NCBI GenBank assembly: GCA_000934665.2
Contig: JYFJ02000902.1
Span: 1-64,000 of the forward strand
DNA from: Catajapyx aquilonaris
Lineage: Eukaryota
DNA: 64,000 nucleotides
Direction: 5' to 3'
How positions within the stretch are numbered: the first letter of the stretch is position 1; each line of letters starts with the position of its first letter. The position numbers were made by a program, and so were the translations under genes. Positions 1 through 64,000 of the stretch are shown piece by piece. The notes under the pieces were generated by a model. That model saw nothing but the letters and a program-made list of their open reading frames with translations. It was not told the origin of the DNA and made no database searches.

Positions 1-295
1 AGTGACCCACAGCGGGGTCAGTCATCATGGCCCCACATCCAGACATGTTCAGAAGTGTCCAAAGACCAATTGTGGCGAGTTTCATGTTTTTGTCACCGAA
101 TACAAGGTCCTAAAAGGATGCTGCATCTGGTAGTTATGGAAACCCTGCGAAATGGACCGCCACCGGGGTGGGTCATCGTGGCTCCACGTCCAGATATGAT
201 CAGAAGTGTCCAAAGGACAAGTGTACCGAGTTTCATACTTTTGTCACAAAATGCAAAGTTTGGATCAAATTTGTCCCTTAGCACCTGGACTATAT
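1..295. repeat. End of a repetitive element containing two diverged ~150-bp tandem units
   Basis: ccagacatgttcagaagtgtccaaa...gagtttcatgtttttgtcac (~40-97) recurs as ccagatatgatcagaagtgtccaaa...gagtttcatacttttgtcac (~190-247). Truncated by the window edge; family not determined. Confidence 0.45.
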
Positions 296-2713
296 AGGTA
301 CAGGCACTTAAAGAAAAGTCACACCCATTTAGCTAAAATAAAATAAAATAGGATGTCCATTCAAATGGACATTTTGTCTCAGGAAGAAAAGAAAATTGCC
401 AGTTCTCTACAGCAACAAAGATCGTCACAGACAATTTTTTTCGTTTTTCCTAATGCACATTCCTTGCGAATCCCAGGACATTCACTACATTGACGAAAAT
501 CGCACTCTAAATATGAGGAAAAAAATAAAACTTATCAGATGAGCGCCTTGCTTCAGCAGCGGCATCCGCCATTTTTTCCGCGATTTAATTTTCGCGGACC
601 AAGTCAGATATTCGACACTAGGTGGCTACAGCTATTGAGGCCAGATTGTAATCATGGGATACCAACAGATTACAGTTCTGTTGGCATCACTAGTTGGCGA
701 CAAAAAAACTTTTCCAGATGTCCAGTATACTGGACGCCGGGTCTCAGGAGGATATAGTATGTCCTCATTACACCCGTTATCTGCATCAGATATGGATATA
801 CCCTTTCGCTTAAGGCTTATCAAAATAATATTGTTATCATCGTACTGCATGTTTAATGTAAAGCAGGGAGTTTGTTGCACATATAATTTTATTGAACAAT
901 GCGACTTCACGTTTATAGTCATTGCTTGTGAGAATCAAATGAGGTGGTAATGGGAATCGGCAGGGGTACTATAAAACTGTTTTCATTCGAGGTAATAATA
1001 TACTCAATGTGTAGAGAGCACAGGTATCACTGTAAAATAACAAGGTGAATATTATTCTCCGCTCCCTCAGTATTTTATAAGGAATGGGAGATAAAATGAG
1101 CAGATAAATAAATAATATCAGAGAGCACTTGTTATGGACGATCGTGATGTGCTTCAAATATTCCAAATCACATGGTTAGACAGTCTCAAGTCCCCATCCG
1201 TCTCAGAGAGGTGTCCCTCCCTTATTCGTGCAGCAGGAGTGTCGACAACAACAATATCATTCAGTGATGAGGCTTTGCAACCTGAAGCTGATGTAATTCC
1301 GTCCCCTTTTCGCCTTAGTGGAACACATTGCAACCGATTCACCAACCCCAAATTACAGTTTTCAACCCACTATCACCACCACTGACTTTTGTTTGACAAG
1401 TGCAAGGTGCTCTTCTTGTCAACTTGTGCAGTGATGGTCCGGAATGGGCCTCGTGCACGCTCGTGGAAGAGGAATAATAACACACCATTTGTATAACTGT
1501 ATCTTCTAACAGTACGTTATAAAACAGATTATGTCTCTTTGCAGATTGCGTATAGAGAGTCAGATATCATGTTCTTGTACTGCTCTTTCAGAGGTATGAT
1601 TATTATGCATGGCTCAGGATTCACTAATGTAATAACGCCAAAGCAGTCATTGCCATTGTGAATACCAGTTAATGACTTAAATACGAGTCGCCGAGATAAC
1701 GGCACCTCAGTAATAATATTTTCGCACCCGGCCATGGGTTTTATTTGTGTTATGGAGGCAGTCGTAAGCCTTCTGTTCTGGACATGTCTGAAATGACTGT
1801 CATTGCGTCAGACTTTCTACTTATACTGTGTAATGTTCCCTATAAAAAGTACTCCGCAATGTTTTAGAGCAAATAAGAAGTAACAATACAACTCATATCG
1901 TATTTAGAGTTTGCTTAACTAAAATAATGGTGTCAATTTTGTATCACCTCGCTGGCCAATATTACTGTTTGGTAAGTTGTCGCACAACCATGAAAAGTGG
2001 CTAAAAGTAGACATTCCCATTCCAAATTGTGCACAACAAAATAATAATGATAATGATAATTAAAATTAAAACAATCCCGTTAACTGCGTATATTTATACA
2101 CCACATGCCACTAATGTTCGTATAATAATGATGGAATCCTTAACATATTCGTATAAGGATATTACAGAGTAAAATACGATTACTGTCCATATTTTTATGG
2201 TCTTCCTGCTACATTGGCAGGAGAGACGGTGCCTATAATACAATATTCCTCCTCAAAGTCATGAAACAAACAAAATAATATATTGTTCGGTCCACTTCCC
2301 TTTGGCCTCGGCTGCAGTGTGTTTAATGTTGGATTCCGGATACTGCTCGGTAATGCTGCTGGGCTGCATCTCCTGCCGGAGCGGGCAGGCATTTGCGTCC
2401 AACTGCATTGTATTACAAGCGATGCCGAAAAGATATGCTTCGTAAATATTGCATGAAGCTATGCTCACTGGCTGCTTACCTATCTCAATTCTCAATGCAG
2501 TTGCTTCTTTTTTTCACAAAATAATTATGTGCCACGAGACGTAATTATCCAAATGCTTGAAACAATATGAAGCTCACGTGGCGCTTATCAACATGCGCAT
2601 CACACACTGCCCAAAACGTCTAGGGTGCATGAATAGCTAGGAACATCAGATCACGTAGGAATATAAGTTGTTCAGGTTCAGGTGCCAGCCAGCCGTCTCG
2701 GCACAGCTTTTAA

Positions 2714-4035
2714 CCCTTTGCTGCCTACGGCCATCATATGATTTCCGGAGATTTGCCCGGCCAACTTGGGTCATTTTTCAACGCAAAAAATTTCAACCTC
2801 ACCGATTTTCTTGAAATTCGGTGCATTGGTAGCCCACCCCAAGGGATGAAAAACGCACCTATAGTTACCTTATCAAAATGACCTCGTGACCCAATTTTGA
2901 GGGGGCAGAGGTCAAATCATAAAATTTTGACCTCACCGATTTTCTTGAAATTCGGTGCATTGGTAGCCCACACCAAGGGATGAAAAACGCACCTATAGTA
3001 ACCTGATCAAAATGACCTCGTGACCCAATGTTGAGGGGGGCAGAGGTCAAATTTCGACCTCACCGGATTTTTTTCAAATTCGGTGCATTGGTAGCCCACA
3101 CCAAGGGATAAAAAACGCACCTATAGTTACCTGATCAAAATGACCAAGTGACCCAATTTTGAGGGGGCAGAGGTCAAATCATAAAATTTCGACCTCACCG
3201 ATGTTCTTGAAATTCGGTGCATTGGTAGCCCACACCAAGGGATAAAAAACGCACCTATAGTTACCTGATCAAAATGACCAAGTGACCCAATTTTGAGGGG
3301 GCAGAGGTCAAATCATAAAATTTCGACCTCACCGATGTTCTTGAAATTCGGTGCATTGGTAGCCCACCCCAAGGGATGAAAAACGCACCTATAGTGACCT
3401 GATCAAAATGACCTCGTGACCCAATTTTGAGGGGGGCAGAGGTCAAATCATAAAATTCCGACATCGCCGATTTTCTTCAAATTCGGTCCATTGGCAGCTC
3501 ACTCCAAGGGATGACAAACACACCTATAGTTCCCTGCTCGACATGACCCTGTGACCCATATTGGAGGGGACCTATGTCAATGCGCCGACGAATTTCAAAA
3601 AAAATTGTGACTGGCACTTGCAAAGTCTCGCTTGTGATTCACTAAGGCGGGTAGTACGTGTACGCAAAAAATGTAAGTGTGTATAACCTTGGTATAACCC
3701 CCGAATTCCAAGAAAATCGGTGAAGTTGGAATTTGACCTCTGCCCTCATCAGAATTGGGTCACGAAGTCATTTTGATCAGGTAACTATAGGTGCATTTTT
3801 CATCCCTTGGGGTGGGCTACCAATGCACCGAATCTCAAGAAAATCAGTGAGGTCGAAATTTTATGATTTGACCTCTGCCCCCTCATAATTGGGTCACGAG
3901 GTCATTTTGATCAGGTAACTATAGGTGCGTTTTTCATCCCTTGGGGTGGGCTACCTATGCACCGAATTTCAAGAAAATCGGCGAGGTCATAAAATTTCCG
4001 GAAAAGGGGGAAAAAAAAACTCCGTCATCATAGGG
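2714..4035. mobile_element. Non-autonomous piggyBac-like element with internal ~134-bp tandem repeats in two inverted arms
   Basis: TTAA at 2710-2713 and 4036-4039 flank CCC...GGG termini with imperfect TIRs (CCCTTTGCTGCC vs CCCTATGATGAC). About 6 direct units (cctcaccgat... at ~2797, 2931, 3058, 3193, 3327, 3461) and about 2 reverse-complement units (~3700-3990). No transposase ORF. Confidence 0.75.
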
Positions 4036-5037
4036 TTAACCAGCGAATGATGATTCTAAGATAACGCAAAAGTGGCACCACGAAAATGTGCGTCCATCTG
4101 GCCCTTGCATTGCCCCGCACACGCACATTCCAATATTTTTTTAAAAATCACTCTCCATGGACCACATAGGTTCAATTGGGTTTGGGTCCAATTCTCAGGG
4201 TGTTCCAATATGAAAATGTCCGTCTCAGATGGCGATTTTTTTCCAACAAACTGCTTATAAGCTGTTAGTTTTACGTAGTAATTGAAAATAATGTATATTG
4301 GGTGCTATAGTAGTGTATGAGGGTGCATGCTAGCACTGCTCGGTTTAAACGACCCCTCCAGTAGGAGCTAATGTCCTAGAAAATATTCCGCAAAATATAC
4401 TGCAAGATGTGAAGGAATTCCTCCTGTCAAGAATAGGTGCAGGCTGGAATTGAGTTCCTTCCTCTCAGTATTGGAACTCGAGTCATATTTAAAACATATA
4501 ATGTCGCATTGTACATGTATGTTGGGAATGCTTCCGCATTCATTTGAGAAGGCAATGGAATCCTATTCACATGATGGTATAGGCAATTGCGCACTAACCG
4601 GTTGCAAGCGTAAGAAGATTCATTGACTTATTCTGGGCTACTTTGCGTCGGCGGCAGACTTACCGATGATTGGCGTCATCTTTGAGAGTAATGGCAGGGG
4701 ATACCCTAATTAATATCGAATAATTAATAATTTCATATGCAGTGTACTTGTCGGAATAATTATGCTGCCTAGGGGTTCATTGTGAAGGCTGTAAATGTGC
4801 CCTCTTGTCATCATAATTATAGGTCCAAGCAGTGAAGCTAAGGCCTGTTTCAGGGCGAATATTCCTAATAATTATGTCTTATCATGATTGTAAGGGGTCA
4901 TATTCATCGCCAGGTCCGTTTAATGACATACGTTCGGTGTTCTCACTAGATTCCTATACATTGTCGGAGTTGCTAAAACAATGGTTTTTTTCCGCCACCA
5001 TTTGCAATACAATATACAACATGTTAGAAATGCAGCA

Positions 5038-5660
5038 CAATTGGTGAAAAGGTCAATGAGTCAAATATTTTTTCAATCAGTGGTAGATTTTTTTTGGAAT
5101 TAATTTCAGTGCAGTCTACAGGTTTGTGTGGCCCCTCAGGCTCGTTACTAAAAGTGTAATACTAAGTAACAAATAAAATAATGTAGCGGCACCAATTTTT
5201 CCCAGGCCCCACAGAAATGTACTTGTAAGGTGAAAAAATAAGTGTTTTTTTGTGTCAAACTTTGGAAGCAATTTATTTTCTCAAGGAATGAATGGGGTCT
5301 AGCAGTGTATGACTTGTACAATAATCAGCATAATTAGCCCCTTCCAATGATGAGATCGATGTCCTTCACTCATACGGTTGCTGTCACATGCCCTCCAAGT
5401 GACTTTGGTCCTTACTGGTTTTGGAGATAGGGCAAATGGAGTCGTGCACACAGTCGCAGACAAGAGTGATGCGACCAAATCATGCATGATACATAATTAT
5501 TATCCTTCTAATCTTGCCAAGAACATGGTGCAACAGTCCACAGTGAGTGAAATAATGTGTAACACTACATTTTGTGATTATTTCTTTTGCTCCAAACACA
5601 GATACATGTGGATAAAAAGTGATGCATGCAATATTATTATCCATGTCAAATAATAATAAT
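5038..5660 (+). repeat. Copy A of a ~620-bp inverted duplication (partner 14042-14946)
   Basis: Near-identical reverse complement of 14042-14208 plus 14480-14946. The spurious ORFs at 5299-5487(-) and 14487-14696(+) translate almost identically. Confidence 0.9.
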
Positions 5661-8600
5661 ATACACCAAGTGCAGCACATAATTAAGCGAAATGTTTCAC
5701 GCCTTCCCCAACTTACCCATAACAGGTCTTTTTTGAAGTAAAAGGATGATATTGAGGGCGAGTCATCATGAGTAAAAAGTATGTTGTTGGTTCGTCTTCT
5801 CTCTGACAAGAGCTGAGAGAGTTGCGGCTTTGTTATCGGCTGAAGCGGTCAATTGCAAATGTGTAGATTGTAAGAATGCACTTGAGAAGTGCTCGGAAAT
5901 CAAGAATGGGACGCTCTTTGTTTCCTTTGAGACGCGTATGTTGCTATATGCTTTATGTACATTACAAGAGGTTGGCACCTCTTTCACATGATGGGTCGGA
6001 CAGGGTCGGACAGCCAGGAGATTCTTGAAAGTTCCTGATCAGACTTTTGTCGGAATGTCCTGCCTCTTGGCTCCACGAGATGTAATAGTTGGTACGTGTC
6101 GAAGTAGTCGGTTTCAAAGTGCAGTGTCGGTGTATACGAGGAATTAGGTTAATACACGATGCAGACATTGATGTCATACGTTCGCCACCAGGAAAGTCTG
6201 GCCATGACACGCTAAGAACTCTGGTCAGATGGCATCCATTCACTGTAATGAATAATATTATAGTTGGCTATGGACTTTGCCTTATCGGCTGTGCGGTGCT
6301 CACGAGATGACGTTCTCCTTTTGCACCACAGCAGGCAGGCGCTTCCTGCAATGGGTCTTGGTTTCCTATGCGGAATCCTCTGTAATAAAAGTGTATCATA
6401 TTATAACAAATACCTCCCGTTCACGCTATAATAATATTTTGAGTGTCTCCAGAATCCAGACTCGTCTGGATGCAGCCGTTTGATGACGCGTAGTGATAAT
6501 GAAATCCAGACGCCGCAAATATATGTGCATTTGCTGGAGTAAACTTAATGGTGTTAATATCACATGTTAATATCACTGTTAGTGTACGTCGTGTAATAGG
6601 CCCACATCAGGGTCCAGTACCTCGAATGCAATAAGGCCACGGCGCACTTCCTGCACTGGAGCAATGGTCAACGGCTTCGTCGATTGTCAAGTGACAAGTG
6701 CGTGTCAGTGCGTACGTGTCAGTGTGTGCCATGCGACATACTACTGTGGTAGCCAAATGGAAAAGCTGCTATTATTTGACCGGTGATGCGATTTCGGGGA
6801 TGAAGGTTTCCATACCTACCAGGATAATATACTTTGTACTTGTCGTTTGAAGGCAATTATCTCAGTAATGAGGCTGCCCAGACATAATGACTCCTCTACA
6901 TAACATGATCCTCTGGTGACAATAATTAAGCCACGGGTACAGGTCTGACTGGTCGATTCAATTACACCCTGTATAGACTACTATATTGCAGATGCAGCCA
7001 CATACACTCTCAAGTCGGGTTAATTTGATCACGTGTTTTAATATTGTTAAGTATTGTTTTTCTTTAAAAGAGATGGGCAATGTTCTCTGCATCTACCCTA
7101 GAGTCATTAAGTTTAATTCTCTGCTCTGGTTCGGTGACTGCACGTTCCAGACATAAACTCATTATATTGAATCTACATGCATGTTAATTAATCTCCGATG
7201 ATAATTAATTGGTTGTTGTTGTTGACACGTCTATTCTGTTGGGAATGAGCAAAGAGTATTCTTGAAATAGATCTCGATTTCCAGGTTCAGGGTTATTGTT
7301 TTCAGGCTCCGCTGCTTGTCACAAATTAGATGCTTTTGAATAGTTGTTCCTCTTCGGATTGGTAAAGAAAAATGTTTTAGACTGTCAATAGGCCATTTGG
7401 TGGAATGAATAATTGCTACTTTGCAGGTGGGTGGAGTCCACTCTGCAAAAAGTGGGTATACAATCATGAACCATTGGTGGCAAAATGGGTCATTCCAAAA
7501 CATTGAAGCACATAGCAGGGAGCATCAATAGACGTCTGTAATGCGACCCTTTTCATCATAATTATTACCTTATTAAAGGTAATGTTGCTGAACTTCTGCG
7601 AATAATGTATTAAGACTGTGTGTAGTTATATAGTAGGAAATCACTTCATGGAGAAATATCATTGCACAGATTATAAAATGTTTCTGTAGTATCAAATGAG
7701 TAAAGTGGGCTCTATTGTCGCAGCAGTTCTGTAATAAAAGACGCAAGCTATACTTGAGTGCTTCTGGGTCCACTTGGACTATTTGAAGAGGGGACATGGA
7801 GGAAAGTTGATGCACTATTATAGGCACTCCTGACTTGTCACGTGGGTTTGTCCTCCTTTGCCTTCTTTGCATGCCGCCAATTTTGTTTGGTCGTTTGGTT
7901 TGGTTGTTTGTCGTAAGGCTGCTGAGTAATCGATAAGCTGTTCCCCAGCACTTCGGATAGTCAACTTAACCAAAAAGAAACCGCCTTTCGAGGCACGACG
8001 AGACGCGACGTGCACTACTATACCGAAGTCTAGTTGAGTTTCTTGAGTAGCGCAAAATTGATGTCCGTTCCTGCCCGTGGTTGGTGCTCAAATAGTAGCA
8101 TATACATTATTATAAGAGTGAAAGTTGCGAAATGTAATTTCACTCCATTAAGTAAATTGCGCTTATGTAATATGCGCGGCCCCTGAACTTATTGATGGAA
8201 GAGCGTGACTATTAATTAAGTTATGTCGCTCTCAAGCAATTATATGGCTCGATCGACCACGTATCAGCAAGATCTGTCCAACAGTATAATGTTGTAAGTT
8301 TACAGCCGGTTTGCTTATGTATAATATTACCGGCAACAGTTATTACTATATCCATGTTACTTCCTGATAGTCAACGTGTCAGTCAGCCTGTTCGTTAGGT
8401 TTGTAACGTTTGTTGGAGGTCACCATTGCTTTGCGAGAACTGATTGAGAATAATGGTTCCTGATATTCGTGGGCCAATCTTGGATCAATCGTCCGAGTTG
8501 CTTGCAGTTTGAAAAGGTTGGGCCTATCGTGCGCTGTTGCCTATTTAACAGTGAAATTATTGTGCTCATGGTCCCATAGATACTTGCATCACGGATATCG

Positions 8601-9321
8601 TCCTACCCATACGAGGTGCAAGGACCATGAGAAGGTGCTGACTGAAGCATTACGGAGCCTCTGCTCTCGTACACATTGCCGGAATATAGTCTATAAGTCA
8701 GGGGCGAACTACGTGGTTGTAACAAAACATGTAGACTGTGTAAAGGGCAAATCTATAATAATAATTGTTATGTTGTGTTGTTGTGATATTTCAGCTACCT
8801 ATATACTTCACATCGTCGCATTATTTCAAATATGTTGCTTCACAATGATCCTTTTCATGAGGTGCAACATGCACTGTCAACTAGATCGCATTGTCATTGC
8901 CAGTGAGTCACATGCAGAGGCGCACTGGTTTATACTGCAATGCCTTACCAACTCTGAATTTGATTAGCTGGTTGGATTCACATGACAGTTTTTCGACGGG
9001 TTCCCTTCACGTCGGTTACGTTTGTTCCAATCATACGAGTTATGATAAGCAAAATTAGATAAACAAGTGGAACATTATTTTAGTAAGACTACTGTCACTG
9101 GTACCTTGTTATTGTTTAATTTATTAGTACCTAACAAAGTAGCAATAATTGGTGACTGTCAAAATAACAATGTGCATGGCACATGCGTGTGCATGAATGC
9201 GTATTAAATACGGTATATCATATGTTAGAAAGAGCATGTAATACGAATAGGCCTACTAGAAGAAACTATAATAAGATAATAAGTTATCTCACAAGTAGCT
9301 GTGCCGGCTTCAGTCCCCTTA

Positions 9322-9525
9322 TTGCGGTGGTTCTTATCTTTTTCGTACCTCCGCACCCCTTTGAAGATAGTTGGTCCTTGTCGCACCCCCTGTACCGGCA
9401 GGGGCGATTGATTAAATGCATAGTTAGACTAACCTAAGTTCTAACCTAACCTTGCTCGCACTCCCAGGGGAGCCACCTCTCACCCCTTGGGGGTGCGGGC
9501 ATCCCAGGGTAAGAACTGCTGCCTT
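9322..9525. mobile_element. Possible small MITE-like inverted-repeat element with a CCTAA-rich core
   Basis: gcggtggttcttatc...ccgcacccc is mirrored by ggggtgcgg...ggtaagaactgctgc; the centre contains taacctaa...taacctaacc. Confidence 0.3.
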
Positions 9526-10850
9526 ATTGGCTTGTGCTAATTTAAATTGCAATATCATTATGATCGTGATCATTAGTGATAGGTCGAAAGTCAATGTGGT
9601 ACCGTCACTACGCAATTAACTGCAGGATCTGCAGTGTAGGAGGGGTCTTATAGATAACGAGTCATATGTCTGACGACGTTGTACAAGAACGCGAAAATAT
9701 CCATGCAAACATGGCATTATTCGTCGTCACGTGGCATTTCCAGCTAGCAGTATACGTCGTACTCGCCTGCTGTATTATTACTATATGTCTGCTCTCTGCT
9801 GCACAATGATGTTAAAAGCGTCCGCATACCACCCTTCAGAGGAATCCCGCTTGTGCCAATGTAACCCACGCGGCACAGAAGACGACATTCAATAGTAACT
9901 AGCTCAGGCTGTGCATTCAAACAGCGCGCCAGGAGTTCAGTCGAGCAGCGTCCGGAATGCGCCCTTATTACAGCGTCTTGGACCGTAGACACGCTCCTTG
10001 GACGCCATGTTTGATCATGCAATGCTCGATCATCATAATATTACACAATCTTCATGCTCACCCACCGTCAGCACAACAACAGAGGAAAAAAGGCCCGTAA
10101 AAAGGAGTCTTCCGGGTGCGTCCGCCCAGGGGCCAGCAGTGGGCATGGAACCAGCCCAGGACAACGCTCCAGGCAAGAAGGCGGCATCCCGCTCCAACCT
10201 GGAGGCCCTTTTATTCCTGCCACATTCCTGATCCGGTGTCAGGCGCAGGTCGGGAGGAACAGGAACCACCTTTTAGTGTGGGGCAGGTTTCGATAAACGG
10301 TGGTGGTTTCGCACGAGCCGCCACCTTTTAGTGACATGGCCGGGGTTTGTTTTCTCAAAATCGTAATGATGTTTCCAGCCTCCAAATCTTCTGCTCAATA
10401 TATATTCATAAATTATTACTTTCTACATTTACCGCACTTTGACTAGGCATGTACTGAGCGATGTAACTTCGAATGTCGTCATTTTTGACTCGTCTGAGTC
10501 GATTAACTGGTTATTAGCCGGATCCTGATCGGCGTAAATATTAGCTATACCTGGTAGCTGCTTATTATAACTTCGCAAATTCAAATTGCAATATTTTTTT
10601 TCCCCCTCCTTCACGGCAGATTGCGGAACTTTTGGCGAATCTCTGCTGAATGCTGGCCTTCTGGGAACCTCTAAAGTGAGAACATAAAATGGCACGGCTC
10701 CATATAATGCATAAAGTAGCTGTAAACCGCAAAACATTAAAAGAGCGTCAATTCTATGCTCCATGGCAGACTCTTTAAATGCTTTGCAGATTACAGTGTT
10801 TGATATGGATGGCAATATATTGTGACACTTGTGTGTGACGCTTCCCGCAG

Positions 10851-13319
10851 GAGGCTTCGTCGTTGGCCAGACGCACCCTCCTGCCGGGGCTTGAGATCCG
10901 CAACCTGGCCGATGGCTCTCCGACGGTGGTTGTCTGCTGCGGAGGGGATGGCCACTCGTCGTTATCCTGGCCAAAGGGAACCCACTTTGGCCCCCTCCTG
11001 GCCCCCAGGGTGTTTCTCATGCCTCCGGAGATCACCTTCCCCATCAGGGTGTTTCAGCGCAACAAGGGGAAGCCAGCCCTCTACCTGGACACCACCAGTG
11101 AGGACAAGTGCAACTGGATGAGTCTGGTGGCTCCTGCGAGAGTTCCTAGCGAGCAGAACCTCATCTGCTACCAGGTGGTTTATTATATTATGTTAACAGT
11201 ATTACCGGCGCTTATTGCAGGGTTCGTTCGGGGTGAACCAGGCACTGATTCAATATTATAATTTACAGCTACGAGATGCAATCTACTATTCGACAACCCG
11301 GGAGTTGGTTCCTGGAGAGGAGCTGCGTGTTTGGTATTCGTCCGACTATGCTGCCAGGATGGGCATGTGTGGGGCTGCCCCTGGGTTCAGCACCAGCAGG
11401 CCCAACTTGCCAGAGCCCTATCCAGACCACAACTACAGGAAAGACACTGCCTTGCGTCGGCCTGCTGCGCCCGATACGCACTTCAGTTATTGGTCTCCGA
11501 GGTTTCCCAAGGAGGGTCCGCAAGTGATACTGGTTTCTCGTGTGGGATCAAGGACGAGGCTTCATCGAGGAGAGGTGGATCTCCAGACCCTGGAGTCTCT
11601 CTGGGCAAAACTGGAAGAGGGACAGGCCCCATCTGCTGCCCTTGAGAAGGCCTTGGGGTTGGCCCCAGTCAAAAGAACCAGGTCGAACTCTGGGAAGAAG
11701 ATCCCATCACCTCCAGAGGGGAAGCCTCCCCTTCCAAAAGTGGGGTGTTTGGACGACCATCAGGTGATGCCCGCTGTGTCACGCAAGCAACAGCAAATGG
11801 AACCACCTCCGGACACTCCTGATCCACCAACCACAGGGCAAACGGTGCTCCCTGCAGTTATGTTGATAAAGACAGAGACGCCCATGGAAAAGTTGCAGAG
11901 GCAGTACATGTGCGACCTCTGTGGCCAGAACTACAGCAGTGCCTACAGTCTAAAGATACACATGCAAATTCATGGTACGATTTCCCAACCTTCCCACCGT
12001 AATATTGTTACTAATAAATTAGTGAATGGCCTGCTGACACCGGAATGGTTTGTTGTGCGACAGGCAGCAATATTTTGTGACTTGCAGTTGGATTTTACCT
12101 TGTACGGTGCCAAGAAACTTCGCCAACCACATGTACTACTAAGAGCACCTAATTCTACTGAAACATACTTTAGACTGCACTAGTACGTAAATGGGTTTGG
12201 ACGTTAGACCATTAACAGTAATTTTCACGCACTTTAATTGTTATTATTTCAGCTGGAACGAAGCGATACGAGTGCCCAGTGTGTGCCAAGAGGTTTCATC
12301 GCAAGGACTTGCTGCAAGAACACCGCAGTGTGCATCAGGAAGCTCAGGTAATTGTGTCATATGCATGCCCCTAACATCCCATTGTATGCATTTGTTGCTG
12401 CCAGCCATTTTAAGGGAGGCCCACATTGTTAGTGTTATTTTAAAAGAGTGTTAAAGGTATGAATCATCACATGTTAATTGTCATTTCTTCCATCAGATCC
12501 CTTGCCCCGAGTGCGGAAAAAAAGTGAAGACGCGCAAGTCCCTCCACAACCACCTCCTGCTCCACAAGGACAAGGCAGAGTCCCACCGCCACTTGTGCCC
12601 CCACTGCCAACGCGCCTTCGTCCAGAAAGGCAACCTCCGCAAGCACGTCCGTGCCTCCCACCCGCCTCCTGGGCAGCCCAAGGGAGTGCTCTGCCCCCAC
12701 TGCGGGAAGAGGTTTGCATCCGAGGAGTACCTCCGCCTGCACACCCTCGGACACCACGACTCAACCTCCCAGCCGGCCCCTTCGATCCTCCACCAGTGCC
12801 CATCCTGCCCCAGGGCCTTCGTGAAGGCCCACCTCCTCCGTGCTCACTTGAGGCACCTGCATGGGGACTCCCTGTACGAGTGTCCCTACTGCCACCTGGC
12901 ACTCAGGCTGAGGGCGAGTCTCAGGCGGCATCTCGGACAGCACCACCAGGACCAAGCGCAGCAGTGGAAGGGAGAGGGCTTCATCGACGGGCTCAGGAGG
13001 ACAGTGCCAACCATGCCGACCCACAAACCACAACAGGGTGAGGGAGTGCCACCGTGCACACTTGAATCTGCAAAGTGTCAATTCTGCAATGTTGAATTAC
13101 TAGCCAAGGGATATGTAATATATCATTCCAGTTGAGGTTGTGCTGCAAGGAATTGGCGATGTGACGACGGCACCTGCTGAGGCTGTGGATCCGCCCCCAG
13201 AGCCACCGACCACAGCAGAGGCCTTCTTCCTCCCGGATGCAACCCAGGAGGTCCTCTACTACGTCTTGTCCAGCGACATTGCCGGAGAGGAAGTGGCAGC
13301 CGCAGTGGTGCAGCAGTGA
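10851..13319 (+). CDS. PR/SET-domain C2H2 zinc-finger protein (PRDM10/15-like); 5' exon(s) around 10.0-10.3 kb unresolved
   Basis: Phase-consistent exons 10851-11174, 11269-11974, 12253-12347, 12497-13037, 13132-13319. PR motifs FGP, CNWMSLVAPA...EQNLICYQ and IYYSTTRELVPGEELRVWY; seven CxxC...HxxxH fingers; AATAAA at ~13564. Confidence 0.85.
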
Positions 13320-14041
13320 GGAGACAGACGACTCTGATCAAAATGCACCACTCAATGTCTCATCAGATGGCTGTAGGAATAAGCCTTCATCACTATGATA
13401 ATGAGGAGGCAGGATTGCTCCCTGAGATAGAAAACTGCATCACTCTGTTCACATTGTCATTATATTATGCTCACTTTGATGTGACTTGAGCATGTTGATC
13501 CTGCCCCAGAGGCAATACCTGACGTGATTGATCTAAGAATGGCCAACAGAGATTGTTTGAGGAAATAAAGACTGATTAATTTTTGAATGCGTCAGAGTTC
13601 TTATTGGGACGCATGCCATCCTTATGCATGTTTCCTTTCGAATATCCCAAACTGAGGTGTTAGCCATTTAATACAGTGTACACTTGAAAGTGCGGTGGTT
13701 AACCCTCTGTCCCAAACGAATAGAAGATGAGATCTAGGAGTAACATAGTGCAATTCAGGAATTTGTCATGTTTTGATCTATGGATAGGGTCGTCTCTGGC
13801 TTCGTCTCAGGTGGAATTTCTGCTAGACATATCCACCCGGGGGGAGTTCACATATTATGTGCCATTTTGGAAATTTTGCACTGCACATTCCACATCCCCT
13901 CCTGTCATCCCGGACCCGGGCGATTCAAATGAATAGGCACTGAAAAATGTAACTCCGATCAATAAAAAATAAATAAAGCTCAAAGTGCTTGTACCCAAGG
14001 AGTCAGAAGCATAACCAACAATTATTATTATTATTATCATC

Positions 14042-14946
14042 ATTATTATTATTTGACATGGATAATAATATTGCATGCATCACTTTTTATCCACATGTAT
14101 CTGTGTTTGGAGCAAAAGAAACAATCACAAAAATAATGTAGTGTTACACATTTCACTCACTGTGGATTGTCTGTTGCACCATGTTCTTGGCAAGATTAGA
14201 AGGATAATGGATACCCCGTGATAAGTCTCCTTGGGCTTTTTAGGGGATCATCTTTTAATAGACCCGACTGTAATCATTGCCTGCGCTGCGATGGATTATG
14301 ATTGCGGGAGGAAACGGGAGAACCCCGAGAAAAACCACGCGAACACGGAGAGAACCCATCGAAACTCTATCCACATAAGTATCCTCTGTCCGATCTGGGG
14401 ATCGAACTCCTGACCTTAGAGGTGGAAGGCTGCGGCGCTAACCACTCGGCCACCGTGCCGCCCTTATTAGAAGGATAATATGTATCATGCATGATTTGGT
14501 CGCATTACTCTTGTCAGTGACTGTGTGCACGACTCCATTTGCCCTATCTCCAAAACCAGTAAGGACCAAAGTCACTTGGAGGGCATGTGACAGCAACCGT
14601 ATGAGTGAAGGACATCGATCTCATCATTGGAAAGGGCTAATTATGCTGATTATTGTACAAGTCATACTAGACCCCATTCATTCCTCGAGAAAATAAATTG
14701 CTTCCGAAGTTTGACACAAAAAAAAAAAAAACTTATTTTTTCACCTTACAAGTCTGTTACAAGTACATTTCTGCGGGGCCTGGGAAAAATTGATGCCGCA
14801 ACATTATTTTATTTGTTACTTAGCATTACACTTTTAGTAACGAGCCTGAGGGGCCACACAAACCTGTAGACTGCACTGAAATTAATTACAAAAAAAATCT
14901 ACCAGATTTAAAAAAATATTTGACTCATTGACCTTTTCACCAATTG
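14042..14946 (-). repeat. Copy B of the inverted duplication, interrupted by a SINE
   Basis: Reverse complement of 5038-5660 except for the 14209-14465 insertion. Confidence 0.9.
14209..14465 (-). mobile_element. tRNA-derived SINE with V-domain-like core and 14-bp target-site duplication
   Basis: Minus strand has A box TGGCCGAGTGG, B-box-like GAGTTCGATCC and core gtggtttttctcggggttctcccgtttcctccc. TSD ATTAGAAGGATAAT at 14195-14208 and 14466-14479; the empty site is visible in copy A near 5500. Confidence 0.9.
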
Positions 14947-15218
14947 CTACACTTTGCTGTACATTTGAACGGTGTTATGTATTAATAAAATGTGACACTG
15001 TCTATTAAGAGTTTTAGACATCAGTCCAATATGGCATAAAAAAATTTCACTTCCATTAATGTGAAATCGGCTTGAAAATCCCTTCATCCAAAAATGCACA
15101 GGAAATTTCACATGCTTCAAGCCATGATAACAATTATTTTAAAATTCAGTGCTAATTTTGAAGCTAATTTCAATTGCAGTCTGTGGCGCCCCTCAGGTTC
15201 ATTACTAAAATTGACGTA

Positions 15219-15474
15219 GGGCGACATAGTGGCCGAGTGGTTAGCGCCGCAGCCTTCCACCTCTAAGGTCCCGAGTTCGATCCCCGGGTCGGACGGAGGA
15301 TACTTATGTGGATAGTTTCGATGGGTTCTCTCCGTGTGCGCGTGGGTTCTCTCCGGGTTCTCCCGTTTCCTCCCACAATCAAAATCCATCACATTACAGG
15401 CAAATAATTAAAGTCGGTTATTCAAAAGATGATCCCCTAAGAGGCCCATCACGGGGTATCCATTATTACTACTT
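15219..15474 (+). mobile_element. Second copy of the same tRNA-derived SINE
   Basis: gggcgacatagtggccgagtggttagcg...gagttcgatccc...gtgggttctctccgggttctcccgtttcctcccaca, short (tta/cta) tail; flanking repeat aaattgacgt at 15208-15217 and 15475-15484. Confidence 0.9.
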
Positions 15475-16683
15475 AAATTGACGTCCTGCTACGCAGCGAC
15501 GAAATGCAGCGGGGCAATTTTTACGTGTCTCTACCACCAAAATTTACTATCAAAGTCATTAACCATCTAATTAACTTCAACTTCGGTGTTCTAGGCTCAA
15601 TTGTTCCAATTCATAATTACCCAATCCAAAGTACAAATAATCTCGACAGATTTTAATTCCCATTTTGCTCCATTTTCCAGGGGGGTGTGAACAAAGCATT
15701 TCATGGTTGTGCAAGCCTAACACTTGCAAAATATTCCAACACTCGAAACAAGATTCGCAGCCAATCAAGCACACAATTAGAGATATTTTCTGTAAAACTT
15801 CGAAATAATTTTTTTAAACGAAGAGTAGGCGTAAGGGTTGAGGGATCACTAAGAACGTCGGTGGTTCTGTTCCATCGAAGCTTTTATTGGCCCTAGGTTG
15901 TAGTCACAAAGTTATATACAGCTTCTTGTATGATTTTTGAAACTGTTGGGGGGAGCTGCTTTCTCCTTTGTTTTCGCTGCTGCTTACAAAATAAACAACG
16001 GGACTCGTAATAAAAAGATTGGGGGGGGTGGTGGTGGTGGTGGATATGAAAAAACCACAATGCCAAAAAAAGTCAAGCATCTCTCTTCAACCCAGTAAAA
16101 AAAAACAATCAAAATGACAACCAACTCAATAAAAAATTGTAAACGGGCTACGCTTATCTAGGTGACTTGGTCACTTGCTTACCGTCACCTACGTCTAAAC
16201 TCTACACATCAAAAGCCCAAATTAACAATTAAATAAATCAAAAAAAAAATAACAGTTGGAAACACAATGGTCCATATGAAGCGGCTTTCACATCAAAAAA
16301 CATTGGTCGCCACACCTTATTTTTCTTCATGGTTACTTTTTTTTTTTTTTTAAGGTTAAGAGGAAGTAAGAAAGGAGGCAAGAGAGTAAGTCGATTGTTG
16401 TGGATTGCAGCCAGCCACCTTTCCTGCGTATCTCCTTCCGGTGGCACCGCAAGTGGCGGGAGGCCAGACTGCCAGGGGGCCGGGACACTTTCTGGAAGAG
16501 GAGGGGAGGCGGCGGTTGGGACGTGGGATGGGGGACGGGAGAGGAGGACGAAGGGTGGTGGTCCAGCTGTTGTTGTTGGCTTCTATTGTTGTAGTGGTTA
16601 CATGGTTGGCGGCTAGGAGGAGAATGATGTTTGGCAGCAGCGCACACCGACAGCAGCTGCAGCGGGCCGCTAGATACACCTAG

Positions 16684-18360
<1,677 letters not shown>

Positions 18361-18885
18361 TCAGGTGAAACTTGCGCTTCTGCAGTTAAAGTCGGTGACG
18401 CAGCTGACAAATCAGCCAAAACCTACTGGAAGAGCGAAAAAGTTGTAGCCTCAAGTTCCGCTTAGTTGCACCAGGGTTGTGCAACCACCCCCACCAGGCC
18501 GGCAGTGGGTGGCACGAGTGGGGGAATCCGACTCCCCCCCTCTTGATTACTCACCCACCCTGCAATGCCGGCATGGCAGGATCCCCCCCCCTTTTTACAT
18601 TCCCCAAAATGGCGGATCCACGGAATGTACCCAAGCCCACACCCGGTTCGGTTACAAGCGAGCCGCCGCCACGTGGTGCAATCCGCGCCCACCAACCCAC
18701 CCCCGGGGCCGCCCACGGGCCGATCCTGCCCCCGGGTTCAAACCCACCTCTAACCCCCCCATGTACTATTCCCAGAATCAAGACCCCCTGCTTCATAGGG
18801 TGGGGCCGGCCCGTGGTTCTGCCCCGGGGCCGGTCGCACCCGGATGCGGCAAAGACACGTAAGCAGCACACACGTCATCACTCAC

Positions 18886-19000
18886 CAGAGACCAAGAGGG
18901 AAGTGAAGCGTCAGCCGCTCTAATTACACCCGCTACCGGGCAGGTGGCGCGCATGTCGCATAATCTCCCCAGGCCTCTTGTTACGAGCCTCCTGATTGGC
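18886..19000 (-). promoter_or_regulatory. Candidate proximal non-coding first exon and promoter of EF1A
   Basis: Minus strand cttcacttccctcttggtctctg followed by donor GTGAGT (18885-18880); CCAAT box (gccaatcag) at ~18992-19000; acceptor ttccag at 18426. Confidence 0.55.
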
Positions 19001-20680
19001 TCTCCCTCCACCCCACTCCCCCTCCCCTCCTGTTCCCGAATATTCGATAAGGTCAGGGTATGGCCAAAATTGAAGAGGGAGGAGACACTGGGGGCATCCA
19101 TTTTGTAGACAAAACTCTTGGATGCGATTATTTTTATGCGAATCGAGGCAATTTGGCACAACATGGAGTGCCACATGACTGGGATTGCACCACGACTCAC
19201 TCGTGTACGCATGCAATTGTGCACGAAAATGTACATAACCACCATAGTTTGCGATTAACGGTGCAATGTACTTGCTTAATTGCAATTGAAATGCACTGGG
19301 GCCTCAATTACATGGCGGTGTACGTATGATTAGAATAAACCAGTACAACTGACCACAAATTGTTTCCATTTGATGGGGATACAATGTAAGTAGGTACTGA
19401 GTATTGGCCATTCAAACATGTTATTGCTCAACAAGACGATTTTGCATTGAAACAAAACACAAATGTCTCCATGTTTTTGAGCGATATAGTACAAGTCTTT
19501 TACAGACATCAGTTTATTACTCTGGTTCCCTAAACAGCCAAGTTTTCCTACAATAATTTGCTGGACATAGCTGGGCAGCTCAACATGGCCCAGTTGGACT
19601 ACTCTTGACAGGTGCCATTACTGCACAAGTGACAAACTTTAATGGCTGCATATGGCAGGGACTAGGTATTGGTGCAAATGGCACAATGTACTGGATGAGC
19701 CAACAATGAATCAAGCAAGTTCAATGATTCATCATGTTGAACCAAGACAGGCCAATCATCCTGCCATATGAACAAATGCATCATTACGGCCAGAGTGCAT
19801 TTGGGTCTCTACAGTGATAAAAGCAGCTGTAGCTTGCAGGCCAACAGCTTTGCACCATATGTTCATTTGGGACAAGCAAACAACTGCCAAAAACCATGGC
19901 AGTTACAACGACATGTCAATCAAGTTTGACAAAAGCACATATTGCCATTAAGGTGACGCTTGCACGTTCAAGAATGACCAACAAGCGTTGCAATAATCGA
20001 ACACAAAGTGCTGCAATAAGATTATTCCGCCCAGACAAGGCTGCACATAGGCTACTTTCCCCGCCATTTAAAATTTAAAAAGCATTTGTAACGCCTGTAC
20101 TGCCTATCACGCCCAACCTGAACAGCGCGGCATGCACAAGTCCCAAATCATGACGGATTGCATCATTTAAAAGGAATCACCGCAATTATGACAACCCCGA
20201 AGTACCTCCTCGTAACTACCTGGCATGAAAAATATTTTAAAAATTTAATTCGTACCAAGTGCAGCATGTACCCAATTAAAGAGAAAGGACCAAGGGAGAG
20301 TCTGGTCCACAAAAAAAATTGGGGTGTGGGGAGGGGGGGGGGGGGNCCCCTCCCCACCCTCCCACCACCCCCTCCCCCCTTCCAAAATGAACAGGTGGGC
20401 CCAGGGGCGGACACTAGGGAGCACATTTTGACCCCTCCTAATCCCTGCGGACGCCCGGATCACGGAATGGAACGCGGGGAGAAGGGGCCTGGCCGTGCGG
20501 TGTGGGGCGGACCGGCCGGTTTCGCTCACTGGGAGGAATGCAGGGTGGGCACCGCGGTGGTTGGATACCGGCTGGATCGGCGCTTAGGGCGGGACGTGGC
20601 CCAGGGGCGGATGGCCTCGAGGCGGCCCCGGTGTGCATGGATAAGGGGAAGGAGACGAAGGGAAGAGTCGCACCACTCAC

Positions 20681-20710
20681 CTCGCCGGCGGAACGGAGAA
20701 AGAGAGCAAC
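20681..20710 (-). promoter_or_regulatory. Distal TCT/5'TOP-type first exon of EF1A
   Basis: Minus strand CTCTCTTTCTCCGTTCCGCCGGCGAG followed by donor GTGAGT (from 20680), in GC-rich DNA ~520 bp from the divergent mRpS14 ATG. Confidence 0.7.
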
Positions 20711-21225
20711 GCCTAGGATTGACGCCAGGTGGCTCTGATGACGGTGGAGGTGGAAGGCGGGGGGGGGGAGGCAGGAAGTGGAAAATCACTCAGCGGTTTA
20801 TTGCAGGGTCTGCGATTCACAAGTAGCAATGATCGACAACAGCCTCACACGGGAGGTTCTGCATCGTACGATGTTTCGCGATTAAGTGACTATCTGGTGA
20901 AGAAACGGGACCGTAACCATATCCGGCAAAATGAAGTACATGGCACTGCCAAAGCCCATGTTGAAAATGTAGCCACGGCTACTTCCAATAACAGTGGCAT
21001 TAATCGCAGCGTTTCCACTCAGCTAATAGCTACCCGGTGCTGCCATAAACAGTGATCTTAATGACCAAAATTGCTTGTTAAAATTAACGCGCAATTTATT
21101 AAAGATAATTATGCAATCTAGGGGATAAACTAATTAGTAGTTAGCAGAATTACGGGTTGGGCTGGTGTGCGAGGCTAGAACGTGACGTCACCAACATGTC
21201 CGCGCCCTGAATTAAACAAAAAAAG

Positions 21226-22260
21226 ATGGCGTCGATTTTGAGGAATTTGAAGGTTTGTTTCTGTTTTCTTCCGGTTTTTTGGTTTAATTTTGGTTTAACA
21301 TCGCACGTACTTGGAAGCTGATTGCATTTTCTGACATGACAGCTCGTTAAGGGCCGTCCTGTGTGTCTTGTACGAACGAAATTGAACGTAAAATCGCAGC
21401 CTTCAGAACCTTATGTTGTCAGGCATGGTGTACTACACTATTTATATATTTACTAGCAGGTTACCCGGCGTTGCCCGGGTATGTTATGGTGGTAGGCCTA
21501 CAATGTAATGAGGGCATTACCATGGAAATCTATGAATATTGTTAAATAGGTAATTGGCAATTGGTTAATTGGGAATATGCGTGTTATGGGTGTTAGGTTC
21601 ATTTTCGGAAGCTGAAACATGCGGCATTAAATTCCTTGAAAAATGTAACCCCCCGATATGCTAATTTAAGGCGGTGTAGGGGCCTTCCCCCGGATTTCTA
21701 TAAGGGACAAACATCCAAACTGACAAACTTCCTTATTTATAGAGATAGATATACCACCTGCCTAGTTTTAAGCCAGGTCTTGTTGAGATGCTGCTTTACA
21801 CTCATATCAGACGTCATATAGTAAAGTGTAAATGGTGACACCGTACCGTAATGTACTCAGGGCTTTTATTATGCCTTAATTATTGTTTTTATTGTTACAG
21901 CCCTGCTTCTTCCTCCGCCCGGCCTTGCCCAACATGGCACCGCCTGTACGCCAGAAGTGGGCAGACTGGCGCATGATCAAGGACGTGAAGCGCAGGCGAT
22001 GCGTGAAGCAGTACTACTTCGAGCGTGTGTGCCTGAACGCCGTGCGCCGCAACGACATCCTTCCCCCGCAGCTGCAGGAGGTGGCCACCGTGGACATCAA
22101 CGCCCAGCCCAGGGACGCCAGGGTGCTTCACCTGACCAAGCGGTGCGCCATGACCTCCAGAGGAAGGGGCTGCGTCATCGACTTCAGGCTGAGCCGCATC
22201 GTCTGGCGGCATCTGGCCGACTACAACAAGCTGGCAGGGGTGCAGAGGGCCATGTGGTAG
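21226..22260 (+). CDS. MRPS14: Mitochondrial ribosomal protein S14 (128 aa, 2 exons)
   Basis: Exon 1 21226-21252 (MASILRNLK), exon 2 21901-22260. Motifs DWRMIKDVKRR, RCAMTSRGRG and SRIVWRHLADYNKLAGVQRAMW are typical of animal mRpS14. Confidence 0.95.
21452..21752 (+). mobile_element. Short non-autonomous Helitron/Helentron-like (Lep1/HINE-type) insertion in the mRpS14 intron
   Basis: Begins actagcaggttacccggcgttgcccggg (terminal hairpin) and ends acaaacttccttatttatagagatagat, resembling remembered termini of such elements. Confidence 0.5.
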
Positions 22261-22522
22261 TGCGGAAAGAGTCACGTACGCTGTAAACAGCATAATTCTG
22301 TAATTAATGACATGCAATAAACGCATTGACAGCATTGCCAATTAATGTGATCATTTCACCATGACCGTACTGGATAACAACAAAATAATTACTCCTATTG
22401 TACATTAAAATTAAAATTATTCAAATGAGCCTGCAGCTATAGCTGTTAACCGCTACTCGACTAGCTAACAAGTGAGTGCTTGTTATAACCGCTGTGCGGC
22501 TATCGACCCGTCGAAATCAAAG

Positions 22523-24568
22523 ATGGCGCCGCGCAGAAAGTCGAAAATGGAACACTTGTCGTCTTCGTCGTCGTCTTCGTCTTCTTGTTCCCCCTCCGAG
22601 TCCACCGCGATGATATGTCTGGACGACAGGTTCGGCTCGTTCGAAGAGTTCCGTCGCCGCCTGGAGTCGTACCAGCAGACCAGGTTCGTCCAGTTCTGGC
22701 TGCGAGACTCGCGGACGATCAAGTCTGCTGAGAGGCGCTCCAGGAGGAAGACGGCCTCCGTGCAGCCGGCCCTGGTCTACTACGAGCTGAAGTACTGCTG
22801 CATACACGGAGGACAGGAGCTCAGGAAGAGGGGGAAGGGAATCAGGAAGTCGTCGTGAGTACCACCGCACGATACGCTCCGAACAACAATGGTTGAAATG
22901 TTCCCTTTTCTGCGGCTCTTTAGAACGTTCAAGCAGGGATGCGGTGCGTTCATATCTCTTCGGGCCTCGCTGGATGGAAGGCACCTGGTGGTTCGGGCCA
23001 TGAGCGAGTCGCACAACCACGAGGTCTCGCCGGAGCAGTTCCGGTCGCTTCCCCAGCAGCGTAGGTTGCCGGAGGAGTACAAGGAGAAGGCCAAGCACTT
23101 GATGGGAACCCAGCTGACCAACAAGCAGGTGCAGCAGATTATGCAGAAGGAGCTGGGGAAAGTAGTGCTTGTGAAGGACCTGCACAATGCCAGGATGGCG
23201 CTCAACCAGCGCTCGAAGAAGAACATCAATGCGGTCGCCATTGCGCTCCGGAAGCGATACGATGCAACCGTGCACTTGTTGCATGATGGTGGCCAGTACA
23301 GGTGGGTTGTTCGGTTGTTGAGCTTTACCATTGTCACCACCTAATTCTCTGATTTCAGGTGCACGTACTTCCAGGACCAGAGAATGCGGAGACATTTCGA
23401 CGCATTTCCAGAGCTAGTTCGCATTGAGTGTGTGCTGAAGAGAGAAAGTTTGCAATGCATTTTGTGCATGGTCGAAGATGGATCAGGTCGGACCGAGCCA
23501 GTTGCAATTGCAATAATGCACTTTGATAACGCAATTGATTCCATCGACTGGTTTTTGAAGGAGTTTAAGTCGCTGAATGGGTCTGCGGCAAAGACAACGG
23601 CAGTGGCTTTCAGTCCTTACCTGGTCGCCCACAAAATTGTGCACAATCATTTTCCAAACGCTCAGCTCGTGTTCAATGAGACATACATTCAGGATGCTCT
23701 TGGTGCGTCTGGTGTGTGCCCTGACCTGATTAGGGACATATGCCATGCCAATTCTGAAACCGCTTATCTGGCAGCGTGGAATGCATTTCAGCTCAGAGGA
23801 TCGTCTGAAACTTTGCGGAAATGCGAGGAGTGGCGGAAAATCAACAACCAATGGAGATGCGGCGTGGTTTTTCGGGCAAGTTCGGAAACATGGTCCACCC
23901 TGGAAGAACTTCAAAAGCGCTTAGATTCCATTCCATCGCACAGCACTGCAGAGGACGTCAGTGAGCAAGTTGTTCATATTCTAGCAAAGTACAGAGCGGA
24001 ACGTGATAGTGAAGAGTTACCAGTTGCGAATGACGACCAGTATGCTGATGCACTAACACCATTTGCATACCGATTGGTTCGAGAGGAAATAGACGCTTCT
24101 GAGATGCCAATGGCAGGCAACACAACGCAATGTGAGTGTGAATTCCACAAGAACCTGCGACTCCCATGTCGCCACATGTTCGCTGCCCGATACCTTCATG
24201 GACTCAACCCGTACTCTGAGGACACATACGACGTGCGATGGACCCGTTCTTATTACATAGCAGCACGAGACGGCACCTTACCCGTTACCCCATCACAAAC
24301 GCTACAAATGGAGCTCCAAGTGACTTCAAAGGTGGCATTAACTGGAGACGATGCGAACACCGAGCAACTTCTGGGCTCCATTCGTCAAGTGTGGCAAGAA
24401 GATCTGGAGGTCATCGTTCAGGTCAACAGTGACGTGAATCATCCTGGCCCTTCCAGAGTGACAGCTGATGTTGTAGCTGACGATGACAATGTGGACATGT
24501 CGGAGTGCATTTTGGGGGCTGTTGGGGAGCCTGTCATTGTTGTTGCCAATAACACAGAAGTCGGCTGA
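22523..24568 (+). CDS. ZSWIM1/3-like protein derived from a MULE transposase (FAR1-type Zn finger, degenerate MULE domain, SWIM finger)
   Basis: Exons 22523-22854, 22924-23301, 23359-24568. N-terminal YCCIHGG...GCGAFI...HNH finger; MULE-like YFQDQRMRRHFDAFPELV; SWIM CECEFHKNLRLPCRH. Confidence 0.8.
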
Positions 24569-25277
24569 GGGTGTCCATGCTCTGATTTTCTCGCAAGTGT
24601 TAAGATACTCGTATCCCATACGCACCAATGCAAAATAATACCTGAGTTGTCATACAACAACAACAACAACATCACGACATTTCCCTATGAGGGGTAGTCA
24701 GCGATGAAGGGAGACGCAAGCTAACCCAACATATGAACTAATAAAACTCATAAGCTCATAACTGAGTTGTCATAATTCTGGGAAATTCCTTTAAGGAGGT
24801 ACAGACTTGCACCATTGTTGTGCTTTCATTATTGTTAACGTGACTCATGGTGAAACCCGCCATTAGCAATTATTCGATCATGTATGACACCAATGTTGCA
24901 TAAAGATGACATTATTCCAACAAAGGTTATTGGTCACTCGGCTCCTTCTCCCTCTTTAGGATTCTTCACAAAAAGCAGATATAATTAGTGCGATCATAAT
25001 TTAAGGAAAATTCATTTCTTTATGGCAAGGAGAAAACAAAAGTATGGATAGCAAATCTTGTGCATTTGGGATTTCATGATCTCTTTTGAGTCATGCCATA
25101 ACCACAATAATAATGCATGAGTTACCTAGGCTTCGACCCAAAATTAATAACAATGCTTTTGACACTAGCACTTGATACCTGATGAAATAGCGTAAGTATT
25201 GTCCTTTTTTTTTCCTCTGTAGTTCATTAGCAGTGCTGAATACTTGCTAACGACATAATTACTTCTGATTTACGCAG

Positions 25278-26827
25278 ATGTCTCCTCGAGTACCGCCACG
25301 CCCTCTACAAGAGCAGGCTTTGTCTGTAATAGCAACAGAAATTACGTGCATGATCACAGTACATGGCAAATACTGTTCAGACCAGGACGATCTGTCCGAG
25401 ATATCCTCTTGCGCAATCTGCAGGCACTTTCGGGACTACTGGAGGGTCCACTTGGCGGCAACGCTGAGGACCAAGTTGCTCGTACTGGTTGACAGGATCC
25501 TGCATGCCAATGGGCGCAAGACATGCATGCTCTTCAGGCTCCTGCTTGCGGACGACATCACCGACTTGGTCCTTGGTGTCAGCTCGGACACATGCTTCAT
25601 GTACGAGCAGTGCAAGCTTGGGCTGATACAAACCTACGGCACCGGGCTGGTGTCCGTAGATATCATCGCAGTCAACCCTGAGTTGATGACGGAGTTGCAC
25701 TTGGCCCTGGCCAGCCTGAAGCGTGTTCAGACCTTGTACCTTCCGGAGGAGGCCACTGACAACACGATGGCTGTCATCGGACAGCACTGCCACCAGCTGC
25801 GTGTCCTCAAGCTTGGTTTCATGCACAAGATTACAGATGCTGGTGTCATCAACTTGTGCGTGCACAAGGAAGCATCCAATCCGTGTTGCGAGACTCTACA
25901 AGTCGTTGAGAACCTGGGAAACAGCATGCCCGTGTTTGGAGCAGACATGAACTCGCCCATCACATCAAAAGGTATCGCATTCCTGCTGACACATGCGAAG
26001 AACCTGGTGGCAATGCCATCGTGCATCATGCCCATTGGAAGAGTCCTAAGTCAGACGTGTGGGATAACAAAGTTGCATGCGCTGGAGGATCACATGACCG
26101 ACCTGGAAACATTACATGCCATCGCCAAGGTGAAGTATGCGTTAACTTGACTGCCCTTCAATATTTAACATTTCTTATGATCCGACAGGTATGTCCGAGG
26201 CTACGTGCATTCGTCACTGATTCTCCAGAGGACCACGTGCTTCAAGAGATGCATTGCCTTGCAAATGTGACTCAAGTGACCATAGCTTATGCCGAAACTG
26301 GCGACATACACGAATACCTCAAGAGGCACGGGAGGTTTCTCCAGCAGCTGGAAATCAATGAAGCCTTAGGAGTGATTGAGTTTGAGCAGTTATCAAGATG
26401 TTGTCCAAATCTGGATAGTTTGAGGTGCTTTGCGACAGATTTGTCGTGCTGCACGGGAGTGGTGATGCACAAGTTGACGAGCCTCTTTTTGGATGCCAAC
26501 CACTTGGAATACGACATGGTCTTGGCCATCCTGAAACTGGTGCCGAACTTGGAGGAACTACTGTTTTTCAATATATTCTCGTGGTCCGAGGCACAGCAGA
26601 CCAAATGTGTCGCCAAGCTTCCAAAAAGCAGGCTTCGAAAACTGCAGCTGTCGACAATGCCAAAACTGAGCATCGATTGCCTTACGCATCTGGTGGAAAA
26701 TGCACCCAACCTTACTCACATCAGGTTTTACATGCCCGGAGTTTCATCAGAAGAATGCAGACAACTGCGGAAGTTCAAGGAAGAGCTCAGGAAGCGGAAC
26801 TGCCAGATTCAAATCAACAACGGCTGA
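25278..26827 (+). CDS. Leucine-rich-repeat protein (RNI-like/F-box-LRR type) with N-terminal BC-box-like motif, ~496 aa
   Basis: Exons 25278-26129 and 26189-26827 join in phase 0. PRPLQEQALSVI at the N-terminus; LRR motifs CHQLRVLKL, ITDAGV, CPRLRAF, CPNLDSL, VPNLEEL, APNLTHI. The ATG directly follows an acceptor (tacgcag). Confidence 0.8.
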
Positions 26828-27201
26828 GATCCGATCCTACGTAGTGTGCCTTCTGTCAATGATTCAAGTTATTAAATTTTCATAGAATCAGTGCATTTGC
26901 CAAGTTTCTCGTGACGATTGTTCATGCAACAATACTGACCCAACTGCATTGAATTTTTAAAGCTTTCAGGATGCATCTGGCGTCGAAAGGTTAACTCGCG
27001 TGAACATCGGGCATCACAATTCTAAATTTTGTTTTCCATCCATAAATTAAATAAAATACATAGCACTTGCAAAATGGGTGTATGTCAGTCATGGTTTATT
27101 GCTACCGGTACAAAGTGAGAAGACAAATTTTCTATTTCAAATGGCACGGTAGATGATAATGGACGAATGGTTCCGGATATACTTTACGACTCCACTTGGC
27201 C

Positions 27202-30200
27202 TTAATCCTCATCCTGAAACGTACGGAGGTCAATTTTATTTCATACGACGCTCAAGCCACAGACGCAACATTACCTGCACTTCTTGAGCTGGAAGAAGGT
27301 CAAAGGGCACCTCGACCTGAACAAGCTCGTCATCCTGCACCTCGGAGGCTCCTTCTCGCCCAGACTTGGCTTCAAAAATGTCATCGGGACTTTTGCTCCA
27401 GTGAAACAATTCCTCGTTGTACGTCTCCTGAAATATCATGTACCTGTAGTTTACTATCGAAACATGCGAATGCTCTTCATCCCCTCCACGTATGCTACTA
27501 ATAATTTCAGCCAGTGCAATTGCTTACATGAGTAGTTGCTGGAAAGAAAATGTGCACCACAGTACCTTAGGCTTCTGTCTTGCCCAGAAATACCATTCCT
27601 CAGCAGCCGTCTCGTCCGTGTCGAGAATGTACCCGTACTCGGGTTCTACGTGAAACTTGGTATTCAGGTTGCAAGTTTCGAGCGATTGGCATGCGATGGG
27701 CGAGTATTCCACTTGCGTAGCCAGGTGCTGCATCAATCGCCCTTTTCGCAACCCTTGGTTTGCCGGTGACCTTGTCTTGCTGGGAATCTTGGGGCAATCG
27801 ACATCCTCGTTAACTGGTGACTCTTTCAGATCTGACTGTTCGGACTGGACCCCTTGATCCTGCCACAATTCAGGCGACTTTGGAGTGTCAGGACTTATTA
27901 TTGTCCTGTCAGACTGCCGGGAGCCCCTCTCATCGCAGAGGCACGATTCCTGGCTGATCTCGTCCCTCCACTGCATTATGTGTGGGGGCGTACTTGGCAT
28001 ATCCAGGTGAGCTGGTGTTGGACTTCTTGACGTAGCCCTGCTTGGCGACCACTCGAATTTTGGAGTTATGCTCTGTGGATATTGAAAATGCGGTTTTACA
28101 GGCGGCGTTTCCAGATTTCTGGGGGTGGCAGGCGTCTGCGGTGATGACTTCTGCGACTCCTTCAGAGACACTGCCAAACTCGACGGGCTGCTGCCTGGCC
28201 TCCAAGGGACTATCTCGTATATGTCGTCATCTTCATCGTAATAGTCTTCATCGGGAATGAGGCACAGTGGCCGCCACCCAGGCCAGCACAGGTACTTGTC
28301 GAGAGGGCAGTTCCCTCTACTGCTCCCTAGGTCCTTCTCCACAAAATTCAAGCTCTCATCTCGGTCTGTTTGCAGCTGTTTGCTGCCTGGAATGTTGATC
28401 AAGGTCTGAGGACTCTCCTTCGGTGCGGGAGCATCCTTCTGGACCACCTCCACAGGTGTGGGTTTGGACGAGGCCCGCACTTGCTGCGGCGGGTCCCTGA
28501 TCATGAAGAGCGGCCTGAATCCCGGACTGCACAGGAATCCTCCTCCAGGCTGGTCCACTTCCTGGATGTCCATTGCTGCCAGGTCCCTCACCAAAGGCCG
28601 GGTTTTCCGCGTTGTGGGAGGTTTGGAACGATATCCCATGTCCGGAACTGCCTCCTGCGACTCTTCTTCCGACATGGTAGCTGTCCAGGTCTGGGATACT
28701 GCAGCATTTCAACATTGCGTTGAATAATTAAACTTGCCAAATTTTATCTAATAGGGTACCTGTTTGCCGTTTTCTGCCAGGGATGTTGATCAAGATCTGA
28801 GGACTCTCCTTCGGTGTGGCAGCATCCTTCTGGAACACCTCCACAGGTGTGCGTTTGGACGAGGCCCGCATTTGCGGCGGAGGGTCCCTGATCATGAAGA
28901 GCGGCCTGAATCCTGGACTGCACAGGAATCCTCCTCCAGGCTGGTCCACATCCTGGATGTCCATTTCCGCCATGTCGTTCACCAAAGGCTGGGTTTCCCG
29001 CGTCGTGCGCGTTTTCTTTTTCTCAAAGAGGACGTTTTCCCCCCCTAACGTAACACATTGCGTTGAATTATTAAACTTAAAAAATTTATCTAATAGGGTA
29101 CCTCTTTGCCTTTCGCTGCCTGGAATGTTGATCGAGATCTGGGGACTCTCCTTCGGCGTGGCAGGATCCTTCTGGACCACCTCCACAGGCGTGGGTTTGG
29201 ACGAGGCCCGCACTTTCGACGGAGGGTCCGTGATCATGAAGAGCGGCCTGAATCCCGGACTGCACAGGAATCCTCCCCCATCCTGGTCCACTTCCTGGAT
29301 GTCCATTGCCGTCAGGTCCCTCAGCAAAGGCTGGGTTTTCCACGTTGTGCCCGTTTTCTTTTTCTCAAAGAGGACGTTTTTCTCTGCTAACGTACGCCTT
29401 GACCTCTTGACCACGAATCTCACGGCTTTCGTTGGATCATCTGGATCAGAGGCAGGCGGCCCGTTCTCCAAACTTCCGGAATCCTGGCTGTCATATCCGC
29501 CGTCTTTGATCAGGTATATGGGCCGGAATCCTGGTGAGAGCAAACAATTTCCCCTTTCTCTTTTCCTTCTCTTCGGGTGTTCAACCTCCGGGAGAGCCTC
29601 CTCACCATACCTCAATTGACCGTCTGGGGACTGACAAGTGAGTGCAATTTGTTGACCATTAGTGTGTCTTAACAACTCGACTTTTGTCATTGAAAAGTGT
29701 CAGAATACTATCAGGGATGGCATAATCTGGGCCGTACCCGGCTCTGTTATATTTTATTGATAATTTTTCATTAAATGGTGCTTGCAGTCCCTGACAGTAT
29801 ATCAGGGAAAGGCCAATTTTGTGACTTACTACATAAGAATCAATGAAGTTTGACATACGACGCTTCTCTGATTTGGTCTCTTTAATGCACTTTTCCTCTC
29901 TGTCCAAGTCGTCCTCTGCCTTTTTGTCCGCCTTCTTCCCCTTGTGGTCCTTTGTGCCCCATGAAAAGAACCCATGTAGACACCCTTCTTCTCTTTCTTC
30001 TAGCATTTCTGCACTTCTCTGGAATCTGGGAACGTATGGCCCAAATAGGCGCTGGCCCTTCTGATGATCATCGCTTCCTGGAGCGTCCAACAAGGAACCT
30101 CTGCTGGGACTGGAGAGGGGATCGGACATGGCCTCTTGGTTCTGGTACAGAAGCTGGAGGCTCGAAGGATCGTGGACACGATTCTGCGCTTTGTTTGGGT

Positions 30201-33200
30201 TGCGTGTATGTCTCTCTTGGATCTCCACTGCTGCAGAAGTATTGGACTCATCCTCCTCTGGGATGGACCACGGCGACAGCTTCTTACCATTTTGCTGCTC
30301 TGCTGATAGCCAACTCAAGACCATGTTGGTCGACAGTGGTTCAGTCTGCTGCTTTATTGTGTGGCTCATCGTGTGAACCTCTTCGTTGCTCTCAGAAGTT
30401 TTCTCAGGTGGTGGTGATGGCATCTGGGGTGCTGGGAGCGGGTCTGGATTGACCGTGCAGTGGCAGGATCTGGACAACTTCTCAGAAGTGGACAATGCGC
30501 ATGGGTCACCCGAGCTCGGTGATGTGCTGCCATTAGTCTAAGTGAATCCAGCAGCAGTGTCAGTGCAATGCGTGGTTAACTACCATCTAACGCAGAAAGG
30601 GAAATTAACTAGTGGCCTTGAATAAAATCCATTCCGGAGACACGAGTTGGTCTCCTGCCCTAGCTGAGCAATGCATTTTCTGATTACACAAAATAATTAA
30701 TGAAGTTTGTACTGCCAAGATATATTATTCAAGGCCATGTTACATTTCTCCGTCCTGAGCTTGTGACATGCTACTGTGCAGAGTGGTGTGACATTCATAT
30801 GAGACATAATTATGCACAATCATAAAATTTGTGACAATGAGTGACGTTGGAACTTTTGAAACATTTCAATAAAATAAAAGTGGCCATGTGAATTGAGTTG
30901 ACAATAATTGTTTTTGCCCATTGTTAGTCACTCACCTTCACTTTGTTGCTCTCTGGACTCCCTTGTTCAGGCAACACTGCTGTCACTGTCGATCCTCTAG
31001 CATGCCTTACATCTTTAAACGACGGTACACTGTTGATAGATTCCTCTGGAACCATCCCTTTTGATGCTTTCGTTGATCTGTTAGGCATTGCATTAACCTG
31101 CACCACCTCTTTCCTAATTACAGTCGATGCATTAGTTGATCTGTTAGGCTTTGCTTTAACCTGCACCACCTCTGTCTTAATTACATCAGCGGTGCAGTGG
31201 TGCACCGGTGGAGCATGTTTGGGGGTCACAGTTTCTGCGCAAGTTTTGGGACTGACTGCTACAATGGGATTATCTGCACACTCTTCTCTCTGGCTTTTCA
31301 GTTGACTCTCTTCGGTGACGACAGTTTCTGCACAAACTTGATCGACCTGCTTGTCCTCACACTCTTCTGTCGGACCATTTATTATTCCAAACCCTGCACT
31401 AATCTTATCACTCCTGCTGGTTTCCCTGTTTGAGATAGTCCCTGACGATACTTTCATGAGTGAATCCATTGACCGACCTCCGGAGATGCTAGGCGACACT
31501 GTAAAAGCACTGGTGGAGCACGATCTGAGGTTGTCTCTTGATATAAATTCCACATGCGTTTCTGAGGGCGAAAGTTCAGATACATCATTTGACTCTTCCG
31601 CTGCCACTTCACTGCGCTCTTGCGAGACGGTGTTGAATGTGTTGGCCAGAGACGTATCTGAAGAGGTCATAAAGTCCACTCTGTATCTCAGAACGTGATC
31701 CTCCACAGAAGCAGCCTCTTCGTGATTGCTGGTGTCGTCAGGTTGCCTGGCAAATGAGAGAGTTTAGTCACAAAGGCCTAGCCATTCTATTTCCAAGATA
31801 TAGAGAGAGCAGATTCTTAGGCTATATAACGAATTAGGCTTGCACATACCAGACACACATTTATTGAATTTATCGCTTCAAAGAATTGAAAATGTTTTTA
31901 GCTAAAAATCTGCATGGTCTCGGTAGATATAACTAACCTTTCACTGCCCATGCGTGGCAGGGAAGGTTGCCATACTATGGAGGATTTGCTATGTGAACTT
32001 CCCAGCTCCTTAATTGAAGCAAGAGCCTGCGAGACCTCCTGGAAACCAAGTGTCTTTTCAGATGGTTCCTCGATGATATATGCTTTCTCAAAGGGTGACG
32101 GGGCTGCTGACGAGTCACACTTGAAGCTAATCAGAGTTTTTGTGGACGGATTGGTCTTCACCTGACAGTTCTTGCTGCTGTGACTGTGCCAGTCCCACAT
32201 GTAACTCATGTCGTCCTCCGGCTCTGGTGTCAATGGTCCGGTGATCAACTCTATGGGATCCCGGTCGGAAAGTTCTGCCAGCACAAGCTCTGACGACCTC
32301 TTTGTAGCACTGTCTGACTGGTATGCCGAGTCATCGGACGCGAAGGTAACCTTTGTGGCTCGCACCTCCTTCTCAATTTCAGATGTGGATGGCTTATTGG
32401 GCATGACTCCTGAATGTGGCTTTCTACGCAATATAGAGAATACCAATATCAATCAACCAAAGGTGTAGTATTATTATTATATCTAAGGTAAGGTGCTGGG
32501 TGGGTTGTTGGTACCAGGTAGTACCTTATTTTGGCTCTCTTGGATGAGCGTGACCTCTTATGGGATGGCACTTTAGCGACAATCTGAGCCGGTTGCACAG
32601 ACTTACGAGTACCCCCGTAGTCTGCCTTCTGGAAGTACTGGTAGTTGCTGGCTGCCACGTAATACTCTCCCATCTTTACTTCCTCAGGTCTGGTCAACCG
32701 CTTTCCATCCATATTGTACAATCTGCAATGGAAGTGTTTTGTCATCACAATGTTCACCTGTACGTCTTGAATGCATCATCACGATACTACTTGTTGGCAT
32801 ATCCCCTCTGGAAGATGACCCTGCCGGCAACTTGGTCCAGGATCCTCTCCATGAGCACGCAGGCCGCTGTGACGAGCGGTACTCGGTATGCCGGATGGTT
32901 TGGATCCCCATTCCGGTACACAAAGATGGCATTTTTCAGTGTATTCATCCCCGGCCCACCCGCCTTGTAAGGTCTGCTGCTCATCCACATGCGCTGCCGG
33001 ACATAGCACTTACCAAGTGCTTGGGGCTGCGGTGCAGGCATCTTGCCACCATGCTGTTTGCAGCAGACATCCTGCACAAAAAAGCATCCATTGTGACCAT
33101 TAATGTGCAATAACGTTTTGTACAAAAATATAGTAACAATAAAGCAAGGATACATTTTTACAACAAAATAATCAGCAACCAGAATGCAAAATGAAGCTTA

Positions 33201-34888
33201 TTGGTCGATTGACCTCTGTCCTCACTTTGCCCCCCGTTTAATTTCGGTGTGTGGTCGATTCAAGGTGCAAACCCTGCCAGGATATGACCTGTGCACGCGA
33301 TGGGCATGTCGAGGTCACAGGTCGGGCGACCCTTCGCTCCACAGAGGTGCACGCAACGATCGTATTTTGCGCTCTTTTCTCCAATCAAAATATATACATT
33401 TCTCTGTCTGTACAACAACAACAACAAATCAATTCCCACAACCCCGTCTTTTTCCAAGCTTTAAAAGCCTAAAACTAAGAAATTACTACAATAACAATAA
33501 CAAAGAGTATTTAGTGCTTGTTGTACTGTACATTGTACCAACGCAAATGAAGAAGAAAAAAATCTCTGATAACTTCATATATGAAATTCTGTACACAAGT
33601 TCATATTATGAAGTTTTTCTTTATTTTGATTTTTGCATAGTACAGTACAACTACTGGACCTTGTGAATAATAGATAAGTCTCACATACCTCTGTGGAGTA
33701 GTTACTACCAGGCTTGAAAGCTCGCTGGGTGACTTTTCCGACTTCATCTGCTTGCACATACCTGTCAGTTTGCACACACACAAAAATATAATTATATGTA
33801 AGACAAATTCGCAATCAGTGCAAAAAAAAATCACGGGAGGGAATCACGTGCGAGTGTTGTTTAAGCTGCCAGCAATATTAATATAGTGTGCACCGAGGCT
33901 TGCAAATTTTCGCACCTTTGATCGATGGCATATTGCCCTTGGGGAGTTGTACACACCCCCTCACCCCCCGAACCACCTTTCCCGCCCCCTCCAGAACCAA
34001 TTATTTTTCCGCCAAATATCGATTCAGCGGCGCCAAACCCATTCATCATTATTTTGCAAACATTCTGCCAAGTTAGCCCAAGGAGTACTTTGTAATTACC
34101 GGTAATTGTTATGGATGAGTAACCTTTAGCCTGCTGTGCTACATTGCCCCCCGTCTATAAATCCGGGTGTCAGTTATTATGAAGGAACTACTGATGCCAA
34201 AATTTGGCAGAGTCTTTAATAATCAGCATGGCAGTGACAATCAAACAACTGTAATGCCCGCCGATTCACCACGTAGTACTATTCTTCGCGTATAGATGGC
34301 GCACATTCCCTCTGCACACTGCTGCAGGTCTTGCGAGAGAGAGCGAAACTATCAGTCCGGACAAACATCCTCTTTTAAAAGGAATATATGTTACTCGGAT
34401 TACAGTGTGTACACGTATGCAATGCGTGATTATTATAATTACGAGAAATAGGTCAATTCTGACCCTCCTATGATGGGCTTGAACCTTTCCCTTCCTGCTG
34501 CGACGTATCTGTGTCTGGCCTTCAGCTGCGTCAGACTCTCGACGGGTGTGCCGCCTTCAGGTGTGTATATCCTCTGGATAGGCTCGCTCAGCCTGGAGGT
34601 CAGCAAGGTCAGAAGCTGGTCAAATGTCCTGGGCTCCCTCTTGGACAGCACGACTCTCACCCCTGGGAAGTACACGTCCCCGTTGACATACACATGGATC
34701 CACTTGCTGTAGAGGCTCCGGCATGACCCATAGCGTGACCCATGGGCGGCCAGGGCAGACTCAGTTGACCCACCGGTCAAGCTGCTTGACGCCGCATCTG
34801 TCATGGTGCTGCCAGATGCACCTGTCGTGGTGCTTCCGGAAGCCTCCTCCGTGGGCTTATTGTCCTCCTCCTTCTTATTTCTTCCTCC
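27202..34888 (-). CDS. DCDC2-like doublecortin-domain protein (two DCX domains, long low-complexity middle, DCDC2-type C-terminus); start codon and some internal exon boundaries uncertain
   Basis: DCX1 KWIHVYVNGDVYFPG...YVAAGRERFK (~34464-34710). DCX2 IFVYRNGD...ANK|LYNMDG...YYVAAS (33071-32791 + 32722-32525). Terminal ASEVQDDELVQVEVPFDLLPAQEVQ|DED* recalls vertebrate DCDC2 AAEVQEDEDTQVEVPVDQRPAE; AATAAA at ~27095-27100. Confidence 0.75.
28375..29390 (-). repeat. Three tandem ~340-390-bp coding repeats inside the DCDC2-like gene
   Basis: Unit MDIQEVDQxGGGFLCSPGFRPLFMIxDPP...KESPQxxINIPG occurs three times (gagcggcctgaatcc at ~28508, 28900, 29241), with a duplicated intron-like AT-rich spacer. 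Confidence 0.9.
30613..30737. mobile_element. Small MITE-like element
   Basis: 13-bp perfect terminal inverted repeat TGGCCTTGAATAA / TTATTCAAGGCCA, within an intron. Confidence 0.45.
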
Positions 34889-36543
34889 TGAAAGACATTA
34901 TATTCGCACAACAATGACCTCCTGTATAGGCGGCCGATTAAAATAACGAAAGAGCTCAGTCGAATCTGCTGCTTGATTGGGCCAATTAGGCACTGCTTTG
35001 GTTGGACACATACCTGGCTTTTGATTTTCATCCATTATTCCACCGGTGCCTATTTCTTGTATACGGAAAAATTTCACGTGCGATTTTCAAGTGTGTTTTG
35101 CAACTTACTCTCCTTTTTTTCGTTGCATGGTAACAGGCTATATGGTCTTAATAATAATAATAGGCCTTCACGTGCACAAACAGTCAATGCAAATAAATGG
35201 AATAAAAAAATAAACATAACCCTATATACACTACACAATAATTCAGATATATACCCCGACCAACATTATTTAAAAGTGAAAAATTAATATTACTATCAAG
35301 TCCATAGCATGTTATAGGACCTATATACAAGGTCGCTTATAGTTTCGCAGTTTAGAGTGACGAGAGCGTGTTTCTAAGAAGGTCAAGAAAATTGTGCCAT
35401 ATTAGCGGGATTTTGCTTGTAAGTAGGCCTATGTCTATTTTTATGTAATCTGCCACTGAAAAAGAAAATCGATTGAAAATGACGAATCAGAATAGTGCAT
35501 GTCAATTGTGGGCGTGGACTAGCCAAAAATTGCGACACAATATGACTGTTGATTATTCTGTGGGATCATGCTTCGTAAACATGCACAGTCTGTCGAGCAT
35601 TCTTGACGCTACTGACTGCAGCAGTATGACCTACTATCGGTTTGCTATTTTTTTTGCACACGTTGTTTTCACACAAACATGCGTTTTTATTTTGTGAATA
35701 ACACTTCTAACGAACATTTTTGCAAAATGTTATTTTCTGATCAGCATTTTTATGACCCTTCCACAATTTGCATGTGAACTTGACCTACATTTTTTTTTGC
35801 GAGTTTGAGATGACTGTCGTGACCACGTGGTCCGTAACTTTTCAACGCCCACAGTACCAACTCTCCTATCCCGTATATCCTAAATAATTAAAGATGAGTG
35901 ACACCTCCCAACTCATAAAGGAAAATTGACTATGCAGAACTAACTCACCGTGATTGATAGATTTCGGGGATCGATGGGCAGTCATTGGATGGCCAAATAA
36001 GCTGCTTGTTGACAGGATCGAGCGCACAATATCGACTGCTGCCAAAGAGAAGCGAGGCCGCTCTTTTCTCAAGCCTCACCTTTTTCACCCCCTCCCGCCT
36101 CCTCTAGACCTTTTTTCTCTCTCTCTCTCTCTATTTCGTTAACCCTATAGTCTGAGGTTGCACGCAAATTCGCGATAAGACCTACAAAAAGACTGCAGGG
36201 GTGTCCAAAAGCCGACACGCCACTTATTAAAACGCACGGGAATTTAAGGGGGAAATAAATTGCGCCGTTCATTTTACACAACAATATAGGGCAATTAGCG
36301 ACGCAAACTCGTCTGGATAAAATTTCTGCAGCACATTTCGGCTGGAAAGTGGCCAGAAAAGTGTTATGTGAACAAATCCGGAAAATCTCTACTGAAAATG
36401 ACATTCAGCCTATAAAATCCAGCACTGCGTTTTTTTATTATTATTATTAAATTTTCAAGCATAATCTCCGCCAAAATTTAGACACTCGTCGCACTTGTCG
36501 CATCGATGTCAAGATTATTTTGGGCACACTTTGGTGACAATCA

Positions 36544-39500
36544 TCAGACAATGGTGGATTCTGGGACAGGGTCTGCTGGAGTGACGGGCCTGCTGTCCGA
36601 TCCTGATGCAATCATCTTACTGCTCTCCTTGCTCCAGGACATGGACATCTGGCGCTTCTTGATCGTCTCCTGGTAACGAATGTTCATGTACCTGGAAGAA
36701 TGAGAAGGTTCAAAAAAAAAGGAGAAGGATTATTTGGGTCAAGCTCCCATGTTCCAGGAAAACACGAGTCCAAATATAGGATAGCCTGTCTGCCGCACTC
36801 TATTCCCACGCTCCAAATTTTTGCGCAGTCAGCCACAGTTCCGCGAATTTAAAACGCCACCCAATTGCACCCATAAACTAATTCCTCAATTAATAAATGG
36901 TTATTCTACGTCAAAGCGTTGGGTTGCATCATGCCAGGATGAAAAATGATAAAAATGTGGCCAGCATACCCTCCAGGCACCTTCCTGAAGGCCTCGTTAC
37001 CCGCAGCGACGTAGTACTTGTTTGGCTTGAGCTGTTCGAGAGCGCATATCTTGGTACCGGACACGGGAGTGTACATCTTGACCAGGTTCTTGCTGGACCC
37101 TCCGGTGGACACCTTCTTGCTGACCATGGACAGAAGGTGCTTCAGGCTCTTCGGAGGCTTCTCCGCCGTCATGGACACGTCCACACCTGGAAAGTACCTG
37201 TCTCCGTTCAGGAACACGGTGATTCGCTTGGTCGACGGGTCCGGTATGCTGCCGGTACTGCTGGTGGTGCCGGTCGTCGACGTGGACGGAAGGATCGCGG
37301 ACACATCGGACGCCGCTGGTGTCTTTGGGCGGATGGTCCGCTGGGTCGGCCTGGCTGGCGTGGACGGTCGGACCATCGTCTTGTTGGGCTTCGTCGTCGT
37401 TGTCTTGGCGGGTGCCACCAGAGGTGTCGGTGTCGTGGACGTATCTGTCGGTGTCGTGTGCTCATCCGGTTGGAAAGTCGGGTCCGGCTCTTTTATTGGC
37501 TCGTGCACGATTGTCGTTTCGTACATGGGCGTCGACTGCACCTCGATTTCACATTCGGACGAGGACGACGGGTCTTCCGGGTACAGCACGTTCAGCTGCA
37601 GGGAGCTTCGCACCAGCTGAGGACGTGATGATCCGGCTGGTTTAAGCACAGGAGGCACGGGCGACACGGCTCCGGAAGTGTGAATCCGCACCCTATAATG
37701 GGCGTCACACAACAATTTATTATAAGTTGCAACAATATTAATATGCGCCTCTATACTAGAGCGGGACTCGTACTGTATGTAATACCTGCAGAGATAATCT
37801 GACGATGCTGCCTGCGTTGCGTTGGCGCAGCTGTGGTTGGGTATGGGCAGCACCCTTCCGTCCTTGGTGACCTCCAGGGTGACCAGCACCTTCCCGAAGG
37901 TCACGATCTCCCTGTCCGTGTCGAATCTCCTCACCAGCCCAGTCTTGAGGACCTCGTACTGCCCCACCTGCCCCTCCCGCTGGGTCAAAGGTCGCAGCTT
38001 CCCAGTGGCCGTGACCTCGAACCGTCCCACCACCTCCTCCCCTGGCTGCACCGGTTCCGCCTCGTCCAGGGGCGGGTACAGGACCAGCCCGTGGGTCATG
38101 TTGATCACCTTACCGCATCCGGTCACGTAGAACTTTCCGAGCAGTGCGTCTGGGATGTACTCTGTCCTGTCCTCGCTGTCCATCTGGTACAGGCGTCCGA
38201 ACCGATTGAACCCGACACGGGCCACCACCTTTCCCTTCATGTCCGGTTGGGGCTTGGCCAGCTGTGGCCTGGCCAGGGGCATCTGGGTCGCCTTCCCGTT
38301 CGAGGTCAGCATGAACCGTCCAAGCAGCGGAAGACTTCTGGCCGAAGACTGGACGTTCATGTACGACGTGATCAGGTACTCCCGAGTGATGGCCAGGTCG
38401 CGGATCGGGACAGGCAACGTCACATCCCGTTGGCTGTTATTATTGGTCCTGGTTTTGCTGCTGCTGTTGCTGTAAGACGAGGCCGTCTGCTTGGTCAGGT
38501 CGAGGTCACCCAGGGACAGGTTGGTCACGCTTCCGCTTCGGTTAATCTGGAAGCGACAGACCACACTGTCCCGAGCTCGTCGGATCAGGGTCGCGTCTGG
38601 ACACAGCTGGACCATCTGGAACTGACGGGTCACCTCGAAGCGGGCCAATGGCGGGTCATCTCTGATGGTAGTGGAAAATAATAAGACGATTGGTTCATTA
38701 TAACAAGTCGATGTGTGTATACCAAGAGCTAGTGGTGTACTATACCTGATGATGAACTGTCCTGTAGGACCGCTGTCGGACTTGTGCTTGTTGCCGAAGA
38801 TGCGTCGAACAAAGGTCTTGGCCCGCTTGGCGAAAGTGTCCGAGTCCTCCACCGGACACAGCCGGTACGCTGTACCGCTGGCTGCGATGGCGTAGTGACC
38901 GGTCAGGGCGGGCTGGTCCATCTGCGACAAGTCCAGGACCTTCCTGGACTCCGTGGGCACCACCTCCAGGTTAGAGGTCAGCATGAAGCGGCCAAGGTCG
39001 TGTCCGAACGGACACAGCTGGCACACTCTGGGCTGGAACTCGATGACGTCTCCGACGCACGACAGGTGGAAGATGCTCAGAACCGGACGGTCCGACGGAA
39101 GTGCGACGATGCAGGCGTCCTCGGTGACTCCGTACCGTCGGACGCAGACGTCGGTCTGTGACATGGCTGGGGACGGAAGCCGCGACGACGGCATCGTCTC
39201 CGAGACATGAAGACGCTTCGTGACGACCTCGCCGTCTTCTCGTAGAGTCAGAAGGCCAAGTACGTCGTCCGGTTCGGCACCGGGTTCCGTCCTTGGCACC
39301 AGTTCCCCGGAAGCTGTGTACATGTAGGTGCCGACGTACCTGCCGTCTTCCTTCGAGCGACGTCGTTTAATATCCAGCTCGTCGGTGGGCATCTCTCCGA
39401 CGCTTCCGTCGCGGTACAGTGTCACCCTCTTCAACATTCTCTCCGGGATCATGTAGTCGGAATGCATCAGATCCACGAAATGCAGGTCCTGGTCCACCCC

Positions 39501-40180
39501 GTACCGGCCGATGATGCTGCAGGTCTCACGAGGAATCGGGTGCGACTCCATGACGGAGTGGTCCAGGACCTGCCGGTGGTATATATACAGTACATACAGG
39601 TAAGCCATTGAACATGTGACAGTGTATATCAAAGACTGACCTTTCCCGACCTGGTGATCGAGAACCGTCCGATGGTACCCTCTGCATCGTTGGGCGTAGA
39701 CGCGTCATCCAGAAGGAACACCTGTCCTTCGCTGTTGAACCCATACGTGGTCATATGCCGCTGATGCGACTGGACCCGTCCGTCTGCGAACAGGTCGAAC
39801 TCTGCCAGCGTACCCTGAGGCACCTCGCTACCAGAGGTCATCCTAGTGACGGTACCGACGACGCCCATAGCGTACCGGCCCAGATGCAACGCCCTGTCCA
39901 TATCCTCAGCAGCGATGCGGCTGACCTCGGGACACTCTCCCAGACTGACCCGGTACAACCCGATAGATCCTGTCCGATCCAACCGACCGCAGACCAACCG
40001 GAACTCGACCTCGTTGGCCGGCATCTCCGTCACATGTCCGTCCAGCCCTATGGAGAATCGCCGGTACGGAGACAACGCCATGGCACTCGCCGATGCCTTC
40101 TTCTCTTCCGAAAGGTCACCGATGTCCCCCGAGTCCTGCGGTAGCTGCTGGGTAGTTGGATAATAGAGACTCGCTGCCAT
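36544..40180 (-). CDS. Beta-hairpin-repeat protein with Thr/Pro-rich linker and a C-terminal DCX domain (~1036 aa if all introns are spliced)
   Basis: Exons 40180-39641, 39569-38746, 38661-37786, 37692-36970, 36691-36544 sum to 3111 nt in frame. DCX: RITVFLNGDRYFPG...YYVAAGNEAFRKVPGGY. Confidence 0.75.
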
Positions 40181-40449
40181 CTAGCTCGAGTCAACCTGCA
40201 ACGGTACGTGCTGAGGGTAAGAATACAATCAGCCTGTAATACGTCACGAAGGTACTTCCCAACCTCTCATTTGGGGGGTTAATCCGATGCGATGAAGATG
40301 AGATCACTGGAATTTAGAACGACGTGTAAATGCGGTCAGTCCCAAAAACCGAAACTGAAACCAAGACTGGAAGTTGTGTGCTGCCAGGCAACGAAACAAT
40401 GCACTGTTGGACATACACTTGCAATTTTTATTATTATTATTATTATTTA

Positions 40450-43400
40450 TTATTTACCCAGTGACCCCCTACGAGTGCCGCCGCTGTTCCTAGTATCCGC
40501 TTTCATACCCAGGGCGGACCCCTGGGCGGACCCCCGACGAGGGCTGCTGGACACTCCACCAGAGTGCCTTCGCTCTTCCCTGCTGAGTCCTTGGATCGAA
40601 CCCTGGTTGGACCCGCGACGAGACCCGCCGTTGTTCTGCTTCCTCTCTCGTTCCTCCTGTTCCCTCTTCTTCCTCTCCTTCTCCTCCTTCTCCGCCTTCC
40701 TCATCTTACCACAACGACAGCATCTGTCCAGCTTGCGAAGACCCAACTTGTTCATGCTCTTTCCACCGGAACCACGACGCTGGAAAAAAAAAAAAAACAC
40801 GCAACAAATGGTCACGTCCTGAACCACATTTCATTAGCGTATAATTAACGCGTCGTTACCTCAGTAGGCTTTGCTGTCTGGGTTGGCGGTGGTCCTTCTC
40901 CGTACGGTACCTGCTCGAACTCTCGTTGGTACACGTTGCCAGCCACGTAGAAGCCGCCGGCACGAAGATCTCGAGCAGACTTCATCACTTCTCCCTCCAT
41001 CGTGTACAGTCTGTCGCGGGGAGATAGAAGAAGAAAAAAACACATTCGTAGCAAACGTCGTTACACTAGCCGGTACAATATAAATTAAAATGATGCATGT
41101 CAAAACTCACTTGTCGCAGAAGCCTTCCCTGGTGCCGTACAGCTTGGAGTTGACCTCCTCCATGACCTTATCCAGGTTTCGAAAGTCCTTGAGCGGTATG
41201 GTGCATCGGACGGCCGGTTGGAACCGGTCTCCGTTGCGATACAGGTAGATTGGCTGCGGCTGGAGCTCCTCAACCTTCTCCATGTACACGGAGCGGACAC
41301 CAGCCAGCGACGGGTGGGATACCTTGCCCTAATTAAGTATATTATGTAATAGGGTCATATACACTGACGGTACACACTTGACATGATGACATCGAGACAC
41401 TCACCGTCTGCGAGCCTCCCATCTGCGAGAGCTTCTGCTGCAGCATCTGCTTCCTGTGTATCTCGTCCTGTATGGCCCTGTACCCTCCCTGTACCGGCCT
41501 GAACCCTTCCGCTCCGGAAGCGACGTACACCTCCCTGGGCAGCAGCGTGGCCAGAGACGACACCTCCAGTCCATCGGCCGTGTACAGATGCTGTACGGGC
41601 AGTCCCATCCGGGCTGTCAGCAAGTCCAAAAGCTGCAGGAAGTTTCGAGGCTCCTGCTTGGACAACGGTACCCGTACCCCTGGCGAGTGCTGGTCCCCGC
41701 TTCGGTGCACCTGGACCCACTTGACGTCCGTGTTGGAGGCATCCTCTTGCATCCCGGAGCCTACCTTGGACATCTGCTCGGCCTGCATGGCCGCGGAGCT
41801 TCCAGGAGGACTGGTGACCACGATGGACACCCGCTCCTGGACCTGCTGCGACTGGGTGATGGCGGACATGGCTGCAGCTTCGGCTATCTCGTCCGCGGCC
41901 TTCTCACTCATTGTTTTATCCTTCATGGCCTTCTCACTCATTGTTCTGTCCTTCATAGCCTTCTCACTCATGGCCTTGTCCTTCATAGCCTTCTCACTCA
42001 TGGCCTTGTCGGCCAACATACCGGACTTGACGACGTCGCTCAGCAAGTCGCTCAGGGCCGTACCGGACGCAGGTGCGCCTTCTTGCGTCGGTGCTGCTGT
42101 CATGCGAGCCATGGCGTACTCGGGAGGTTCCACCATGTCTGCAACACAGAGCAAGAGTTAGGACACCAACAGGAACCAAGAAAAGCCCCTGAATGCCCGT
42201 GACCCTCCACACAAGAGAGGCATATGTGTGGCCCTGAACAGCCAGGATAACAGTGTCAAAAATACAGACGTGGACAGTAGGCTACAGGGTAGCGGGCACG
42301 TGCGTATACACTGTATTTGCACTTGTGAGCATGACCTACCCTCACTGGCCAGCACAGAAGAGCCGGAGCCACCACCAGCAGCGCTGGTTTGGATATTCCT
42401 CTTCGACCTCCCGACATCTTCGTCCAAGTACCTGAATCCAAGCTGACCGTCGAACTCTCCTTCGCTCTCGCCTTTCTGTAGGAGCATACAAGTTTACTAT
42501 AGAGATGACGACACTCTTACTTGAGAATAACATTTGGAAGCAGCAGTTGCAGTGTATGTCGGGATGAACACTACCGTACCTGCTGATCTTGACCAAGCCC
42601 TCTCTCGCGTTGGTCTGAGTCGGCCATGTCCTGCTTCAGTCTCTCGGCCGATTGCGCCGACATCCGTATGTCAGCCGACATCCACTTCTGTCCGTCGGAC
42701 GATTGTTGATTCAGCCTCTGGCCCGTATCCTGGCCACTCAGCCTCTGGCCCGTATCCTGGCCACTCAGCCTACTCTGGCCCGGATCCTGGCCACTCAGCC
42801 TCTCGGCCAATTCCTGTCGCTTCAGACGCTCGGCCGAATCCTGCCCCTTGAGCCTATCAGCCGAATCCTGCCCCTTCAGTCTATCGGACGAATCTTGCCC
42901 CTTGAGCCTATCAGCCGAATCCTGCCCCTTCAGTCTATCGGCTGAATCCTGCTTCAGTTTGTTGGCCTGTAGTTCCAGCGTCCGTTTATCGACCGCCGAC
43001 TCCAGTTCAGTGGACAGCAGCAGTCTCTGCTGAGGGGACTCCTGCTGGGCGGCCTCATCGACCCTTGCCCTTTCCAGGGAAGGAAGAGGACCCGTGTCCT
43101 GGTAGCCCGTACGCTGCTCCGAAGGGATCTTGACCACCCCTCGGGTGGACTCGTGCTGCTGGAGGAGTCTGGCGGTCCTGCTGGACTGTGCCGAAGCCAC
43201 GTTTGCGACAGTGGGCATCTGCGACGGAGGGAGGATGACCGAGGAGGTGATGACGGACTCGCTGGTCCTCTTGCTGCTGCTCCGAAGAGGTTGTTGCGAC
43301 GCAGCAGCAGCAGCAGGCCTCTGCTGTCCCTCTGCTGCGTTTGAAGAATATCCGACCCGGACGAACTCCGCCTCGTGCGTCTCCATCTTCAGCACCTCCG

Positions 43401-43506
43401 GGATCGGGCTCATCCCCGCCGTCTTGGTCGTCGGGTCCCATGTCAGGCCAGCCCCGCTCACCAGGATGGTCGTGTAAGCCGGGGCGCGCTCCAGACGGCC
43501 CTCCAT
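40450..43506 (-). CDS. Doublecortin-domain protein (two DCX domains, 9- and 10-aa tandem repeats, charged C-terminal helix); start codon tentative
   Basis: Phase-consistent exons ~43506-42580, 42475-42340, 42138-41405, 41328-41111, 41010-40860, 40779-40450. DCX1 KWVQVHRSGD...VYVASGAEGF; DCX2 IYLYRNGDRF...CDK|LYTMEG...FYVAG; repeats DSADRLKGQ and KAMSEKAMKD. Confidence 0.75.
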
Positions 43507-44924
43507 CTTGGAGGAAGGTACCGCGACACGGCACACCCTCTCTCCCACCTGCCGTCGCGTCGTCGCCTGGATACGTACGACCCGGGGGGGAAAATAATAT
43601 GGACATTGTTGGGCACAACAAAAGTCAAGGGGGGGAAATGCTGCTCATTGTTGCCAGCAACTAACTATAATAACAAGAATGGAGTTCCATGCTCCAACAA
43701 CACGAAAGTATATGTATAACAAGACCATGACATATACCGCATACGTGCAGGAAAATGACTTGGTAACAAATCTCAGAATCATACCAAACCATAGTTTATT
43801 TTCCCTATTCACCTAATGGTAGTGTACAACAATCAAAATGAACACATTACCAACAATATTATTAGGGATATCATTTGAACAAAAATCACATGAATCGTGG
43901 GAGTGACAACCAAAAAAACAACACACTTGAGCACAGATAGCAACAAACAGCTACAAATTAGTCAGTCAAACCACTACTTATTTAATTCTTTAAAAAAATA
44001 TATGACTGACTCACCATGTAGGCAATTAAAAAAAAACAACATCTGACCCATTTAGAATGGTCACATCCCACAAAAGAATTAGTTTGAACACATTTTATAA
44101 CTCAGAAACAATGGAATGCAGAAAACAACAAATAATGTGCAACTTCAAACCATCTTTGTGCCCCTCAGAATAAGCAAGCAAAAGCAAGCTCTATTCCTAC
44201 CTCGCAAGATACAAAACAATTAAATGAAAGCAAAGAATTAACAACACCAAATCTCTGACCTTCAAACGTAACACATTTTATAACTTGCCTGTAACTTTTT
44301 TAGAAACTAAAATATAAATATATGCTCCATGTCACAAATTCTTGGAGGCACTTGAAACAACAAATTGAAAAGCTTCAATGTATAACAGACTGGACAAAAT
44401 GAAGCCAAGCTCGACTTCTTGGAGGAAATGAAAAACACTATAGATACATCAACCGGCCTGTTAATCCTGGATGATTATCTGGACGCAGGATAACATGACA
44501 AAAGAAAGCAAACCTGACAGGTAGCAATGAAGGGTGTCTTCATTGCTACCTGCCAGGTAAATAAGGAAAAATCTGCCGTCCTTTTTACATGGCTTCCAAA
44601 AGAGACTATGAACACTATGAGCAGATGACAACCACATAAACAAAAATCATGGAACACTTTGCTACAATCTCCTATATACATACAAAGGGGCTAACAAACA
44701 CTTCTAGTTCCCCTTGATGGTCACAAATGAACGACTAGAAAAGTATGTGGTGGATGGTCAGTAAGTCCCGCTTTTGAGTCACAAGGTGAGATTCCCTGGA
44801 CTATTCTATGACTGAAGTACTCCTGCATTATTTTGACCTCAAATTAAAAAGTACTGTAGCTCTAGGTGAAGCAAGAGTTACTGACCACCCCTTATAGTCT
44901 CTTGAGCTTCCAAATTGAACAAAA

Positions 44925-45544
44925 TCAATGCATGTGTTGAATGTGTTTAAGTAGGCCTTCAATGACATCATCAGGTGTTGCATTGCGCTGATCCCTCTGC
45001 CACATGTTGACAATCATCCTTTGGTTCTCCTTAAGAAGACTTTGAAATGCCTCTTTCTGTGATGCCCTTGCTTCCTGTTCCAGCCTCCCCCGAATCTCGT
45101 ACTCGCTGCGGCGCCCTTGCATTTGTGCCTCCCGAACCTCAGTCAGCCTCTGCCAAATACCTAGTGTATCATTAAGCTTACCCTTTGCTTCTTCAATCGA
45201 CTTTCTCGTATCAGGCAGCTTATTTTGCAATTCGGTATTTAACTTTTCCTCTATTACATCCAGTGTGGATGGATAAATCTTGACCGGGATGAGGCTTTGA
45301 GGGCGTGGCATATTTCTAATGAACTTTTCGACCAGGTTCTCTGTCAACTGGTTCATATGCCTATAAACCAGCTCAGAATGGCAATCCAATGCTTTTTCCA
45401 GCATGGCCTTTTTCTGCGAGAGGCTCAACTTAAAGTACCACTCTTGATGAGCGCTGTCCTCCACTGCAATGGAAGATAATAATTCCTCAATAAACATCTT
45501 AAGATTTCACATGCAGGAAGTTATGCTCCAAAAAGCTGTAACAC

Positions 45545-45628
<84 letters not shown>

Positions 45629-48600
45629 TCCCTTACTCTCTTGCATCCTGCTGCAAAGAAATAACCACTTGTTCAAAGTGACGAACTTTTTGCTTCTTCT
45701 CGAGGACAGAATCGTGGCAGACAACTAAGTTTACTTTTTTGCCATGACATGCAGGGCAACTCCGCAGGTGACATTTTTGGCCTTTTGGCCGGTGGCAAGC
45801 AAAGGTGGATATTTGATGGAAATTGGCTCAATGGCAGGCAGGAACATAGGGAATGTCCAAGAGGTAAAGGAGAGGCAGTGAGAGTGGTCCATACTGACTC
45901 ACAAAATTTCACACCATAGTTTGAAAAATTGTTTAACCAACAGGGAGTTTGTATGCAGTTGTAACTAAGAGTAAGCATCACCATGTGGCTAGGTTGAATT
46001 TTGTTGGATTTGTTTAAAAATTGGAAGCCAACTAATATTTACTTTAGGAACGCAATAATACATTAAATAAGGAGCTGAACACATGTAAAGTGCTATCACT
46101 ATAGCATGGGATACCCACACCAAAATGAGGCCATATCATGTCTGGAAGAAGTCATCATGAGAAACAATGTGAGACGTTACACCATCACATAAACGAATAT
46201 GGCATATGATATGCCAGATAGTGCCACTGAAGGCAGACTGATGTCTGATGGCCAAGGTCACTCTACCTTCTGCAGTGCAAACCTGGCCTTAGACTTGGTT
46301 CCTGCGAATTGTCAACATTCAACCTTCCCACATACAGGAATACCTCCTATAATTTGGCAGATTGAGTTCCCAATCAAAAACAAAGCATCCGCTTCTTTCA
46401 CTTTTTAGTGCTTATAAAAGCCTGACATGTTTATAACATCTTATAATTATATTATGTGCATAATAGCACTATGTCAAAAATGTAAAAATAATGTATTAAT
46501 TAATCCGGTCAGCTGATATGCGCATGTGCACCAAGAGTAATCAAAATGAATTCAAGGCACCCTATTTGTGAAACCCCCACAGTGAGGTATTCCTGTAAAA
46601 ACACTTTCAAACCACTGGCATGCCATTTCTTACATGCACTGGTGTCCTCTGGCGGGGAAGTGATGGTCGCAGTTGATGCTCCCAACTGGCTCTGAGGCAG
46701 TCTTTCTGAGCTGGAAATGTCTTCCTCGTTGCTGTTCGAGAGAGAGCTGATGATCCCTTCCACCGCAGAGGAGATGTTCTCATTTGTTCCAAGTGAAGAA
46801 TAGCTGAATGCTTTCTCAGGCCCAGAGGTGACAGTGGGTAAAGATGTAAGGGTGACAACAACAGGGGAAGTATGCTGCTCCATCTCTGCTTCAAATTGCT
46901 GCCCCTTCTTTCCGTCCCTTGTGTCAGTCTGGATGCTGGAAGGGATAATCACTTCTGGGGATGACTGCGTCCTTGCTCCTTGGCTGGTGGAAGCATCAGT
47001 GTGTTGCTGCATGGGTATGAGATCTACTGCCGCAGAGGCTGGCAGCATGGGTATGGGATCTGTTGCCGCAGAGGCTGGCAGCATGGGTATGGGATCTGTT
47101 GCCACAAAGGCTGGCAGCATGGGTATGGGATCTGTTGCCGCAGAGGCTGGCAGCAAGGGTGTTGATTCATCTGTCAGGTCTATCAATTCAATGCCATCAT
47201 CTTCCTTTGAAGGTTCCAAGATTCGCCTCGATCGTAATCTCCTCTTTCTCGGCCTCTCTATTTGCTCAACTGTATTGCATCCTTGCTTTTGAGTCCCCTG
47301 ATGCTGCCTGTCCGTAGCAGATGTGAAGGAGTCCACTTTCTCATCAGAAGTTCTTTTCTCACACTGCAAATTATGGTAGAGTTTAATTACATTTCATATG
47401 CCATGAGAAAGTAAGAAGTGCTACAGAATGATAAGAAGGTAAAATATTTCCAGATGCTCCAGATATGGCAATATGAAGACAATTCTGCAAAATGCCGCAC
47501 CTGTAGAGGTTCTGCCTGACTCAGCTGAGATGCCTCCAAGCCTTGCGCAGAAGGACTGGTGGTGCCTTTCCCCTCATCCTGGCTGGGAAGAGGCAATGAT
47601 GTTATGGACACAGGACTGTCTTGTTCTTTCTGCTGAGTTGGCGAATGGAGCAGCTCTGCAATAATATCAACAGGTCAGAAGAATAAAGTCCCAATGGCTA
47701 CTTAATGTCAGTAGTTATTGCAAATTGATTCAATGACCCCCAGTCAGTATTTCATCATGTCATTGCAGTACCCATCACTACACTTGCATGCAACACAAAT
47801 GTAAACAATTGGGAGGTGCGGTGGCCGAGATGGTAACATCTCGGCTTGCTGAGTGAAGGGTCCCAGGCTCGATCCCTGGGAGTTCCCTTTCACCTGAGGG
47901 TCTCTGACACGTGCCTTGGAGGTGTATGGCAACCTAACCTCCTGGGGAACAGCACCCCTTTTCCGACATTGCACTTGTACCTATGTTCCCTCCCCAAAAA
48001 TCCCCATCTTTACCCTATGTCCTTGATTCCTTGCACTGGAGAGTGAAAAAAACTACACACACTAAAAAACTGATGGTGGTGTGCCACCCCCCTATAAGGG
48101 CTTAGAGCTCTATCATGGGGCTGTAAAAAATGTAAACAATTTTTTTCATTATTGCGAAATTGCAGCGTATTTCATGTCGAGCAATCTGCCATAACTCTGA
48201 CCACAATTTGTAACTGAATGCAATCGTCACAGGCACATGCTGTGGCTGGCGATATATGGAAGGTCTTCAGGATGTTTCAATATTAAACACTGGCTTAATG
48301 GAGATCTTTTCTGCATTCTCAGTTCAAAATCCATGACCCATAATCTGGTGCCCTGCATTTTTGTTTAAATAAATCATGGACAAACCTTGTGGACAGCTGG
48401 AGTAAGCAAAAGTGACACTATCACAAGCCAAAAATGTGCCAACTGTGACTTCTTGCAAATTCAAGGGCATTTTATCAAAACCTCTGCTGCCTATGGAGAG
48501 TTGGGTGTAGGATATGTGGTTCCCAACAATATCAAACTCCCCTTTCACTACTGACCTTGTGAGGGTTTCTTCTTAGTTTGACCCGCAGTCCTTGACTTTG

Positions 48601-51600
48601 CTTGGTCTGCCTCAGACTCCTTCACCACGGGTCCAGGCTTGGGCTGCTTATGGAAAATCAGCTTATCTGCATTGTCACTTTGTTTCACTCCCCAATGAAA
48701 CTGCTCGGCAATCCCTTCATTAGCAGCTGCAGCTGTGTTGGCTGCTTCTTCCACTGGAGAATCACTTTTTGCTCGATCGGCCTGCTGTTGTTGGGCATTA
48801 TCATCAGTGGCCTTCTCACACAGGGTGGTCAACTTCCTTGGGCGACCTCTCCTCTTTTCCACAACTGGATCAAGTTCCTGCATCTCTTCCTCAAGGTCAC
48901 CTTGGCTCTGAGTTGTTTGTAGGTCACTAGCCATTATCTCAGGTGTCAGGTTCTTTTTTTTGGGATGTGTCTTGGTGACAGTGAGCTTTCGGTTACCCCT
49001 CTTGGGCTTTAGATACCTTTTCCTCCTAGGCTTTGAGGCCCTTGGTTTCTGAACACTTGCGTTCTCCTTGTCTTCATTGACATTCAGATCATCACTGAAA
49101 GTGTAGCTTTTTCCAACAGCCTCAGCCATGGTCAGTAGCTTCTTCTTACTGGGTGCAGATACTGGCTCCCATCCACCCCATTTCTGCCCTGGAACCGGAT
49201 ATGTTGGGCTGCTACTCTTCTCTGTAGATGTCTCATTTTTCTCAGTCCCACTGGCAAGGTTTTGGCTTGTATTTTGGCTTGCATGAGCAGTTGGACTGGC
49301 ATTTGAATTGCTGCTCACCTTGTTGTCAAGGCTGCTCTTTGGACTCACTCTTGGAGAGCAGCATTCCGCAACAATAGGAGAGGTGCTTCTCATGTCAGGA
49401 GTACCATTGGCCACGTCCTGGAACAGCATGGCAGTAGGATCCCTTCCACGTACTGATCTCTCGCTTGCACTGCTAGTCACTCTGCGTCCTGCATTGCGGT
49501 TTTCCTCGGATGCAACGTATGCATGATCCTTATGTACATTTCTTATAACCTGATCAGTTGACACAACATCAACTGAATTGTGATCCTCGACTGATTGCTC
49601 AGTTTTCCTCCTCTTGTTCAGGTCCATTTTCATCCCTTCCTGTCTTGCTCTCTTTCTTTTGCTACTACCCTCCTCAATTTCTTCCTCAGCATCACTGATG
49701 TCTGAGTAATGTGTTTCAGGATGCTGAAGAGGTCTGGGACCTGCAACATTTGGCAATGCCTGGTCCATTGTCTCCTGTGATAGTGGCATAACATATGGCA
49801 TCCTGAAGGTTGAGGGATCCAGGCTGGCCTTGGGTTGCTTGGGATGTACTAACAACTCTTCAGAGGCACACTGGCTTGATGGTACACTTGGTCGGTGGTA
49901 TGGATGAAAACCCACTGGATTATGGTGTGGTAGAAAGTAAGGCATTGGCCTGTGGACTGGCAACTTCTTCTTCCAATATGGGTCAGATGGTGGAAACAGA
50001 TTTCCAAGGCTGGTGGCCTGCAACATGTTATGCTATTAATTTTAAAAAGTCATAATATATTATAGCTCTGTCAAGAATAGCAATGGAATCACAAAGTAAA
50101 TAGAGCCCTTTCAGTGAAAGAATGCCATGATATCACATATCATATCACTGCACACTATTTTTTGCCGGACGGGAGGATCTGAAGGGGATGACTATATCTC
50201 TCTAACAATGAATGACCCCCCCACCCACAATTCCCATCAGAATGATGAGTCACCATGCAACCTGAAAGTCCCAAATGTACCATGATGTCACAGATCCTCT
50301 CTCGCACTGAAATTAGTAGGCAGTAGTGACTTTTCGTGTGACAAGATTGTAGAACTTGTTTGTCCCCCATTGATTTAAATTCACCTGATATTAAATTAAT
50401 AATGAAATCCTTATGTTGTATAACATGTTATTTTTTAATTCAGTGTAGTACATTGAGATCAATGTAAAATGGCTGTTACTCTGCTACAATGATCTTATGT
50501 GGCAGAATATAGCAATCTTATGACATCCACTAGCACATTGCGCACATCGAGCAGAGACATCAGTCCAATCCATCTTTTTGCTTGTGATTGTACATCACAA
50601 AATTTGCTTATATGAAGTAGGCAATGGAGCAGTAACTAAAAATAATCATTTTCAGGTTTTCCGATGTCTGTTACAAAGTGTACTACAAAATTTTCAAGGC
50701 TGAAATGTAGGTGCCAATGGCTTTCAACTCCAACCTCAATGGATAATTAACATCACGGCCAAAACTGCATACTAACAGCAGTCATGACAGATCATTACAC
50801 ACAAGCCACTACTTCCACATGGAGGATTTACTGAATTACTTAATGTACAGTAATTATACTGAAGGTGTTCTTGCCATCAAAAAAATCACATAATGTGGAG
50901 GTTCTCACAGCAGTGATGAAAAACATCCTCAAGTACTGTAGGTAAAAGACTCACCCCATGGGAAGAATACTCTGAGGCTGTGGTGTAGCCGTCCTGTGAA
51001 CATCTGTCCATTTCCGATACTGAGACACTCTCCTGAGAATACTGATCACTCACTGGCATTGCATTCACTGACACACTATTTTCATAGTTCCCAACAAAAC
51101 TAGCTAGTGCCTTCTGAAGGTGTTCATAAGCAGTGCTAATGCCAATGGAAAGCAGGTCCAAATGTATGGTCAGGGAGTTTCCCTGTGGGCAGGAGCCAAG
51201 GAATGGAAGCAAAGTGTGATCCAGAAGGTGTGCAACATTGCACTTCACCTGCAAAAAGTAGGTTAAATAGAATGTGAAGACAAAATTAATTCACTCATTC
51301 ATAGTGTTTGCCTAACTAAAGTCTGATTAGTTTTCTAGAATTTTTGAAGCATACATGCCAGTCATAAAATGAACCAGAAAAATTTGATACCCTAGTTGGA
51401 AAAGTATGTAATACTTTGGAATAAATACTTTTAGACTACTCAGTTACTGTGCAGAGAATGCAGAGTTTCTATCTTTAGCTGTTCAAGGCAGATCATATTT
51501 ATTGGTAGAATGTCCTTAGCATGTTATCAATGCCACCATTACCATCAATTAAGACATGCATCACAAATGCTACAATGGCAGCTCGAAGACATACAATTAC

Positions 51601-54600
51601 AATGGCAGCTAGAAGTCAATTCCCATGGCAAAACTTTAGTGTTTCTCCACAAAGCCAAAATGTTTCTATAGTACCAGATGACAAACGTTCGTTTGATGTC
51701 ATGGTAGGGTGAGCTAACTCTCTAAATATTCATTGCCATTAAAAAATGATGACCAACCTCCACTGAGATGTACAGGTGAGGATTGTCTGAAGACAATTTC
51801 CCACACATCCACAGCTTTTTTACTCGATCTGCGCCCATAATGAACCCCGGGGTCAACCCTCTTCCTTCTCCTCCACTCTCGGCTGCTAGATTTTGGCTGG
51901 GGGTCATTGCAGCATCTGCAGCCAGGTTTCTGCATGCTATGGTCAAGGTCCGCATCTCCAAATTTATGTCCATGTACCAAGGGATGTTTGCATCATCATG
52001 TGGGCGTTCCAAATCGTAGGTACCCACTCTAGCCAAGCAGATTGCAAGTGAATGCACAGTCCGTCTGGCATAGTCCTATAAAAAAAAAGTTTACCACATC
52101 AGTAGGTGAGAAAGAAAATAACTCAGCAATTATTTCAAGCACACTGTAGCACTTGAAGGAGAGATCTGTTTTGTAAAAGTCATGATTTCAGAAAGCAGAG
52201 AAGCATAATTGCAAACTTTCATGTGATGGTCATAAACTTTCACACTGGAATCATGATGATTGTGATTATTTATGCAAAACAGAAGCATGCTACAGCGTTT
52301 GCATTTATGGGAGCTGTAGGAGGAGAATGGGTGACCTTGTAACAGATAATATTTTAAGGTAAATTGTCTCCAGTAGACCAGGGGTGGAATTTTCGTCCCA
52401 CTGATAGCCACTGCTAACTTAGCAGTACCAGTGTTGGCAATGGTACTGATAAGTTAGCAGTGACTATCAGTGAGACGAAAATTCCACCCCAGGTTTTATC
52501 GGTCAAAATTATCAAATCATTATTTATTACAGCTGTTATTCTAATTACAGCTGTTGTTAATTTAATGCTTCTTTCAGTGCTTGACATTTTTACAAACAAG
52601 AGAAAATCCCATTCGTTATTGAGCTAATGTCAGGACATACTTTCAGCCCATTGAGGTGGTTCAAAAAGATTCGGCAATCATGACCAAGGCAGATAGACTC
52701 TTGAGGGAATATCTTGCACAAATCCATGGCATTTGGAAACCATCTCTTCAAACATTCAGGAATCTCGTTCTGCCGTTCACATTCAGGCACAGCATAAACT
52801 AAGAAGCGCAGCGCTGTCTCTTGGAATTCGAAGTCTCCCAGCTGTGGCAGGCAGGCGGCCACTTCACACCTGGAATGGAAATGCGAGTTATAAATATTAG
52901 AACATTTCAATTGCTTAAATCTCAACTTACTGCTATTTGCTTTTAAAAAAATCTCATCTGACCACAGTATAATAAAAACTTGCTTAATTATTGCATAGCT
53001 CATTTTCCAGGTACTTGACAGTTATCCAGATGTGTCAATTAATTTGAACAACTGTTCAGTAGTTATATTTCAATCTTCACACCTTTGTATGGTACTCCAA
53101 GTCTGCCACCACCCTTTGATCTACATTTCCCCTTGAAAAATTGGAAAAATTAATACTACTTTTGCATTAATTTTCAATCCAGCTTACATTTGACAGTATA
53201 TGTTGCAAATGGTGAAATAGGTGATTATTATCTGCTATGAAAATATATACAGTATCTTTACAGTGAAATTAATGAGAAATTTGGAACTTCTTACTCAATA
53301 AAATTACTCCCTATGCTGGGATCACAAGTTCTTGAGAAATAATGTTCAGGCAAGAATTTAATTTGGTAGAAAAAAATTAATTCTTGCAGACAAAATCACA
53401 ATTAAATTTTTAAAAACCTCTCAGCCTCTTCAGTTTTTGTAGCTTTTTTGGGGGGGGACCCAAGAAAGCAGAGGGGGATGTTAGAAATGGTAATAATAAA
53501 TATATTGCAGCCCAAGATTTTCTTGCAAACATGGGTTCTCATAGGTTTTCAAACCCACCTTTAATACAACATGAGTAATGTACACTGTAATGCACTATAA
53601 GGACACAATTAATCCGCGGGCTCCAAGATTAAAAGGGGGAATAGAGTCAGCACCACCCAAGACGCAGGGGCCTAGTACTACGGTATGTTAACACACTATG
53701 AAAAACTGAATATCTTACAACTTGTTGGAGAGGTGCTTGTTGATGTGCACTGCAGCATACGGCTTCAGTATAATTATGAGCCCATGGAGGAGCATCATAG
53801 CAGACTTGCGACCCTTTGGGAGTATCCTGTGATCTACAACCACGTTGAGTAGATCTTTCCAAATTTCTGCTGTAGCATTAGTTAACATCTCTGTATCCCC
53901 ACTGAGTTGGTACACCATGATGAACATCCTGTGGTACTCCTTCCACAGAGGCTCCACATCTTCAAGGGGGTACGTGCAATTGTACAAGATCTTAATAGTC
54001 CAGCTGAGAAGGCTACCAGCGATCTTGAGCAAATGTGGTACTGAATGTTCGGTTAGCAGGGAATCTTTCTGAGCACGATCAAGGTAGCAGCAGACATCCA
54101 CCGCTTCCTTTGGGGTCAGATGGTTAATCTGAAAGATGATGCAATAGCAAGCATATGAAGGTAACAAGAAGTGATACAATCATGATGCAAAGGCCTGAAA
54201 ATATTTCACACACAAATGCAAAGAATGCCACATGAACCAAGCACACCTTTCACCATGTCTGATTTTCACCAAAACCAGTATTTTGTAGCACCAAGGCCAA
54301 GGCAGGTGTGTAAGCATATTAGAATCAGTATTAAAACTGCAGGGTGATTCTCCCGAATTGAAACCCAAACATTCCTCAATAACTTTTTAACTATGGTATG
54401 GTTCCAAATGAAAATGGACATGTACTTACCTTGTATCATGCCAAACAAGGTCTGACTAAAGAATATATACCAAAAGTGGTCCCCTCTAGCATCCAAGAAT
54501 TTTTAAATGAGAGTCTGCATATTGCTGAAGACTCCTGCAGATTGGCGGCGGGAATGGCTCAATCTCCGCCCGCCCGCCTGCTCCGTTGCCTTGAGATGCC

Positions 54601-55773
54601 CTCTCGCCAAGCAGGTGGTCCGGTGGGAGATGGATGGCATCCCCGCCTTCAATCAGCAGGAGTCTTCGGCAATATGCAGACTCGCATTTAAAAATTCTTG
54701 GAAGCTGGAGGGGACCACTTTTGGTATATATTCTTTAGTCAGTCCTTGTTTGGCATGACACAAGGTAAGTACATGTCAATTTTCATCGGGAACCATAGCA
54801 TAGTTAAAGTTATTGAGGAATGTTCGGGTTTCCATTAGGGAGAATCACCCTGAACAAACCCAGCACTGCCTTATCTGAATGCAACTCACAACTCAGAGCA
54901 ATAACTGAGCATGATAATAAGCCTAGCTGGCAGACACGCAGTTATCATAATTATGTCATTCACTTGTACATAAGGTAATGGGATCGCACAAATTATGACA
55001 TGCACAGCATGGAAACTTCACGTCTTGCCAGGCCTCTAACATACCGAAGTTACAGTGTCAGTGAGTTGTCCTGAGTGGGCAGCATTTAGATAAGTTGGTG
55101 GGTGGGATCTGCCTTTTAGCAGAACAGAGAGCACAATAGCTTGTTTGTCCTTATTTGCATCAACTACACAGGGTGCAACAAGTACACATTTGCAATTTTG
55201 CTCAATTGCACTATAGTGGAGGCCTGTAAAACCCAGAAAACTACAACATATCTGGATGGGTGACATTGGAAACTCTGGTACAGCCAATATGATAATGGCA
55301 TTTGGTGATATCCTCCAAGGTGTAATCATGCCAACCCAATAAGTGAGGGGGAGAATCCTGGCTATTGGCTTCCAGCACAGGAGGAGGATGAAAATCCCAC
55401 CTAAAATTCAGCAAGCAGAAGACCCATCTCCCCACCCCTACCCTCAATTCATAATAAATGATAAATAAATAGAACAGATTGAGGAACAACAACTCGGCCC
55501 ACCAACAAGTGTTCGAAACTTGAATTGCATGACTTCTTGAGGGCCTGTTCCATCTGTGTCCCACGGATAACATGAGATGAGTGCAGATTCCAGCTAGAAA
55601 TGCAGCTTGAAATGGAACATAAGATGAGTGCGGGAGAGGTCACTCACCCTGGTGGAATAGTGGAGGGCCTCGCAAAGGAGGGTCAGCTGCGTCCCGTGTG
55701 GGGTGGTTCTCCCTTGCTTCAGGTGGTTCAGGATGTCCCTGAGCTTTCTGGGTGCCATTTGACCCCGTTTCAT
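44925..55773 (-). CDS. SYCP2: SYCP2-like meiotic chromosome-axis protein (armadillo-like + PH/Spt16M-like N-terminus, long disordered region, C-terminal coiled coil), ~1515 aa
   Basis: Eleven phase-consistent GT-AG exons: 55773-55648, 55593-55503, 55223-55045, 54128-53719, 52869-52641, 52075-51758, 51248-50955, 50032-48556, 47655-47501, 47363-46634, 45463-44925. GDFEFQETALRFL...RWF...DCRIFLNHLNG...RTVHSL...YDLERP...WYMDINL matches remembered vertebrate SYCP2 GDYELQ...WF...DCRIFLNLVNG...RRVFTF...YELQIP...FWIDFNL. Confidence 0.8.
45546..45627 (+). repeat. (AAT)n microsatellite, about 27 units
   Basis: Directly visible perfect trinucleotide run in the last SYCP2-like intron. Confidence 0.97.
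47010..47152 (-). repeat. 36-bp coding minisatellite (about 4 x MLPASAATDPIP) in the SYCP2-like gene
   Basis: gcagaggctggcagcatgggtatgggatctgttgcc repeated in tandem. Confidence 0.9.
47811..48130 (+). mobile_element. tRNA-derived SINE (second family); 3' end approximate
   Basis: A box tggccgagatgg and B-box-like ggctcgatccc; the head is shared with 60886-60965. Confidence 0.65.
52381..52490. repeat. Near-perfect 50-bp-stem palindrome (MITE or hairpin RNA) in a SYCP2-like intron
   Basis: ggggtggaattttcgtcccactgatagccactgctaacttagcagtacca pairs with tggtactgataagttagcagtgactatcagtgagacgaaaattccacccc; 10-nt loop. Confidence 0.85.
54340..54852. mobile_element. Palindromic MITE with ~210-bp inverted arms and Tc1/mariner-like CAGGGTG termini
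   Basis: CAGGGTGATTCTCCC...GGGAGAATCACCCTG; the arms are highly complementary; the TA target duplication is not intact. Confidence 0.8.
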
Positions 55774-55968
55774 GGCCGGAGGAGTGGATGGAACAGGACC
55801 CAGCAGACCGAATAGACGGGAGCGCGGAAAAAAACACCTCTCCCTCAAACGGGTCCGGCGGCCATCTTGGTTGAAAATGGAACGTTCCACGTCACCAGCA
55901 CCAGCTCTGGCCAATCAGGTGGCCCGTTGCAAAGCACTTCCGCCCATCATAAAAATTATCCGATTAAA

Positions 55969-56012
<44 letters not shown>

Positions 56013-56982
56013 CAAACTTGGAATAATATTTTAGTGGAAAGTAGCCATGTTGAAATTTTCTGTGGGGTGACTTCTGTTCCATTATTCTGGTCACGTTATG
56101 AAAAAAATTAATTACAATTAATGGATGAACAGCATGTTGATAGCTTTTTAATTCAATCTGAACCCTCATTCTCACTTGCTCATTTTCTCAGCCTTTGTCA
56201 CAGATGACTCTTCATTCTTTCACAAAAACTTTGTTAAACTCGGTTTAAACAGTGTCGACAACCAAGTAATTGTAATTTTGTCAATGTGGGCAAAGAAAAA
56301 TTAATAAAGTTGTTGTCATGAGTTGTATAAAACGTGTTTACCAAGCTTTGAAGCAGAGGACAACCATGATTTTCGCCTTTGGACGTTTGTTCTTTCTGCT
56401 GTTCATGTGGGAAAAACTGCTCATATTTTTAAAATGCATGAAACTGATTTATTAGGCCTGCAAAGCACCAATTTCTTTTTGGCAGATGAATTTTGCAAAC
56501 ACCCTGTAGACGAGGTAGCAAAACTAGCACATTAGCATTGACAGACATCCTGTGGCAGATAGTAAGGACAAAAAGTTTACAAAATGCACAACATGGAACA
56601 ATGTGTACCGGTAAAAGTGAGACTTGGATGCTCCGACAAACCTGAGAAATGTTACTCTAGCAACAGCTTGGCTACTGGTTAAATCTCGTACCACGACAGA
56701 CAAGTCTCGGTGGAACAGGAGCCTGAGAGACCAAGAGATGTATCGCTTTCCACTTCTCTGTCGTACTGCTATCCAACCATCTTTATTCATACAGACATGT
56801 AGTTTTGTTGATTTAGCTTATAAATCTGCAGGTGTATTGCATATTTCTACAGCGCAGGACTGAAGCCTCATTGATGCCCTACTGTGTCTTCCAACACATT
56901 TTTTACTTTCCATAAATAATAATAAAAAAACAGTATGCAGTTTACAAAAAAATTACTTCTGTTGCAAAAGGAGGCTTCTCTG

Positions 56983-57115
56983 AGGGTATGTTTTTGATCC
57001 CTCTCCAGGAAGCTGGGGAAGGGTCGCTGAGGAGAGGTGGAAGCGCGGCGCCCGCTTCCACATCTCCTCAGCGCCCCTTCCCCAGCTTCCTGGAGAGGGA
57101 CCAAAAACACACCCT
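56983..57115. repeat. Near-perfect ~63-bp-stem GC-rich palindrome
   Basis: agggtatgtttttgatccctctccaggaagctggggaagggtcgctgaggagaggtggaagcg is mirrored by cgcttccacatctcctcagcgccccttccccagcttcctggagagggaccaaaaacacaccct. Confidence 0.85.
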
Positions 57116-57640
57116 GAGACCCAATTTGTGTTCACAGCAGTGTAATTCTTAAACCCATGCCAGGTAATGTTTGTTGCTTACAACATTTTTTTTGGTTACT
57201 TGGTTCATGGTTGTACTATCGGGTTCACATACTTTTGGCTACTTTATCCTGGTCTTGAAGCAACCCTTCACACACACACACCTCCTTAACGTCGGGTCTG
57301 TGCGAAGGGTTACTTCAAGACAAGGATAAAGTGGCCGAAAGTATTTGAACCCGACAGTACATGATTTGAAATGAGTGGCCTTGACCTTGTATGGTGTGCA
57401 GAAAATATTCAGGAAGCACACAAAACACTAAACTATATCACATAAAGTTTGAAGATTTTGACTGAACTATTTGCTATTTACCACAAAGTTTTCGACACAT
57501 GCAAGAAATTACAGGATAATCTTACGAGTATTTTACACTTGCCTGAAGTAACACCAAATTACTATTTACTTTTGTATGAAATCAATCCTATTATTGATTT
57601 GTTAGGGTGCAAATAGTATTAAGTCTGTAATTGACCTTAA

Positions 57641-57846
57641 CTCTGGAACCGTGACATGGGGTATTTTAGGACCCCATCCATTTTTTAATTTTTATTAATT
57701 TTTATCGAATACTTTTCAATGTATTACATTACTACTCAATACTTACTCAATACTTTTTAAAAATGGCAAAAGTTCATTGTAATGATCATTTTAATGCATT
57801 TTAATTCCTTTGGGGTCCTAAAAGACCCCACATCACGGTTCCAAGG
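57641..57846. mobile_element. piggyBac-type MITE
   Basis: TTAA at 57637-57640 and 57847-57850; ~36-bp TIRs ctctggaaccgtgacatggggtattttaggacccca / tggggtcctaaaagaccccacatcacggttccaagg. Confidence 0.8.
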
Positions 57847-57959
57847 TTAACTCATGTTTGTATAACCAGCAATGCAGAAAGCTTCGAATGCCCCTTGGCG
57901 CCATGAATATATCTAATTGCTTACATGAAGCACTTGAACAAGTATACTGAATTATTACA

Positions 57960-58320
57960 GGGATGCGGAGTGGTGCTGCAGTAACTTATGCACCCACAGA
58001 TGTAAGGGTCCCAGGTTCGATCCCAAAAAAGCCTAGGCATTCCCCCCGTCATCTTGTGCAGAGGTCGGGGCTATCTGTGGCTTCATCTCGCGTGGGATTT
58101 CTGTTAGACTAACCACCCGGGGGGAGTTCACAAAGTGACCACAGCAACGACATTACACTAGCACATTGCACATCCCCCTTCGTCACCCTGCCCGCTGACC
58201 CATGCGTTTCATTCAAAGGTTCGCTGCTCATGTACAAACTGTACACTAAGATCAATAACAGTCTGTGCGATAAACCCAATGGGGTGAAAGCACTACCCAC
58301 ACGATTATTATATTATTATT
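57960..58320 (+). mobile_element. tRNA-derived SINE (third family); related fragment at ~13780-13860
   Basis: B box ggttcgatccc at ~58014; core tggcttcatctcgcgtgggatttctgttagac...cacccggggggagttcaca is shared with ~13797-13850; (tta)n tail. Confidence 0.6.
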
Positions 58321-58895
58321 ATAACTGAATTATTAGAAGTTTAAAGCATTACTAATAATGCATAACAATAGTGATTGGATATCTGGTGATAGGCCTGCGG
58401 CTTCTCCGAGGATCTTGCACTCAAACCAACTTCATTCAGTCGTTGCACTGCTACATGGAGAATCCACCCACACTTAACATGAGGAAAACACTAGGCCCCA
58501 ACTTTGCCAATGCCAGCATCATTTGCGCTGGGAAAAAATCATGCACAAACTGGCAGCCTTAGTCATACTTTGACACGAGTACAAACTTTGTCCCCATTAC
58601 GATTCAAATAAAATGTTCTACAATTAACCTCCGATCTTCATCGGCACCAATTTGCACTGATATCTGCAAGCTTGGTGTGGAATCAACCGTAATGGTGGAA
58701 ATTAATTGTACGACCTGTATTTACTTTCGCACCCTTTGCTTCATGTTATCAAACATATTGGCGCATTTACTTTCTCTCGACATACTCAGGCAGATTATGG
58801 CCCTGATGGAGCACATATCCATGGACCGAATTTAAAAAAACGATGTTAAGAACAAGTCACTTTTTTATTGGACATTGTTGGCCCCCCTTTTCCAT

Positions 58896-59382
58896 CTAGT
58901 CAAAGAGTCCGAATCCCATGTCCTCATCCGACTCCTCCTCTGGCTCCGACTCCTTGGCCTTCTTCTCCTCAGCGGCCGGTGCAGCAGCCGCAGCTCCGCC
59001 GGCAGCGGCCACAGGGGCCACTCCCGCCGCCGGTGCAGCGGCTCCAACCCCCGACCCCACGTTGGTGATCAGGTCCTTCACGTTCACACCCTCCAGCGCC
59101 TTGGCAAACAACCCAGGCCAGTACGGCTCCACATCAACGCCCGCCGCCTTCAAGATCGTCTGGATCTTCTCTCCCTGCGCAACAACCACATTCCGTTAAA
59201 TTCATGCAGTACACGACTGGTGCCATGGTTAAGCAAATGCCATGTGGTAACCATGCCTTTATATCTGTATAGCCACATGAATGGGTTAATATGTACGACA
59301 ATGTACCGACCGTGACTGCGACGTCATCGTCGACGAGTATGAGCGACGAGTAGACGCATGCCAGCTCAGCCTTGGACACCAT
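58896..59382 (-). CDS. RPLP1: 60S acidic ribosomal protein P1 (116 aa, 2 exons)
   Basis: Exons 59382-59311 and 59174-58896. [27 protein letters not shown], Ala-rich hinge and [14 protein letters not shown]-terminus. Confidence 0.98.
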
Positions 59383-60689
59383 TCTTCTTCCCGCTTGGTC
59401 TGTTGGGTTCGGATGACACGAGGGATCCGGTGCAAGCCGCCGATTCTGGCCTTAGCTCCTTGGAAGAGGGCAAGCACCACGATCTCTTCTGGAGGGGACA
59501 CGCTGATGATGCTCGGAGCTCAGGATATGACGTCAGTCAATGAAGGGAGTTTACACAATGCAGTTGATGCCTGGCGGTATGCAAGGAGGACCAATCAGAA
59601 TGCGTGTTACATTCAAGCGAGCCAATTGGAAGCCTTGCTGCATAGCAGACAGAGTAGCACTCGGTAGCACTCTATTTAACTATAATTATATAACATGTAA
59701 TTATTGTCCACCAAGTATAATAAAGTTTAAAATAGTCGATATATTTGTTAACTTTAGACATTTTTATCACTTCTGGCCAGTCTGCATTCAAATTGTTAGG
59801 CGGCTTTTTTCACTTGCCTGTAGCCTGGGAGGGCTAACCCCGACTAACCCAGGGTAACCTGGGCTAACCCACACTTATGAAAACAGAGATTTCTGCTTTC
59901 AATATGGCTGCAATATGCACTACTAGCTACTAGACTACATACAGATTAATGAAATCTGCAAAAAAAAAGTAATATTAGCTCACCTGAAAATTATGAAAGA
60001 CCAAAATATCCAAAATTTTCTTCTGCCGTCTCCTTTGTGCTAATTTTGTACCTGGAAAACTATATTTTCTCACCGAGAGCCAAGAAATGGTGTGCTCTCT
60101 ACCTGTGGTGAGGTGAAAATGTGTCTGTTATGTCATGAGTCAATTATGGAAGCATGCCGGGACCGGCCTTTATTATAACCAAAAGTCTGTAGTTATAGCC
60201 GAGGCTGTTATATCCGGACTCAACTGTAATAAGTACAATCTGTTCACCCCAGAGCAGCGGGGTAACATTTCTCTAACAATATGGCGAGGTGTCAATAAGA
60301 ATTGACATTGCTAGCCGATGGAATCACGAACAAATGAAGTATTTGACGGAAACAAGTTGAGGTTTTGAACATAGATCCGCACCATCCTACTGCTCATTCG
60401 GCCCTTTGATGAAGAAACCAAATTCCGCATAGTTATTGAGCAAAAAAAATATAGCAATGTATTTCTTAGTGGTTTTTAATTTTTTGCAGCGGTTTGAAGA
60501 GGTATTGAGTTTAGCTATAAATGGTGGGACTGCACTTCACGACGGTGGGGATCTGTCTTCAAAATTTGGATGCTCTACCTTCAGCAGAACTTGAGTTAGG
60601 GGGAATAAAAAAGCGTAACAAGAACAACAACAAGAAGTTGAAAAAATTCATTGTTGAAAATGGTTGTACAGTCTTACTTAGGGGCTACC

Positions 60690-60965
60690 GCCCCACCGAA
60701 GCAGTGGTGGCGATATGGTATCCGACTGCTAATAGGGAGGTCCTGGGTTCGATCCCCGGGGCCGGCAACCCTAAAGTGTGGTTTTCTGTGGTTTCTCACG
60801 GTCCCTCCAGGTAAATGCCGGGGTTGTTTCCTAAAATAATAGGCCACAGCCACTTCCTTCCGTCCCTATCCTATCCCCAAAAGCGGGGGAGGTGTGGTGG
60901 CCGTGATGGTAACGTCACGGCTTGCTGAGTGAAAGGCCCCAGGTTCGATCCCCGCCTGGGGAACT
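60690..60965 (+). mobile_element. Two adjacent tRNA-derived SINE pieces
   Basis: 60690-60880 has B box ggttcgatccc and caggtaaatgccgggg...aggccacagccacttccttcc; 60886-60965 is a head of the 47811 family. Confidence 0.65.
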
Positions 60966-61149
60966 AGGCACAAATAATTAAGTCCGGATGTCCAATATAT
61001 TGGCCATTGGGTCGCAGGAGGATAAGACTCAGAACTCAAGGGTTGGTCATAATTACGTAGTACATAACAGATTTTATTTAACAATTGGCTCAACAGTTGC
61101 GCACAGTTTTACAAACAATATTCACACACGAACTTGTAACATTTTACTT

Positions 61150-61656
61150 CTAATGTTCCTTGTAGCCAAACCGGACACTGCTTGCTTTCTCGGTGCTATC
61201 CCTGGCTACGTACACTATTAAAAAGTACAATTCAGCGATTGCAACAATTAGTGCGCTTGCAATTCCCAGTAGCAGCCTTACCCCCATGTCCAGTACTTGA
61301 CCCCAGATCAGAGCAGACCCATGAAATCCAAAAACAAAGGCAGCGGCAAGGGAAATAACAAACTGAACCACTGCCACCACCTGCTTGTTCATTGCTTTTA
61401 ACTGTGACCCTATACTTTCAGTGCCGCATGTTCTCCTGCGATACTGGTCCCGTAAGTGTGCTAAGCGCGCCTGCCAATGCGGGTTTGGGGCAGAAGGCGG
61501 TGCAGGGGTCAGCGCTGCAGGCAGTGTTATGGAAGATCCCAGTAAGGAAGCATGAAGAGGCGCAGGCAATCCAGACTTGCGGATGTCTCGCAATCTGGCT
61601 GCAGTCAGGGCTTCTGGCAGTGATGGACAACAAGGATTGACAAGTACGGCGGACAT
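61150..61656 (-). CDS. TMEM199: TMEM199/Vma12 V-ATPase assembly factor (168 aa from ATG 61656)
   Basis: LHASLLGSSITLP...PNPHWQARLAHLR...IGSQLKAMNKQVVAVVQFVISLAAAFVF...RLLLGIASALIVAIAELYF parallels remembered human LHELLEGSEIYLP...RNPELVARLEKIK...LGKQV...FIVTVVAAFV...VVGLAELYV; two C-terminal hydrophobic segments; AATAAA at ~61073-61078. Confidence 0.9.
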   Translation of the reverse strand: MSAVLVNPCCPSLPEALTAARLRDIRKSGLPAPLHASLLGSSITLPAALTPAPPSAPNPHWQARLAHLRDQYRRRTCGTESIGSQLKAMNKQVVAVVQFVISLAAAFVFGFHGSALIWGQVLDMGVRLLLGIASALIVAIAELYFLIVYVARDSTEKASSVRFGYKEH

Positions 61657-62334
61657 TATTTCTGCATTTGGTCCTCCAGTTGCGAGTAGTACCTGAAAGT
61701 TACACATTAGTCTTTTATTCTCCAGACAAAGTGTCCAGCTTTACCCTCTGAGCTGCAGCTCTTTGTCTCTGAATGCGTTGTCGACCCGGACCGATTTCTC
61801 TCCAGTGTCATGCAGAAATTTGTCCCACTCTTGTTCCCTCTGCACCCGCCTCTCGCCGAGTATGGCTTCCGTGTCTATCCGTGCGGAAGCAGCAATCTTC
61901 TGGGCCATGGACGAAGCCACTTGCAGGCAGGTAGATAACGGAGGTAGGTGGGCCTCGCTCAATGACGACAGCCGGTCCAGAAGCTGCCCCTCGCGAAGTT
62001 CAGTCACCCGCTCGAGCACTGCGAACAACCGCTCAACTTCACGCTCACCCCGCTTTTCCTGCAACAACAACAACAATTTACAACAGTCAACAACCACTGC
62101 CAAATCTCTACCAAACACATGTAAAATTAAATTAATCCGGCTGAATACTTGCCGGCCATTTGTACCTCAAATTCCTTTAGGAAATATGTGATTTCTCCGC
62201 TGAGGAACGGTCTGTGGTCGAACAGACGCGAATGTATCTCGCCAATATCTGCAAAACGCCACAACATGAAGGCTACAAAACTGGAACAAAACCACACCAA
62301 AAAAATAATACCAACCCTTGAAAATGGCGGCCAT
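61656..62334 (-). CDS. BLOC1S5: BLOC-1 subunit 5 (Muted), 150 aa, 4 exons
   Basis: Exons 62334-62316, 62248-62166, 62058-61745, 61692-61656 give MAAIFKDIGEIHSRLFDHRPFLSGEITYFLKEFEEKRGERE...EWDKFL...VDNAF...LRGYYSQLEDQMQK*, matching the Muted signature KDLGEIHSRLLDHRP...FVKEFEEKRG. Confidence 0.93.
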
Positions 62335-63202
62335 CTTTGATTATTAAATTTTTTAATAACGCTCAGTAATTATTGATTGATCCAAATGAATGGACCGCAA
62401 CTGATGACTATTTGTATACAATTAATTTATCGTGTAAAGTTAAAATTATAGCAATTACAACGATTTGTCGTCCGATTTATGGAACAAAAAAACTGGTGGC
62501 GTCCTCTGCATTTATTATTTCACCCGCACGCCATCTGCATGTCGATGGATAAAAACTTGTTCCGTTCAGAACACTTGTTAGCATAAAAGCAGCTACTACT
62601 GATCGCCTCTGTAATACAGAACCTGCTAATCACGCTGCTAATCATGTTTGTGCGCCATCTGCTCATCACATGAAGACATGAATTAGAGCACATGAATTTC
62701 CGACATGTTTCTAGTCAACGTTCTCATGACAAATTCTGGCTTGTTATGCTGTAATAAGCACATAACTGCATGGATAAGTAGCGGCTACTGGCCTCATAGC
62801 AGTGTTTTTTTTGGCTCCCCCCCCACCAGTAGCAGCTGCGCTATTCGAACGCAGGCCACCCACCCTCCTCCGGACTCCTCCCATCGAAGCAGCCTCTTTT
62901 ATTTTAGTAGTAAATATCCGAACACACGGGAAAGAACGTAGCTGGGGCTGCCCCCCCAGTGTTCCAAACACTGCCCGTGGCCTGCCCCTGGGGCGGCCCG
63001 CCCCCTTCCCCACAGCAACTATGCGGGGGAACTGACCCGGCCTGTGACAGCCCCCCCCCTCCCCAACTACAAAAAGTGTTTTCGAACGAAGTGGATCAGG
63101 TGCGGATGATGGAGGGAGGGGCGGACCCGGGGCGGAACCCGGGGCGAACCACCGCCCTGTGAATTGTGTGCCAGATTCGTGAGAGTGAAGTGAGAGCCAA
63201 AT

Positions 63203-63328
63203 ATGCCGGGGCTAATCAGCGTGGCAGAGTTCCTGGAGGAGACCAGGGAGGACTACAACTCTCCGACCACCTCAACGTTTGTCTCCAAGATGCCGCAGTG
63301 CAGGCAGACCGTGGCTGCACTTGAGGAG
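63203..63328 (+). CDS. ASAP: First coding exon of ArfGAP with SH3, ankyrin repeat and PH domain (start of BAR domain); gene continues beyond the window
   Basis: MPGLISVAEFLEETREDYNSPTTSTFVSKMPQCRQTVAALEE followed by a gt donor; matches ASAP1/2 MPDQISVSEF.AET.EDY.SPTTS.F. Confidence 0.92.
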
Positions 63329-63746
63329 GTGCGTCATGCAACTCAAAACACTGTTGTCAATTACACGGTCGTACACGCCACGTTTCAAACTTATCCATTT
63401 ATTCATTATTAACTGTAATCATTTAACACAGCCACTATTGAAAGCTGTCGTTATCCCCCCCAATAAAAGGACAGGGGTCATTAGGGCACGAAATTGATTC
63501 AGCCGTTGCAACTGAAATCATGTCTTGCTGGGTGACATGAAATAAGCCATTTCCCAACTTCCCGCTTCCTCATTTCCCCCCCCGATAAGCTTATCTGTTG
63601 TGACAAAAATGTAGATGCTGCTGGGTGTGTTACGACACCCAACCTTTACGTTTCCGCATCAATTATTGACGATGACTGGATAAATACGCTGCATGTGTCG
63701 AACAAAAACAATGAATTTGATAGGTTTGGACAGGAGGAAAAAATTA

Positions 63747-63997
63747 CAGTAGAAAGCCAATTATCTGACTCGGACTTATCGACTTATCGGACCGTCTACA
63801 TTTTGTCATAAAATACTGTAATATTCTATACATTTGTTTGTTTTGCCTTAGTTAAATTGTAAATACAGTACAGTGGAGTGTGTTAACCATAAAATTGTCA
63901 TGTTTTTAGATGTTTTTGTTGGGTTTTATTAAAGTTTTCCTCAGATTATCTGACGATGCCCCAGTCCCATGGGTGACGGATAATCGGGGTTTTACTG
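63747..63997. mobile_element. Tc1/mariner (pogo/Tigger-type) MITE in ASAP intron 1
   Basis: TA at both ends; TIRs CAGTAGAAAGCCAATTATCTG vs CAGTAAAACCCCGATTATCCG (reverse complement of the right end). Confidence 0.75.
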
Positions 63998-64000
63998 TAT

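Follow-up and report, generated by a model that had tools for sequence, protein, structure and literature searches.

Contig JYFJ02000902.1 of Catajapyx aquilonaris carries a spliced, protein-coding gene on the minus strand, at positions 40180-36970 of the window (the whole stretch of DNA that was analysed, 64 kb long), and its product joins a long region of short repeats to a doublecortin (DCX) domain. The repeat is real and uncatalogued, and a weak structural model predicts that it is a beta-hairpin module. We propose, with a probability of roughly 0.45, that the gene encodes a cytosolic DCX-family microtubule-associated protein whose N-terminal hairpins would form an open, beta-rich array, acting as an interaction scaffold that projects from the microtubule.

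The gene is supported by its codon bias, by a long open frame (2.7 kb) and by a spliced contig. All of its exons and introns lie on the minus strand. Exon A (39641..40180, 180 codons) opens with an ATG at 40180, immediately preceded by an in-frame TAG, and carries hairpin units 1-6, the first of which begins near 40072. Exon B (38746..39569) carries units 7 to ~15 and is separated from exon A by intron 1 (39570..39640; 71 nt, GT..AG, GC 0.41), which we accepted because the two open frames join only through it. Intron 2 (38662..38745; 84 nt, in frame, GT..AG, GC 0.37) is confirmed by one spliced contig of sequencing run X5, with its joint at 38661/38746 and the intron ends reading CT..AC on the plus strand; this contig is the one among the run's seven small contigs that is spliced within the repeat region. 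Exon C (37786..38661) carries units ~16-24, including the six that AlphaFold models as hairpins, and is followed by a candidate intron 3 (37693..37785; 93 nt, in frame, GT..AG, GC 0.37), which is likely to be real. GC at third codon positions (GC3) is 0.77 in the coding exons versus a GC content of 0.37-0.41 in the introns. The spliced model comes to 989 aa, counted up to the donor of the DCX exon. The 1036-aa model of the initial annotation overlooks the in-frame 84-nt intron (38745-38662) shown by the spliced contig.

The repeat region spans 37653..40072 on the minus strand, ~760 aa after splicing, and follows the consensus hh-G-R-[FY]-x-h-T-x-x-G-x-V. It contains 13 strong and ~12 weaker units, each of ~27-29 aa, and has many hydrophobic residues, V and L among them, with a pI of 6.6. 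All ten motif examples quoted in the initial annotation are found in the minus-strand translation. Comparing residues 1-790 of the spliced model with 5000 residue shuffles, and using three patterns composed after inspecting the sequence, we found 13 occurrences of [GCA][RKQTH][FY].[VILMFY] (shuffle mean 0.59, maximum 5), 13 of [FY].[VILMFY].{3}G.[VLIA] (shuffle mean 0.32) and five of G[RK][FY].[VILMFY]T (shuffle mean 0.01); for each pattern, none of the 5000 shuffles reaches the observed count. The non-circular test is a profile HMM applied to a held-out exon. An HMM built from the 13 units of exons A and B gives seven matches in held-out exon C, at E=1.1e-10, and the reciprocal HMM, from the eight exon C units, detects both exon A (E=1.5e-4) and exon B (E=3e-3). 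As a control, among ~1600 further six-frame pieces from the window the best score is E ~1, and the repeat is confined to the present gene within the 64-kb window. Detection of the repeat is thus significant by both shuffling and the held-out HMM.

How many copies are counted depends on the stringency applied. By eye, and with weak units included, there are 25, 13 of them are strong, and 21 could be placed in a unit alignment (A1); the earlier figure of about 25 is thus acceptable, if on the generous side. Anchored units have a mean pairwise score of 0.27, versus -17.9 (sd 0.84) for random windows. At the DNA level the copies are fully diverged, as had been claimed: identity is 82% over 34 nt for the closest pair and 62-65% for the others, and there are no tandem arrays. 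The protein motif is nevertheless kept, which argues for old copies under selection and bears out the view that the repeat is maintained at the protein level only.

The repeating unit, as judged from the sequence, appears to be a single hairpin of ~27-29 aa. Individual units are between 18 and 56 aa long and irregularly spaced, and the linkers between them are very variable, polar or proline-rich, with no regular blade length. A six-hairpin super-repeat of ~145 aa had been suggested by a MAFFT alignment (A2) and by segment z-scores. When the order of the units was permuted, segment alignments were equal or better in six of six segment pairs, and we dropped the super-repeat because permuted units score equally well. 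Similarity at a separation of two units is 4.22 versus 0.33 +/- 2.2 (p ~0.05, one of eight separations examined), which hints weakly at a period of two hairpins. Such a period, if real, would be more in keeping with closed folds (a trefoil leaf or a propeller blade) than with an open array.

We modelled exon C with AlphaFold in order to examine the predicted hairpins. Using A2, which is a pseudo-alignment of the protein's own segments, AlphaFold gives a mean pLDDT of 55.9 and a pTM of 0.40, and places strand-turn-strand on all six motif units modelled. The 10-residue blocks that hold these hairpins average pLDDT 56-82, and values fall below 50 between units and at both ends. A single-sequence run of exon C also has strands on several motif units, at a pLDDT of 36.6 that makes the model unusable. 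Because the A2 model rests on the protein's own segments, its hairpins are without independent support. Thus, the beta-hairpin unit proposed in the initial annotation is recovered on each of the six units, but at low confidence and from an own-segment alignment, and the proposed solenoid is not borne out, as we obtained no confident fold and no PDB match to the model. Foldseek comparison of the A2 model with the PDB gives no match at E<=0.001, and neither Foldseek nor VIA returns a known fold that matches it.

Searches for relatives of the repeat region were negative throughout. Word-indexed searches return no match at E<=0.001 among 8000 candidates of near length and none at E<=0.01 among 6035 longer candidates. 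phmmer, with a query that read through two in-frame introns, finds none at E<=0.001 among 1,835,955,588 representative proteins, the ESM Atlas yields no usable match, and 32 pattern matches in JGI metagenome contigs gave no confirmed case. In Pfam, seven pieces of the region searched at E<=10 return chance rows only (TonB_C at 0.017, L35p at 0.07-0.14 and EFHB at 0.24), so that the repeat is indeed unfamiliar, as it had been called. PDB profile searches return six rows at E 0.82-2.1 with A1, and a single chance row, ribosomal S26E at E 0.041, with A2.

Behind the repeat region comes an S/T/P-rich linker of 135 aa (37233..37637, minus strand), recognised by composition, with 19% T, 16% P, 14% S and six [ST]P sites; the C-terminal 79 aa of the linker have a basic pI of 10. 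The DCX domain follows directly (36970..37232, minus strand) and passes Pfam PF03607 with 32.6 and 34.4 bits against a cut-off of 22. A PDB search returns 15 sequences at E<=1, and 13 of them are DCX, DCLK or DCDC2 chains that match residues ~768-867. Composition and Pfam thus agree with the initial annotation, which described a Thr/Pro stalk followed by one DCX domain. From the DCX domain, and from it only, we infer that the protein may bind microtubules. The suggested sperm or ciliary role is unsupported.

The DCX domain is accompanied by others, contrary to the earlier picture of a lone DCX fusion. Four further DCX-like segments lie nearby on the same strand, making five in all between 32.4 and 42.2 kb. 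Upstream, a DCX pair (40848..42157, minus strand) belongs to the same gene or an adjacent one, and consists of one DCX at 41342-42157 and a second that is split into 41107-41289 and 40848-41054. Downstream, DCX exons lie at 32452..34897 (minus strand), with one DCX at 34439-34897 and one split into 32787-33197 and 32452-32775. The exon carrying the DCX domain of the repeat protein, exon D, ends at donor GG|GTATGC in phase 2, matching in position the donor that follows the DCX at 34439-34897; the phase of the exon D donor does not fit the obvious acceptor at 34888. The neighbouring DCX exons are possibly in the same transcript as the repeat region, and, going by the in-frame TAG ahead of its ATG, the repeat region may instead start a gene of its own. 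When the DCX exon at 34442-34897 was used as a query against the protein collection, which includes animal proteins, the only match was a fish DCDC2-like protein, and it has no repeat region.

With five DCX-like segments on one strand, the locus resembles mammalian DCDC1/DCDC5. FLJ46154/DCDC5 is described as DCX - ricin-like - DCX (PMC1550402, PMC3106376), and dynein and Rab8 are reported as binding partners of DCDC5 (PMC4756281). Like DCDC1/DCDC5, the locus would encode a cytosolic DCX-family protein, and its DCX-like segments flank a central non-DCX module of beta type. A DCX-pair gene directly upstream is likewise seen in mouse, where BAC26042 and FLJ46154 are given as 2 kb apart (PMC1550402). 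Unlike DCDC1/DCDC5, for which we compare by published description, the module here has ~760 aa and ~25 hairpins versus one ricin domain of ~130 aa, and it possibly belongs to its own gene. The condition set for refuting the initial annotation, a described family with a known DCX fusion, thus applies in part: FLJ46154/DCDC5 is a published DCX protein in which a beta-rich, lectin-like 'ricin' module sits between DCX domains, but our domain-level tests for ricin were negative.

This precedent raises the alternative that strongly diverged beta-trefoils of ricin, fascin or FGF type follow one another along the region, which would then be the DCDC5 'ricin domain' in an already described fusion. DCX domains on both sides of the repeat region and the hint of a two-hairpin period are consistent with it. 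The unit profile A1 matches the QxW hairpin of 30 actinobacterial ricin-B domains with an hhalign score of 15.6, above all 100 column shuffles (maximum 13.5), and the unit rf.vt.dG.V aligns with qW.hn.dG.i as aromatic-x-aliphatic-x3-Gly-x-aliphatic. The probability of this match is, however, 9.2%, and hairpins of the YD/RHS type give a comparable one (score 11.7 versus a shuffle maximum of 9.1; probability 5.5%, not significant), so that the resemblance is generic. The G-[RK]-[FY] motif may also echo the fascin/FGF trefoil signature, which would speak for trefoils. At the level of domains, the profile of these 30 actinobacterial ricin-B domains reaches hhalign probabilities of only 0.1-0.7%, whether it is aligned with exon A, B or C, with the whole 770-aa region or with A2, and no domain-level repeat was found. 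Ricin-type PF00652 has no Pfam match at E<=10 on the seven pieces, nor at E<=1 on whole ORFs, and no trefoil family at all appears at E<=10 on any of the pieces. PDB profile searches at E<=10 contain no fascin, FGF or ricin chain, and neither Foldseek nor VIA returns a trefoil, although both were given a weak model (pLDDT 55.9). The 40-aa threefold repeat, the cysteines and the QxW signature of the ricin-type trefoil are absent, and units are spaced at ~27-29 aa rather than the ~40 aa of a trefoil leaf. We therefore consider diverged trefoils unlikely.

Short hairpin units of 20-30 aa with the pattern aromatic-x-h-x-x-x-G-x-h are shared with choline-binding (CW_binding_1) and YD/RHS repeats, and the best A1 row in the PDB profile search is a pneumococcal choline-binding protein, at a non-significant E of 0.82. 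Those repeats are bacterial, extracellular and regularly spaced, unlike the irregular, cytosolic, animal repeat described here, and none of CW_binding_1, YD/RHS or MORN has a Pfam match at E<=10 in the seven pieces. The ~25 hairpins (~50 strands) might also close into one or two beta-propellers of an unrecognised type. DCX-EMAP-like architectures exist, and such propellers would parallel them. In favour of this, Foldseek ranks propellers highest (virginiamycin B lyase at E 2.5e-3, followed by TolB, PQQ, WD40 and designed propellers), RCC1 is among the nearest PDB profile rows at E 1.6-2.1, and a period of two hairpins would give four strands. Against this, the Foldseek rows have TM-scores of 0.10-0.20 and probabilities of at most 0.30, no propeller family is found in Pfam at E<=10, and the very variable, proline-rich or polar linkers make for irregular blade lengths; closed propellers thus seem quite improbable. 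It is also conceivable that the region is largely disordered and that its units work as short linear motifs for binding microtubules or tubulin, in the manner of tau/MAP2-type repeats; the whole protein would then lie along the lattice. A short repeat with a conserved basic and a conserved aromatic residue, variable linkers, low AlphaFold confidence and a DCX-family host would all fit. We nevertheless judge it very unlikely, as the alternating hydrophobics and glycine turn fit a hairpin, strands fall at motif units in both AlphaFold runs, and the hydrophobic-rich composition comes with a pI of 6.6 rather than a basic one. Finally, the lack of relatives in the protein, ESM Atlas and metagenome searches could be explained if the region had no maintained function, being fast-evolving or recently expanded filler or the product of a mis-joined gene model. 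The strong codon bias, the long open frame with its spliced transcript contig, and a protein motif kept across fully diverged DNA copies make this barely credible.

In the reading we prefer, that of an open hairpin array on a microtubule-associated protein, the DCX domain that closes the exon set C-terminally would tether the protein to the microtubule lattice, possibly helped by further DCX domains if the neighbouring exons share its transcript. The N-terminal 760 aa would form an array of ~22-26 independent beta-hairpin units, each predicted to have an aromatic and an aliphatic residue on one face, a glycine in the turn and an arginine or lysine before the first strand, with variable polar or proline-rich loops separating the units. 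A disordered, partly basic S/T/P-rich linker would come after the repeat region. The array would then be extended and open, a beta-rich scaffold standing out from the microtubule as an interaction platform, and it would correspond in architecture to the lectin-like module that mammalian DCDC1/DCDC5 carries between its DCX domains. A fuller version, which we hold as tentative and somewhat doubtful, is that the units constitute an undescribed animal beta-hairpin repeat family (~27 aa) in a new open array, solenoid-like or as beads on a string, tied by a phosphorylatable S/T/P linker to DCX domains; the resulting scaffold would be anchored on microtubules, and 1.84 billion representative proteins contain no detectable relative of it.

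To our knowledge, DCX-family proteins have been studied almost entirely through their DCX domains, and the role of the large non-DCX parts of DCDC1/DCDC5-type members is essentially unknown. The evidence presented here comes from one genome and is a lead rather than a discovery. A repetitive, uncatalogued hairpin module is a concrete object to express, to solve and to screen for binding, and it could, given orthologues, become the basis of a new repeat family or fold.

On the minus strand, two open frames (39629-40180, 183 aa; 36906-39632, 908 aa) are joined by a 71-nt GT..AG intron (39640-39570), and the ATG at 40180 is directly preceded by an in-frame TAG. GC dips inside the 908-aa frame flag two further in-frame segments. 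The 84-nt segment (38745-38662) is skipped by a contig of sequencing run X5, whose joint reads CT..AC on the plus strand and hence GT..AG on the minus strand. The 93-nt segment (37785-37693) is a candidate intron with GT..AG ends and a GC of 0.37, and is without RNA support. GC3 of the exons is 0.77 versus a GC of 0.37-0.41 in the introns. The spliced model comprises 989 aa up to the donor that follows the DCX domain, and removal of the first intron only leaves a two-exon model of 1067 aa. The 31-codon difference between the 1067-aa model and the 1036-aa protein of the initial annotation corresponds to the 93-nt intron; the annotation had therefore overlooked the 84-nt one.

Between 37653 and 40072 this gene encodes copies of a hairpin-like unit (consensus hh-G-R-[FY]-x-h-T-x-x-G-x-V), and the observation of the repeat is confirmed: all 10 motif examples quoted in the initial annotation were found in the minus-strand translation. 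Using 5000 shuffles of residues 1-790, we found three loose patterns to be enriched, with no shuffle reaching the observed count: [GCA][RKQTH][FY].[VILMFY] (13 seen, shuffle mean 0.59), [FY].[VILMFY].{3}G.[VLIA] (13 seen, mean 0.32) and G[RK][FY].[VILMFY]T (5 seen, mean 0.01). Since these patterns were composed with the sequence already in view, we added cross-validation by HMM. A model of 13 units from exons A (39641-40180) and B (38746-39569) matched the held-out exon C (37786-38661) at E=1.1e-10 with seven matches, and a model of eight exon C units matched exon A at E=1.5e-4 and exon B at E=3e-3; the best-scoring of the remaining six-frame pieces of the window, about 1600 in all, stood at E ~1, and the repeat profile had no other match in the window. 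The count is 13 strong units, 21 of sufficient quality for alignment (alignment A1) and 25 by eye. DNA identity between copies is 62-65%, apart from a best pair of 82% over 34 nt, and no tandem arrays are present at the DNA level in the repeat region. The repeat is therefore old and maintained at the protein level, as had been proposed.

Unit length varies between 18 and 56 aa, and the median is about 28. Alignments between segments of the protein were significant for segments A and D (z=8.0) and for C and E (z=5.3), and MAFFT aligned three segments across ~145 aa. The six-hairpin superunit of ~145 aa suggested by MAFFT was rejected: with unit order permuted in one partner, scores were equal or higher in six of six segment pairs, leaving the single unit as the only supportable repeating element. 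Among eight separations tested, similarity gave a single borderline signal, at separation 2 (4.22 versus 0.33 +/- 2.2, p ~0.05).

We compared the protein with known families. Pfam recognized DCX alone in the gene (32.6 and 34.4 bits versus a cut-off of 22), and seven pieces of the repeat region searched at E<=10 returned nothing credible. PDB sequence matches to DCX, DCLK and DCDC2 chains were restricted to the C-terminal domain, and PDB profile searches with A1 or with A2, which aligns segments of this protein with one another, gave chance-level rows (choline-binding protein, E 0.82; RCC1, 1.6-2.1; S26E, 0.041). Because passages of PMC1550402 and PMC3106376 describe a 'ricin' domain flanked by DCX domains in FLJ46154/DCDC5, we used 30 actinobacterial domains to make a ricin-B profile for comparison by hhalign. 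None of the three exons (A, B, C), the entire repeat region or A2 matched this profile, with probabilities of 0.1-0.7%. The single-unit profile aligned to the ricin-B QxW hairpin (rf.vt.dG.V to qW.hn.dG.i) with a score of 15.6 and a probability of 9.2%, exceeding every one of 100 shuffles of the columns (maximum 13.5), and to YD/RHS hairpins with a score of 11.7 (shuffle maximum 9.1, probability 5.5%). Since it aligns to both, the unit, judged from these profiles, bears a generic hairpin signature and not a family signature. Relatives of the repeat region were found neither by word-indexed searches nor by phmmer over 1.84 billion representatives (a protein collection that includes animal proteins), nor in the ESM Atlas or metagenome contigs.

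AlphaFold gave an unusable model for exon C alone (pLDDT 36.6). Supplied with A2, a 186-aa target reached pLDDT 55.9 and pTM 0.40, a weak model that depends on the repeat itself, as its input alignment came from the protein's own segments. Its six strand-turn-strand elements fall exactly on six motif units; unit-bearing blocks average pLDDT 56-82, and stretches below 50 lie between units and at both ends. We favor an open array for the 760-aa hairpin region, at a probability of roughly 0.45, because of the single repeating unit, the irregular spacing and the polar loops. Closure of the hairpins into trefoils appears unlikely by comparison, and closure into propellers is the least probable of the three arrangements; propellers form the top Foldseek rows for the A2-based model, at TM 0.10-0.20, and no PDB entry matched at E<=0.001 in that search.

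The DCX domain of the repeat gene shares the minus strand with four other DCX-like segments: 41342-42157 (E 1.2e-9), a split domain at 41107-41289 and 40848-41054 (second half E 0.002, first half by eye), 34439-34897 (E 2.6e-15), and a split domain at 32787-33197 and 32452-32775 (second half E 1e-4). A K/E/R/S-rich exon on this strand (about 40458-40781) ends in a TAA with AATAAA-like letters, ~270 bp upstream of the repeat-gene ATG, so that the repeat gene and the upstream DCX pair may be distinct genes. Pair and K/E/R/S-rich exon together occupy 40450-42157 and could equally form the 5' end of the repeat gene. The donor after the repeat gene's DCX (GG|GT, phase 2) matches in position the donor after the 34439-34897 DCX and is incompatible with the obvious acceptor at 34888. 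The repeat gene and its neighbouring DCX exons may be one, two or three genes. The arrangement resembles that of mouse BAC26042 and FLJ46154, which a passage of PMC1550402 places 2 kb apart. Summed contig depth of sequencing run X1 is 481 at 33974-34607 and 298 at 36510-37143 versus ~30 elsewhere, with plentiful loose ends at 34256-34325 and 36912-36944; these peaks adjoining DCX exons are probably dispersed repeat elements. Short coding tandem repeats lie at 41897-42007 (30 nt x 3.5, KAMSEKAMKD-type) and 42710-42952 (27 nt x 8.9, QDSADRLKG-type).

Elsewhere in the window, long minus-strand open frames at 27524-29699 contain a 342-nt tandem repeat (two copies, 87% matches) encoding a repeated ~114-aa segment with the motif GGGFLCSPGFRPLFMI; Pfam had no match in these frames. 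An X5 contig ends at 31937 and continues with the letters of 31732-31745, skipping a canonical minus-strand GT..AG intron (31746-31938), and the downstream low-complexity exons are therefore transcribed and spliced. A second X5 contig joins 45472 to 46643, with 3 nt ambiguous and no obvious GT..AG at the boundaries (flanks by eye). A minus-strand ORF at 16813-17322 encodes eEF1A domain III (Pfam 1.4e-38) with ~80% identity to mammalian eEF1A2 over 100 aa (aligned by eye), and scores slightly higher against mammalian than yeast eEF1A, a rough indication that the DNA comes from a non-vertebrate animal. The plus strand carries a PRDM-like gene at 11197-13135, in which C2H2 zinc fingers come after a PR/SET-like segment (PRDM2_PR, 3.6e-8), and a transposase-derived ORF at 23345-24568 with a ZSWIM1-3 RNaseH-like domain (2.1e-16). 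A minus-strand ORF at 61153-61740 contains a Vma12 domain, of a V-ATPase assembly factor (1.8e-14).

A passage of PMC4756281 that cites Kaplan and Reiner 2011 reports a function in cytokinesis for DCDC5, along with binding to dynein and Rab8. The interpretation in the initial annotation is partly supported; nothing spoke for the sperm or ciliary role it suggested. The gene is a variant of the multi-DCX DCDC1/5-like proteins, with a large repeat module in no family library searched. Anchoring to microtubules is established for the DCX family, and the DCX domain here would likewise anchor the protein on microtubules. The 135-aa S/T/P linker, with six [ST]P sites and a pI of 10 over its last 79 aa, would act as a flexible tether, probably phospho-regulated, and the 760-aa hairpin array may provide a beta-rich scaffold for partners.

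What the first reader, a model, noticed from the sequence alone, without database searches (positions are those of the whole stretch)
44925..55773. Full-length SYCP2-like meiotic axis gene in an invertebrate, hidden as scattered short ORFs
Seen: eleven canonical, phase-consistent exons give ~1515 aa with a helical N-terminus, the block DFEFQ...WF...DCRIFLNHLNG...WYMDINL, a long S/T/P/K-rich middle and a terminal coiled coil. Known: this order and size match vertebrate SYCP2 (~1500 aa; armadillo-like domain, PH/Spt16M-like domain, disordered region, coiled coil) of the Red1/Rec10/ASY3/SYCP2 family, which evolves fast and has no recognisable orthologue in Drosophila or C. elegans. Inference: this lineage retains the ancestral metazoan axis protein, informative for synaptonemal complex evolution in arthropods.
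Basis: partly seen in the sequence, partly recalled or inferred. Interest (0 to 1): 0.75.

Follow-up and report, generated by a model that had tools for sequence, protein, structure and literature searches.

The report
Probable SYCP2-type meiotic axis gene
A real, intact nine-exon gene for a 1,420-residue protein that is most likely this invertebrate's version of the meiotic chromosome-axis protein SYCP2, a fast-evolving protein already known from insects and other invertebrates.

Summary
The gene is real. On the minus strand, 55773-44925, I rebuilt a GT-AG, phase-consistent model. The quoted motifs are present.

No statistically significant match to SYCP2 was obtained. Spliced proteins could not be handed to the search tools, so every test ran on single exons. 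Three independent weak-to-moderate lines agree:
- Exon 3's best match among 177,635 PDB sequences is mouse SYCP2 (5IWZ, residues 212-274, E 0.34).
- The neighbours are EF-1α, ZSWIM1-3-like and Muted/BLOC1S5-like genes. Their human counterparts lie beside SYCP2 (20q13) and SYCP2L (6p24).

Pfam gave nothing per exon. The PH-like part did not fold. A crude heptad test did not confirm the terminal coiled coil.

SYCP2 orthologues are already characterised in Bombyx and reported for other insects, molluscs and cnidarians. This is therefore a probable new member of a known kind. Confidence ~0.78; interest low to moderate.

The parts
55648..55773 (-). Exon 1: ATG at 55773, 126 nt, residues 1-42, donor gtgagt
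   Evidence: An in-frame stop lies 53 codons upstream with no ATG between.
53719..54128 (-). Exon 2: 410 nt, residues 43-178, armadillo/HEAT-like helical repeat
52641..52869 (-). Exon 3: 229 nt, residues 179-255, holds GDFEFQ...WF...DCRIFLNHLNG
   Evidence: Acceptor ttccag and donor gtatgt. Top PDB sequence hit is 5iwz_A (mouse SYCP2), residues 212-274, E 0.34, 14.5 bits.
51758..52075 (-). Exon 4: 318 nt, residues 256-361, holds WYMDINL and a low-complexity loop. Presumed first half of the PH-like domain.
   Evidence: Acceptor ttatag; the donor gttggt is weak. The fold of this exon alone failed (pLDDT 40.2). No SYCP2 hit in the PDB or the Atlas.
50955..51248 (-). Exon 5: 294 nt, residues 362-459. 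Presumed second half of the PH-like domain, then the start of the disordered region.
   Evidence: Acceptor tttgcag and donor gtgagt. PDB search gave only a noise hit (L22, E 0.85).
48556..50017 (-). Exon 6: 1,462 nt, residues 460-946, S/T/P/K-rich disordered region with basic clusters
   Evidence: Lies in a 494-codon stop-free frame; acceptor gttgcag, donor gtcagt. Composition and KRKR/KRRK/RRKR clusters.
47501..47655 (-). Exon 7: 155 nt, residues 947-998
   Evidence: Acceptor attgcag, donor gtgcgg; keeps phase 1 to 0.
46634..47363 (-). Exon 8: 730 nt, residues 999-1241. Includes a 36-nt x 4.2 tandem repeat at 47009-47160, giving a 12-residue peptide repeat.
   Evidence: Acceptor tttgcag, donor gtaaga. 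Tandem repeat.
44925..45463 (-). Exon 9: 539 nt, residues 1242-1420 plus the TGA stop; charged, helix-prone C-terminal domain
   Evidence: Acceptor attgcag. An X5 contig ends exactly at 45463. The heptad test scored no better than shuffles.
55774..55930 (-). Promoter-like region: YY1-like AAGATGGCCGC at 55868, TGACGTGG at 55894, ATTGG box further upstream
   Evidence: Motif scan and sequence. These are consensus matches only; function was not tested.

Best explanation
This is an intact, single-copy, nine-exon gene for a 1,420-residue SYCP2-type meiotic chromosome-axis protein.

Inferred mechanism, by analogy with the family:
- The N-terminal ~400 residues form an armadillo-like helical repeat (exons 1-3) followed by a PH/Spt16M-like module (exons 4-5). 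This part docks the protein on the cohesin/chromatin axis and centromere proteins.
- The ~780-residue disordered, basic-cluster-rich middle carries nuclear localisation signals and probably a closure motif that recruits a HORMA-domain protein.
- The helical C-terminal ~180 residues bundle with an SYCP3-type partner into the filament core of the axial/lateral element.

What is shown: the gene model; the helical-repeat fold of exon 2; the motif-level similarity of exon 3 to mouse SYCP2; the disordered middle; the neighbouring genes.

What is inferred: family membership, the PH fold, all binding partners and meiotic expression.
For: Gene model:
- Nine GT-AG exons, phase-consistent, giving 4,263 nt with no internal stop.
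- Exon GC 0.49 against 0.34-0.44 in the introns.
- A contig of run X5 ends exactly at the exon 9 acceptor. Its remaining 63 nt match the depth of the bin that holds the end of exon 8.

Sequence:
- I searched seven exons against 177,635 PDB sequences. Exon 3's best hit is mouse SYCP2 (5iwz_A, residues 212-274, E 0.34, 14.5 bits).
- By my count from the printed alignment, 24 of 67 query positions are identical, including GD.E.Q, WF and DCRIFLN..NG.
- A random top hit would be this one entry about once in 177,635 searches.

Structure:
- The single-sequence AlphaFold2 model of exon 2 has pLDDT 78.3 and pTM 0.71.
- That rmsd is the lowest among the ten best rows. Model 1-128 maps onto chain 54-183 with almost no net gap.

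Collinearity: our residues 43-170 match mouse 54-183, and our 187-253 match mouse 212-274. The order is the same, with similar distances from the N-terminus.

Architecture: a folded N-terminal ~400-460 aa, a ~780-aa disordered middle and a ~180-aa helix-prone tail, 1,420 aa in all. Mouse SYCP2 has 1,500 aa and Bombyx SYCP2 1,800 (PMC10151401, passages). This is the ARM-PH-coiled-coil topology used as the family criterion (PMC8131943, passages).

Synteny:
- The window also holds EF-1α (16825-18348), a ZSWIM1-3 RNaseH-like ORF (E 2.1e-16), DCX-domain ORFs and a Muted/BLOC1S5-like ORF (E 2.7e-16).
- Human SYCP2 lies at 20q13.33 (PMC8935243, table 2).
- EEF1A2 lies at 20q13.3 and EEF1A1 at 6q14.1 (PMC3251850, abstract).
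- SYCP2L lies at 6p24.2 (PMC10712833, passage).
- BLOC1S5 lies at 6p24.3 (PMC11290530, passages).
- ZSWIM3 lies within 50 kb of UBE2C in a paper on a 20q13 locus (PMC5619914, passage).

Weak similarity is expected for this family. Plain blastp with mammalian SYCP2 found no Bombyx homologue; PSI-BLAST was needed (PMC10151401, passage).
Against: - No statistically significant match was obtained. E 0.34 lies within the range of unrelated best hits for the other exons: 0.037 tail fibre, 0.056 complexin, 0.22 NDUFV2, 0.85 L22, 1.7 PI3K-C2α, and none for exon 2.
- Pfam hmmscan of the exons or their ORFs gave no SYCP2 family, even at E up to 10.
- The protein collection does hold eukaryotic proteins. 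Yet exon 2 and exon 3 found no relative by word search, and exon 3 found none of 1.84 billion representatives at E <= 0.001.
- Atlas look-alikes of exon 2 were generic HEAT/ARM families, not SYCP2.
- The PH-like part is untested: exon 4 alone gave pLDDT 40.2.
- Heptad regularity in the last exon is no better than in shuffles.
- The synteny argument rests on Pfam family hits to neighbouring ORFs, not on proven orthology.
Confidence: 0.78

Rival explanations
1. A lineage-specific nuclear protein with an armadillo/HEAT-like N-terminal repeat and a long disordered tail, unrelated to SYCP2. The DCRIFLN-type motif match and the 5IWZ structural rank would then be coincidence.
For: - No significant profile or sequence match.
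- E 0.34 is in the noise range of the other exons.
- Atlas look-alikes are generic HEAT/ARM families.
- No heptad signal in the tail.
Against: - Coincidence would have to explain three things at once. The top PDB hit of exon 3 is the one SYCP2 entry of 177,635. Exon 2 best superposes, by rmsd, on the directly preceding part of the same chain. The gene sits among EF-1α, ZSWIM1-3-like and Muted-like neighbours, whose human counterparts flank SYCP2 and SYCP2L (PMC8935243, PMC3251850, PMC10712833, PMC11290530).
- Overall size and domain order fit the family.
Confidence: 0.15
2. Not one functional gene. Either it is a decaying pseudogene, or two neighbouring genes (a folded N-terminal gene from exons 1-5 and a disordered or helical gene from exons 6-9) were wrongly joined by the model.
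For: - No RNA run is on record for the organism, so only one junction (exon 8 to exon 9) has any read support, and that is by inference.
- The exon 4 donor, gttggt, is weak.
Against: - All nine exons are open. All eight introns are GT-AG and keep phase across 4,263 nt.
- Exon GC is raised over intron GC throughout.
- There is no in-frame ATG-led start with a promoter-like region in front of exon 6. The promoter-like motifs and the upstream in-frame stop lie in front of exon 1.
- A spliced contig exists in run X5.
Confidence: 0.05

Closest known systems
Mouse SYCP2 (PDB 5IWZ, N-terminal residues 1-394: armadillo-repeat-like domain plus Spt16M-like/PH domain)
   Same: - Exon 3 aligns to residues 212-274 with the shared GD.E.Q / WF / DCRIFLN..NG motifs.
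- Order and spacing are the same.
- Total length is similar: 1,420 against 1,500 aa (PMC10151401).
- Both are linked to an EF-1α gene: the human pair lies at 20q13.3 (PMC8935243, PMC3251850).
   Different: - Sequence identity is too low for a significant E-value.
- There is no Pfam hit per exon.
- The PH-like half and the coiled coil are unverified.
- By my recollection only, not tested here, the folded part of the vertebrate gene is split into many more exons than the five seen here.
Bombyx mori SYCP2 (1,800 aa; PMC10151401)
   Same: - It is an arthropod SYCP2-type protein, found only through iterative searches via insect SYCP2-like proteins.
- It has ARM and PH domains, then a closure motif, a long middle and a C-terminal coiled coil.
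- This is the same kind of weak similarity to mammalian SYCP2 as seen here.
   Different: - The Bombyx protein is about 380 aa longer.
- It has experimental support: axis staining and two-hybrid binding to SYCP3 and HOP1. Nothing of that kind exists here.
Red1 / Rec10 / ASY3 / KKT17-18 (the wider SYCP2-type family of Tromer et al. 2021, PMC8131943)
   Same: The ARM-PH-coiled-coil topology and the role as the axis-core scaffold that recruits HORMA proteins. The role is inferred for this gene.
   Different: These are far more divergent and were only linked by profile-profile searches.

Membership tests
SYCP2-type axis proteins (SYCP2/Red1/ASY3; criterion of PMC8131943) | N-terminal armadillo-like helical repeat | tested here: met
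SYCP2-type axis proteins | Specific sequence similarity of the N-terminal domain to SYCP2 (significant profile or sequence match) | tested here: inconclusive
   Exon 3's top PDB hit is 5iwz_A, residues 212-274, but at E 0.34. Exons 1, 2, 4 and 5 gave no SYCP2 hit. Only single exons could be tested.
SYCP2-type axis proteins | Match to Pfam's SYCP2 ARLD and SLD models (family names recalled by me, not shown by any search) | tested here: inconclusive
   No SYCP2 family appeared at E up to 1 for eight ORFs or at E up to 10 for five exons. These were fragments of split domains, and HMMER's filters drop most matches above about 0.1.
SYCP2-type axis proteins | PH / Spt16M-like domain directly behind the helical repeat | tested here: inconclusive
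   The domain would be split between exons 4 and 5. Exon 4 alone folded with pLDDT 40.2. The Atlas gave no usable hit.
SYCP2-type axis proteins | C-terminal coiled coil | tested here: inconclusive
   The last exon is charged and helix-prone, with 52- and 37-residue stretches free of Pro/Gly. My crude a/d heptad score was reached by 0.645 (28-residue window) and 0.670 (35-residue window) of 200 shuffles. No proper coiled-coil predictor was on hand.
SYCP2-type axis proteins | Long disordered linker between the N-terminal domain and the C-terminal helices | tested here: met
   Residues 461-1241 have S 12.2%, T 7.6%, P 9.1% and 20% hydrophobic residues, with basic clusters.
SYCP2-type axis proteins | Closure motif binding a HORMA-domain protein; multimerisation with an SYCP3-type partner | not testable with these tools
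   No genome is held for the window, so no SYCP3 or HORMAD gene could be sought. The closure motif has no searchable model here.
SYCP2-type axis proteins | Expression in meiotic germ cells | not testable with these tools
   No run on record as RNA holds the stretch. One spliced contig is present in run X5, whose kind is not on record.
SYCP2/SYCP2L orthology group | Conserved linkage with the genes that lie beside SYCP2 and SYCP2L in vertebrates | tested here: met
   EF-1α, ZSWIM1-3-like and Muted/BLOC1S5-like ORFs lie within about 6-37 kb. Human positions come from PMC8935243, PMC3251850, PMC10712833, PMC11290530 and PMC5619914. The neighbours are identified at family level only.

The most novel reading that the evidence does not exclude
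The gene sits in a ~50-kb block (EF-1α, ZSWIM1-3-like, DCX-domain genes, SYCP2-like, Muted/BLOC1S5-like) that may preserve, in an arthropod-like invertebrate, the linkage later duplicated into the human 20q13 (EEF1A2, ZSWIM1/3, SYCP2) and chromosome 6 (EEF1A1, DCDC2 by recall, SYCP2L, BLOC1S5) paralogons. If that holds, position rather than sequence could be used to find, or to show the true loss of, this very fast-evolving axis protein in lineages such as Drosophila, where sequence searches fail.
Probability: 0.35. Interest if true: 0.4.

Novelty: new member of a known kind. Interest (0 to 1): 0.27.

Why it matters
SYCP2-type proteins form the core of the meiotic chromosome axis. They evolve so fast that orthologues are routinely missed or left as 'uncharacterized' in annotations. 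A correct nine-exon model adds one more invertebrate sequence for profile building. Its linkage to EF-1α and BLOC1S5-type genes offers a positional handle on orthology.

It does not change the picture. SYCP2 is already known to be ancient in animals and present in insects (PMC10151401, PMC4132317, PMC8131943). The loss or extreme divergence in Drosophila and C. elegans is the exception, not this gene.

Tried and rejected
- Word-index protein search with exon 2 (longer proteins): 127 candidates, none at E <= 0.01. With exon 3: 2 candidates, none at E <= 10.
- Full phmmer of exon 3 against 1.84 billion representatives: 0 hits at E <= 0.001.
- A control with the EF-1α exon returned 8,000 hits, including many named eukaryotic proteins. 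So the collection does hold eukaryotes, and the blanks reflect divergence and short queries.
- Pfam per ORF and per exon: no SYCP2 family.
- Atlas: exon 2 gave generic HEAT/ARM clusters with low recognition. Exon 4 gave no usable hit.
- Foldseek of the exon 2 model against the PDB: 0 matches at E <= 0.001, only designed helical repeats.
- Fold of exon 4 alone: pLDDT 40.2, unusable, so it was not searched.
- Complex prediction with exons 3, 4 and the first 62 residues of exon 5 as separate chains, to see whether the split domain reassembles: no answer (score 0.00; controls not run).
- Sequencing runs: no RNA holder listed. Four DNA rows come from one sample that may be the source of the window, plus one run of unknown kind.
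- No whole genome is held, so SYCP3 and HORMAD partners could not be sought.
The X5 contig argues for a direct junction.
- Earlier notes of this scan: nothing on this genome, this sequence or SYCP2.
- Spliced (joined) protein sequences could not be handed to any search or folding tool, so every homology test was limited to single exons.
Full report
**The observation**

On the minus strand between 55773 and 44925 lie stop-free frames of 494, 294, 193, 154, 143, 134 and 117 codons. Reading the DNA and joining in a script, I obtain nine exons:

| Exon | Window coordinates |
|---|---|
| 1 | 55773-55648 |
| 2 | 54128-53719 |
| 3 | 52869-52641 |
| 4 | 52075-51758 |
| 5 | 51248-50955 |
| 6 | 50017-48556 |
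| 7 | 47655-47501 |
| 8 | 47363-46634 |
| 9 | 45463-44925 |

- All eight introns are GT-AG with pyrimidine-rich acceptors. Only the exon 4 donor (gttggt) is weak.
- Phases fit throughout. The coding sequence is 4,263 nt, giving 1,420 aa.
- Exon GC is 0.49, against 0.34-0.44 in the introns.
- The ATG at 55773 is the first one after an in-frame stop 53 codons upstream. It is preceded by YY1-like and CRE-like motifs.
The exon count (eleven) and length (~1,515 aa) are not reproduced.
- A systematic search for in-phase exons between exons 8 and 9 gave only candidates with poor sites.

**Read evidence**

No run on record as RNA holds the stretch. Run X5 has no kind on record and carries the same species label as the DNA runs. 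It contains a 248-nt contig whose positions 64-248 lie on 45463-45279 and end exactly at my exon 9 acceptor.

The depths in the three bins (0.22, 1.54 and 0.6, at a contig depth of 3.8) equal 23, 162 and 63 nt. So the remaining 63 nt lie in 46505-46905, where exon 8 ends at 46634. I read this as a spliced exon 8-exon 9 contig. That is an inference from arithmetic; the joint is not among the listed rows.

The DNA run X1 also shows that introns 1, 3 and 6 carry very high-copy repeats at 54124-54925, 52119-52519 and 47708-48108.

**What could and could not be tested**

This weakens every test, because the folded domains are split among exons 1-5.

**Sequence tests**

- Pfam gave no SYCP2 family for eight ORFs at E <= 1 or for five exact exons at E <= 10.
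- The word-index search found nothing for exon 2 or exon 3 among longer proteins.
- phmmer of exon 3 found none of 1.84 billion representatives at E <= 0.001.
- The collection does hold eukaryotic proteins: the EF-1α exon of this window returned 8,000 hits with named animal and plant entries.
- The gene is therefore strongly diverged from anything catalogued there, and the species' own annotation is not in it.
- This fits the family's record. Blastp with mammalian SYCP2 found no Bombyx homologue, and PSI-BLAST was needed (PMC10151401, passages read).

Against the 177,635 distinct PDB sequences, I searched seven exons:

| Exon | Best PDB hit | E-value |
|---|---|---|
| 1 | NDUFV2 | 0.22 |
| 2 | none | - |
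| 3 | mouse SYCP2 (5iwz_A, residues 212-274), 14.5 bits | 0.34 |
| 4 | PI3K-C2α | 1.7 |
| 5 | ribosomal protein L22 | 0.85 |
| 6 | a phage tail fibre | 0.037 |
| 9 | complexin | 0.056 |

The exon 3 alignment shares GD.E.Q, WF and DCRIFLN..NG. By my count, 24 of 67 query positions are identical.

The E-value alone is noise-level. What counts is which entry came first: one specific entry out of 177,635.

**Structure tests**

- Exon 2 folded well from a single sequence: pLDDT 78.3, pTM 0.71, five helices.
- Foldseek found only designed helical repeats, with a best E of 0.056.
- Its rmsd is the lowest among the ten best rows, and the two ranges are almost equally long.
- The matched segment lies directly in front of the segment that exon 3 matches by sequence. 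Our 43-170 maps to mouse 54-183, and our 187-253 to mouse 212-274.
- Exon 4 alone did not fold (pLDDT 40.2), so the PH-like half is untested.
- The Atlas gave generic HEAT/ARM look-alikes for exon 2 and nothing for exon 4.

**Architecture**

- Residues 1-460 have ordinary globular composition, with 34% hydrophobic residues.
- Residues 461-1241 are S/T/P/K-rich with 20% hydrophobic residues. They carry the basic clusters KRKR, KRRK, RRKR, a bipartite-like stretch and RKRR.
- The last 179 residues are charged and helix-prone.
- A crude a/d heptad score in that tail was no better than shuffles, so the coiled coil is not confirmed.
- The order ARM, presumed PH, linker, helical tail is the topology that Tromer et al. 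use to recognise SYCP2-type proteins (PMC8131943, passages read).

**Synteny, an independent line**

Pfam on the neighbouring ORFs found:
- a PRDM-type PR domain with C2H2 fingers (10839-13132, +);
- a ZSWIM1-3 RNaseH-like domain (23345-24565, +; E 2.1e-16);
- three DCX-domain ORFs (34442-42157, -);
- Vma12-like and Muted/BLOC1S5-like ORFs (61153-62166, -; E 1.8e-14 and 2.7e-16).

EF-1α lies at 16825-18348 (-).

| Human gene | Position | Source |
|---|---|---|
| SYCP2 | 20q13.33 | PMC8935243, table 2 |
| EEF1A2 | 20q13.3 | PMC3251850, abstract |
| EEF1A1 | 6q14.1 | PMC3251850, abstract |
| SYCP2L | 6p24.2 | PMC10712833, passage |
| BLOC1S5 | 6p24.3 | PMC11290530, passages |
| ZSWIM3 | within 50 kb of UBE2C, in a paper on a 20q13 locus | PMC5619914, passage |

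DCDC2 at 6p22 is my recollection only. Both vertebrate SYCP2 paralogues thus share chromosomes with counterparts of this gene's neighbours. That is what orthology predicts. The neighbours are identified at family level only.

**Organism**

The nearest listed EF-1α proteins are insect ones:
- 97-98% identity over the first exon, against 95-96% for a coral, a bivalve and amphioxus;
- a wasp, a moth and a fly are the named hits among the five best over all three exon blocks.

'Invertebrate, probably arthropod' is reasonable but weakly supported.

**Verdict**

The most likely reading (about 0.78) is an intact SYCP2-type axis gene. The main rival (about 0.15) is an unrelated ARM-repeat nuclear protein. 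A mis-joined gene or a pseudogene is unlikely (about 0.05).

It is not novel in kind:
- SYCP2 relatives in invertebrates were reported in 2014 (PMC4132317, passages).
- The family is ancient in eukaryotes (PMC8131943).
- Bombyx SYCP2 has been characterised cytologically and by two-hybrid assay (PMC10151401; also PMC12360503, passages).

The useful products are a corrected nine-exon model and the linkage observation.

Noticed in passing
window 16825-18348 (-): EF-1α gene in at least three exon blocks. The nearest listed proteins are insect EF-1α (97-98% over the first exon). No 100% match was listed, so the species' own protein was not among the 120 best rows.
   Followed up: partly
window 10839-13132 (+): PRDM-type gene: a PR/SET domain (PRDM2_PR, E 2.4e-14) split over two ORFs, followed by C2H2 zinc fingers. 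Which PRDM it is was not determined.
   Followed up: no
window 22859-24565 (+): Long ORFs with a ZSWIM1-3 RNaseH-like domain (E 2.1e-16). This could be a domesticated or active MULE-type transposase relative.
   Followed up: no
window 34442-34897, 36909-39704, 41345-42157 (-): Three ORFs each carry a doublecortin (DCX) domain, including one uninterrupted 932-codon ORF in GC-rich DNA (0.52-0.59). They may be one large multi-DCX gene or a tandem family.
   Followed up: no
window 61153-61740 and 61744-62166 (-): Vma12/TMEM199-like and Muted/BLOC1S5-like ORFs lie directly adjacent on one strand, in different frames, about 6 kb upstream of the SYCP2-like start.
   Followed up: partly
window 47708-48108, 52119-52519, 54124-54925: Intronic repeats with word depth up to 85,294 in DNA run X1, against about 25 for unique sequence. 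This suggests thousands of copies. The first looks tRNA-derived (SINE-like). The third is present as inverted copies within intron 1, with many joints between them in the contigs.
   Followed up: partly
window 47009-47160: A 36-nt unit repeated 4.2 times (93% matches) inside exon 8. It encodes a 12-residue proline-rich repeat in the disordered region.
   Followed up: partly
window 45546-45627 and 55969-56010: Perfect trinucleotide microsatellites: (ATA)27 in the last intron and (ATT)14 just upstream of the promoter-like region. Contigs of the DNA runs break at both.
   Followed up: no
window 27527-30537 (-): Three long ORFs (394, 323 and 292 codons) have no Pfam hit. They carry a repeated peptide module of roughly 60-90 residues ending in a GGFLCSPGFRPLFMI-type motif. 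This is an unexplained repeat protein.
   Followed up: no
window 55868-55894 (-): A YY1-like AAGATGGCCGC and a TGACGTGG motif lie 95-120 nt upstream of the ATG of the SYCP2-like gene. These are consensus matches only.
   Followed up: no
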